Shown: positions 1 through 31,244 of the stretch, one piece after another
Numbering within the stretch: position 1 is the first letter of the stretch
Layout: the number at the start of each line of letters is the position of its first letter
IMG/VR virus record: IMGVR_UViG_3300006733_000010
Source of the DNA: a virus
DNA length: 31,244 nt
Reading direction: 5' to 3' (one strand)
Position numbers and translations under genes: made by a program
The notes under the pieces: model-generated
Database searches by the model: none
What the model was told of the DNA's origin: nothing
What the model saw: only the letters and a program-made list of their open reading frames with translations

Positions 1-123
1 CCGATACCGACGTTGCCGTTCTGTTTCAGCCACATTACATTGGAATTATTTATGTCAAATCTGATGTATGCGTTAGTACCATATGCCCCATCTTCGTCGG
101 CAGCTAGGATCATAGCACCATGA
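1..123. repeat. Left copy of the exact 123-nt terminal overlap (circular junction or terminal redundancy)
   Basis: nt 1-123 are identical base for base to 31122-31244. The internal paralogous copy at 922-1044 differs (ccgatGccg, gcgtCag), so the two ends are the same locus. Confidence 0.9.
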
Positions 124-2237
124 CTATTTTGGATTTCATTATAGGAATCTCCGTCAGTATCGTTGAACCTGATAAAAGGTTGAGCTGATGCTATCTCTAT
201 TAGTCTGTTAGGTGATATTGTCCCGATGCCGACGTTGCCGTCATGGTGTAATACTAACTGATTAGTATTCGTTCCACCAGAAGCACCAGATTCTAAATAT
301 AAGTCAGCAGGAACATTTGTGCCACTTGCAATACCATTCTGTATTGCCTTAATAATAGCCCCATAAGTATAATCACTATCGCTATCTACTCCATGGAAAC
401 CAATAACCCCCAATAAATCACCATCATCAGTTTCTGCTTTCGTACCAATTGTGTCTGAATCAGATTTACGCAGAAAAAGATTCGACCGAGATGCCCCATC
501 ATCAAACGTATCAACAACTACATTAGATTGGGCATTACTGTCAGCGACATTTAATCCACCACCAGAGGCAATAGCTGGTGACGCAGTCCCGATGCCGACG
601 TTGCCGTCCTTATCAATTCTCATATATTCAGAACTACCGCCTGTGCCAGTCATAAACACAAGTTCTCCTATATTATCCCCTTCCTTCCTTACCGCTGCAA
701 TAGCCCCTATCTTATTTACTACAGCTTCATCGTCCTGGACATTAAATGTAAGTGCCGTGCCCCATCCGTTACCCATAGCAGCAACCTTCGTTGCTAAAAG
801 ACGAGCAGATGTCCATGCTACGTTAGCAGCAGCAGGTTCAAATCTTTCAAATAAAGCTGTTGTGCCAGCTCCACCCGTTGCAGCAGTCTGAACATGTAAT
901 AAACCAGCTGGCCCCGTTGTCCCGATGCCGACGTTGCCGTTCTGTTTCAGCCACATTACATTGGAATTATTTATGTCAAATCTGATGTATGCGTCAGTAC
1001 CATATGCCCCATCTTCGTCGGCAGCTAGGATCATAGCACCATGACTATTTTGGATTTCATTATAGGAATCTCCGTCAGTATCGTTGAACCTGATAAAAGG
1101 TTTAGCTGATGCTATCTCTATTAGTCTGTTAGGTGATATTGTCCCGATGCCGACATTGCCGTCTTTTATAACCATTCTATCGGCAAATGTACCATTTGCT
1201 ATCGTTCTAAACGAGAAGAAAGCATCTTCAGAACCATCAGTAGCATCGGCAATTGTTGTAAACACATTGGCATATTGTATGCGCTCTGCTGCTGAGTTGC
1301 GGCTGAAAAATGAGAATTTTCCTATCTCATCAGTTGCTGCTGGTGAAGCTGTATCTAACTCGAAAGTAAGCTCTGTTCCATATGGATCTGCATTTGTATT
1401 TTCAAGTTTTAAAATAGGGTTGGCTACGTCCGCTGTGCTTGATTGTAGATGTAGCATTGTATCGGGTGCTGTTGTCCCAATGCCGACGTTGCCAGTATCA
1501 ATTATCCTCATTTTTTCACTAAAAGCACCACTGGCCGTTATCGTATTAAATACTAAAGCACCATCCACGTTTCCCGCTGTCGCATCAGTAAGAACTACTC
1601 CTATATAACCTCCAGCCTCCATTGTTCCTTCGGTCTCTGTCTCTGCGACAAAACCAACCAAAGCACCAATACCATCAGCTCCTGCTCCACCATCATAAGA
1701 CCTTCTTACCGTAAAAGCATTGCGAGCTGTATTAGCATCAGTAGCATACTCACGTGTAAAACGTGAAGCACCAGCACTAACAACATCTAAAACAACCCCT
1801 GGTGCCGTTGTCCCAATGCCGACGTTGCCGCCATCATTAGCCAAGAACACATCAGTTCCAGAACGATTCCAAGCAGCAACTCCAGAAGGTGCGTTGGTTA
1901 TGTTGCTCCAGTCCAAAGCACCAACCAGATTTATAGCATAAACATTGTTCCATCTGAACACAGGGCTGCCTAAATCAAATGTACTGTCTACTGAAGGCAT
2001 CAATGTTCCATTGATCTGGGCAGTATTATACTGAGTTATGTTGCCTGAGAAGAAAATATCCTCAACCCATATCTCAGAAGCGTCAAATATAGATTTGTTT
2101 CTCAAGAATAAGTCAAAACCTTTCTGGAAATACAAAGAGTCTGCTCTGGCTTTGGTCAGCCAGTCCCAATAATCTGTAGCTCCAACTAAGGTAATCATAC
2201 TAATCATCATCACCGCCAAGATTATTGTTTTTTTCAT
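1..2237 (-). CDS. Giant modular fibre/adhesin, N-terminal ~745 codons; the gene crosses the window junction and continues at 31244..30014 (about 1114 aa in total)
   Basis: Absent from the ORF track because it has no stop inside the left edge. Hand check: ATG at 2237 is preceded by an in-frame TGA (2238-2240). There is no minus-strand stop in that frame from 2237 to 1. The frame is continuous with ORF 30014..31234 through the 123-nt end overlap. N-terminus MKKTIILAVMMISMITLVGATDYWDW...FDLGSPVFRWNNVY. The motif GNVGIGT (rc of gtcccgatgccgacgttgcc) recurs near 1, 221, 587, 918, 1140, 1472 and 1809. Confidence 0.8.
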   Translation of the reverse strand, partial: MKKTIILAVMMISMITLVGATDYWDWLTKARADSLYFQKGFDLFLRNKSIFDASEIWVEDIFFSGNITQYNTAQINGTLMPSVDSTFDLGSPVFRWNNVYAINLVGALDWSNITNAPSGVAAWNRSGTDVFLANDGGNVGIGTTAPGVVLDVVSAGASRFTREYATDANTARNAFTVRRSYDGGAGADGIGALVGFVAETETEGTMEAGGYIGVVLTDATAGNVDGALVFNTITASGAFSEKMRIIDTGNVGIGTTAPDTMLHLQSSTADVANPILKLENTNADPYGTELTFELDTASPAATDEIGKFSFFSRNSAAERIQYANVFTTIADATDGSEDAFFSFRTIANGTFADRMVIKDGNVGIGTISPNRLIEIASAKPFIRFNDTDGDSYNEIQNSHGAMILAADEDGAYGTDAYIRFDINNSNVMWLKQNGNVGIGTTGPAGLLHVQTAATGGAGTTALFERFEPAAANVAWTSARLLATKVAAMGNGWGTALTFNVQDDEAVVNKIGAIAAVRKEGDNIGELVFMTGTGGSSEYMRIDKDGNVGIGTASPAIASGGGLNVADSNAQSNVVVDTFDDGASRSNLFLRKSDSDTIGTKAETDDGDLLGVIGFHGVDSDSDYTYGAIIKAIQNGIASGTNVPADLYLESGASGGTNTNQLVLHHDGNVGIGTISPNRLIEIASAQPFIRFNDTDGDSYNEIQNSHGAMILAADEDGAYGTNAYIRFDINNSNVMWLKQNGNVGI
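922..1164. repeat. Intragenic direct repeat: 243 nt about 98% identical to nt 1-243 (one whole fibre module)
   Basis: Aligned by eye, I count 4 mismatches in 243 nt (a/g at position 6, gcgtTag/gcgtCag, aaggttGagc/aaggttTagc, gacGttgcc/gacAttgcc). Confidence 0.85.
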
Positions 2238-2245
2238 TCATATTT

Positions 2246-2914
2246 TTATGGTGGGGAACCACCAATTGATTTAGCAACCTGCATAAAGCTTGAGCCAAAC
2301 TTATCGAATGACTCAGCTATCCTGTTAGGAGCTTTAACGCTTGCCCATACTGCAAATCCTGCTGCAATCAAGCAGAACACGACAGTCGCAACCGTCATAA
2401 ACATGATACGCTTATGTGCGTCTTCACTTTGGTAGGCTTGGTTTGCTTCCTGTGTACTAAGCATATTCCAATATTGCCATTCAGGCTTTAATGCTGTAAA
2501 ATCACTGATTGTGCCTTCTTCAACTATTAAAGAAGGCATATGCCTAAATTCATTCTCTCCAACCCTAAGCAAAGGAACTTTGTTTCCTGGTTTTACATAG
2601 TTTTGGTCAATCAGATCAGGAGGTAATGTCTTCCTACTGAACAGGAAATGGGTTTTCTCAACACCTTTAACCTTGATCTTCCTTGCCCGATCATGTTTAT
2701 AACCGATTATCTCTGCTGTTGTCCCCCCTTTACTTATGTGAAGGATGGGCCAAGTTACCTTATACTTATACTGTATGAACAGGTATATCAACACAAATAC
2801 CGCAAGTATGACAACTGCGGTTAAGGTATATCCCATATACCTTACTAACGCATCAATCATCTGAGTGTTGAACACGTTTCCTAATGCGCTTCCTATACTC
2901 TTTGGATCTACCAT
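2246..2914 (-). CDS. Membrane protein, 222 aa, N- and C-terminal TM helices
   Basis: Track ORF. GGAGGTTAGCTAAAAATG initiation region. Hydrophobic segments YTLTAVVILAVFVLIYLFIQY and MFMTVATVVFCLIAAGFAVWASV. Confidence 0.7.
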   Translation of the reverse strand: MVDPKSIGSALGNVFNTQMIDALVRYMGYTLTAVVILAVFVLIYLFIQYKYKVTWPILHISKGGTTAEIIGYKHDRARKIKVKGVEKTHFLFSRKTLPPDLIDQNYVKPGNKVPLLRVGENEFRHMPSLIVEEGTISDFTALKPEWQYWNMLSTQEANQAYQSEDAHKRIMFMTVATVVFCLIAAGFAVWASVKAPNRIAESFDKFGSSFMQVAKSIGGSPP

Positions 2915-2965
2915 TTTTAGCTAACCTCCTTTGGGCAATTCTAGTGGTATGATGTCTTTTCGAGA

Positions 2966-3466
2966 CTATAAACCTGGAATCTTGAAATCCTCAAGGTTGG
3001 GCATTTTCCTTTGAGGCTCTCTTTCCTCTCCGTTACTTACCAATATTGTCCTAGTCTTACCTTTCTTCTTCCTTTTAATCCTTCTGAATCTTGATCTCTT
3101 TGGTGGAACAAAACTTTTTGCTAATCTTGTCAAGGCTCCGCCTTCTCTAACTCGCTTCCTTGCTCTTTCTACAGCTACCTTTTTTTCTTCTTCTACTCGA
3201 GCTTTAAACGCTACGTCCCTTATCTCTTTTCTTTCTTCTCTTAACGCTGCTCTCCTCTCTGAACTTTCCTTTAATCTTGCTTTGATATTATGGATAAATC
3301 CTTGCCTATTCTTGTTGTATGGCTCACAATCCATAACGTTCACTACCTTATCTCCATCAGCATCTCTTGTAGGTCGCTTTGCGTCTACTCCAAGCAAACT
3401 AATCGTTTTTTTCTGTGGTGGAAACACATTCTTTGGTTTCCCAAGCATTTTTTTTATGTCTTTCAT
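2966..3466 (-). CDS. Highly basic Lys/Arg-rich protein with one thrombospondin-type-3-like Asp/Cys motif; candidate nucleic-acid-binding virion protein
   Basis: Track ORF. Motif DADGDKVVNVMDCEPYNKNRQ, then RRAALREERKEIR..KRSRFRRIKRKKKGKTR. The ATG lies 1 nt after the stop of the upstream micro-ORF. Confidence 0.65.
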   Translation of the reverse strand: MKDIKKMLGKPKNVFPPQKKTISLLGVDAKRPTRDADGDKVVNVMDCEPYNKNRQGFIHNIKARLKESSERRAALREERKEIRDVAFKARVEEEKKVAVERARKRVREGGALTRLAKSFVPPKRSRFRRIKRKKKGKTRTILVSNGEEREPQRKMPNLEDFKIPGL

Positions 3467-3467
3467 G

Positions 3468-3584
3468 TTACTTTCTCCTTGCTCGCCTTGCCTTTCTAAG
3501 GTTGCGCAACATCCTATCTTTCTTTTTTTTATAGTCAGTCCTCCTTACTCTAAGGTGGCCCTTGACTCGTTTCTGTTTACCCAT
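3468..3584 (-). CDS. 38-aa extremely basic micro-protein (protamine-like)
   Basis: Below the ORF-track size cutoff. rc reads ctAGGAGGTGAtaagtATG GGT AAA CAG..., giving MGKQKRVKGHLRVRRTDYKKKKDRMLRNLRKARRARRK*. Strong SD, tight packing between the neighbouring genes. Confidence 0.55.
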   Translation of the reverse strand: MGKQKRVKGHLRVRRTDYKKKKDRMLRNLRKARRARRK

Positions 3585-3589
3585 ACTTA

Positions 3590-3892
3590 TCACCTCCTAG
3601 GTTTCTTATATTTCAAACTGATTTTGCTCTTTGGAAACTTCTTTACCTGTTTGAATGCGTGCTTTGCCATCATTGCAGCTCCAACTGGTGCCATCAATCC
3701 ACCTGCTGTTGCAAATGCTGGTCCTACTATTGCTCCACCACCTGCTGCTGCTGCAATGCCTGATCCAATACCTAATGTGACTCCAGCTCCGACAAATCCA
3801 CCTACGTCACGCTGTAACTCGCTACTTCTTCTCCTCCTTGGCATCTTTTTCCTCCTTTGGTTTGGGCAAAATATTTTTCTTAACCAACTCAT
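3590..3892 (-). CDS. Small Gly/Ala-rich membrane protein with basic ends (probable true start at 3844, 84 aa)
   Basis: Track ORF. The internal Met (MPRRRRSSELQRDVGGFVGAGVTLGIGSGIAAAAGGGAIVGP...) has a perfect SD, AAGGAGGaaaaagATG. Confidence 0.6.
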   Translation of the reverse strand: MSWLRKIFCPNQRRKKMPRRRRSSELQRDVGGFVGAGVTLGIGSGIAAAAGGGAIVGPAFATAGGLMAPVGAAMMAKHAFKQVKKFPKSKISLKYKKPRR

Positions 3893-3953
3893 TGTGTATG
3901 TAGTTTATTTTTTCGTCAAGCTCGATAAGAGCTTGGTATACTGTATGGTCCAT
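3822..3953 (-). CDS. 43-aa hypothetical protein (MDHTVYQALIELDEKINYIHNELVKKNILPKPKEEKDAKEEKK)
   Basis: Not in the track. Preceded by the same 20-nt initiation region (GGAGGTTAGCTAAAAATGG) found upstream of 2914. Confidence 0.45.
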   Translation of the reverse strand: MDHTVYQALIELDEKINYIHNELVKKNILPKPKEEKDAKEEKK

Positions 3954-3967
3954 TTTTAGCTAACCTC

Positions 3968-4585
3968 CTATCCAAATATACTTCTCCTTGGCTGTTTTTG
4001 TTCTCCTTCTGTCTTCAGGTGCTTTGCTACAATCACTTTTCCAAGATATTCTTTTTCATTGCCTCCTAATGCTCTAAAGAAAGTTGGCTCGGCTGTACTT
4101 CTGAATATTTGAACTATGATATTTGCGTCTGCAAGGTTTATCTCATAATATGAGTTCATAACTGAAATATTCCCGATAACATCGCAAGTGATGCTCCTCA
4201 ACCTGTTGAATATCCATTCTTCTTTGTACTTTGACATCATCAGGTTCTTTGAGGTTAGAGGCTGTATCAGATCAACCATCATCGCAATGGCCCTATCGTT
4301 GCACATAGGGGGTAATTCTGACTGTACCCATTCAGGAGAATCAGCTGTGCCTGTATTGATCTCTCTCCTCAACCTATGGATCATCATATCTACCTCTGGT
4401 CCTATATCCTGCTGCCATCTTGCCAGTTCTTTCTGGTCTTCCTTCTGGTCAAGCTGATATTCGGTAGAAATACCATCAGAAGCCCCAACATTCATCGTGT
4501 TCATCTCTTTGTTGGCCTGTAATTCTCTTCCTAAATCATCTTTCTTCGGTTTGAATATGCTCATGGTATCAATAACTCCTTCCAT
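3968..4585 (-). CDS. Hypothetical protein (probable start 4564, 198 aa)
   Basis: Track ORF. The ATG at 4564 overlaps the stop of micro-ORF 4561..4674 as ATGA, with AAGGAG upstream. Confidence 0.65.
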   Translation of the reverse strand: MEGVIDTMSIFKPKKDDLGRELQANKEMNTMNVGASDGISTEYQLDQKEDQKELARWQQDIGPEVDMMIHRLRREINTGTADSPEWVQSELPPMCNDRAIAMMVDLIQPLTSKNLMMSKYKEEWIFNRLRSITCDVIGNISVMNSYYEINLADANIIVQIFRSTAEPTFFRALGGNEKEYLGKVIVAKHLKTEGEQKQPRRSIFG

Positions 4586-4674
4586 TCAGACCAATCAGGC
4601 AATAGGTCTAGGTCTGCTAATAGGTATATTATAATAGTTCCAAAGATTATGAATATTACTAATTCTCTTATCAT
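4561..4674 (-). CDS. 37-aa single-TM micro-protein (MIRELVIFIIFGTIIIYLLADLDLLPDWSEWKELLIP)
   Basis: Not in the track. The ATG sits 1 nt after the stop of the 930-aa gene, and its own stop overlaps the next ATG. Confidence 0.45.
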   Translation of the reverse strand: MIRELVIFIIFGTIIIYLLADLDLLPDWSEWKELLIP

Positions 4675-4675
4675 C

Positions 4676-7468
4676 TTAAATCCTTATTGCCATCCTCCCA
4701 ACTGGGATTGGCCTTAGTTCTATTCCTGTTAACACGTCTGGTGCTTCTCCTACTTCTAGCAGATGGGTTGCCTCTAAGCTTGGGTTGTATATGGTTCTTC
4801 TCCTTAACTTCTTTTTCTTCCGCTTAACTCTCGTTTTCCCTATCAATGGTTTAGGTTTGATCTTGATGGGAGGAGGTGATGGCTTGAACAATTCCTTGTA
4901 GCTTTCTTTGTAAGATAACTTATAACTAAGTTTATATGAAGGTTTGTAACTGGGCTTATATGATGGCTTATAACTTGGCTTATATGAAGGCTTATAGCTA
5001 GGCTTGTAACTTGGTTTGTAACTAGGTTGGTATGATGGCTTGTAAGATGGTTTATAGCTAGGCTTGTAACTGGGCTTGTAGGATGGAGTATAACTCGGCT
5101 TATAGCTTGGCACATAACTTGGCTTGTAGCTTATAGCATAGCTTGGCTTGTAAGATGTTTTGTAAGATGGTACATAAGATGTTATGCTCTTATAACTTGG
5201 AGTATAATAGCTTGGCTTATAGCTCAATACTTTAGATAATTTATAACTCACTGCAAAACCTAATGGGCTAGTCAATGGTGCCCTTGTGTATGAATAAGAG
5301 CTGACAATCCTCTTAAATGGCAATGCTTTTGGCACTTTGCCACCAAGCAGTTTAAGTGCACCTGCTCCTTGAACTTCATACTCATAGATCGGCACTCTAA
5401 CACCCTCAACTTTAGTATAATATCTTGCTCTTGCCCTAAACAGTTTTGTTTCTGGTGGTATGATTGCCTCAATCTCTGACTTTATGCCTGGCACATATGC
5501 TTTGCCTTTAGGTGCTTTCTGCAATAAGAATTTATACATTGTTCCTCTACCACCAAATAATCTGCTTATCCCTTTAGGGTAAACATATACTGCTGTCGGT
5601 CTCAATCCTTGGGGGAACAGCTCTGCACCATATACTGAGCTTCCTTTGCTTACCTTCAAAAAGTATTGACTCAATGATGGGCTTGTATATAACCCTGGCA
5701 GTTCACTTGTTCCTACTTTGGTTATTGTTGTCTTTGCAAATGTCTCTGGCCCTGCGTGCCAAACTCCTAATCTCTCTTCTGTGCCTGGCAACCTATACTT
5801 TGTATCAATAAATTTCTTCATATGGACTCGTGTTGGTGCTGTTGGAAATGTTTTTTCTCCAGTTAAAACTTTGGGTTCAATTATTTCTTCTGCTAGCACT
5901 TCTTTCATACCTCTTGTTCTAATATAACCAGCAATCTTTGGCCATAATCTTGAGCCTATTCCTGTACCAATAACCATAGCACTAAGCTCTGTCGCTATCC
6001 TACCACCTGCCTCATATTTTGCTTTCCTAGTTGGCAGCATTTTAATCTGTTGGTACTTTGCCAAGCCATACACTGCTGGCAGACCAATGGCAAAACTATA
6101 TTTTATAGGTTTCCATATCTGTACACCTTTTGCTGCTAAAGCTGCACCGCCTAGCTGTAATACTCCACTTACTCCAACAAATGCTGCTGCAGTTACTGCA
6201 AACTTTAATGGCCTTTCCCTAATATCTTCATAAGCTCCACGTCTTAAGCCAGCAATAAAGTCTTTGTCTTGCTGTTTTCTTGTCACCTTAGGGCCTGCCA
6301 ACCAATCTGGCAAGTGTTCTCTCTCCCATTTCCTGATCTTGCTTTCTTCTCCTCTAATTTTCCATTCTTCAATACCTTTCATTGATGGCGTTACTTTCTT
6401 TAACCAACCAGAAATCTTTTTGTTTGCCTTTTCGTATTGAAACTTTGCTTTTTCAATAACTGTAAGTGAATGATACATTATACCAGTGCCTAGTTTTCTT
6501 TCAAATGTTGGCTGTGCTTTTGCTGTTTCTGGCACTAGAGCAAAACCACCAACATATGGAAATGATACAATCTGTTCTCCTTCAAACTGACCTTTGGCTT
6601 TGAGTTTGGTCTCTAAATGTCTGACAAACTCTTGTTTTGTTGTTGTCTCTTCTCTCATCACCTCGACTGGTGTTTCTTTTAGTTCAAGAACGCCTTTTAA
6701 TGCTTTTCTAGGTTGCCATTCTCCACGCTCCCCACTTGGCCTTACTTCTCTGATGAATAGTTCTTGTTCTCTTATGCCTGGTGGCGGTTGTTCTTCTAGT
6801 TCTACTGCTTGACCACCTACACTCTTTCTCAATGTCCAAGGACCAGTTGGTTCTCCTCTTGTACTCAGTGGTCTAACAATTAGTTCTTGTTCTTTTAGTT
6901 CAGGTTGTTCTTGTTCTACAAGTTTCACGTCATAAAATCCTTCTTGTAAACCTTTTTGTCGTGCAGCTTCAACTGTCTCCCTTGTAACTTCTCCACCCCT
7001 CACTACTGCACCTATCCTTTTCTTATGGAATGGAACTGATTTGCCTGTTTCTTTATCTATCACTTCCCTTTGTTCAGCAGGAATCCCACCCATCCTATCT
7101 CTAGCTTGCTGTAACCTTCTCTCTGCATTGCTTATTATCCTATGTTGTCTATCTAATGATCTCCTTTGTGACTTTAGTTGTTGTTGTATCATTTCAGAAC
7201 TAGGGTGTTTTATGAGTTCTATTTCCAATCTCGATATATTGTCCCGTATGCCTTGCAGTTCAGCTCTCTTTTTATTTATTAAGTTTGTCTTTTCAATGAT
7301 CTGTCTTTCATTTCCAGTTGCCCCTTGGGGTGTTGGTATCTTTTGTGTTGTTGTCTGTACTTGAGGTGTACTGGTGTTTGATATCATTGTCCAGTCAGCA
7401 GAAGGTACTACCTCACTCCTAGTAATCGTTACTGTCTTGCCTTCTGGTGTTCTAAATACTCTTACCAT
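4676..7468 (-). CDS. 930-aa structural protein: coiled-coil N-terminal half, central hydrophobic segments, C-terminal (S-Y-K-P)n tandem repeat and poly-basic tail
   Basis: Track ORF and first gene of the minus block. Heptad-like region ELQGIRDNISRLEIELIK..; TM-like FAVTAAAFVGVSGVLQLGGAALAA; about 28 SYxx tetrapeptides; KTRVKRKKKKLRRR. Confidence 0.8.
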   Translation of the reverse strand: MVRVFRTPEGKTVTITRSEVVPSADWTMISNTSTPQVQTTTQKIPTPQGATGNERQIIEKTNLINKKRAELQGIRDNISRLEIELIKHPSSEMIQQQLKSQRRSLDRQHRIISNAERRLQQARDRMGGIPAEQREVIDKETGKSVPFHKKRIGAVVRGGEVTRETVEAARQKGLQEGFYDVKLVEQEQPELKEQELIVRPLSTRGEPTGPWTLRKSVGGQAVELEEQPPPGIREQELFIREVRPSGERGEWQPRKALKGVLELKETPVEVMREETTTKQEFVRHLETKLKAKGQFEGEQIVSFPYVGGFALVPETAKAQPTFERKLGTGIMYHSLTVIEKAKFQYEKANKKISGWLKKVTPSMKGIEEWKIRGEESKIRKWEREHLPDWLAGPKVTRKQQDKDFIAGLRRGAYEDIRERPLKFAVTAAAFVGVSGVLQLGGAALAAKGVQIWKPIKYSFAIGLPAVYGLAKYQQIKMLPTRKAKYEAGGRIATELSAMVIGTGIGSRLWPKIAGYIRTRGMKEVLAEEIIEPKVLTGEKTFPTAPTRVHMKKFIDTKYRLPGTEERLGVWHAGPETFAKTTITKVGTSELPGLYTSPSLSQYFLKVSKGSSVYGAELFPQGLRPTAVYVYPKGISRLFGGRGTMYKFLLQKAPKGKAYVPGIKSEIEAIIPPETKLFRARARYYTKVEGVRVPIYEYEVQGAGALKLLGGKVPKALPFKRIVSSYSYTRAPLTSPLGFAVSYKLSKVLSYKPSYYTPSYKSITSYVPSYKTSYKPSYAISYKPSYVPSYKPSYTPSYKPSYKPSYKPSYKPSYQPSYKPSYKPSYKPSYKPSYKPSYKPSYKPSYKLSYKLSYKESYKELFKPSPPPIKIKPKPLIGKTRVKRKKKKLRRRTIYNPSLEATHLLEVGEAPDVLTGIELRPIPVGRMAIRI
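4895..5248. repeat. 12-nt coding tandem repeat (about 28 units) encoding (SYKP)n
   Basis: Repeated ggcttataactt / ggcttgtaactg variants on the + strand. Positions derived by counting 72 codons back from the stop at 4676. Confidence 0.85.
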
Positions 7469-7765
7469 CTTTGAGGTGAGAAAAAGTGCTAGCCTTAAGA
7501 AGTAATAAACACATTCGGGGGTGTTGCAATATTACCATGTTGACTAGCACCTGATTTTTGTTGAACTGTTGAGGAAATGATTTATTTGCACTAACTATAC
7601 TTGCCTTATGTATGGGTTTATATAAACTTTTCTATTTGAGAGATAGAAAGGTTTATAAAGTTTGGATTTTTTAGTACATGTAATACTATATATAATATGG
7701 GTACATACTATATATAGTATACCACCTTGTCCAGTGGGTAATAAACACTAGAAGTTAGCTAGAAA
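7469..7765. promoter_or_regulatory. Divergent intergenic control region between the minus and plus gene blocks
   Basis: No ORFs. TATA-like boxes tttatataaac (7617-7627) and gtttataaag (7651-7660). Perfect 16-bp palindrome ATACTATATATAGTAT (7705-7720) plus a half-copy tactatatata at 7684-7694. Confidence 0.6.
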
Positions 7766-8158
7766 ATGCCAAAAGATAAGATAGAAGAGCAAGAACAATC
7801 TGATTTTAATTCTGCCATCGCTACTCTCATGCGAATTGATAAGATAAAGAAGGCATTGGCTGATTCTCGACGTGGTGGGGACATACACGATTACTTTGCA
7901 TACCTTGAGGCGTACTTTTTTGAACTCCTTGCGGTTATGGACGACAAAGATGATACTGAACAGACAAAAAACTATAAAGATAACAGGACCAATTACCAAA
8001 AGATAAGGAAAGCAGAAGAGGAAGGCCAACCAAGTATTGATATGGATATAATACATGGCTTTTATGATTGGGAGATGGTGTTAAGAAACAAAGAGCAAAG
8101 CTATGGCATGAATATCTCTAAGAAATCAGACCCTAGGTATGCCTTAGCTGGTCGATAA
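7766..8158 (+). CDS. Hypothetical protein, 130 aa, first gene of the plus block
   Basis: Track ORF. Its stop is 2 nt before the next ATG. Confidence 0.7.
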   Translation: MPKDKIEEQEQSDFNSAIATLMRIDKIKKALADSRRGGDIHDYFAYLEAYFFELLAVMDDKDDTEQTKNYKDNRTNYQKIRKAEEEGQPSIDMDIIHGFYDWEMVLRNKEQSYGMNISKKSDPRYALAGR

Positions 8159-8160
8159 GA

Positions 8161-9150
8161 ATGAAATTCCCATGGAAAGGCGGCAGTTGGTATATAGACG
8201 GGTACTTAGCTAAGACATTGAACTCTCTCGTCTATAATGTAACATCAGATTGGGACTTTGTCCTATTGATCACTGGAGATAGAGGCGTTAGAGTCGGTAA
8301 AAGCGTATTGGCTATGACAGTATGCGCATATCTCGCCTACAAACTAGAGAAATTAAACCCGAATGCCTATTCTCTCGACAATATATTCTTTGATAATAAA
8401 GAAATGGTAAAGAAAGCTCAGACATTGCCTAAGTATTCTATCATTCATTACGACGAGGGAAGGGAAGGTTTAGCGGCGAGCAAAGCAATGAAGGCATTCC
8501 AACAAGACTTGTTAGATTTTTTTGCGGAATGCGGCCAGTTGAATCATATCTTTGTAATTGTATGCCCAGACTTCTTTGAACTCAAAGAAAATATATCAGT
8601 AGCTCGGAGTGAATGCCTTATTAACGTCTATAGAAAAGAAAAACTTATCGAGGAGAACGGACAACCAATTGTAAAGTTTTCTCGAGGGCAATTTGAATTC
8701 TTCAATAAGAAAAAGAAACAGATATTATTTGATATTGCAAAATCTCGACGACAAAAGAACTATAATCTTATCAAATGTAACTTTATCGGTTCGTTTACCA
8801 ATCAATATTGCGTCGATAAAGAAATTTACCTCAAGAAAAAAGAGGATAGCTTAAAACGATTTGCGGAGAGACATAAAGAGCAAGAGAGCCAATCAAAGGA
8901 CATTAATTTTAAGAAAGCATTTGGTATATATTATAAAAAGATGGGATATAAAACCCCAGAAGTTTTTGAACTAATGGAGAAGATAACTAACGAAGTTTAT
9001 GGCGAGAAACCATATGTTAAACGCTCTATCGACCGCATTTTTAAAGAATATAAGGATATTGCTACGGAAGCCAAGTTTAAAGACTCATTCGGTGACAATG
9101 CTACTAACATACTCAATAAACACCCCCTCAAGGGGGGGATAGTAATATAA
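8161..9150 (+). CDS. P-loop NTPase (ASCE type), 329 aa
   Basis: Walker A-like LITGDRGVRVGKSV, Walker B SIIHYDEG, then hydrophobic strand HIFVIVCP. Too short for a terminase nuclease domain. Confidence 0.7.
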   Translation: MKFPWKGGSWYIDGYLAKTLNSLVYNVTSDWDFVLLITGDRGVRVGKSVLAMTVCAYLAYKLEKLNPNAYSLDNIFFDNKEMVKKAQTLPKYSIIHYDEGREGLAASKAMKAFQQDLLDFFAECGQLNHIFVIVCPDFFELKENISVARSECLINVYRKEKLIEENGQPIVKFSRGQFEFFNKKKKQILFDIAKSRRQKNYNLIKCNFIGSFTNQYCVDKEIYLKKKEDSLKRFAERHKEQESQSKDINFKKAFGIYYKKMGYKTPEVFELMEKITNEVYGEKPYVKRSIDRIFKEYKDIATEAKFKDSFGDNATNILNKHPLKGGIVI

Positions 9151-9151
9151 C

Positions 9152-9173
9152 CTACATTATGTATATAATGTAG
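9152..9173 (+). terminator. Hairpin immediately after the NTPase stop codon
   Basis: ctacatta-tgtata-taatgtag: perfect 8-bp inverted repeat with a 6-nt loop. Confidence 0.4.
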
Positions 9174-9242
9174 CAAGGGGTAATATAAACCTATATAGTA
9201 TCAATGAACCCAAATCACTATATATAGTGGGGGTGCAAACAA

Positions 9243-9458
9243 ATGGTTATGAACCGAACTAAATTACTCAAACATTTGGCCAAGATCAGAAAGCTGAAAA
9301 GAAACAAAAAAAAATATCATCAGACTGGAACCAGGAAAAGTATCAAACAAGAAGGTTTCTTACTTCTTCTTGATCTAGGTTATCGGATTTCAAAGAGTGG
9401 TAAAAAATATTATGAAGCAAGAAAGAACCGTTCAGATGTACCACCAGGAAAGCTATAG
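9243..9458 (+). CDS. Basic 71-aa protein
   Basis: Track ORF with a GGGGGTG SD-like element upstream. Its promoter region carries ctatatagta (9191-9200) and the palindrome cactatatatagtg (9216-9229). Confidence 0.55.
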   Translation: MVMNRTKLLKHLAKIRKLKRNKKKYHQTGTRKSIKQEGFLLLLDLGYRISKSGKKYYEARKNRSDVPPGKL

Positions 9459-9599
9459 TTTTTTGATTTATAAATGAAATTTGAATTCTGTTTTTATTGA
9501 TTAAATAGTTTAATCTATGCTTAAAAGTTTTTATCAAATAATCGAAACATTTATATACTACCTATCCTATACTAATCTATATAGTAAAGAGGTGACACA

Positions 9600-9737
9600 A
9601 TGAAAAAACAAACAATATATGAAAAGGATATGGGGACAATCACAACGAATGATGGATATGTAATAAGTGTATTCTGTTGTGATCCATACCAAACAACAAA
9701 AGAGATAAATAGACTATTGGCCATGGGTGGCCAATAG
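9600..9737 (+). CDS. 45-aa hypothetical protein
   Basis: Not in the track. aaaGAGGTGAcacaATG; MKKQTIYEKDMGTITTNDGYVISVFCCDPYQTTKEINRLLAMGGQ. Confidence 0.5.
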   Translation: MKKQTIYEKDMGTITTNDGYVISVFCCDPYQTTKEINRLLAMGGQ

Positions 9738-9756
9738 TTTATATGAGGTGTGAAAA

Positions 9757-9885
9757 ATGAATATAAACGGACTAACAGCAAAGGAGTTTAAAAGACTAGG
9801 TGATTATTTGATTAAAGCAAATGATGAACAAATCAGGGGATTAAGAACAGCATTAAATAAAGAGATTGAAAAGAGGGGTTTATAA
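9757..9885 (+). CDS. 42-aa hypothetical protein
   Basis: Not in the track. GAGGTGtgaaaaATG; MNINGLTAKEFKRLGDYLIKANDEQIRGLRTALNKEIEKRGL. Confidence 0.5.
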   Translation: MNINGLTAKEFKRLGDYLIKANDEQIRGLRTALNKEIEKRGL

Positions 9886-9891
9886 ACCCCT
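9874..9891 (+). terminator. Perfect 18-bp palindrome aggggtttataaacccct overlapping the stop codon, followed by T-runs
   Basis: rc of aggggttta is taaacccct. Downstream sequence is ttttaataacttttttt. Confidence 0.45.
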
Positions 9892-9909
9892 TTTAATAAC
9901 TTTTTTAAA

Positions 9910-10095
9910 ATGTTATTCAAAAAATTTATTGAAAAAAGGAGATTTTACAAAGACACAATAAAGAGATTAAATAAATATTATGATATGGATAAAAAAAAGT
10001 TGATGATGGTTGTTAAAAGAAATTGGAAAATAAAGCAGACTAGATTAAAACAAAAACGAGGTGTAAAGAATGAAATACAAAAAAATAAAAGATAA
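9910..10095 (+). CDS. Basic 61-aa protein
   Basis: Track ORF, Lys/Arg rich. Confidence 0.5.
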   Translation: MLFKKFIEKRRFYKDTIKRLNKYYDMDKKKLMMVVKRNWKIKQTRLKQKRGVKNEIQKNKR

Positions 10096-10258
10096 GGAGA
10101 TGTGTAGATGGTATGATGAAATGACATATACAGAAGAAAAGAAAGATATGTTGTTTTTGGAAACCTTGAAGGAGAAATATAAAGTTGTAGCAGACGAGTT
10201 TGAATTCAATGGGGACGGAGAGACAATTTCAAGAGTGGGAGGCCTGGGGCAGGGGTAG
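10070..10258 (+). CDS. 62-aa protein; a protein-like reading continues in the -1 frame to 10371
   Basis: Track ORF with GAGGTG SD. The downstream frame encodes ..GVVGTSGIGDGYYPVYAEITKKGTILALSIDFQPCYEGE* and has no start codon of its own. Confidence 0.5.
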   Translation: MKYKKIKDKEMCRWYDEMTYTEEKKDMLFLETLKEKYKVVADEFEFNGDGETISRVGGLGQG

Positions 10259-10427
10259 TTGGTACTTCGGGGATAGGAGATGGTTATTACCCAGTATATG
10301 CAGAGATAACAAAAAAGGGCACAATACTAGCATTATCTATTGATTTTCAGCCATGTTATGAGGGAGAATAAACCACAAACCAATAAATTTATAACTATCT
10401 ACATTAAAAGTACCACTAGGTGATATT

Positions 10428-11390
10428 ATGCTATTCGATAATGAACAATTAACCAAATATAAAGAATATCTACAGCTGCATGAGTACAGTACAAACATAA
10501 AGCAAAATTATGGCTATTATGCAAACAAATTGCTCAATAAAGACTTAACCCAGGAAACAATAGACCAATTATGCCAAAGAAAGCATAATGTTTACAGATC
10601 CTTCTTAAAAACAGTTATTGAATGCCTTAAACTAAGAGATCTAATGGTGCCTACTAAGAAATCAAGAGCTAAGAAGAAAGAGATAATCTATTTTACAGAA
10701 AAAGAAGTAAAAGCGATACTAGACAACACAAATGATAAAAGAATGGCCATAATCATTCGATTGATGTATGAATGCGGCTTAAGGATCAGCGAAGTTATGC
10801 AGTTAAAGGTAAAAAACTTTGATATGGTCAATAAGAAGGTTAAAGGTATTGGGAAAGGTAACAAAGAGTTCAATATGCTACTCCAGGACCATACGTATGC
10901 CTTAATCAAGCATTACATAGATAATAGGGTTATGGATTTAATCCTTGAGGATAGGCCAGAGTACTATGAACATATATTTTGGTGGCCTAAGATTAAACAC
11001 CAAAGGATTAAAGCATTGTATGAATTGAAGAAGCACATTAAAAACATTCTACCATACAAGCAGGATAATGAGGTGTTCAACCATGCCTTAAGGCACTCTT
11101 GTGGCACCCATCTAAGGCGTTTAGGCTTTGATTTAAGAGAGATACAGGAATATCTAAGGCATTCAAGGCTTGAGACTACAGCGGTTTATACAGCTGTTGA
11201 TACAGAAGAGTTGCAGCACAAAGCCCATAAGGCATTCGAGCAAGAACCATTGCCAAGTAACAACCTAGATACTCCACAACCTACTTTTCCAGTGGAAAAT
11301 AGAGAAAAAGAGAAAGACTTAAATAGTAGTACTACTCTAAATAGAACTAATGAGACTAAAGGTGGTATAAATGGAAGAAATGAAATGTAA
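10428..11390 (+). CDS. int: Tyrosine recombinase / integrase (XerC/D-like fold)
   Basis: Catalytic signature read directly: Arg in ECGLRISEV, Lys in GKGNKEF, HxxR in HALRHSCGTHL, His in LRHSRLETT, Tyr in TAVYTAV. AGGTGA SD. Confidence 0.9.
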   Translation: MLFDNEQLTKYKEYLQLHEYSTNIKQNYGYYANKLLNKDLTQETIDQLCQRKHNVYRSFLKTVIECLKLRDLMVPTKKSRAKKKEIIYFTEKEVKAILDNTNDKRMAIIIRLMYECGLRISEVMQLKVKNFDMVNKKVKGIGKGNKEFNMLLQDHTYALIKHYIDNRVMDLILEDRPEYYEHIFWWPKIKHQRIKALYELKKHIKNILPYKQDNEVFNHALRHSCGTHLRRLGFDLREIQEYLRHSRLETTAVYTAVDTEELQHKAHKAFEQEPLPSNNLDTPQPTFPVENREKEKDLNSSTTLNRTNETKGGINGRNEM

Positions 11391-11580
11391 ACAATGTGAA
11401 AAAGTGATAAAGGGATACCATGAAAAGCACATAGCGTATCTGATGAAGCAGCATATGCTAAGTAAACATCCAACTCCACCCTCAACAGTCTCTTCGCCAA
11501 AAGATACTACGCAACAAACTAAGGTAGAGGGTGGAGAACCAACAAAAGAGAGTGGAGATAATGCAATCGGAGATGTGTAG
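11371..11580 (+). CDS. C2H2-type zinc-finger protein, 69 aa
   Basis: KCKQCEKVIKGYHEKHIAYLMKQHMLSKH (CxxC ... HxxxxH). Overlaps the integrase stop. Confidence 0.6.
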   Translation: MEEMKCKQCEKVIKGYHEKHIAYLMKQHMLSKHPTPPSTVSSPKDTTQQTKVEGGEPTKESGDNAIGDV

Positions 11581-11609
11581 ATACAAAATGGAAAATTACT
11601 TTGATTAAA

Positions 11610-11789
11610 ATGGAATGGCTTAAAAAATTAATTACAGAATTGATTATTAATGTTATATATTTAATTGTTGGTATAAAAGTTATTGGAGATATTTATTATA
11701 ATGAAAAACTCAAAGAATCAAATTGGAGTGCTTTCATATCATCTCCTTTTAGATACATAAAAAATAATGCTAAACCAATTAAATTATAG
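11610..11789 (+). CDS. Small TM protein (track ORF 11601, ATG at 11610)
   Basis: Hydrophobic ELIINVIYLIVGIKVIG. Confidence 0.45.
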   Translation: MEWLKKLITELIINVIYLIVGIKVIGDIYYNEKLKESNWSAFISSPFRYIKNNAKPIKL

Positions 11790-11835
11790 TCGGTAATTTT
11801 CCACATCGGCTAATTACTGTTTCACAAAATACAAA

Positions 11836-11994
11836 ATGCCATTAGTAAAACAAAGAGTTTATGACACTGAATGCGCAGTCTATTCATTACAGAACAGATT
11901 GAACGTTTTAGAAAAGCGTGTTGATAAGGTTAACAGTACACTAGATATATTACATGATATGCTAAAAGAGATACAACAGCATCACAGTCCATAG
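11836..11994 (+). CDS. 52-aa coiled-coil protein
   Basis: Not in the track. MPLVKQRVYDTECAVYSLQNRLNVLEKRVDKVNSTLDILHDMLKEIQQHHSP. Confidence 0.45.
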   Translation: MPLVKQRVYDTECAVYSLQNRLNVLEKRVDKVNSTLDILHDMLKEIQQHHSP

Positions 11995-12010
11995 CGTAAT
12001 CATATATCAT

Positions 12011-12095
12011 GCGGACCAGGTGCTATGGATGGGTTTTGTGTGGGCTGGATGCACACCCAGCCGATCACCTCTTTTCCCTAAGATACCTGGTCTGC
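12011..12095. other. GC-rich structured intergenic element (nested inverted repeats)
   Basis: gcggaccaggt (12011-12021) pairs with acctggtctgc (12085-12095), 11 bp with one G-U. Inner stem is ggctgg/ccagcc. Local GC is well above the flanks. Confidence 0.4.
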
Positions 12096-12117
12096 ACCCA
12101 AACAAGGAGGTTAGCAG

Positions 12118-12333
12118 ATGAAAAACTTAATCAAGATCATGATTGTATTAACATTATTAGTTACAGGCTGTGCACTTAGTGGTTCATGTGAAACTAAATG
12201 TTTTAGATATTCTGGTAGTGCCATTCGTGGTGGCCAAACAATAATAACTGTAGATTGCGATCAATACCATGATTTTTATATTAATGCAAGCAAAAGTTGC
12301 CAAGATAAAATAATTGAAGGGGTTAACAAATGA
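12118..12333 (+). CDS. Small Cys-rich lipoprotein
   Basis: Signal peptide with lipobox MKNLIKIMIVLTLLVTGC. AAGGAGGTTAGC SD. Confidence 0.65.
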   Translation: MKNLIKIMIVLTLLVTGCALSGSCETKCFRYSGSAIRGGQTIITVDCDQYHDFYINASKSCQDKIIEGVNK

Positions 12334-12458
12334 ACGAAGAAGAACTGTATGAGGAAGAAGAAGAACAAGAACAGGAAGAGGACAAAGAAGAAGGTTTAGA
12401 AAGTAAAAGTTTTAAAGTATGGGACAAGGAATTTGAGGATTATTTGTGGGGTGGTTAA
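12330..12458 (+). CDS. 42-aa highly acidic protein
   Basis: Not in the track. ATGA overlap with the previous stop. MNEEELYEEEEEQEQEEDKEEGLESKSFKVWDKEFEDYLWGG. Confidence 0.45.
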   Translation: MNEEELYEEEEEQEQEEDKEEGLESKSFKVWDKEFEDYLWGG

Positions 12459-12594
12459 GATTACCCAGAGGTTAGCAAGAATTTATGTCCCAAGCGATGC
12501 CACTTGGGCTTCTATCCTTAGATGTTTGTATGAAGACGGTGAGATTGATGTTCACCAATATGCTGCTTGTTTGCGGAGGTTGAAGAATGGATGA
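12451..12594 (+). CDS. Possible 47-aa ORF (GTG start)
   Basis: Protein-like reading VVKITQRLARIYVPSDATWASILRCLYEDGEIDVHQYAACLRRLKNG. The start is uncertain (GTG or TTG, or a +1 shift from the acidic ORF). Confidence 0.3.
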   Translation: MVKITQRLARIYVPSDATWASILRCLYEDGEIDVHQYAACLRRLKNG

Positions 12595-12636
12595 ACCTTA
12601 CTGGAATGATATTAACAGGCATATTTGATGTTTACT

Positions 12637-12912
12637 TGGCAAGGCATGGCTAGGCGTGGCAGGGCGTGGCTCGGCAAGGCGAGGCGAGGCACGGCATGGC
12701 TTGGCTTGGCAAGGCTCGGCATGGCGTGGCATGGCTCGGCTCGGCGGGGCGTGGCTTGGCAAAACATAGCAAGGCAAGGTATTTTATGATCATGGCAAGG
12801 CGGGGCTTGGCGGGGCTAGGCTGGGCGGGGCTAGGCGTGGCAAGGCGTGGCTTGGCTTGGCAAGGCTCGGCTGGGCTAGGCGGGGCATAGCAAAGCAAGG
12901 CAAGGTATTTTA
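12637..12912 (+). repeat. Pentanucleotide array cluster A: (NGGCN)x25 + 31-nt box + (NGGCN)x19 + box variant
   Basis: Runs 12637-12761 and 12793-12887; boxes aaacatagcaaggcaaggtattttatgatca (12762-12792) and tagcaaagcaaggcaaggtatttta (12888-12912). GGC is invariant in all 44 units. Confidence 0.9.
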
Positions 12913-12942
12913 CCCAAAGAGGTAAAAACCAGAGGAACTGAA

Positions 12943-13506
12943 ATGAGGAAAGCAATATGTAAATTGGTTAGTGTATCTCCCTATTCACAGGGAAGATACC
13001 ACAAAGCAGAGAAGAAAAGCAAAGAGCTTCATGCAGATTATGAAGCTAGAACTTGGCGTGAGAAATGCCATTGCACAAAGGAAGGTAATATATTTATACC
13101 ACCGATGGCATTTGCCAATTGTATAAAGGAAGCAGCAACATACCTGTCGTTACCGATTCCAGGACAGGGAAAGAGCAAATACACAAAGAACTTTCAGAGT
13201 GGGATACTTGTATTCCAACCATTAGTTTTACCTATAACAAAAGAGAAAGTCGATTCTGAATGGGTGCTTGTCCCTTCTGATGGCAGGCGTGGAGGAACAA
13301 CAAGAGTCGAGAAATGCTTTCCATTAGTCCAGAAATGGCGTGGTGAAGTAACTTTTGTTATATTCGACGACATTATAACAAAGGAAGTGTTTGAGAAAGT
13401 TCTTAGGGAAGCTGGGCAGATAATTGGAGTGGGTAGGTTCAGACCAAAGAACTGGGGATACTATGGCAGATTTGAAGTGGAGGGAATAAAATGGGAAGAG
13501 GGATGA
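12943..13506 (+). CDS. Hypothetical protein, 187 aa, first gene of the cassette between the arrays
   Basis: Track ORF with AGAGGA SD. C-terminal motif GVGRFRPKNWGYYGRFEV. No assignable catalytic motif. Confidence 0.7.
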   Translation: MRKAICKLVSVSPYSQGRYHKAEKKSKELHADYEARTWREKCHCTKEGNIFIPPMAFANCIKEAATYLSLPIPGQGKSKYTKNFQSGILVFQPLVLPITKEKVDSEWVLVPSDGRRGGTTRVEKCFPLVQKWRGEVTFVIFDDIITKEVFEKVLREAGQIIGVGRFRPKNWGYYGRFEVEGIKWEEG

Positions 13507-13973
13507 AAACTATACCAGAAGTTAGCGAGGAAACATTAAAGCTTGAATCATACATAAAGAAGTTCAAGCCAGGAAAGGAGCTTAGCTATATGCAGATACA
13601 ATCAGAAACACATATCAATATGGACAACAAAGGAAAACAATACCTTCGGAGTGCATTCCGAAGGGCAAAACTTGTTTACTCGGCCATCAGAGGATATGGG
13701 GTAAAGATAGCAGAAGGTTCAGATACAATGCCAATATTAGTAAACAAGCTTGGAAGGATAGATCGTGCTGTGAAGAGAGCAGACAAGACACAAAAGACAT
13801 TACAGGGCCAATTCTTCAACAGCCTTTCACCGACTGAACAGAAAGAGATATTGTATATCGGTGCTGTATTTGGTGCTATAAGAGTTGCTGCTGAGAACGG
13901 AAGGTTGGTATATAAGAAAGCGAATGCTATGAGCAATACCAACACGATGTCAATACCATTTCCAGGTAAATAG
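13491..13973 (+). CDS. Putative winged-helix DNA-binding protein, 160 aa, second gene of the cassette
   Basis: Track ORF with GGAGGG SD. The segment LSYMQIQSETHINMDNKGKQYLRSAFRRAKLVYSAIRGYGVKIAEG has a helix-turn-helix plus beta-wing pattern (judged by eye only). Confidence 0.6.
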   Translation: MGRGMKTIPEVSEETLKLESYIKKFKPGKELSYMQIQSETHINMDNKGKQYLRSAFRRAKLVYSAIRGYGVKIAEGSDTMPILVNKLGRIDRAVKRADKTQKTLQGQFFNSLSPTEQKEILYIGAVFGAIRVAAENGRLVYKKANAMSNTNTMSIPFPGK

Positions 13974-13986
13974 TTGTTTATGTTCA

Positions 13987-14316
13987 CGGCCTGGCAAGGC
14001 ATGGCTCGGCAGGGCTAGGCGGGGCTTGGCAAAACATAGCAAGGCAAGGTATTTTTATGATCACGGCTTGGCGGGGCTAGGCGTGGCTTGGCTTGGCTGG
14101 GCTTGGCATGGCTTGGCGGGGCAAAACATAGCAAGGCAAGGTATTTTATGATCATGGCAAGGCTCGGCAGGGCTTGGCATGGCTTGGCGGGGCAAAACAT
14201 AGCAAGGCAAGGTATTTATTTTATGATCACGGCTTGGCCTGGCAAGGCTGGGCTCGGCGGGGCGGGGCATGGCTAGGCTGGGCTAGGCTGGGCGTGGCAA
14301 AACATAGCAAGGCAAG
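13987..14316 (+). repeat. Pentanucleotide array cluster B: (NGGCN)x9, x12, x8, x14, each followed by the conserved box
   Basis: Runs 13987-14031, 14064-14123, 14155-14194, 14230-14299. Boxes 14032-14063 (5 T), 14124-14154 (4 T), 14195-14229 (tttatttt), 14300-14316 (truncated). Confidence 0.9.
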
Positions 14317-14319
14317 TTC

Positions 14320-14350
14320 ACAAGCAGTGGGGAAACCTGCTGCTTGTTTT
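14320..14350 (+). terminator. Hairpin plus T-run closing array cluster B
   Basis: acaagcag (14320-14327) pairs with ctgcttgt (14340-14347), followed by tttt. Confidence 0.4.
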
Positions 14351-14414
14351 CACTAACAAGTTTATATAAATTATTATATATAACTTAGTTATTTAGTTTT
14401 TTAGAGGTGATACA

Positions 14415-14531
14415 ATGAAAACACTGAATATTCCGATGGAAGACAAGGACTATGCCCGTCTTGAGAAGGCCAAAGGAGATAGGAACTGGAGAGAGTTTAT
14501 CCTTAGTCTGTGTGATAAAGAGGTAAAATGA
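14415..14531 (+). CDS. 38-aa ribbon-helix-helix (CopG/Arc-like) DNA-binding protein
   Basis: Not in the track. TATA-like gtttatataaa at ~14360; taGAGGTGAtacaATG. MKTLNIPMEDKDYARLEKAKGDRNWREFILSLCDKEVK fits a strand-helix-helix pattern. Confidence 0.6.
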   Translation: MKTLNIPMEDKDYARLEKAKGDRNWREFILSLCDKEVK

Positions 14532-14668
14532 GAACCAAACGCAAACTATTTGACTATATGCATGGCGGATCACAAACACCTCAATACTATTGCCGCCTAT
14601 GCAAAAAGGCCCACACAAGACACTCAAAAATTGGAAAACATCACGTGATGTATGGGAAGTTGAAATGA
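14528..14668 (+). CDS. 46-aa zinc-finger-like basic protein
   Basis: Not in the track. ATGA overlap. ..YYCRLCKKAHTRHSKIGKHH.. Confidence 0.45.
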   Translation: MRTKRKLFDYMHGGSQTPQYYCRLCKKAHTRHSKIGKHHVMYGKLK

Positions 14669-14925
14669 GATTTGATATAAAACCAAAGACAAATTTGATG
14701 ATATGTAGTATCCTTTCTGGAATTTTAATTTCTTCAATGATATGGTTATTGGATCATACGATTGATGTATTAAGGTACTTCAATGAACTAGAGAGTTTAA
14801 CTAATATTGAAGTAGTTAGATGGATACTTAGTGTTTTGATGTTATTATCCATTTTTGTAGGATTATTCATTGGATTATTGTATTTTATGGGTGAAGCATT
14901 AAAGGAATATGATAAAATAAAATGA
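14665..14925 (+). CDS. Two-TM membrane protein, 86 aa (track ORF 14590 trimmed to the ATGA-coupled Met)
   Basis: MRFDIKPKTNLMICSILSGILISSMIWLL...ILSVLMLLSIFVGLFIGLLYF. Confidence 0.6.
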   Translation: MRFDIKPKTNLMICSILSGILISSMIWLLDHTIDVLRYFNELESLTNIEVVRWILSVLMLLSIFVGLFIGLLYFMGEALKEYDKIK

Positions 14926-14951
14926 AACAAAATTTAGAAGGTGATAAAATA

Positions 14952-15074
14952 ATGTTAGACCCATTTACCACACCAGACATCATGTCAACAAGGATAGGAT
15001 TGGCTATTAAAATCATTTTGGCATTGATATTTGGTTATATTTTTGTATTTAATGTTACTAAAGATGAAAAGTGA
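14952..15074 (+). CDS. 40-aa single-TM protein
   Basis: Not in the track. AAGGTGAtaaaataATG; ..RIGLAIKIILALIFGYIFVFNV.. Confidence 0.45.
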   Translation: MLDPFTTPDIMSTRIGLAIKIILALIFGYIFVFNVTKDEK

Positions 15075-15083
15075 GAGGTTGAA

Positions 15084-15272
15084 ATGAAAAATAGCAAAAA
15101 TAGATATCTAATTACAAGACTATTGTTTTTTGGAATAATGTTTGCGTCCCTTGCAGGTGTTATTATCTTAAATAAACCAATTACAGCAATTGTAGCAGCA
15201 TTAACTTATCTGTTCATTATGAGTGGATTTTGTTTGATAGTTGCAAGCGAAAAAAATGAAAAAATTATATAA
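15084..15272 (+). CDS. Two-TM membrane protein, 62 aa
   Basis: Track ORF with GAGAGGT SD. Confidence 0.55.
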   Translation: MKNSKNRYLITRLLFFGIMFASLAGVIILNKPITAIVAALTYLFIMSGFCLIVASEKNEKII

Positions 15273-15411
15273 AAATATAAAAAATTATATAAAAAAATAT
15301 AATATTATATATAATAATATTACGGGGGGGGTTGTGGTAGGTGTGCATTCCCGTAGGATGTACAGTACAGGACTGTACATATACTAAAAACATACACCAC
15401 ACACAGGCCAA
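15273..15411. promoter_or_regulatory. Long intergenic region: pure A/T tract with direct repeats, G8 run, GT/CA-rich arms and a 9-bp hairpin
   Basis: An A/T-only stretch of ~68 nt (15255-15322) contains aaaattatataaaaa twice. G8 at 15324-15331. Hairpin atgtacagt-acagg-actgtacat at 15358-15380. Confidence 0.5.
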
Positions 15412-15669
15412 ATGACAAAGAATATCCACACCACTCTCGACGAGGAGACCTACAAACTAGCCGTAGCGCATGACATCCATTGGTTCCAGGCTCTAAAAGT
15501 TGGAATTGAGATTATGGCTGGAACACCCAAAGAAAAGGCTGATCTGCTCGAAATTCGTGCAAAAACCGCTGCAAAATTGGCCTATTTTGACGCAGAATTG
15601 GCAAAAATTAACGAAAAAGAGGAAAAAATCGCAGAAAAAAGGAAAAAAAACGTATATTTAACCTTTTAA
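15412..15669 (+). CDS. RHH-like DNA-binding protein with coiled-coil tail, 85 aa
   Basis: MTKNIHTTLDEETYKLAVAHDIHWFQALKVGIEIMAG, then a helical Lys/Glu-rich tail. Confidence 0.5.
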   Translation: MTKNIHTTLDEETYKLAVAHDIHWFQALKVGIEIMAGTPKEKADLLEIRAKTAAKLAYFDAELAKINEKEEKIAEKRKKNVYLTF

Positions 15670-15688
15670 TGAATATATATATTGGAAA

Positions 15689-15952
15689 ATGCAGATTAAA
15701 AACACTGAATTATTAAGGCCCGAAGCATATTGGCAGGTATTGCTCAATAATGAAGAAATAGATAAAAAACAATGCAAGATCTGCCACACTCACTTTAGCA
15801 TTGGTGAAATAGTATATTTATGTGAATATTGTAAGGGAAAAACAATATTCCATAGGAAATGCATTGAAAACTTCAGGGACCCTGATGCATTCATATGTAA
15901 ACATAGGTTAGAGGAGTACCAATTCTTTTGTGGTGCTATTATAGAAGAATGA
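15689..15952 (+). CDS. Cross-brace (PHD/RING-like) zinc-binding protein, 87 aa
   Basis: C29-x2-C32-x12-C45-x2-C48-x6-H55-x2-C58-x11-C70-x-H72, counted in the track translation. Confidence 0.55.
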   Translation: MQIKNTELLRPEAYWQVLLNNEEIDKKQCKICHTHFSIGEIVYLCEYCKGKTIFHRKCIENFRDPDAFICKHRLEEYQFFCGAIIEE

Positions 15953-16215
15953 CAAAAAATCTATTATATCAGTTAAACAAACAGCAAATCGCCATACTTT
16001 TAATGGCATGGACAGCCATATCCAACCTAATATTATTATTGTTATGGTTCTCACAAAGCAATATACTATCTTGGCCAATAATTACTCTTATAATCAATAA
16101 TATTGCTGTGGTAACGCTTACAATGCGTTTAAAACAACACTATGAACATCTTTTGGAGGTGGAGAATGGGTACAATCTCTTACAAAGAACAGCAAAAGAA
16201 CAAGACAATGAATGA
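15949..16215 (+). CDS. Two-TM membrane protein, 88 aa (ATGA-coupled start)
   Basis: IAILLMAWTAISNLILLLLWF / WPIITLIINNIAVVTLTM. Confidence 0.55.
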   Translation: MTKNLLYQLNKQQIAILLMAWTAISNLILLLLWFSQSNILSWPIITLIINNIAVVTLTMRLKQHYEHLLEVENGYNLLQRTAKEQDNE

Positions 16216-16306
16216 TTACGATGATACACTATGGAAATGCGGGGATTGCGGCAATTTCCAGGATATTAGCACAGATGTGTGTGAGGTTTGTGGGAATGAA
16301 CGTTAA
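16208..16306 (+). CDS. 32-aa zinc-ribbon protein (alternative start 16166)
   Basis: Not in the track. MNDYDDTLWKCGDCGNFQDISTDVCEVCGNER (CxxC-x10-CxxC). Confidence 0.5.
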   Translation: MNDYDDTLWKCGDCGNFQDISTDVCEVCGNER

Positions 16307-16345
16307 CTACGAAGGTTATTGGGAAAGGAGAAAGAGGGAGAGGAG

Positions 16346-16495
16346 ATGAAAGAGGAAAGAGATTACAATGTAACTAAGCAAAGTATAACCAATAATGCGT
16401 TTGCATTTGTGATATGGGTGTCTGCAATAGCAATTGCTATTTTAGTAATGTTAGTAGTCTTAGAGGTAACTCTGAGAGTTTTAAGGGTGGTTTAG
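16346..16495 (+). CDS. 49-aa single-TM protein
   Basis: Not in the track. GAGGGAGAGGAGATG; its stop abuts the next ATG. Confidence 0.5.
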   Translation: MKEERDYNVTKQSITNNAFAFVIWVSAIAIAILVMLVVLEVTLRVLRVV

Positions 16496-16726
16496 ATGAA
16501 ACAACAAAAAGGAAAGATTAGTGATGGGTTTAAGATAATAGTTGATATAATATGTTTTGCATCAGTAATGACATTTGCAAACTATGGATATATCCGTTTC
16601 TTTGGATTCAATCTGATTACTTGTGCTACCATGGCTACTATGTCAATGTTTATTGGAGCAACTTTTGGTATGATATACTATCAAAAAGGAAAGATAAGAC
16701 AACTTGAAGATCAACTAAAAAGTTGA
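16496..16726 (+). CDS. Two-TM membrane protein, 76 aa
   Basis: Track ORF. Confidence 0.55.
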   Translation: MKQQKGKISDGFKIIVDIICFASVMTFANYGYIRFFGFNLITCATMATMSMFIGATFGMIYYQKGKIRQLEDQLKS

Positions 16727-16737
16727 TGGAGGTAAAA

Positions 16738-17037
16738 ATGGACATGACAAAATACCTGGAGTCTACAGTGACATTAGACGTTGTTAGGTCGAGTCCGACA
16801 AAGAGTATAGTGTTTGTATCTGCTGGAGTAGAGAAGCCGATGCAGGACGGTAAAATGAAACCGTCGTTTGTGGTGGATATGGATGGGAAACAGCTAAACT
16901 ATATCCCAAATAAGACAACAATAAAAAGACTGGCTGCGGCGTATGGAAAAGATAGCGGACAGTGGGTAGGAAAAACAATGAAGGTAGAGTGTGGTTTAGT
17001 TAACCAGAAGGACGCAATACTGGGTACACCTCAATAG
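16738..17037 (+). CDS. Soluble beta-rich protein, 99 aa (possible OB-like fold)
   Basis: Track ORF 16723 trimmed to the Met behind GGAGGT. Contains ..PSFVVDMDGKQLNYIPNKTTIKRLAAAYGKDSGQWVGKTMKVE.. Confidence 0.55.
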   Translation: MDMTKYLESTVTLDVVRSSPTKSIVFVSAGVEKPMQDGKMKPSFVVDMDGKQLNYIPNKTTIKRLAAAYGKDSGQWVGKTMKVECGLVNQKDAILGTPQ

Positions 17038-17048
17038 AGTGTGAGTCC

Positions 17049-17086
17049 ATCCAATAAGGGGTTTCCCCAATGATCCCCTGTTGGAT
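17049..17086 (+). terminator. 12-bp stem hairpin after the stop codon
   Basis: atccaataagggg pairs with cccctgttggat (one bulge, one G-U) around a 13-nt loop. Confidence 0.4.
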
Positions 17087-17162
17087 TCCCTTAAATTATG
17101 TTCAATGAAAAAATGAGAACCTATAAGATAGAATCGTCGTCAGACGGAAAGAGTGATAGAAA

Positions 17163-17330
17163 ATGACCACTAATCTGGAAAAGTTCCACTATACAATGAC
17201 TCATGATGAGTTTGGTAAAGGAGGATTACCAAATAACTATTACATACTCTTTGGGTTAATGTTCATATGGATGTCAATAGTTATTGTTGGAGGGATAGGT
17301 TTTTTATTGGTGATAAGCCGATTACTTTGA
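17163..17330 (+). CDS. 55-aa single-TM protein
   Basis: Not in the track. ..NNYYILFGLMFIWMSIVIVGGIGFLLVISRLL. Confidence 0.4.
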   Translation: MTTNLEKFHYTMTHDEFGKGGLPNNYYILFGLMFIWMSIVIVGGIGFLLVISRLL

Positions 17331-17332
17331 AA

Positions 17333-17542
17333 ATGAAATGTACTAAGTGTGGAGAACAGATATTAAGTCTAACAAAAGAAGGCGAAAAGTTTTTAGAAGA
17401 ATTAGGTTACTCAAAAACTTCACTTAATAGCAGTTTCACAACAGATTGCTATGATGACGATTGTAAAATTAAACCTAGAATATATAAAGATAACCAATGT
17501 TTATCAACTGTATGTAAAGATAGAAAATGCAGTCCGTCGTGA
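17333..17542 (+). CDS. Cys-rich zinc-ribbon protein, 69 aa
   Basis: Track ORF 17267 trimmed. MKCTKCGEQ...CYDDDC...CLSTVCKDRKC. Confidence 0.5.
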   Translation: MKCTKCGEQILSLTKEGEKFLEELGYSKTSLNSSFTTDCYDDDCKIKPRIYKDNQCLSTVCKDRKCSPS

Positions 17543-17577
17543 GAACTGCATCTATTATGTTCAATGAGGTTTTCAAA

Positions 17578-17751
17578 ATGGAAGAAAAGATATTTTATGT
17601 TGAAGCTGTAAATGAAATGTGTATCAATTGTTATCATATCAAAGCTAAGGATATCAATGATGCCAAATCCAAAGTATTCAATTATCATCTAAAGATGAAA
17701 GAGCAACCAAGTGTGATAAATATAGAACAGATTTTATTAACAAAAATGTAG
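17578..17751 (+). CDS. 57-aa hypothetical protein
   Basis: Track ORF 17527 trimmed to the Met behind the conserved leader ttcaatGAGGTtttcaaaATG, which is shared with 18807. Confidence 0.5.
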   Translation: MEEKIFYVEAVNEMCINCYHIKAKDINDAKSKVFNYHLKMKEQPSVINIEQILLTKM

Positions 17752-17847
17752 TCGAAGAGAAAAGAAGTTGAAATTAATAGCAATGCTATATATGGGAACT
17801 TATACGCAATCGTTCCTACGGAACGACTTTAAACCCCCAGAACTAAA

Positions 17848-17976
17848 ATGGAAAAAGAAGATAAGTTTGATGCAACAGGAAAAATGATTGAATTTAGTGA
17901 AAAGTTTTGGTGTATATATATGCCCTTTTACTTATTATTATTTACAATTTGTGTCTTTTTATTATTAATAAAATGA
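17848..17976 (+). CDS. 42-aa single-TM protein
   Basis: Not in the track. Its stop overlaps the next ATG (ATGAATG). Confidence 0.4.
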   Translation: MEKEDKFDATGKMIEFSEKFWCIYMPFYLLLFTICVFLLLIK

Positions 17977-18143
17977 ATGAAAAAGTTTTAAGAGAAAAAA
18001 TCGGATTTGCAATAGAAAACTCAGATGGAGTAGATATAATTATTAAAATAATTAAAATGGAGATTAGAAAAGTCTGTAATAGGGTGAACAAATGTTATGA
18101 AAAGAATTGGATTAATGGGAATCCACTCGGAACTGGAATTTGA
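17973..18143 (+). CDS. 56-aa hypothetical protein
   Basis: Track ORF 17907 trimmed to the first ATG. Confidence 0.45.
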   Translation: MNEKVLREKIGFAIENSDGVDIIIKIIKMEIRKVCNRVNKCYEKNWINGNPLGTGI

Positions 18144-18161
18144 ACATTAACATTATACAAA

Positions 18162-18425
18162 ATGAAAAAAATCACTTTAATTGGATTGTGTATCCTAACA
18201 TTGTTATTTGTTAATGGATGTAAAAAAATGGATGATTATTGTGATAATAAAGTTAAATGTATGGAAAATATTGCTAGAGAACATTGTAAAGAAAATGATT
18301 GCATAGTTATAGATGTGGGCAATATGTTATGTGGAAAACAAACAACAATTTTAAATAAGAAAACTAGAGAGAAAATTGACTTCCATTTTTTACCAGAGGA
18401 TTACGACAGATGTGGATTGTCGTGA
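18162..18425 (+). CDS. Cys-rich lipoprotein, 87 aa
   Basis: MKKITLIGLCILTLLFVNGC lipobox. Confidence 0.6.
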   Translation: MKKITLIGLCILTLLFVNGCKKMDDYCDNKVKCMENIAREHCKENDCIVIDVGNMLCGKQTTILNKKTREKIDFHFLPEDYDRCGLS

Positions 18426-18500
18426 TTTTTTTCACTAAGTGCTGCTTGTGCAGGAGGTGCAATTCACGTTTAGCATTATGTTCAATAGTCAAAACCAAAA

Positions 18501-18704
18501 ATGAATTTAGAAATAAAGAAACATCTTAGAAGAGAAGTTAAGTTGTTAAAGGAATGTATAATAAGCCAAGAACTTGAAATAGGTAAACATAACAAAGAAA
18601 TACAGAGGATTGAAAAAGAGATTAAAAGCTATAGAACGCAGTTAAGAGACCTATGTAGGGGCTTACGAAAAGAAGATAGAAAAGAAATAGGTTTTGACTA
18701 CTAA
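18501..18704 (+). CDS. Coiled-coil protein, 67 aa
   Basis: Track ORF. Confidence 0.5.
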   Translation: MNLEIKKHLRREVKLLKECIISQELEIGKHNKEIQRIEKEIKSYRTQLRDLCRGLRKEDRKEIGFDY

Positions 18705-18806
18705 ACATAATTAATGTTAAACTCGGAACTGGAATTTGAACATTGACAGCGATTAAATTCAATAGTTACTGGATTTGATTGTTATGGTGTTCAACGAGGT
18801 TTTCAA

Positions 18807-19037
18807 ATGAACAAAGAAATAACAAGATTACAAAAAGAGAATAAAAGATTAAGTTATGATATTAAGTCATTTGATGAATGGCAAAGAGACCCAGAAAACA
18901 TAGATTTAAGAAGAATATTTGATGTTTTCGCACAATCAATATGTGATGATTGGGATATGGGTTGTATGATAGTAGCTTACGCAAAGAATAGAGCAATTAT
19001 AGAATATTTAAGAAAGAAAGCGAAATTAAAACTTTAA
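18807..19037 (+). CDS. Hypothetical protein, 76 aa
   Basis: Track ORF with the conserved leader ttcaacGAGGTtttcaaATG. Confidence 0.55.
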   Translation: MNKEITRLQKENKRLSYDIKSFDEWQRDPENIDLRRIFDVFAQSICDDWDMGCMIVAYAKNRAIIEYLRKKAKLKL

Positions 19038-19050
19038 ATCGTGACTAAAC

Positions 19051-19344
19051 ATGAAAGACAAAGAAAAGATAATTAAATTCCTACAGAAGAAATATGGCTA
19101 CAAAACTATAAGGAGAAATGGATATATTAGACCAATGTATCCAAAAACCCTTAATAAGAGAATTGAGAAGGCAGTAAATCATTTCCTTCTTTTTTATGAT
19201 GAAGATAAAGAAGAATTAAAAAAAGAAATTAAAAGATTAGAGACAAAATATAGGGATTATCAAAAATGGGCTTTTGAATTTATAAGAAATAATGGATTAG
19301 AAGATAAATATAAAAAAGAATGTTTAAAGGAGTTGATAGTTTAG
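19051..19344 (+). CDS. Hypothetical protein, 97 aa
   Basis: Track ORF. Confidence 0.5.
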   Translation: MKDKEKIIKFLQKKYGYKTIRRNGYIRPMYPKTLNKRIEKAVNHFLLFYDEDKEELKKEIKRLETKYRDYQKWAFEFIRNNGLEDKYKKECLKELIV

Positions 19345-19391
19345 TTACGGTTTAATCACTATCATAAAAATTATGAGGAAATTTATAAGAA

Positions 19392-19640
19392 ATGAATTGT
19401 CATAAAAAATGCGAAAATTATAAACTAATCACTGTGTCAGGAGGAGAAGAACAGTTCAAGATGAAAAGAATAAACATTTGGGACTTATGGGAAAGAGAAT
19501 GGGCAAACGCATATAGGTTTTTCAACAGCAAAGGAAATGTTGACACAAAGTCAAGACATAAAGACAGATGGTACAATGATTTCAAGAAAATGTTAATCGA
19601 GTTAGAGACTACATTTACTGAGAATTTTGATAAAAAATGA
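19392..19640 (+). CDS. Hypothetical protein, 82 aa
   Basis: Track ORF. Its stop overlaps the next ATG. Confidence 0.5.
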   Translation: MNCHKKCENYKLITVSGGEEQFKMKRINIWDLWEREWANAYRFFNSKGNVDTKSRHKDRWYNDFKKMLIELETTFTENFDKK

Positions 19641-19957
19641 TTCAAGAAATAAAGACAATGTTACATCAAGAGATTAAGAGTTTTATGCTAAAAGAGCTAT
19701 ATAACCATAGGAAGAGAAAAGAAGGACTAATATCTTTACAAAATGATTTGATTGGAGATATAGATAGATTCCTAACTGATTGGGAAGAAACAGAAGATTC
19801 TTATCTATCTTTAACAATAAAGACTGGTGGATTTAAACATAATGACAGTACTAAGAAGGACTGTCCTCTTTGTAAAGGTGAAATGTTCAGGGTTGATGGA
19901 TTGTACTACTGTAAAAACAAGAAGTGCAAACATTATCGAGGTAACTGCGAAGGATAA
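19637..19957 (+). CDS. Protein with C-terminal zinc ribbon, 106 aa
   Basis: ..CPLCKGEMFRVDGLYYCKNKKCKH.. Confidence 0.55.
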   Translation: MIQEIKTMLHQEIKSFMLKELYNHRKRKEGLISLQNDLIGDIDRFLTDWEETEDSYLSLTIKTGGFKHNDSTKKDCPLCKGEMFRVDGLYYCKNKKCKHYRGNCEG

Positions 19958-20153
19958 AATGTCTGGCAGCCGCTTTGGAAGAAGTGTCGTGCACATCGCC
20001 TTTCATACTAAACCCGCAAGAGTTACTGGATTTAATCATTGCACTAAGTGCGAAAGGTTCAGGAGAAGAAGGTGTGTCTAGGCACCCCGAACTCCGCTAG
20101 ATTCAAACCTCGCAAGACTTGGTGTTAAGGATGGTTTACAGACGGAGGGGAGA

Positions 20154-20567
20154 ATGAACTTTTTAAAATCACTTTGCGGAAAGAAGATAAGAAGAATCTG
20201 TTGGGATAGTGAACTGTACCTATATGAAGGTCAAGATAATTGTTTGCATTGGCAAGATGGCACAACATATTATGGAAATACAAAGGCTTTTTTAGCTGAT
20301 GATTGGGAAATAATAAAAGAGAAAAAGACATTAAGTGATAAGGTGTTTGATGACTCACCAGAATATCATAGCATAAGAAAGTTATATGTAATAGATGTTA
20401 AAGAAGCGATTGAAAAGTTTATTGATTGGTTATTTGAAGAGAAAAACAAGCTCAGGGTTGATAAAGATAGAATCGAAACTATGGAAAAAGCAAAAGAGAT
20501 ATTCGGGGAGAAACTGATGTCAAGAACAGAAATAAGGAGAAGAATTGCTGATGAGGTAGATAACTGA
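20154..20567 (+). CDS. Protein with N-terminal DUF2829 (Tad2-like) domain, 137 aa
   Basis: MNFLKSLCGKKIRRICWDSELYLYEG...TKAFLADDWEIIKE matches the family hallmarks as I remember them: GKK-x-RR-x-x-W near the N-terminus and (L)A-x-DWEI at the domain end. GGAGGGGAGA SD. Confidence 0.55.
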   Translation: MNFLKSLCGKKIRRICWDSELYLYEGQDNCLHWQDGTTYYGNTKAFLADDWEIIKEKKTLSDKVFDDSPEYHSIRKLYVIDVKEAIEKFIDWLFEEKNKLRVDKDRIETMEKAKEIFGEKLMSRTEIRRRIADEVDN

Positions 20568-20695
20568 TGTATATACAAGATACTACATATTTAGGAATAT
20601 GTATCTTATTATTATTGAATGAACTTAAAAAGTTGCTTAAAGATAAATTAGACTAAAAAAGAGCAGAAGTAGAAATTATTTGGAATAGAGGAAAG

Positions 20696-20878
20696 ATGAA
20701 AACAAAAAAAGAAATCAAGATGTTGTCATTGGAGTTGACAAAGAGAATCATGCTCCACGAGATAACTTACAAACAAGCTTTTAATGAATTGTTCTATGAA
20801 ATCAATAAGATAAAAGTACCGAAGACATTGAACGTGAAGGATAAGCTAATCAGTTTGAGAGGTAAGTCAATCAACTAA
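20696..20878 (+). CDS. Hypothetical protein, 60 aa
   Basis: Track ORF. Confidence 0.45.
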   Translation: MKTKKEIKMLSLELTKRIMLHEITYKQAFNELFYEINKIKVPKTLNVKDKLISLRGKSIN

Positions 20879-20879
20879 G

Positions 20880-21053
20880 ATGAAAGCCAAATTATCTTGG
20901 AACTGTGATTTTTGCGGCAAGCCTGAGATAACAATCAGTCTGGCTGGAATATTGTATTGCGGGAATTGCAGGAAAAGTTATGGGGAACAAATAAGTCGAG
21001 GAGGGATAGAAAATGAAGGACATCGAGGAACAAATAAAAGAATTGGACAATAA
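20880..21053 (+). CDS. 57-aa zinc-ribbon protein
   Basis: Not in the track. MKAKLSWNCDFCGKPEITISLAGILYCGNCRKSY.. Confidence 0.45.
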   Translation: MKAKLSWNCDFCGKPEITISLAGILYCGNCRKSYGEQISRGGIENEGHRGTNKRIGQ

Positions 21054-21381
21054 GCGTAACAAACTTATTGAGAAATTGGAGAAAGAGAAATCAAAAGGCA
21101 TGAAATATGTCATGGTAAGAACATACTCTGCAGGGGTTTTCGCAGGATTTCTTTTTAGAAAAGATGGAAAGGAAGTTACATTGAAAGACGCTAGAAGAAT
21201 ATGGTATTGGGATGGTGCGGCTAGTTTAAGCGAGTTAGCAACAAGGGGAACTTCAAAACCAGAATCGTGTAAATTTCCTGTAGAAGTTCCAGAAGTGATT
21301 TTGACAGAAGTTATAGAAATAATCCCAGTAAGCAAAGAAGCACAGAGGTCAATAAAAGGAGTCGGAGTTTGGAGTAAATAA
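21013..21381 (+). CDS. Hypothetical protein, 122 aa: coiled-coil N-terminus plus a conserved-looking core
   Basis: Track ORF. Core VRTYSAGVFAGFL..ARRIWYWDGAASLSELA. No family name assigned with confidence. Confidence 0.6.
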   Translation: MKDIEEQIKELDNKRNKLIEKLEKEKSKGMKYVMVRTYSAGVFAGFLFRKDGKEVTLKDARRIWYWDGAASLSELATRGTSKPESCKFPVEVPEVILTEVIEIIPVSKEAQRSIKGVGVWSK

Positions 21382-21382
21382 T

Positions 21383-21580
21383 ATGTCTTACGAAGATAAT
21401 AAGTCTGGCGATGGCTCTGGCTATGGCTCTGGCTCTGGCTATGGCTCTGGCTCTGGCTATGGCTCTGGCGATGGCTCTGGCTCTGGCTATGGCTCTGGCT
21501 ATGGCTCTGGCGATGGCGATGGCTCTGGCTCTGGCTCTGGCGATGGCGATGGCTATGGCTCTGGCTCTGGCTATGGCTAA
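21383..21580 (+). CDS. 65-aa low-complexity Gly/Ser/Tyr/Asp repeat protein
   Basis: MSYEDNKSGDGSGYGSGSGYGSGSGYGSGDGSGSGYGSGYGSGDGDGSGSGSGDGDGYGSGSGYG. Its ATG is 2 nt after the previous stop. Coding strand chosen by operon context. Confidence 0.5.
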   Translation: MSYEDNKSGDGSGYGSGSGYGSGSGYGSGDGSGSGYGSGYGSGDGDGSGSGSGDGDGYGSGSGYG

Positions 21581-21607
21581 TGGAAATGATTGATGAGGAA
21601 ATCAAGA

Positions 21608-21820
21608 ATGAAAATAAGAATAGAAAAAGGGACAGATTATTGGCATCTCTATTTAAATGATGAACAAATTGGCTGCAGCAGTTTTAATGATATCATGAAA
21701 AGAGTTGAAGCATTATTCAGGATAGCAGAAGAGAAGTTTCCTACCAAATTGAAAGCAGGCTGCAATGAAATAAGAGTTAAAGTAGGCAATATAGAATTCG
21801 AGATGAAGGGAGGCTGTTGA
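21608..21820 (+). CDS. Hypothetical protein, 70 aa (track ORF 21590)
   Basis: GAGGAaatcaagaATG. Confidence 0.5.
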   Translation: MKIRIEKGTDYWHLYLNDEQIGCSSFNDIMKRVEALFRIAEEKFPTKLKAGCNEIRVKVGNIEFEMKGGC

Positions 21821-22032
21821 TAAGTAGATTAAAGATGAAGTTGACTAATAGGATAAATGGGGTTTTTGCATTAATGTTCTTAGGAATACATTTCGTCGTC
21901 TGTATAATGGTGATATGTATGATTGCAATGTACTATGCAATACTGGAAATACCACTTATCATCTTTAAGAAGAAAACATTACAGCAATCAGTCGGATCAA
22001 TATCAAGAAAGTTAGGCGGTGATATAAGGTGA
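21817..22032 (+). CDS. Two-TM membrane protein (alternative ATG at 21835)
   Basis: Track ORF. GVFALMFLGIHFVVCIMVICMIAMYYAILEIPLIIF. Confidence 0.5.
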   Translation: MISRLKMKLTNRINGVFALMFLGIHFVVCIMVICMIAMYYAILEIPLIIFKKKTLQQSVGSISRKLGGDIR

Positions 22033-22178
22033 AATATGAAATAGGAACAAGTCCTTATATGAGGTTCTGTAAATATAAATATTGCAGAAATTCACCTAAC
22101 CTAAATGGTTATTGTGATGAACATAAATACGAATGGCTTGTCGATATAAAAGGCAGCAAGAGGCTTAATGATGATTAG
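22029..22178 (+). CDS. Possible 49-aa CCCH zinc-binding protein (GTG start)
   Basis: Not in the track. ..RFCKYKYCRNSPNLNGYCDEHKYEW.. Confidence 0.3.
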   Translation: MKYEIGTSPYMRFCKYKYCRNSPNLNGYCDEHKYEWLVDIKGSKRLNDD

Positions 22179-22731
22179 ATACATAATATTACTATTGCTT
22201 GTAGGTTGTACTCCTGTAGGTATGTTTGATCAAGAACAACAAGGATGCGAACCGACTATCAAGACTATCACAAAAGAAGTTTACGTGGAGGATGAGGACA
22301 AGATAGATGATATGGAGATCAGATTGGTTAAATGCAATACCTCATTATCACGATTCAGGGAGAAAGAAAGGACTCAGAATGCGCATTGGACAAGATGTCC
22401 TGGTGGAAAGACAAAGAGATTGTTCTATCCTATAAGTGAAAAGGAATCTGGTGTTGATTATTACTTTGAAGAATGCACTGGAAGCATGCTGCCTTTCATC
22501 AATTGTAACAACACATTGGAGTTTTGCTATATCAATAGGCATGATCCTATCAATGTCGGTGACATCATCATATACAAGACAAGTAATCGATACGTCGAAC
22601 ACAAATTTACTATCCACAGGATTGTTGGTTTTAAAGGGAGCATAGTCCATACATCTGGCTATTCTTATGAGGACTATGTCGAAGAAGTACCTCGCCAAGA
22701 TATCATTGGCAAGGTGGATGTGATTAGATGA
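22168..22731 (+). CDS. Lipoprotein with S26/S24-type serine peptidase (signal peptidase I-like) domain, 187 aa
   Basis: Lipobox MMIRYIILLLLVGC. Nucleophile box CTGSMLP; GDIIIY; general-base box HKFTIHRIVG (HR as in archaeal/ER-type S26B, KR in bacterial enzymes); C-terminal DIIGKV. Confidence 0.6.
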   Translation: MMIRYIILLLLVGCTPVGMFDQEQQGCEPTIKTITKEVYVEDEDKIDDMEIRLVKCNTSLSRFREKERTQNAHWTRCPGGKTKRLFYPISEKESGVDYYFEECTGSMLPFINCNNTLEFCYINRHDPINVGDIIIYKTSNRYVEHKFTIHRIVGFKGSIVHTSGYSYEDYVEEVPRQDIIGKVDVIR

Positions 22732-22982
22732 ATAAGGTAATAGATGTGGGAGATATAAAGAAAGAGGACAAAGGAATCTACCAGCGAGCTTTATTGACTG
22801 GGCTAAGGGCAAACATATGGACACAATGGATTGTTGTCTTGTTGAGTGGGGCCACATTGTTTAGCGTGTTAGTGAGGAGTATAATATACAGAGGAGTATT
22901 CTTTATGCTGCTCTCATTGGTATGCCTGATGAGTTTGAACAGATGGGAAAAGAAATTAGGAGACCTAGAGAATTTGGACTAA
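22728..22982 (+). CDS. Two-TM membrane protein, 84 aa
   Basis: Track ORF with ATGA overlap. Confidence 0.55.
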   Translation: MNKVIDVGDIKKEDKGIYQRALLTGLRANIWTQWIVVLLSGATLFSVLVRSIIYRGVFFMLLSLVCLMSLNRWEKKLGDLENLD

Positions 22983-23521
22983 GGAAAATATTTGTTTTTT
23001 CTTTTTTATTGTTGGTTATACTAGATATAACCACGACAGGGATGGTCATCGAGAAACATTCAGAAGAAGGCGAGACAAACCCTTTGTTTTTGATGGGCAT
23101 TCCGATATGGATATTAGTCATAGTCAAAGCAGGTGGGGCACTGGCATTAGTGTGGTATTATCTGTTACGCTATAATGATATAAATATATTTAATAATTCA
23201 TACTTTAGGTATGCAATGGTTTGGTTTTTAGTGTTAATCACGTTTATCTATATGGGGATAGTGGTACAAAACATAAGGATATACAACTATGAATCAGTGA
23301 TACCATTACCAAAAGAAGAGAGGGCTGAGAAATATGTAGAACAGGTAGGTGATATGAAGGTGATGGAAAACCTAACGCCATACAAAAAAGGGTTTAAGGT
23401 TCCTTCTATAATCTCTCTTTTCATATTGAATATGATCCAGTTTATTGTATTCAAATCATTCGAGAAGGATAGGAAATGGCTAAGTTCAAAGCAAAACAGA
23501 TCATCGTTCCGCTTGTTATGA
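22922..23521 (+). CDS. Polytopic membrane protein, 199 aa
   Basis: Track ORF with 4-5 TM helices. Motif LDITTTGMVIEKHSEEGETNPLF. Confidence 0.6.
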   Translation: MPDEFEQMGKEIRRPREFGLRKIFVFSFLLLVILDITTTGMVIEKHSEEGETNPLFLMGIPIWILVIVKAGGALALVWYYLLRYNDINIFNNSYFRYAMVWFLVLITFIYMGIVVQNIRIYNYESVIPLPKEERAEKYVEQVGDMKVMENLTPYKKGFKVPSIISLFILNMIQFIVFKSFEKDRKWLSSKQNRSSFRLL

Positions 23522-23679
23522 TAGCACTGATCATAGTGTTTGAACAGCTAAAACTTAGCTTTTGGTGGCTGCTTTTGCTGTTATTTGGCTATGGAATGTA
23601 TGTAAATAGGGCCTTCCTCAAGCGATATTGCGAGGATTGGTACGAACAGTATAAGGTGATAACATGCAAAAAAAAATAA
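23476..23679 (+). CDS. Two-TM membrane protein, 67 aa
   Basis: Track ORF. Confidence 0.5.
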   Translation: MAKFKAKQIIVPLVMIALIIVFEQLKLSFWWLLLLLFGYGMYVNRAFLKRYCEDWYEQYKVITCKKK

Positions 23680-23879
23680 TGGGAATTGATGAAGGTTTGA
23701 TGTGGTTGATACAACATGGACTAGTATTTTTTTTAGCAGGTGTTGTTTTTTGTATATTTGTTCCTATTAAAGTAGGTATGCCGATTGTTGCTATAATAGC
23801 TACAATAACTATAGTAAACAGCATAATATTGACACCATCTGCACTGAGGGGGCTAAAGAATGGAAGGAAGAATAGATGA
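23664..23879 (+). CDS. Two-TM membrane protein, 71 aa
   Basis: Track ORF with AAGGTGA SD. Confidence 0.55.
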   Translation: MQKKIMGIDEGLMWLIQHGLVFFLAGVVFCIFVPIKVGMPIVAIIATITIVNSIILTPSALRGLKNGRKNR

Positions 23880-24159
23880 AACAGAAGAAGAAATAGACAC
23901 AAAGAAAATAAATCCAAAATATGTAGAGTTAGGCTTGATAATACTAACAATAATCCTATTCATGTATGTCGGCATGGCTATTGGATACATACAAGGTTAC
24001 ACATATGTTAAAGAATTTAAAGAAAACTATGAGAAACAGCACTGTATCTGTCAGAATATTCCTATAAATAGTTTCGGCTTCTTTGACACCAACTTAACAG
24101 GAAAAGAAAAAAAAATAGTTCTTTTACCTTCTAGCCCTGAAAAAAGCAACCAGTCCTAA
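23860..24159 (+). CDS. Single-TM protein, 99 aa, last gene of the plus block
   Basis: Track ORF. Its 3' end overlaps the convergent minus gene by 36 nt. Confidence 0.5.
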   Translation: MEGRIDETEEEIDTKKINPKYVELGLIILTIILFMYVGMAIGYIQGYTYVKEFKENYEKQHCICQNIPINSFGFFDTNLTGKEKKIVLLPSSPEKSNQS

Positions 24160-24510
24160 CAATAAACTGCCAATAATCGTTATAATGATAATTGGCAACC
24201 AAGTTGGGATAGTGCTCATCGCTTCTTGAGTCTTTGAGGTTCCGTTCCAAGCAAATGTCATGCTTGCGTCAGTTGTATTACCAGCACCGCATGTCTGTCC
24301 ACCTGTTGAATTACAACAAAGTAAACCACTATCAGAACTGTTTATGCTATACCCTGTTGGACATAGCGAGCCTGATTGTGTGTCTATCACTTGGTCCTTC
24401 ATCTCAGCCATTATAACAAAACCAATAACCAATACTAAGGCTACTGCGATCACTGGTATTATTACCGCTTGGAGATTGCCCAGAACTTGGGCTTTCTTCT
24501 GCTTTTTCAT
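24124..24510 (-). CDS. Putative major capsid protein paralogue 3 (two hydrophobic helices, spindle-virus type), 128 aa
   Basis: Track ORF 24519 trimmed to the ATG behind TAGGTGA. N helix LQAVIIPVIAVALVLVIGFVIMAE; Cys/Gly/Thr-rich loop with NxS/T sequons; C helix WLPIIIITIIGSLLLGLVAFFRARR. Confidence 0.6.
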   Translation of the reverse strand: MKKQKKAQVLGNLQAVIIPVIAVALVLVIGFVIMAEMKDQVIDTQSGSLCPTGYSINSSDSGLLCCNSTGGQTCGAGNTTDASMTFAWNGTSKTQEAMSTIPTWLPIIIITIIGSLLLGLVAFFRARR

Positions 24511-24515
24511 TCTAG

Positions 24516-24815
24516 TCACCTAGCTCTGAAATAAGCAACCAAACCAAGCAATAAACTTCCGATCAATGTTATAATTATTATCGGCAACCATTGCGGCACA
24601 TCACTCATAGCTTCTTGGACCTGTCTGCTTGCATTACAGCCTATGCTTCCATTAGCAGATGCGTCAGAGGAACACTGTATTCCAGATGTGCTCTCTATCT
24701 GCGTTTGAGTTTCGGCTATAATCAAGAATCCAATCACTAATACGATTGCTACACCGATCAATGGTACAATAATGGCTTGGAGACCTGCAAGGGATTGACC
24801 CTTTTTAAGTTTCAT
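24516..24815 (-). CDS. Putative major capsid protein paralogue 2, 99 aa
   Basis: Track ORF 24887 trimmed to MKLKKGQSLAGLQAIIVPLIGVAIVLVIGFLIIAE behind TAGGAGA. C helix WLPIIIITLIGSLLLGLVAYFRAR. Confidence 0.6.
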   Translation of the reverse strand: MKLKKGQSLAGLQAIIVPLIGVAIVLVIGFLIIAETQTQIESTSGIQCSSDASANGSIGCNASRQVQEAMSDVPQWLPIIIITLIGSLLLGLVAYFRAR

Positions 24816-24842
24816 AGTTTTTTCTCCTATATAGTACCCTTT

Positions 24843-24871
24843 AAAAAAAGGGGTGGCCTTGCCCAGGCCAC
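24843..24871 (-). terminator. Intrinsic-terminator-like hairpin plus T-run between capsid paralogues 1 and 2
   Basis: On the minus strand: gtggcct-gggca-aggccac (7-bp GC-rich stem, plus coordinates 24853-24871), followed by cccttttttt. Confidence 0.5.
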
Positions 24872-24909
24872 TAGGTGAATTACCCAAAAGGTTAGCTAAT
24901 TGTCACTAT

Positions 24910-25179
24910 TTACCTTGCTCTGAAAAATGCAACAAGACCTAATAGCAATGCTCCGATAACTGTTATAACAATTATTGGTAGCCATCCAGGTATGTCATCC
25001 ATAGCCTGTTGAACTTGGTCTACTGCTTCAGAAGCGTTAGCGTCAGCTGTAACTGTTGAGTTTGCAGCAACTTCACTTAATATCAAAAATCCTACCACAA
25101 GAGTTATACCGATAGAAACCAATGCGATAACTACTGGTAGAAGTTGTTGTATGACTGCTTTTTTGTTCATAATCTTCAT
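24910..25179 (-). CDS. Putative major capsid protein paralogue 1, 89 aa
   Basis: Track ORF 25203 trimmed to MKIMNKKAVIQQLLPVVIALVSIGITLVVGFLILSE behind GGGGAGGTGA. C helix WLPIIVITVIGALLLGLVAFFRAR. Confidence 0.6.
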   Translation of the reverse strand: MKIMNKKAVIQQLLPVVIALVSIGITLVVGFLILSEVAANSTVTADANASEAVDQVQQAMDDIPGWLPIIVITVIGALLLGLVAFFRAR

Positions 25180-25203
25180 GTGTGTCACCTCCCCTGCTAA
25201 CAC

Positions 25204-25274
25204 AGGAATTATTTTACGAACTATGTAGAATCTTCAACCTAAAGAATAGTATATAAATATATGTGAACAAATCG
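25204..25274 (-). promoter_or_regulatory. Dedicated promoter region for the capsid paralogue cluster
   Basis: The only sizeable gap in the minus operon. The minus strand reads atatatttatatactatt (TATA-like) about 55 nt upstream of the GGGGAGGTGA SD. Confidence 0.45.
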
Positions 25275-25589
25275 TCAATCTTTACCTGAAAGGAAGAATA
25301 TGCTCAATGTCCAGACAACAAGGGTTATCCCAATATATTGTACCTCTAATATCCCTAAGGTTGACAGGAACACAGACATGATAAACGTTATAAAACTGCT
25401 TCCAGCCAATGATTTGCCAAAATGGGTTGTAGATACAAAGAAAGATATCATGCTGATCAAGAATATCGCCATCAATACTAATATCCCAAAGTAACCACTC
25501 ATAAGTTGAGAGTTTACATTCTGCATCAATGGGATTATCCCAGAGCTGTTTGCAACGATTGATATGTTATATGAGGGTGGTATTGGCAT
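25275..25589 (-). CDS. Three-TM membrane protein, 104 aa
   Basis: Track ORF. Confidence 0.6.
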   Translation of the reverse strand: MPIPPSYNISIVANSSGIIPLMQNVNSQLMSGYFGILVLMAIFLISMISFFVSTTHFGKSLAGSSFITFIMSVFLSTLGILEVQYIGITLVVWTLSIFFLSGKD

Positions 25590-25593
25590 TGTA

Positions 25594-26013
25594 TCACCTT
25601 GGTTGAAAACGTAAATATAAATGGATTAATGCAAATATTATTGCTGCCATCAATATCATCATGAAAATGTTTAATATGAACGATGGTATCCCTAATGAAA
25701 CAGCAAAGTTGTTCAGGAATTTTCCAGCTATCCTTACAGATTGCCATATCTTACCTAGTACACTGATTCCACCTATAAATATGTTGTCTAATGCTGTGTC
25801 TGAACTAGCTTCTGGTGCTTCTATCCCTTCTTTCATCTGATTGCTAACATTACCATGTAAATCCTGGATATCGGCTGTAAGATTATCTTTTGTGAATATA
25901 GTATCATTCAAATGCACACCATACTGTATCTCTTGGTCTGCTACTATATTCAATCCACTTACTATTATCACTCCTGCCAACAATATTGAGATTAGGTATG
26001 TATCGAATTTCAT
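25594..26013 (-). CDS. Membrane protein, 139 aa (N-terminal anchor, C-terminal TM)
   Basis: Track ORF with ATGA-type overlap to the upstream gene. Confidence 0.6.
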   Translation of the reverse strand: MKFDTYLISILLAGVIIVSGLNIVADQEIQYGVHLNDTIFTKDNLTADIQDLHGNVSNQMKEGIEAPEASSDTALDNIFIGGISVLGKIWQSVRIAGKFLNNFAVSLGIPSFILNIFMMILMAAIIFALIHLYLRFQPR

Positions 26014-28433
26014 TTTGCGTTATTAATCCTCCATATTGTTATAATCCCAACAACGATTAATGTTATGAACGAAACCCACGACATCTTGAATATATGCAAC
26101 ACTCTCATTATTCCTATCCCTGTTATACCAAATAGTATAGCAGGTATAGGGTGCCACAAAGCTATGTAGAATAGGGTTAACACGAATAAAAACGTTACAA
26201 ACACACCATAATGGTCTTTGTCGTCATAGATCCCTTCCATCGTGAGAAAACTCTGTTCTAATGAATCTAATATAAATTTATTCTTATTTATTATGACATA
26301 TGCTGTAGCAAGGAATCGTTTATCAAATACCTGTGATTCATTGCCGATATCATACAATATCTCTCCACTGTAAGTAGATGCACACCTTGCAGTTCCATTC
26401 AATTCTTTACTACCTGTCCTGTTTACTTCTTTTGCACTTAGACATATCTGGCTAAGTTTTGAATTAGGATCATACCATTGCAGCCTAAACTTTTTTATAG
26501 AACTATTTGAAAAAGATAGATTGTAGCTGATATCCTGATATTTGTCAAAATCAACATACCAATCGTCGGCTAACAGATTAATCTGAAAGTTTAATGTTGT
26601 TGATACCACATTTTGTTTGTCAGTCACCTTCTTTACTTCACCACCATATTTGATTGTAAAGCGGTAGTAAGCTGTGTTTAATATGAGATTAGCATAAGCA
26701 TTTCCGTCAAAGCTAGTCTCTAATATCTCCACTGTTTTGTATGAATTGGTTGCAATGCTGAACTTATCTATTATGATCACTGCCCCTTCCAGATCATTGC
26801 TAGAAGTATCCTTTACGTTGAGTGTTATTTGAGTAGTCCCTTCTGAAACGTAAAGGGATAATGTTTTGGTGATATTGCTAAGGTTTAATTCATCTGTGAA
26901 ATACTTAAAGTGTGTTATCCCGTCTGAAGTGAAATCTATGTTTGTAGAAGTGATCAATGTCGCATTTGTCGGGAATATACAGAACGATATGTTGCGTGTG
27001 TTTTTCACTATTGTGGAATAGTTCTGTTCAGAGATAGATGACTCCTGGTTATAAAAACTGAATAAGAATTCCATCGTCCCATTTATGATAGCATCAGTCG
27101 ATTCATTTATCAATAGAACTTTCAATGCTGTTGTATTTGTGTATATCCCTGAACAGTTAGTCAGTCTTGACCTGAACAATGTTACCTTGTCGCTTCCAAC
27201 CTTGCTGAAATTATCTTTGTGGGTCACATTTATTATTATCGATTCACCATAATCTTCAAACAATACGTCATTGAATACATTGGTGAATGACCCGTTGGTA
27301 TTGCTTATGCTGGTTATAGTGGTGCCTGTCTCATTCTTGAGGAAGAAAGTGGTTTGGTTGTAGTGTGTCTCGGTTATGCTTGTCTCTATAGTGATACTTC
27401 CTTCTCTGAATGTATCGCTTGCTTGAGGAGATGTTATGCTTACTATTGGTGGTGTATCAAGTGTGTATGTCCTGGTAGTAGCATTGCCTGTATTTACTCC
27501 ATCAAAACATGATACATTATAACTATAGGTCGAATCATTTATCAGAGTGACAGACAAGGTGGTAACATTAAATCTTTTTGTGCTTGCGTTAGACACTGGT
27601 TGGATACCTTCAACATAAAGGGTACAGTTTATTGAAGTATTATCCCCATCTTCATAGCTGAATCTTACATCCATTGTTGTTGAGGAATTAGTCGTAGCAT
27701 CTGGTGGATTTGTTATCGTTACTTTTGGGATAGGGGACATAACTGGGCATGTTGAATTTTCATAGATGAAGAGGCTGTCATAAAAGAATGAACCAGCTGA
27801 AAAGTCATTCTCTATCCTTGCTGTGTACATGCTTCTTCCTTCTACAGTAGTCGTTAGGTTGTAGATAGTTGTTCCATTTCCGTCGTAGCTCACATTTATG
27901 TCTGTTCCGTTTGAGACTGCCCTGAAACACATCCATGTTGGTGTTGTAGGCCTGATCATTGTTTGTTTCCATACGGCGTTATCATTCACACGATAGTGTG
28001 TTGCATCTTCACGTACTCCAACTGCAATCAGAAGATTCTCATTCTCATCATAGATATCCATATGTGTCGTCTGTTCACTTTGATTATCATAAAAACACCA
28101 CTTGATTGTGCCATTTATAGGGTCACTTAGATTAACTATTGGGTCTGGCATAGTTGCGCCATTAGTCACTAGGTGCATACTAAATTCAGAATTAGCATTT
28201 CCTTGTTCATTTGAATAGTTTGCTCTAGAACCAGCGATATCAATATTTAGCCAACCACCATCAGCCATCTTTAGATGATTAAATCCAACAGTATTATTCC
28301 AAGTTGTTTCTCCCGTATCCATACCTCCTTTAGATTGATTATAGTCGATCCAATCAGTAGAACAAAGCTCCGCATATATAAATGGCAACATCAAAACTGC
28401 CATTACAATTGGCAATAATATTGTCTTTTTCAT
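26010..28433 (-). CDS. 807-aa secreted, C-terminally membrane-anchored glycoprotein-like protein (candidate attachment/spike protein)
   Basis: Signal peptide MKKTILLPIVMAVLMLPFIYA. By my count more than 35 N-x-S/T sequons. Three C-terminal TM helices. Confidence 0.75.
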   Translation of the reverse strand: MKKTILLPIVMAVLMLPFIYAELCSTDWIDYNQSKGGMDTGETTWNNTVGFNHLKMADGGWLNIDIAGSRANYSNEQGNANSEFSMHLVTNGATMPDPIVNLSDPINGTIKWCFYDNQSEQTTHMDIYDENENLLIAVGVREDATHYRVNDNAVWKQTMIRPTTPTWMCFRAVSNGTDINVSYDGNGTTIYNLTTTVEGRSMYTARIENDFSAGSFFYDSLFIYENSTCPVMSPIPKVTITNPPDATTNSSTTMDVRFSYEDGDNTSINCTLYVEGIQPVSNASTKRFNVTTLSVTLINDSTYSYNVSCFDGVNTGNATTRTYTLDTPPIVSITSPQASDTFREGSITIETSITETHYNQTTFFLKNETGTTITSISNTNGSFTNVFNDVLFEDYGESIIINVTHKDNFSKVGSDKVTLFRSRLTNCSGIYTNTTALKVLLINESTDAIINGTMEFLFSFYNQESSISEQNYSTIVKNTRNISFCIFPTNATLITSTNIDFTSDGITHFKYFTDELNLSNITKTLSLYVSEGTTQITLNVKDTSSNDLEGAVIIIDKFSIATNSYKTVEILETSFDGNAYANLILNTAYYRFTIKYGGEVKKVTDKQNVVSTTLNFQINLLADDWYVDFDKYQDISYNLSFSNSSIKKFRLQWYDPNSKLSQICLSAKEVNRTGSKELNGTARCASTYSGEILYDIGNESQVFDKRFLATAYVIINKNKFILDSLEQSFLTMEGIYDDKDHYGVFVTFLFVLTLFYIALWHPIPAILFGITGIGIMRVLHIFKMSWVSFITLIVVGIITIWRINNAK

Positions 28434-28927
28434 TGTGCGGTCTGCCAGTTTTTATACATAACTACTGCTAATATAAATCCAATAACACCTATTATATAGG
28501 GTAGATACCCTATTATATTTGTTGTAAACGTCAATCGTTCCGCTACTGAAACCAGATCAGCATGGTTTGCATAAGCTAAATACAGGTTACTAAATACTCC
28601 GCTAAGATAGATTATGATTATCCATATTATTATGTAGAACACAAAGAACACTGGATGGAACCTAACTAAGGCTGCAAGAACTAATGCTACTATACAGAGG
28701 CCGATCATAAATAGTAAGATCGAGTTATCTATAACCCCTGGGTACATATCATTTAATTCAGTAAATGCTGCCTTTCCTCTATCGTTTACTTCACTACTTG
28801 CCTGCATCTTACTGTTTATTGAATCAGAAACCTTAAATATTATAAGCAATGAGATTCCAACTACGACTAATGAAACGAATATGAAGACCAAATCCTGGAT
28901 GCTTCCTTTCTTATCTTTTCTTGCCAA
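28430..28927 (-). CDS. Polytopic membrane protein, 165 aa
   Basis: Track ORF with 4-5 TM helices. Confidence 0.65.
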   Translation of the reverse strand: MARKDKKGSIQDLVFIFVSLVVVGISLLIIFKVSDSINSKMQASSEVNDRGKAAFTELNDMYPGVIDNSILLFMIGLCIVALVLAALVRFHPVFFVFYIIIWIIIIYLSGVFSNLYLAYANHADLVSVAERLTFTTNIIGYLPYIIGVIGFILAVVMYKNWQTAQ

Positions 28928-29096
28928 ACATTATCTCCTCCAATAAGTTATGCACTTGTACTGTGATTACCCTCATACTTCTTTTCTTTCCATAAGTACT
29001 TATCGGTTTCACCTTGCCTTGCTTCTCTAATATCTCAATAAACCTTGGCGCATCTTTGCGGAATACTGGGTCTATCCTTGCATTTATCGATTTCAT
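28911..29096 (-). CDS. Small basic soluble protein, 61 aa
   Basis: Track ORF, overlap-coupled on both sides. Confidence 0.5.
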   Translation of the reverse strand: MKSINARIDPVFRKDAPRFIEILEKQGKVKPISTYGKKRSMRVITVQVHNLLEEIMFGKKR

Positions 29097-29758
29097 TCAA
29101 ACCCCATCTGCCTGTCTTGTTTCTTTTGATTCCACATGTGTAGGGCCATCCATCCAAATCTGAGTACTACTATGATCATGGCTACATATATCGCCCAGTT
29201 GATAAGCCATAAAAACCTGAATATCTCTCTTGTCACTTCTATCCCTGCGTTATCTGCTATAGTAGATAACATAGCTGTGCTTAGAGACAATAAAAACAAT
29301 CCTAATATGATACACAATCCCTTGAGTGTAGTATTTAGTATCTCATTATTGCTAAAGTTCTTTAATAGTCTTGGTAAAAAGAAAACGCCTGCTGTTATAA
29401 GCAATACAAATATGATTATAGATAAGCTTGCCATATTATCCACACTCTCCACAATTATACTTGCTGAATCCCCTGAACTCATATTCAGTAGATAACTCCC
29501 CTTGGCTGTATAATTGAACGTTATATTGCACCGACCAGTCGTGGAGTAATTGTCCATTGAAAATGTGTCTAATAATGTAGGTGTACTGTCGTACAATCCT
29601 ACAGTATATGTTCCACAATCGTTTGGATACTCCCAAGAAGATATCATCATACAAGGGATATCTTTCTTCTCCACCACACTTTTGCATTCTTTTAAACCTA
29701 ACGTTATCGGAAACAACAACAGTGCCATCATCAATATTGTTAAACATTTTAGTTTCAT
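29093..29758 (-). CDS. Secreted/membrane protein, 221 aa, with sequons and 3 C-terminal TM helices
   Basis: Signal peptide MKLKCLTILMMALLLFPITLG. Sequons NYS, NIT, NYT, NMS. Confidence 0.65.
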   Translation of the reverse strand: MKLKCLTILMMALLLFPITLGLKECKSVVEKKDIPCMMISSWEYPNDCGTYTVGLYDSTPTLLDTFSMDNYSTTGRCNITFNYTAKGSYLLNMSSGDSASIIVESVDNMASLSIIIFVLLITAGVFFLPRLLKNFSNNEILNTTLKGLCIILGLFLLSLSTAMLSTIADNAGIEVTREIFRFLWLINWAIYVAMIIVVLRFGWMALHMWNQKKQDRQMGFE

Positions 29759-30021
29759 TTTGCATTTTCAATTTTCTGGATATTTGATTCCCTTGTGATG
29801 TGGGTATATTCTATGCTTCCTATCAAAACCTTTGAAACTCTTAGTTCGTCTATCAATTCAGTTGATAGTACCTCAAATGTATCTATCCCCCTTACTGATA
29901 ACCTGTTCGTTAAATATCTTTCTACCTTTTCGTCATCCATCAATTGGTCTTGTGCTGTTGTTGTTATCGTCAACAACAAGATAAACAATAGTATTATTAT
30001 TGCTTTTTTGATGTTAATCAC
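29755..30021 (-). CDS. Small secreted protein, 88 aa
   Basis: Signal peptide MINIKKAIIILLFILLLTITTTAQ. Overlaps the fibre stop by 8 nt. Confidence 0.55.
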   Translation of the reverse strand: MINIKKAIIILLFILLLTITTTAQDQLMDDEKVERYLTNRLSVRGIDTFEVLSTELIDELRVSKVLIGSIEYTHITRESNIQKIENAK

Positions 30022-31244
30022 CTATCCTAGTTAAAACAAGATTATGGGTACTAATCATTATACTCTTTGTCGGATCTGCTTCATCTTCTACTTGGATGTT
30101 TACAGTATCTCCAACTTTCAAATCAAACGCACAATGAATTGAAAAACCAATACTAGATGCTAAACCATCTACATGAGCATAACAATTTTCCTCATTTATA
30201 GATTTATCAAAATTCTCAGCTATTACAATCCCATAAGCACCACCAGCAGCAGTTCCAGCACCCGAAAAATGCGCATCTGCTTTATAGGTTCCAGCCACTT
30301 GAGCAGTTAAATAACTTCCACCATCAGTCTGATTAGCATCAGTATAAGTAAAACCATTTAACTTAGTATAAGTCATGTTAGTAACATTATAATATACTCC
30401 AGATGATGGGAAAGTTACAGTCATAGGGGTATCCCAACCAAACTTTTCACCCATTTGACCATAGATAAGATTACCTCCTGTTATGTTTCCAGTGTAATTG
30501 ATATGTCCAATAACAGTAAGTCTTTCATTTGGTGTAGTTGTTCCTGCCCCAACATTCCCAGTTCCACTATCTATATATAACCTGCTCGTTCCGCCTCTGA
30601 TGTCTGTTGAGCTTGCTCCTGTCCTTAAGTCCAAGTCACCGACTTGGATGCCTAGTACGCCTATTCCTGAACCGTCTACTCCTAGTACTAATGTGTCTGT
30701 TCCAGCATCTGTTATTCTCATCATCGGATTAGAGTCATTTTGTATGTGTAGACAGGCTGCTGGTGCGTTTGTTCCCATCCCTATCTGTCCTTTGTCGTTT
30801 ACTACAAAGTCATTGTTTGCGAAACTTGCTGCATGTGCTATCTTAAATACAGAATCACTTGCATCGTAACCTACTTTATGTTCATTTTTATCTGTAGTGT
30901 ATGTAAAGAAAGCATCTTTGTCGCTTGCTCCGCTTTCCAGTTCAAATACTGTATGTTGGTCAGAGCCGTTGATATGAAGCCCGAATGCTCCTGATGGAGA
31001 AGGACTTGAAGTTCCTATCCCGACGTTTCCAGTTGTTCCGTCTACAAATAATGTATCTGATACATTGAGTGCTGACTGTCCAGTATGTGTTACTTGGAGT
31101 TTATATGTTGGTTTCTTTGTTCCGATACCGACGTTGCCGTTCTGTTTCAGCCACATTACATTGGAATTATTTATGTCAAATCTGATGTATGCGTTAGTAC
31201 CATATGCCCCATCTTCGTCGGCAGCTAGGATCATAGCACCATGA
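30014..31244 (-). CDS. C-terminal part of the same fibre/adhesin (track ORF 30014..31234 starts at an internal Met; the frame stays open to the window end)
   Basis: The three codons upstream of the track Met (..HGA-MILAADEDG) are open and identical to nt 114-123. More GNVGIGT/GNVGAGT motifs follow. The last ~150 aa (..AGTYKADAHFSGAG..YGIVIAEN..FDLKVGDTVNIQV..LTRIGD) look like a beta-sandwich head domain. Confidence 0.8.
   Translation of the reverse strand, partial: HGAMILAADEDGAYGTNAYIRFDINNSNVMWLKQNGNVGIGTKKPTYKLQVTHTGQSALNVSDTLFVDGTTGNVGIGTSSPSPSGAFGLHINGSDQHTVFELESGASDKDAFFTYTTDKNEHKVGYDASDSVFKIAHAASFANNDFVVNDKGQIGMGTNAPAACLHIQNDSNPMMRITDAGTDTLVLGVDGSGIGVLGIQVGDLDLRTGASSTDIRGGTSRLYIDSGTGNVGAGTTTPNERLTVIGHINYTGNITGGNLIYGQMGEKFGWDTPMTVTFPSSGVYYNVTNMTYTKLNGFTYTDANQTDGGSYLTAQVAGTYKADAHFSGAGTAAGGAYGIVIAENFDKSINEENCYAHVDGLASSIGFSIHCAFDLKVGDTVNIQVEDEADPTKSIMISTHNLVLTRIGD
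31122..31244. repeat. Right copy of the exact 123-nt terminal overlap
   Basis: Identical to nt 1-123. Confidence 0.9.

Follow-up and report, generated by a model that had tools for sequence, protein, structure and literature searches.

[quoted passage not shown] Their guide RNAs (vrRNAs) are defined by at least four tandem YNNGG units in which GGY is conserved and NN is hypervariable, followed by an invariant 3' tail, and the tracts typically have 9–16 units and up to 30 (10.64898/2026.04.26.720920). The NN dinucleotides are the guide that chooses the DNA target, every third base of which is skipped, and repression in trans can be programmed by NN alone (10.64898/2026.04.26.720920). Published small-RNA sequencing and cryo-EM show an RNA-protein filament (10.64898/2026.04.26.720920, 10.64898/2026.04.26.720927) that is right-handed and has one Vipr protomer per pentanucleotide, with each GGY sequestered (10.64898/2026.04.26.720927). 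Seven VIPR types have been published, and the accessory vap product is predicted to bind DNA in types II, VI, and VII; vipr-vap1 (type II) loci are known from Escherichia phage SUSP1 and from a prophage of Pseudomonas fulva (10.64898/2026.04.26.720920). We placed the SUSP1 locus at positions 27499–29511 of NC_028808, where one GGT-NN array lies upstream and three lie downstream, as published.

Here, we analysed a 31,244-nt stretch of viral DNA (IMG/VR record IMGVR_UViG_3300006733_000010; hereafter, the window). The region in Table 1 is very probably a complete VIPR locus of an uncultured temperate phage, with six repeat runs that are its guide-RNA arrays. The locus is a new example of an already known kind of system; the original prediction knew of no described element with this architecture, a reasonable view at the time that the two preprints have overtaken. 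The phage setting is indicated by a tyrosine integrase gene (10428–11390) and, on the parent contig, by HNH/NinG genes. Our analysis established the anatomy of the locus, the RAMP fold of Vipr, the homology of both proteins to the SUSP1 pair, and the gene-array association over about 90 loci.

Anatomy of the repeat units

The six NGGCN runs, all on the + strand, comprise 87 units, with GGC at unit positions 2–4 in 87/87 and C at position 5 in just two; the runs, their coordinates, and their unit counts match the original prediction to the base. Two vrRNA units lie 5' of vipr-vap and four lie 3', all on the + strand (Table 1), and the tracts, at 8–25 units, count as vrRNA tracts. The pattern (GGCNN)7GGC has 45 overlapping matches, every one on the + strand and within the six runs, and none in 100 dinucleotide-preserving shuffles (chance expectation 0). 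No comparable run was found outside the six on either strand of the whole window. GC content is 73% within the runs (49% G, 23% C) and 37% for the window, where the initial estimates had been 65–70% and about 35%.

Table 1. Features of the probable VIPR locus (positions are those of the window)
Feature	Positions	Strand	Details
Leader of vrRNA1 (ACAGGCATATTTGATGTTTACT)	12615–12636	+	contains the TATTTGATGTTTAC motif
vrRNA1 repeat tract	12637–12761	+	25 x NGGCN
3' tail of vrRNA1 (AAACATAGCAAGGCAAGG)	12762–12779	+	degenerate units in 5-nt phase
Leader of vrRNA2 (TATTTTATGATCA)	12780–12792	+	
vrRNA2 repeat tract	12793–12887	+	19 units
Variant 3' tail of vrRNA2 (TAGCAAAGCAAGGCAAGGTATTTTA)	12888–12912	+	followed by the vipr ribosome-binding region
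vipr	12943–13506	+	Cas7-like RAMP, 187 aa; AF2 model, Foldseek, hhalign, HMM
vap	13503–13973	+	vap1-like accessory gene; AF2 model, iterated profile
vrRNA3	13974–14049	+	leader TTGTTTATGTTCA; 9 units (13987–14031); tail 14032–14049
vrRNA4	14050–14141	+	leader 14050–14063; 12 units (14064–14123); tail 14124–14141
vrRNA5	14142–14212	+	leader 14142–14154; 8 units (14155–14194); tail 14195–14212
vrRNA6	14213–14316	+	leader 14213–14229; 14 units (14230–14299); shortened tail 14300–14316
Intrinsic-terminator-like hairpin	14320–14352	+	12-bp stem, GAAA loop, T-run; locus end

Across the six tracts, the NN payload comprises 12 dinucleotide types. For example, the predicted guide of vrRNA1 reads AA AT TA GT AG GT TC AA GA GA AC AT TT TT AA TC AT GT AT TC TC GG GT TT AA. 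The recurring sub-block noticed originally is 24 nt long and occurs at 12697 and 12848. Pentanucleotide tracts are the only repeats in the window, which has no 25–40-nt CRISPR-type repeats, and an Rfam gathering scan and a tRNA scan of the window returned no RNA family and no tRNA. According to RNAfold, the tracts may self-pair via GGC:GCU (z between -1 and -5), a prediction that led us to discard selection for unstructured RNA. Small ORFs cross the runs, yet stops occur in all frames. Small peptides from a box ATG to the TAG of the next box were also discarded, being in frame only if the number of units is a multiple of 3 and being interrupted by CTAGG stops.

A conserved box of about 31 nt had been reported after each run. 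It does follow all six. Its core AAACATAGCAAGGCAAG is unchanged in five and run 2 is followed by a variant (TAGCAAAGCAAGGCAAGG); T-run indels distinguish the copies, and the last is shortened. However, the 31-nt box is a composite of an 18-nt 3' tail (AAACATAGCAAGGCAAGG) and a 13–17-nt leader, TATTT(T/G)ATG(A/T)T(C/T)A, which we assign to the following unit because it also precedes runs 1 and 3, where no tail lies upstream. The leader motif TATTTGATGTTTAC is found ahead of all six runs, including those two, and may serve as a processing site or as a promoter -10/start region. A sigma-70-like TTGGCA-N18-TATTTT at 12756–12785 is a consensus match only. Promoter arrays were rejected as an explanation of the runs, as this arrangement fits two units only.

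The vrRNA1 tail keeps the 5-nt phase, with NN there mostly AA, and the arrays of relatives end alike (XYZaaXYZaaXYZaagg). No stable tail structure was predicted by RNAfold, in which the tail is mostly unpaired or weakly paired with the repeats. A pseudoknot tail is not family-defining, since the preprint states it for the SUSP1 clade alone. The GATC-containing palindrome ATGATCAT singled out originally is not conserved in the closest relative, L004. After the downstream cluster, where a hairpin and T-run had been foreseen, the fold of 14230–14352 has z = -5.4, and we infer that the 12-bp hairpin is a terminator closing the locus.

The vipr and vap genes

The vipr product falls in phrog_4652, of unknown function, and has more than 1,161 homologues; the clade amounts to over 1,100 protein clusters. 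Searching PDB with its AF2 model (pLDDT 89.9, pTM 0.83) in Foldseek gave 98 matches at E<=1e-3, of which the top 50 are all Cas7, Csm3, Cmr4, Cmr6, or Cas7-11; the best are type VII Cas7, Csm3, Cmr4, and Cas7-11 (E down to 1.2e-7, TM up to 0.59). Alignment with SUSP1 agp039 by hhalign had a probability of 97% (E 8.9e-11, 151 columns), and hmmsearch with the Vipr profile recovered the SUSP1 Vipr (E 5.9e-12), to which the window Vipr is about 28% identical over aligned columns; plain tblastn from the window Vipr did not recover it. Secondary structure in the model and conserved columns suggest a candidate G-loop, IGVGRFRPKNWGYYGRF (161–177), and a candidate thumb hairpin (104–129). The G1/G2-contacting D177 and R138 of SUSP1 align to R165 and F126 in the window Vipr, and base recognition may therefore differ in detail. 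The locus has this one RAMP gene only, and no cas genes were found among the ten ORFs scanned around it. A reading of the runs as arrayed recognition trinucleotides of a primase (T7 GTC, T4 GTT) had been considered and was dropped after the RAMP structure emerged.

The probable vap start is the ATG at 13503, which overlaps the vipr stop as ATGA, within a mechanical ORF that begins at 13491; the L004 homologue begins MKTIPQVSQE. In the AF2 model, an N-terminal winged helix precedes a long helical hairpin or coiled coil. Foldseek returned only generic winged-helix matches, all weak (E>0.02), and an iterated profile reached SUSP1 agp038 (vap1) at E 3.7e-8. By model and profile, the downstream gene is predicted to encode a winged-helix, vap1-like accessory protein. 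Using the first profile, we found the vipr-vap pair at 61 of 114 loci; iteration brought the number of ORFs to 100.

Direct repeats that bracket a two-gene cassette, the second product of which is a predicted winged-helix DNA-binding protein, would also suit a nucleation or spreading track on dsDNA, formally resembling parC/ParR or omega-heptad layouts. Such a track, serving as a partition centromere, a packaging or condensation signal, or an iteron origin, had been proposed from the repeats, and we now consider it highly improbable. Its partner is an RNA-binding RAMP rather than a protein of the ParR, RHH, or Rep kind, neither a partition ATPase nor a replication initiator adjoins it, strand orientation is strict in the examined loci, the repeats have no fixed genome position as a cos/pac site or origin would, and the published assembly is an RNA-protein filament (10.64898/2026.04.26.720920, 10.64898/2026.04.26.720927). 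The arrays would act as RNA and not as a DNA track. The more general proposal made with it, an oligomer reading one triplet per subunit, is borne out by the adjoining Cas7-like RAMP and its homology to SUSP1 Vipr, which has one protomer per repeat.

Arrays, guides, and triplets among relatives

In IMG/VR, neither the exact box sequence nor a locus search with a single protein gave a match, and an alignment-based search alone succeeded. With tblastn, Vipr matched only Gordonia phage Trine (25% identity) among cultured phages and nothing among plasmids. The clade occurs in prophages of Proteobacteria, Chloroflexi, Planctomycetes, Cyanobacteria, and Bacteroidota, and in one Nanoarchaeia MAG. Arrays lie beside vipr in 86 of 94 distinct loci and are linked to it across phyla, so the co-occurrence with homologues of ORF 12943 that the original prediction had raised is very strong. 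Within the loci, period-5 tracts cover 10,005 nt, and tracts of periods 4, 6, and 7 cover 129, 923, and 324 nt. The cultured mycobacteriophage Donkeykong carries a VIPR array misannotated as the hypothetical protein gp48.

Every array examined has the orientation of the gene strand. This sense orientation also fits a reading in which the arrays are leader or operator RNAs through which a Vipr oligomer autoregulates vipr, vap, and the next gene, instead of or besides guiding, as TRAP on (G/U)AG-NN repeats and T4 gp32 on an unstructured leader do in parallel cases. In many relatives, the arrays end within about 5–30 nt of the start codon or Shine-Dalgarno sequence belonging to vipr, vap, or whichever gene follows, and in the window the vrRNA2 tail lies 31 nt upstream of the vipr ATG. 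We nevertheless regard autoregulation as unlikely, because four of the six units sit between vap and the terminator with no gene left to regulate, hypervariable NN and fast array turnover would serve no purpose, and the published repression acts in trans and is set only by NN (10.64898/2026.04.26.720920).

The turnover that a guide function would entail is visible among close relatives. Assemblies with a 100% identical Vipr differ in their arrays by an extra unit, a lost unit, or a chimera; vrRNA5 is missing from the sister assembly L118, and the sister contig L116 has an additional 19-unit vrRNA after vrRNA6 (seven guides). Guide turnover at identical Vipr is expected under arms-race selection on guides. 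Growth by duplication, which the recurring sub-block had suggested originally, is supported, with recombination now added to it.

Variable copy number among assemblies, and short contigs (many of 1–2 kb) that often break at arrays, could instead reflect a hypermutable microsatellite or an assembly artefact, and the small ORFs that cross the runs could reflect a cryptic coding repeat. We find these accounts extremely improbable: four independent assemblies (ENA, JGI, Logan) share the same units and NN strings, a fixed triplet with varying NN is the reverse of slippage, and the linkage to vipr holds across phyla. The phage is present in metagenomes ERZ27249171, ERZ27249162, JGI 3300006988, and SRR5707629. 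Coding is contradicted by stops in all frames and by a period of 5 that breaks any frame, as had been argued from the start for conservation at the nucleotide level.

We compared the triplets of the arrays across 61 loci (at least 8 units each, from one Vipr clade with 43–84% identity to the window protein) and counted 29 GGC, 12 GAC, 8 CGC, 4 GTC, 4 CTC, 2 GTT, 1 CAC, and 1 ATT. The arrays are always on the gene strand, and their tail matches the triplet (XYZaaXYZaagg). These relatives bear on two alternatives listed in the original prediction, G-quadruplex or R-loop formation and an NGG/CCN PAM decoy, which would be in keeping with runs that are 49% G on one strand. Arrays of GAC, GTC, CTC, CAC, GTT, or ATT cannot form a G-quadruplex or mimic an NGG PAM, yet they retain period 5, polarity, and tail. 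A G-quadruplex is excluded as a general function because relatives replace GGC by GAC, CTC, CAC, or GTT, and we give these alternatives next to no weight.

The dispersal of the triplet classes over the Vipr tree suggests that switching took place repeatedly. Y126 replaces F126 in 9 of the 12 loci with a C-initial triplet and in 0 of the remaining 49, and R165 is retained in 43 of 43 GGC, CGC, GTC, or GTT loci and in 5 of 18 GAC, CTC, CAC, or ATT loci. A tentative reading of these sequence comparisons, which we hold to be possible rather than probable, is that the "constant" triplet departs from GGY within this clade and changes together with Vipr residues 126 and 165. The "related consensus" sequences, as listed in the preprint, are NNNGG, YNNNG, and NNNNG, all of which retain a G (10.64898/2026.04.26.720920). 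Triplet switching and the Donkeykong array may go beyond the text of the preprints.

Proposed working and comparison with known systems

RNA expression, the filament, pairing with a 1-nt skip, and a role against competitors are carried over here from the published systems, for which both sources are preprints. By analogy, each unit would yield a guide RNA composed of a short leader, n x (GGC + NN), and the constant 3' tail, on which Vipr would polymerise with one protomer per repeat, flipping out and clamping each GGC and thereby displaying the two variable bases. The joined NN would pair with one strand of a dsDNA target, each third base being skipped (NNxNNx...), so that positions 1 and 5 of the unit, first described as free spacer, would be the guide payload (10.64898/2026.04.26.720920). 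For vrRNA4, the NNx-coded target would read TTxGGxTAxGTxTTxTTxTGxTTxATxTTxGG. Once bound, the target would be repressed at the level of transcription; characterised systems act in this way on competing phages, satellites, or prophages. The winged-helix Vap may boost silencing.

Applying the 1-nt-skip rule to the window gave no self-target (best matches 58–78%, chance level); absence of a self-target is also the preprint's control (10.64898/2026.04.26.720920). Exact-seed 1-nt-skip scans of IMG/VR gave 0 matches to a natural target. The same kind of scan of metagenomes gave 17 matches with 19–44% identity outside the 18-base seed and none extending past the seed, which we judge, roughly, to be about what chance gives for an 18-base seed. 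When 91 guides from relatives were compared all-against-all, against 2.1 Mb only, skip 1 showed no excess over skips 0 and 2, which does not count against the rule.

VIPR is a minimal RNA-guided DNA binder, consisting of one ~20-kDa protein and one ~100-nt guide, and is the proposed ancestor of CRISPR RAMPs. The locus in the window offers a well-resolved natural case from an uncultured low-GC phage, with six guides and a tail that differs from the one characterised before; guide gain, loss, and recombination can be seen between otherwise identical phages, and the comparative set conveys the breadth of the Vipr clade across bacterial phyla. If the scaffold triplet does co-evolve with the protein pocket, this would be relevant to the design of orthogonal VIPR tools. 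Should the preprint's consensus indeed not cover triplets whose middle base is A or T, the loci above would be a natural set of orthogonal Vipr-scaffold pairs and the two residues a first map of those that set scaffold specificity. Annotation would also benefit, as VIPR arrays are at present called hypothetical proteins (e.g., Donkeykong gp48).

Among known systems, TRAP on (G/U)AG-NN shares the geometry of one triplet per subunit with a two-base spacer, and its oligomer wraps single-stranded RNA. Unlike VIPR, its fold is a closed beta-sandwich 11-mer ring, its spacer bases are uninformative, and it controls trp genes by attenuation and at translation, whereas VIPR targets DNA. TRAP-type attenuation was rejected for the window because the Foldseek matches are RAMPs and not TRAP, and there was no Pfam TrpBP match. 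An iteron or centromere array (ParR-parC, omega heptads, Rep) was likewise rejected, as no such families occur in the cassette or its neighbours and the partner is a RAMP. TIGR-Tas differs from VIPR in its Nop-domain effector, its contiguous dual-spacer guides, and its lack of a pentanucleotide code.

The likeness to the class 1 CRISPR-Cas backbone (Cas7/Csm3/Cmr4) lies in the RAMP fold, with its RRM core, G-loop, and thumb hairpin, and in a helical protein filament on guide RNA in which the thumb flips bases periodically. In contrast to class 1 CRISPR-Cas, there is no repeat-spacer array, there are no other cas genes, and the guide is non-contiguous, its constant part interleaved with the variable part; VIPR has a period of 5 (three bases sequestered, two read), whereas class 1 CRISPR-Cas has a period of 6 (five read, one flipped). 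A class 1 CRISPR-Cas system was rejected because the window has no 25–40-nt repeats and the neighbouring ORFs scanned contain no Cas families, whereas such a system has a cas operon of several genes (Cas5, Cas7, a large subunit, and usually Cas6).

Among VIPR systems, the locus is closest to the vipr-vap1 loci of SUSP1 and P. fulva. It shares with them a two-gene vipr-vap operon in a phage or prophage, vrRNA genes on both sides of the operon that all share its strand (those downstream forming an array), units of GGY and hypervariable NN with a constant 3' tail and no self-target, and a Vipr that is a ~20-kDa RAMP. It also departs from SUSP1. Y is always C in the window, whereas SUSP1 has GGT; the window tail is short and phased (AAC-AT-AGC-AA-GGC-AA-GG), and neither a hairpin nor a pseudoknot is predicted in it, whereas SUSP1 has a ~40-nt pseudoknot tail; and the units of the window are arranged head to tail, separated by just a 13–17-nt AT-rich leader.

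Phased runs around a Cas7-like gene

A script recount recovered the six noted NGGCN runs at their given coordinates, between 12637 and 14299, with 25, 19, 9, 12, 8, and 14 units; GGC occupies positions 2-4 in 87 of 87 units, and position 5 is C just twice. The pattern (GGCNN)7GGC has 45 overlapping matches in the window, all on the + strand and within the six runs, and none in 100 dinucleotide-preserving shuffles. No comparable run occurs elsewhere on either strand of the window. GC content is 73% in the runs (G 49%) versus 37% in the window. Alignment of the six post-run sequences showed that a AAACATAGCAAGGCAAG core is invariant after five of the six runs, with a variant after run 2. The 31-nt box thought to close each run does contain conserved sequence but is composite, comprising an 18-nt tail, which keeps the 5-nt phase, and an AT-rich leader, TATTT(T/G)ATG(A/T)T(C/T)A, found also before runs 1 and 3 without an upstream tail. 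The expected hairpin and T-run follow the second cluster (Table).

Neither ORF between the two clusters has a Pfam family, and the sole match of the first is phrog_4652, of unknown function. Its AlphaFold2 model is confident (pLDDT 89.9, pTM 0.83), and all 50 top PDB matches are Cas7-family RAMPs (type VII Cas7, Csm3, Cmr4, Cmr6, and Cas7-11 domains; best E 1.2e-7, 98 matches at E<=1e-3); BFVD adds one protein labelled "Cas system-associated RAMP" among otherwise uncharacterised viral matches. The second gene is modeled as an N-terminal winged helix followed by a long helical hairpin, with generic winged-helix matches only.

[quoted passage not shown] The vrRNA genes sit upstream and downstream of the protein genes, mostly in phages and prophages. 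We used Escherichia phage SUSP1 (NC_028808), whose GGT-NN arrays (one upstream, three downstream) surround agp039 and agp038, as the reference for a direct membership test. The alignment of window-type Viprs matched agp039 (hhalign probability 97%, E 8.9e-11; HMM E 5.9e-12), with a common G-loop, GVG(D/R)(W/F)RP...GRF, and a gene-2 profile iterated over collected loci matched agp038 (vap1; E 3.7e-8). All defining VIPR features open to in-silico checking are present at the window locus except a structured tail. The element consists of VIPR guide-RNA genes, a kind known since 2026.

Rfam and tRNA scans of the window were empty. The ORF upstream of the integrase matches only phrog_38691, of unknown function. 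Three further repeats were observed: one of 12 nt (…KPSYKPSYKPSY…) encodes ~20 copies of the tetrapeptide PSYK in a 930-aa ORF that has no family match and may specify a fibre- or adhesin-like structural protein; the 6-nt unit TCTGGC, present in ~29 copies, specifies a low-complexity Gly/Ser/Tyr/Asp protein of 65 aa (SGYGSGSGYG…); and an AT-rich 10-nt repeat (AAAATTATAT, 6 copies) lies in an intergenic gap and could be an origin or regulatory region.

Coordinates of features in the window and in related loci
Record	Position (strand)	Feature
Window	4904-5158 (-)	12-nt tandem repeat, inside ORF 4676-7468
Window	8161-9150 (+)	329-aa ORF, Walker-A-like motif GDRGVRVGKS
Window	10428-11390	tyrosine integrase
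Window	12943-13506 (+)	vipr, 187 aa
Window	13503-13973 (+)	gene 2, vap1-like, likely start 13503
Window	14320-14352	strong hairpin and T-run, closes locus
Window	15250-15320	10-nt tandem repeat
Window	21383-21580 (+)	6-nt repeat
SUSP1	27499-29511 (-)	VIPR locus
L039	3830-3990	GAC array
L064	3890-3980	GTC array
L055	1860-1925	CGC array
L104	1740-1800	CTC array
L093	700-775	CAC array
L076	2760-2935	GTT array
L116 (sister assembly)	11391-11485	additional seventh guide, 19 units
L117 (sister assembly)	643-742	vrRNA1/vrRNA2 chimera
L118 (sister assembly)	1101-1454	vrRNA5 absent
L113 (archaeal MAG)	4001-4543	divergent Vipr
L113 (archaeal MAG)	~5230-5460	ATT-NN period-5 tracts
L139 (Donkeykong)	2500-2850 (record ~36883-37233)	gp48, array
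L139 (Donkeykong)	2987-3586 (record ~37370-37969)	gp49, Vipr homologue

Linkage and turnover of the arrays

Vipr has >1,161 homologous clusters, with best matches at 60-84% identity and most of the homologues among the matches listed on 1-2 kb contigs; a neighbour gene of ~158 aa is kept beside vipr in relatives. The closest relative has GGC-NN runs at equivalent places, and a Porticoccaceae MAG prophage has period-5 runs with the fixed triplet GTT, ending AAGACAAGTCAAGGTTTTTT. Across 80 IMG/VR and 27 GTDB loci, period-5 tracts total 10,005 nt versus 129, 923, and 324 nt for periods 4, 6, and 7. As anticipated, arrays adjoin a vipr homologue, in 86 of 94 distinct loci; they follow the gene strand wherever orientation was read, and those examined all finish XYZaaXYZaaXYZaagg near the following start codon. 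Gene and arrays thus form a conserved system rather than a microsatellite. A divergent Vipr (36% identity) with tracts downstream was observed in a Candidatus Nanoarchaeia MAG (DATDSF010000038.1); if it holds, the clade and an AT-only scaffold would reach DPANN archaea or their viruses.

Four independent assemblies encode 100% identical Viprs and differ in guide content (Table), the chimera having its junction in a TT-TT-AA-TC block common to both guides. The differences may reflect either true variation within the population or collapse during assembly. Sub-blocks common to different guides are consistent with duplication and divergence.

A blastn match to the cultured Mycobacterium phage Donkeykong (NC_051648.1) is a real but misannotated VIPR locus, which lies between the anti-repressor and excisionase genes. 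Its gp48 CDS, a "hypothetical protein", is a ~350-nt (GGCNN)n array, and gp49 (G-loop GVGDWRP, C-terminal end GGVGDWRP...YGRYEVQI) truly starts ~147 nt downstream of the annotated start. Gordonia phage Trine gp40/41 may be another such locus.

Switching of the fixed triplet

The fixed triplet varies between loci of the window clade: among 61 loci with at least eight units, we found GGC in 29, GAC in 12, CGC in 8, GTC and CTC in 4 each, GTT in 2, and CAC and ATT in 1 each. The classes are polyphyletic on a Vipr NJ tree. Y126 replaces F126 in 9 of 12 loci with a C-initial triplet versus 0 of 49 others (Fisher p 1.3e-8, phylogeny-uncorrected), and R165 is kept in 43/43 GGC, CGC, GTC, and GTT loci versus 5/18 of the rest (p 1.3e-9, phylogeny-uncorrected), its loss tracking GAC, CTC, and CAC scaffolds (likewise uncorrected). 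These positions align to SUSP1 R138 and D177, reported to contact G2 and G1, respectively (10.64898/2026.04.26.720927). The text of the first preprint gives only NNNGG, YNNNG, and NNNNG as scaffold alternatives (10.64898/2026.04.26.720920), so its fig. S17 may or may not cover scaffolds with a middle A or T, and the triplet differences and their tracking of Vipr residues may already be reported in its supplement.

Targets and comparison with described VIPR systems

The preprint reports that NN pairs with double-stranded DNA on either strand under a 1-nt-skip rule (target read NNx) without a PAM, and that Vipr-vrRNA binding represses transcription, the natural targets being competing phages, satellites, and prophages (10.64898/2026.04.26.720920). 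Five IMG/VR scans with exact NNx seeds gave no match. A metagenome scan with an 18-base exact seed gave 17, roughly the chance level in our judgement, and 0/17 match the guide outside the seed. The window phage itself was not found in IMG/VR by exact box sequence or Vipr protein locus, and its competitors may therefore be absent too.

Under the 1-nt skip there is no self-target in the window, as in the loci that the preprint describes, and the structured tail, which is not predicted for the window, is claimed there for the SUSP1 clade only (10.64898/2026.04.26.720920). The functions originally proposed, such as a partition site, packaging signal, or iteron-type origin, were not borne out, the runs being VIPR guide-RNA genes. 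The expectation that each subunit of an oligomer reads one triplet was correct: cryo-EM shows a right-handed filament with one Vipr protomer per repeat, the filament sequestering G1, G2, and Y3 and presenting NN, and natural vrRNAs reach 30 repeats (10.64898/2026.04.26.720927). By analogy with both preprints, the vrRNAs of the window locus would be expressed, processed, and assembled into such a filament.

What the first reader, a model, noticed from the sequence alone, without database searches (positions are those of the whole stretch)
24124..25274. Three tandem paralogous two-helix hydrophobic proteins with their own promoter and an internal attenuator: spindle-shaped-virus-type capsid module in a 31-kb low-GC element
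The three ORFs (89, 99 and 128 aa after start trimming) share three parts: an N-terminal helix (..LQA[VI]I[IV]P[VL]I.VA[LI]VLVIGF.I.AE), a variable Ser/Thr/Cys/Asn loop with sequons, and a nearly identical C-terminal helix (WLPIII[IV]T.IG.LLLGLVA[FY]FRAR). This is the architecture established for the major capsid proteins of spindle-shaped archaeal viruses (SSV1 VP1/VP3, His1 VP21). They lie at the 3' end of the structural operon, behind the only internal gap (25204-25274, TATA-like box plus strong SD). A GC-rich hairpin plus T-run follows paralogue 1, which would give graded expression. The rest of the genome fits this reading: an integrase, a lone P-loop NTPase, a large terminal fibre, and no terminase, portal or HK97 signatures. 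Together these suggest an undescribed spindle-type or pleomorphic virus lineage with an unusually large genome.
Basis: partly seen in the sequence, partly recalled or inferred. Interest (0 to 1): 0.7.

Follow-up and report, generated by a model that had tools for sequence, protein, structure and literature searches.

The report
Three coat-protein genes, new archaeal virus
Three adjacent genes for small two-helix membrane proteins, in a complete 31-kb circular archaeal virus genome, are most likely its coat proteins, and they mark a widespread marine relative of the spindle-shaped viruses that I found in none of the collections or papers I could check.

Summary
Three tandem paralogues (89, 99 and 128 aa) lie on the minus strand at 24124-25179. 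Each has an N-terminal hydrophobic helix, a variable loop with Asn-X-Ser/Thr sequons, and a nearly invariant C-terminal helix. A GC-rich hairpin plus T-run follows paralogue 1. It is conserved in five divergent genomes, with compensatory changes in 4 of 7 pairs.

The window is a complete genome with a 123-nt direct terminal repeat (31,121 bp unique). The paralogues belong to a large unannotated metagenomic family: 882 clusters at 50% identity.

Pfam, PHROGs, PDB sequences and Foldseek give nothing specific. Direct profile comparison with SSV1 and His1 capsid proteins is not significant. An indirect link exists. The genome's only ATPase is 30% identical to that of an IMG/VR contig that carries a canonical SSV1/His1-type capsid protein. 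That protein aligns end to end with the window family (hhalign 72%; 0 of 100 shuffles reach the score).

No HK97, double jelly-roll, portal or terminase signal was found.

Best reading: coat proteins of a putatively spindle-shaped archaeal virus lineage for which I found no description, with expression graded by an attenuator as in SSV1. The genome size is not unusual. The host is unknown.

The parts
24910..25179 (-). Paralogue P1 (89 aa). It has the shortest loop and is the most conserved of the three, so it is the proposed major coat protein.
   Evidence: ORF and sequence. Orthologues in L004, L006 and L008 are 78-83% identical, against 42-56% for P2 and P3. AF2 predicts a hairpin with helices 8-39 and 47-88, pLDDT 80.6.
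24516..24815 (-). Paralogue P2 (99 aa). The loop has 2 Cys and 2 sequons. Proposed minor coat variant.
   Evidence: P0001. Orthologues are 48-56% identical.
24124..24510 (-). Paralogue P3 (128 aa). The loop is long, with 4 Cys and several sequons. Its start lies 5 nt after the P2 stop and its AGGTGA overlaps that stop, so translation is probably coupled.
   Evidence: P0002. Orthologues are 42-54% identical. In relatives, long-loop members always have an even Cys count.
25250..25257 (-). TATA-box-like TTTATATA, 71 nt upstream of the P1 start. Proposed promoter of the three-gene unit.
   Evidence: One search finds 10 copies in the window against 4.4 +/- 2.5 expected. The position follows. A function is inferred only, because the upstream regions of relatives align poorly.
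25185..25192 (-). Shine-Dalgarno-like GGAGGTGA, 5 nt before the P1 ATG.
   Evidence: GGAGG is conserved at this position in L004, L006, L008 and L020.
24843..24871 (-). Conserved GC-rich hairpin (7 bp stem, 5-nt loop) followed by CCC and T7, between P1 and P2. Proposed partial terminator (attenuator).
   Evidence: It is conserved in five genomes, and 4 of 7 pairs show compensatory changes.
24102..24115 (-). T-rich run (T9 C T4) starting 9 nt after the P3 stop. Proposed end of the transcription unit.
   Evidence: Read directly. Termination at oligo-T tracts is established knowledge for archaea. Not tested here.
25275..25589 (-). 104-aa multi-helix membrane protein immediately upstream. It belongs to the conserved module.
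   Evidence: 40-45% identical orthologues at the same position in L004 and L006.
25594..26013 (-). 139-aa membrane protein of the conserved module.
   Evidence: Orthologues in L004 and L006.
26010..28433 (-). 807-aa protein with a signal peptide, many sequons and C-terminal membrane helices. Proposed adhesin or terminal-structure protein.
   Evidence: Translation. Orthologues of 806-893 aa carry Pfam Laminin_G_3. The gene order 807-139-104-P1-P2-P3 parallels SSV1 C792 (end filament)-B78-C166-VP1-VP3-VP2.
28430..28927 (-). 165-aa membrane protein, a conserved core gene.
   Evidence: 53-58% identical in L004, L006 and L008.
29093..29758 (-). 221-aa protein with a signal peptide and membrane helices, a conserved core gene.
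   Evidence: 39-58% identical in L004, L006, L008 and L019.
30014..31244 (-). C-terminal part of the 1114-aa fibre-like protein. The gene continues at 1-2237 across the circular junction.
   Evidence: PHROG phrog_9942 'tail fiber', 3.1e-14. It contains GNVGIGT repeats.
1..2237 (-). N-terminal part of the same 1114-aa fibre-like gene.
8161..9150 (+). The only P-loop ATPase (329 aa). Proposed morphogenesis ATPase shared with spindle-shaped viruses.
   Evidence: 30% identical over about 270 aa to the ATPase of L023, which encodes a canonical spindle capsid protein. Weak Pfam Zot hits in 6 of 40 family members. hhalign to His1 ORF16 gives 68% around Walker A. Foldseek returns only generic AAA+/RecA folds and no terminase.
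10428..11390 (+). Tyrosine recombinase (integrase).
   Evidence: Pfam Phage_integrase 2.6e-29. phrog_1 9.8e-33.
31122..31244 (.). Direct terminal repeat, identical to 1-123. It shows that the genome is complete and circular or terminally redundant.

Best explanation
P1, P2 and P3 are the coat (capsid) proteins of a complete 31.1-kb archaeal dsDNA virus that belongs to the assemblage of spindle-shaped viruses.

Proposed mechanism:
1. Each protein enters the host membrane as a helical hairpin. The basic N- and C-termini sit in the cytoplasm. The loop is outside, where it is N-glycosylated and, in P2 and P3, disulfide-bonded.
2. During non-lytic extrusion the hairpins polymerise around the DNA. 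The basic ends face the genome and the glycosylated turns face outward. This step is probably driven by the single ATPase, which resembles Zot and His1 ORF16.
3. P1 is the bulk protein. P2 and P3 are minor variants with enlarged exposed loops.
4. The ratio is set at transcription. One promoter upstream of P1 drives all three genes, and a conserved hairpin plus T-run after P1 stops most transcripts. SSV1 is annotated in the same way: transcript T1 ends just after VP1, while T2 continues through VP3 and VP2.

Shown here: the paralogy, the hairpin fold, the sequon, Cys and charge pattern, the conservation of the module and of the RNA hairpin, the shared ATPase, and the profile link through L023.

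Inferred: incorporation into virions, the shape of the particle, glycosylation, partial termination and the extrusion mechanism.
For: 1. Architecture. AF2 predicts a two-helix hairpin. All 184 parsed members have at least one N-X-S/T in the loop. The Cys count is even in 87 and odd in 2. Both termini carry about +2 net charge.
2. Bridge to canonical capsid proteins. L023's 76-aa protein matches the fusellovirus/halspivirus alignment at 94.8% (E 5e-8, 67 columns) and SSV1 VP1 by BLASTP at 3.8e-11. The window family matches that protein end to end at 72% (score 30.4, 69 columns). The null from 100 within-segment shuffles has mean 14.0, sd 3.1 and maximum 23.7.
3. Shared ATPase. L023's is 30% identical (E about 1e-34). 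The family gives weak Zot hits and a His1 ORF16 match around Walker A.
4. Synteny with SSV1: a large end-filament or adhesin gene, two small genes, then the tandem capsid genes.
5. The module is conserved, with 2-3 paralogues, in contigs of 26-45 kb from several sediment and ocean metagenomes. No member lies on a contig longer than 45 kb.
6. P1 is far more conserved (78-83%) than P2 and P3 (42-56%).
7. The hairpin plus T-run after P1 is kept in five genomes, with compensatory changes in 4 of 7 pairs. The SSV1 record annotates the T1 termination site just inside VP3.
8. No other capsid, portal or terminase candidate appears in Pfam or PHROGs or in PDB sequence searches.
Against: - Direct comparison with fusellovirus and halspivirus capsid alignments is not significant (20-24% on helix 1 only).
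- Foldseek and PDB searches are uninformative, because a helical hairpin is a generic fold.
- The similarity to the Nipumfusiviridae capsid family is not robust. It gives 81.9% with one profile. With a broader profile it drops to 67% on helix 1 only, and 1 of 60 shuffles beats it.
- Profile scores between hydrophobic proteins are prone to inflation.
- No particle, proteome or transcript data exist.
- The 205-, 221- and 222-aa proteins were not modelled, so a small unconventional capsid protein cannot be excluded.
- The loops, especially those of P3-type members (up to about 110 residues), are much longer than in characterised spindle capsid proteins.
Confidence: 0.6

Rival explanations
1. The three proteins are structural, but they are membrane proteins of an enveloped pleomorphic (pleolipovirus-like) or vesicle-like particle. 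In that case they do not form a spindle capsid lattice, and the 807-aa protein would be the spike or fusogen.
For: The architecture is equally compatible: small hydrophobic proteins, a large signal-peptide protein with a C-terminal membrane anchor, one NTPase, an integrase and many membrane proteins in the module. Direct homology to SSV1 and His1 capsid proteins is not significant.
Against: The end-to-end profile match is to a canonical spindle capsid protein (L023), and the ATPase is shared with that contig. No Pfam or PHROG hit to pleolipovirus proteins appeared. The 31-45 kb genomes are two to six times those of pleolipoviruses (7-17 kb, from my own knowledge).
Confidence: 0.2
2. The paralogues are non-structural membrane proteins of the virus, for example for egress, superinfection exclusion or host-membrane remodelling. 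The true capsid protein would be another, unrecognised gene.
For: No direct evidence of virion incorporation. Several core proteins (205, 166, 100, 222 and 930 aa) have no assignable function.
Against: - P1 is strongly conserved (about 80% between genomes whose other core proteins are 30-58% identical).
- It has a strong SD and its own promoter-like element.
- A conserved attenuator implies a need for stoichiometric control.
- The genes sit at the end of the structural block, next to the adhesin.
- There is a profile link to a bona fide capsid protein.
Confidence: 0.1
3. The element is a plasmid or integrative element. The hairpin proteins would then be pilin-like subunits, either VirB2/TrbC-type conjugative pilins or type IV pilin-like proteins with a class III signal peptide.
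For: Weak sub-threshold Pfam TrbC/VirB2 hits in 9 of 65 members (best E 0.0074). A conserved basic KK[GA] motif precedes helix 1. One homologue is labelled UPF0333 by JGI.
Against: - There is no VirB4, coupling protein or relaxase, and the only ATPase is 329 aa.
- A polar stretch of 5-8 residues separates KK[GA] from the hydrophobic helix, unlike class III signal peptides.
- Type IV pilins lack a C-terminal membrane helix.
- tblastn of the ATPase finds nothing in 72,556 plasmids.
- The genome has a fibre-like gene with a phage tail-fibre PHROG hit and a direct terminal repeat.
Confidence: 0.04

Closest known systems
Fuselloviridae VP1/VP3 (SSV1) with transcripts T1 and T2
   Same: - Small proteins with two hydrophobic helices and a sequon just before helix 2.
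- Tandem paralogues at the end of the structural block, after a roughly 800-aa end-filament gene and two small genes.
- In SSV1 a termination site is annotated just after the first paralogue, giving a short and a long transcript from one promoter. This matches the hairpin plus T-run after P1.
- Circular genome with an integrase.
   Different: - No significant direct profile similarity.
- Three paralogues rather than two.
- Longer, Cys-containing loops.
- No VP2 homologue was found.
- The genome is twice the size.
- The integrase is a conventional 320-aa tyrosine recombinase. Whether attP lies inside it, as in SSV1, was not tested.
- The host is mesophilic or marine rather than Sulfolobales.
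Halspiviridae His1 VP21 and ORF16 ATPase
   Same: The same hairpin plan, with the motif W..LP(I/L) at the start of helix 2. The ATPase family aligns with His1 ORF16 around an atypical Walker A (hhalign 68%, 40 columns).
   Different: His1 has a single capsid gene, a linear 14.5-kb genome and a protein-primed polymerase. The capsid profile comparison is not significant.
Nipumfusiviridae (ICTV 2025; Ni et al. 2024, PMC10866085)
   Same: - Complete 27-38 kb genomes from marine and soil metagenomes with GC 33-40%.
- An 89-aa hairpin capsid protein whose turn is 10-20 residues longer than in classical spindle viruses and carries sequons.
- A large adhesin with C-terminal membrane helices next to it, an integrase and one ATPase.
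- The capsid profiles resemble each other weakly (81.9%, 74 columns).
   Different: - None of 62 window proteins hits NMM1 (BK067790) at E 1e-3.
- The ATPases are unrelated at profile level (1.6%).
- The capsid similarity is not robust to the choice of profile.
- Nipumfusiviridae have one such capsid gene plus a different two-helix neighbour, not three paralogues.
- The ICTV membership criteria are therefore not met.
Wyrdviridae (Asgard archaeal spindle-type viruses; bioRxiv 10.1101/2021.07.29.453957)
   Same: - One or two His1-like capsid paralogues and an adhesin.
- A block of unknown conserved genes.
- An ATPase most similar to the Zot/pI morphogenesis ATPase but without a membrane helix.
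- Variable replication modules.
- Marine sediment origin.
The window's ATPase family also gives weak Zot hits and lacks a membrane helix. Relatives carry different replication genes: Prim-Pol/D5 in L019 and MCM in L020.
   Different: Wyrdvirus genomes are 20 kb or less, and their capsid proteins match His1 directly. I could not fetch wyrdvirus sequences, so no direct comparison was made.
Itzamnaviridae (ANME-1 'lemon-shaped' viruses; PMC9894754)
   Same: Circular genomes with direct terminal repeats, in two size classes (25.6 and 48.9 kb). The larger class adds a replication and metabolism arm. There are two capsid paralogues. They come from marine sediment and carry PAPS-related auxiliary genes. 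The window's group also has genomes of about 26-31 kb and about 45 kb, and L019 has a PAPS reductase.
   Different: GBV303 (IMGVR_UViG_3300021499_000010) was not recovered by the pattern scans of IMG/VR with the window's capsid or ATPase alignments. Its records are not in the held phage collection. The relationship is therefore untested, not excluded.

Membership tests
Spindle-shaped-virus major capsid protein (SSV1 VP1/VP3, His1 VP21 type) | Small protein (about 70-130 aa) made of two hydrophobic alpha-helices joined by a turn (helical hairpin) | tested here: met
   AF2 gives helices 8-39 and 47-88 with pLDDT 80.6. The same plan is seen in 184 parsed relatives.
Spindle-shaped-virus major capsid protein (SSV1 VP1/VP3, His1 VP21 type) | Detectable sequence or profile homology to VP1/VP3/VP21 | tested here: inconclusive
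   Direct hhalign gives 20-24% (helix 1 only) to the fusellovirus alignments and under 1% to halspivirus. There are no Pfam, PHROG or PDB hits. The indirect link runs through the L023 capsid protein. It scores 94.8% to the canonical alignment and 72% to the window family over 69 columns, and 0 of 100 shuffles reach that score.
Spindle-shaped-virus major capsid protein (SSV1 VP1/VP3, His1 VP21 type) | N-glycosylation sequons in the exposed turn, basic residues at the termini | tested here: met
   184 of 184 members have at least one sequon in the loop. Net charge is about +2 at each end. Actual glycosylation was not tested.
Spindle-shaped-virus major capsid protein (SSV1 VP1/VP3, His1 VP21 type) | Encoded in a morphogenetic module with a large adhesin or end-filament gene, in a genome with the conserved ATPase and no HK97 or jelly-roll capsid | tested here: met
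   The order 807 aa-139-104-P1-P2-P3 parallels SSV1. The ATPase is shared with the canonical-capsid contig L023. No other capsid, portal or terminase hit was found.
Spindle-shaped-virus major capsid protein (SSV1 VP1/VP3, His1 VP21 type) | Dominant protein of purified lemon-shaped virions | not testable with these tools
   This needs particles, electron microscopy and mass spectrometry.
[quoted passage not shown] | Shared homologous proteins, including the ATPase, and at least 30% AAI | tested here: not met
   tblastn of 62 window proteins against NMM1 BK067790 and part of UViG_3300001450_000008 gives no hit at 1e-3. ATPase hhalign is 1.6% and BLASTP finds nothing.
[quoted passage not shown] | Homologous major capsid protein | tested here: inconclusive
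   hhalign A2 against A3 gives 81.9%, 74 columns, and 0 of 60 shuffles reach the score. A broader profile gives 67% on helix 1 only, and 1 of 60 shuffles scores higher.
Thaspiviridae, Wyrdviridae, Itzamnaviridae, Eurekaviridae | Gene sharing with exemplar genomes (NSV1 MK570053, wyrdviruses, OP880254/OP413839, PQ167755) | not tested
   The three exemplar records I tried (MK570053, OP880254, PQ167755) are absent from the held collection. I made no attempt to fetch OP413839 or any wyrdvirus sequence. The pattern scans of IMG/VR did not return GBV303.
Caudoviricetes (HK97 fold) or Varidnaviria (double jelly-roll) | HK97-fold or jelly-roll capsid protein with a terminase/portal or an FtsK-HerA packaging ATPase | tested here: not met
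   No such Pfam or PHROG hit for any ORF of 200 aa or more. The ATPase model matches generic AAA+/RecA/KaiC folds, not terminases. Caveat: only two proteins could be modelled.
Archaeal type IV pilin (class III signal peptide) | [KR]-G/A cleavage site directly followed by the hydrophobic helix, and no C-terminal membrane helix | tested here: not met
   KK[GA] is conserved, but a polar stretch of 5-8 residues follows it, and a second membrane helix ends the protein. There is no Pfam Class_IIIsignal hit.
TrbC/VirB2 conjugative pilin | Pfam TrbC above threshold, next to VirB4-type machinery | tested here: not met
   9 of 65 members match, best E 0.0074, all below the gathering score. There is no VirB4 or relaxase in the genome.

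The most novel reading that the evidence does not exclude
This genome is a founding member of an undescribed, family-level and globally distributed lineage of archaeal viruses found in marine sediments, oxygen-poor water and the open ocean. Its coat would be built from up to three hairpin paralogues whose stoichiometry is set by a conserved RNA hairpin attenuator. Its capsid family (at least 882 clusters at 50% identity) would be missing from Pfam and PHROGs, so a sizeable share of 'hypothetical two-helix proteins' in marine metagenomes would in fact be spindle-type capsid genes. The enlarged, disulfide-bonded, glycosylated loops of P2 and P3 would be a new way of decorating such capsids.
Probability: 0.45. 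Interest if true: 0.6.

Novelty: new variant of a known kind. Interest (0 to 1): 0.45.

Why it matters
[quoted passage not shown] A capsid-like family this large, with a conserved 15-gene module and complete genomes of 26-45 kb, would add a major group to the known virome of marine archaea. It would also give a usable marker (the profile of alignment A2) for finding more members.

The conserved attenuator between paralogues is a concrete, testable example of how an archaeal virus could set the ratio of its coat proteins. Contig L023 gives a sequence bridge between divergent capsid families that otherwise look unrelated.

If the reading is wrong, the family is still one of the more abundant uncharacterised membrane-protein families on marine mobile elements.

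Tried and rejected
- **Pfam and PHROGs** on the three paralogues and on 65 relatives gave only scattered sub-threshold hits to unrelated membrane families, such as LapA, DUF2976, inovirus Gp8 coat and TrbC. I treat these as hydrophobic noise.
- **PDB sequence profile search** found nothing relevant.
- **Foldseek** of the hairpin model against PDB and BFVD gave no match with E of 0.001 or better. A two-helix hairpin is too generic a fold.
- **tblastn** of P1, P2 and the ATPase against 50,697 phage and archaeal-virus records and 72,556 plasmids found nothing.
- **hhalign** against single His1 and SSV1 sequences and against a 12-sequence canonical alignment was not significant.
- **Host assignment:**
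  - The GTDB scan with the capsid alignment found nothing.
  - The scan with the ATPase found one 28-kb contig binned in an 'uncultured Methanosarcinales' MAG. This is weak evidence, since it rests on binning only.
  - The MCM of a 45-kb relative is 26-30% identical to MCMs of many archaeal lineages, which is not informative.
  - SD usage is higher than in a Nipumfusiviridae genome. This is suggestive only.
- **Nipumfusiviridae membership** was rejected.
- **Pilin ideas** (class III signal peptide, VirB2) were rejected.
- **Fetching exemplar genomes** NSV1, Itzamnaviridae and Methanosarcina spindle-shaped virus 1 failed, because they are not in the held collection.
Full report
**The observation.** The three ORFs exist as described, on the minus strand. 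P1 is 24910-25179 (89 aa), P2 is 24516-24815 (99 aa) and P3 is 24124-24510 (128 aa). Public gene calls give the same lengths. Their alignment has 34 invariant columns, and almost the whole C-terminal helix (WLPII.IT.IG.LLLGLVA.FRAR) is conserved. P3 starts 5 nt after the P2 stop, and its AGGTGA overlaps that stop. P1 has GGAGGTGA 5 nt before its ATG and TTTATATA 71 nt upstream. Between P1 and P2 lies the hairpin GTGGCC-TGGGC-AAGGCCAC followed by CCCT7.

**The window as a whole.** The first and last 123 nt are identical, so this is a complete circular or terminally redundant genome with 31,121 bp of unique sequence. The 'terminal fibre' is one 1114-aa gene spanning the junction. The same virus occurs in three independent public data sets.

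The minus-strand block from 7468, across the junction, to 24124 holds these genes in order:
- a 930-aa protein with KPSY repeats
- proteins of 205, 100, 166 and 222 aa
- the fibre
- proteins of 88, 221, 61 and 165 aa
- an 807-aa signal-peptide protein with C-terminal membrane helices
- membrane proteins of 139 and 104 aa
- P1, P2 and P3

The plus-strand block holds a 329-aa P-loop ATPase, a tyrosine integrase (Pfam 2.6e-29) and about 45 small genes.

**Relatives.** A profile of the three paralogues finds 571 proteins in the 90%-clustered database. An exhaustive HMMER search finds 882 clusters at 50% identity (296 with E of 1e-10 or better). All are unannotated and metagenomic, and they fall into three length classes of about 90, 125 and 170 aa.

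Contigs of 26-45 kb carry the same module with two or three tandem paralogues. They come from marine sediment and other metagenomes: L004, L006, L008, L019 and L020. The shared core has about 15 genes, including the ATPase. Replication genes differ between relatives. L019 has Prim-Pol/D5 and L020 has MCM plus a DEAD-type helicase, while the window has none that I could recognise. No member lies on a contig longer than 45 kb. This fits free viral genomes.

**The proteins.** AlphaFold2 predicts a two-helix hairpin for P1 (pLDDT 80.6). Across 184 parsed relatives:
- every loop has at least one N-X-S/T sequon
- the Cys count is even in 87 and odd in 2
- both termini carry about +2 net charge

This pattern predicts an N-in/C-in membrane topology with an exposed, glycosylated and disulfide-bonded loop. 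P1 orthologues are 78-83% identical between genomes whose P2 and P3 orthologues are 42-56% identical.

**The hairpin.** Five divergent genomes keep a 7-bp GC-rich stem followed by a T-run at the same place after P1. Four of the seven pairs show compensatory changes, and a conserved TTCACC lies just upstream. In the SSV1 record, transcripts T1 and T2 start at one promoter. T1 ends just past VP1, while T2 runs through VP3 and VP2. Graded expression of the paralogues is therefore a reasonable inference, but it is not shown.

**Is it a spindle-virus capsid protein?** Standard tests are silent. Pfam, PHROGs and PDB sequences give only sub-threshold hits to assorted membrane families. Foldseek finds nothing, because the fold is generic. 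Direct hhalign against an alignment of ten fusellovirus VP1/VP3 sequences plus His1 VP21 and the BLv25 capsid protein is not significant.

The comparison with the capsid family of Nipumfusiviridae, the closest described group in lifestyle, gave mixed results:
- With alignment A2 it gave 81.9% probability over 74 columns. Within-segment shuffles gave 18 +/- 4 with a maximum of 28.3, against an observed score of 34.8.
- With a broader profile only helix 1 aligned (67%), and 1 of 60 shuffles scored higher.
I therefore treat that link as weak.

The informative result came from the ATPase. A scan of IMG/VR with the ATPase alignment returned contig L023 (UViG_3300029286_000005, 40.8 kb). Its ATPase is 30% identical to the window's over about 270 residues (E about 1e-34). 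L023 encodes a 76-aa protein next to a 730-aa signal-peptide protein. That 76-aa protein is a canonical spindle capsid protein. It scores 94.8% against the fusellovirus/halspivirus alignment, BLASTP 3.8e-11 to SSV1 VP1 and 2.6e-4 to His1 VP21. The window family aligns with it end to end (72%, score 30.4, 69 columns). The null from 100 within-segment shuffles is 14.0 +/- 3.1 with a maximum of 23.7.

Two independent links therefore tie the window's lineage to bona fide spindle-type viruses: a shared morphogenesis-type ATPase and a transitive capsid profile match. The gene order of adhesin, two small genes, then tandem capsid genes also matches SSV1.

**The ATPase.** The model is confident (pLDDT 88.3) and matches generic AAA+/RecA/KaiC/BfpD folds, not terminases. 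Six of 40 family members give weak Zot (pI) hits. The region around the atypical Walker A aligns with His1 ORF16 at 68%. This resembles what was reported for wyrdviruses.

**Search for another capsid.** No HK97, jelly-roll, portal or terminase signal appeared in Pfam or PHROGs for any larger ORF, nor in PDB sequence searches. Structure prediction was capped at two jobs, so the core proteins of 205-222 aa remain unmodelled.

**Comparison with known groups.**
- The genome is not a member of Nipumfusiviridae by the ICTV criteria. There are no shared proteins at BLAST level and the ATPases are unrelated.
- Its size is ordinary for recently described putative spindle viruses: 27-38 kb, 25.6-48.9 kb and 72.6 kb.
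- I could not fetch the thaspivirus, itzamnavirus or Methanosarcina-virus exemplars I tried, and I did not attempt wyrdvirus sequences. 'Undescribed' therefore rests on three things: no hit in the held collections, no pick-up of GBV303 in the IMG/VR scans, and no matching description in the papers I searched.

**Host.** The host is archaeal. The evidence is the MCM in a relative, the sequon-rich secreted proteins and the TATA-like elements. One relative is binned in a Methanosarcinales MAG. SD use is frequent: a 5-mer lies upstream of 19 of 61 genes, against a 3.4% background and 4 of 54 genes in a Nipumfusiviridae genome. Neither observation is decisive.

**Verdict.** The capsid reading is the best-supported explanation (about 0.6) but remains indirect. 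The attenuator is well supported as a conserved structure, and its function is inferred. This is a new variant of a known kind. Interest is moderate.

Noticed in passing
window 12600-12920 and 13987-14323: Arrays of 5-nt-period GGCNN pentamers, organised as about six units. Each unit ends in GGCAAAACATAGCAAGGCAAGGTATTTT. The arrays flank two genes: 12943-13506 (187 aa, phrog_4652 4.5e-14) and 13491-13973 (160 aa). GC rises locally to 0.41-0.46. The 'ORFs' with ARRG/AWLG repeats are translations of these arrays. This could be an origin or iteron region, or a packaging region.
   Followed up: partly
window 4676-7468 (-), repeats at 4919-5152: The 930-aa core protein has a C-terminal run of about 25 (K)PSY tetrapeptide repeats followed by a very basic tail. 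It resembles adhesive or low-complexity proteins. The only PDB hits are to repeat proteins. A 900-aa protein sits at the equivalent position, next to the ATPase operon, in L019, but tblastn found no similarity to it at E 1e-3.
   Followed up: partly
window 21383-21580 (+): (TCTGGC)x29 hexanucleotide array encoding a 65-aa GSGYGS repeat peptide.
   Followed up: no
window 1-123 and 31122-31244: Exact 123-nt direct terminal repeat, so the genome is complete. The ENA copy of the same virus is a 34,839-bp contig, about 3.7 kb longer than the unique length. I did not examine why.
   Followed up: partly
window 22922-23521 (+): A 199-aa membrane protein conserved in all relatives, with a weak Pfam DUF5658 match (E 1.6e-3, below threshold). 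SSV1 gp18 is annotated as a DUF5658 family protein. This may be a further shared gene with fuselloviruses.
   Followed up: partly
window 21013-21381 (+): A 122-aa protein with a strong Pfam DUF6948 match (4.3e-32). It is the only confident domain hit among the small plus-strand genes.
   Followed up: no
window 7617-7626: Palindromic TTTATATAAA in the 298-nt divergent intergenic region between the structural block (930-aa gene, minus strand) and the ATPase operon (plus strand). It is a candidate bidirectional promoter.
   Followed up: no
L023 (IMGVR_UViG_3300029286_000005) 2438-2668 (-) and 6209-6556 (+): A 40.8-kb, 29.7% GC viral contig with two canonical SSV1/His1-like capsid paralogues and an ATPase 30% identical to the window's. 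I did not identify which described family, if any, it belongs to.
   Followed up: partly
L019 (CAZFJK010000010.1) and L020 (BAEC19-1 scaffold_2462): Relatives carry different replication and auxiliary modules. L019 has a Prim-Pol/D5_N/DUF5906 primase-helicase, a PAPS reductase and a 202-aa integrase. L020 has an MCM plus a DEAD/XPD-like helicase.
   Followed up: partly
N-termini of P1-P3 and relatives (window 25150-25179, 24790-24815, 24485-24510): A nearly invariant basic KK[GA] motif lies a few residues before helix 1. Fusellovirus VP1 precursors have K-[GA]-E at the junction between the pro-region and the mature protein (sequences). I recall that SSV1 VP1 is cleaved there, but I did not verify this. 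The motif may be a processing site.
   Followed up: no
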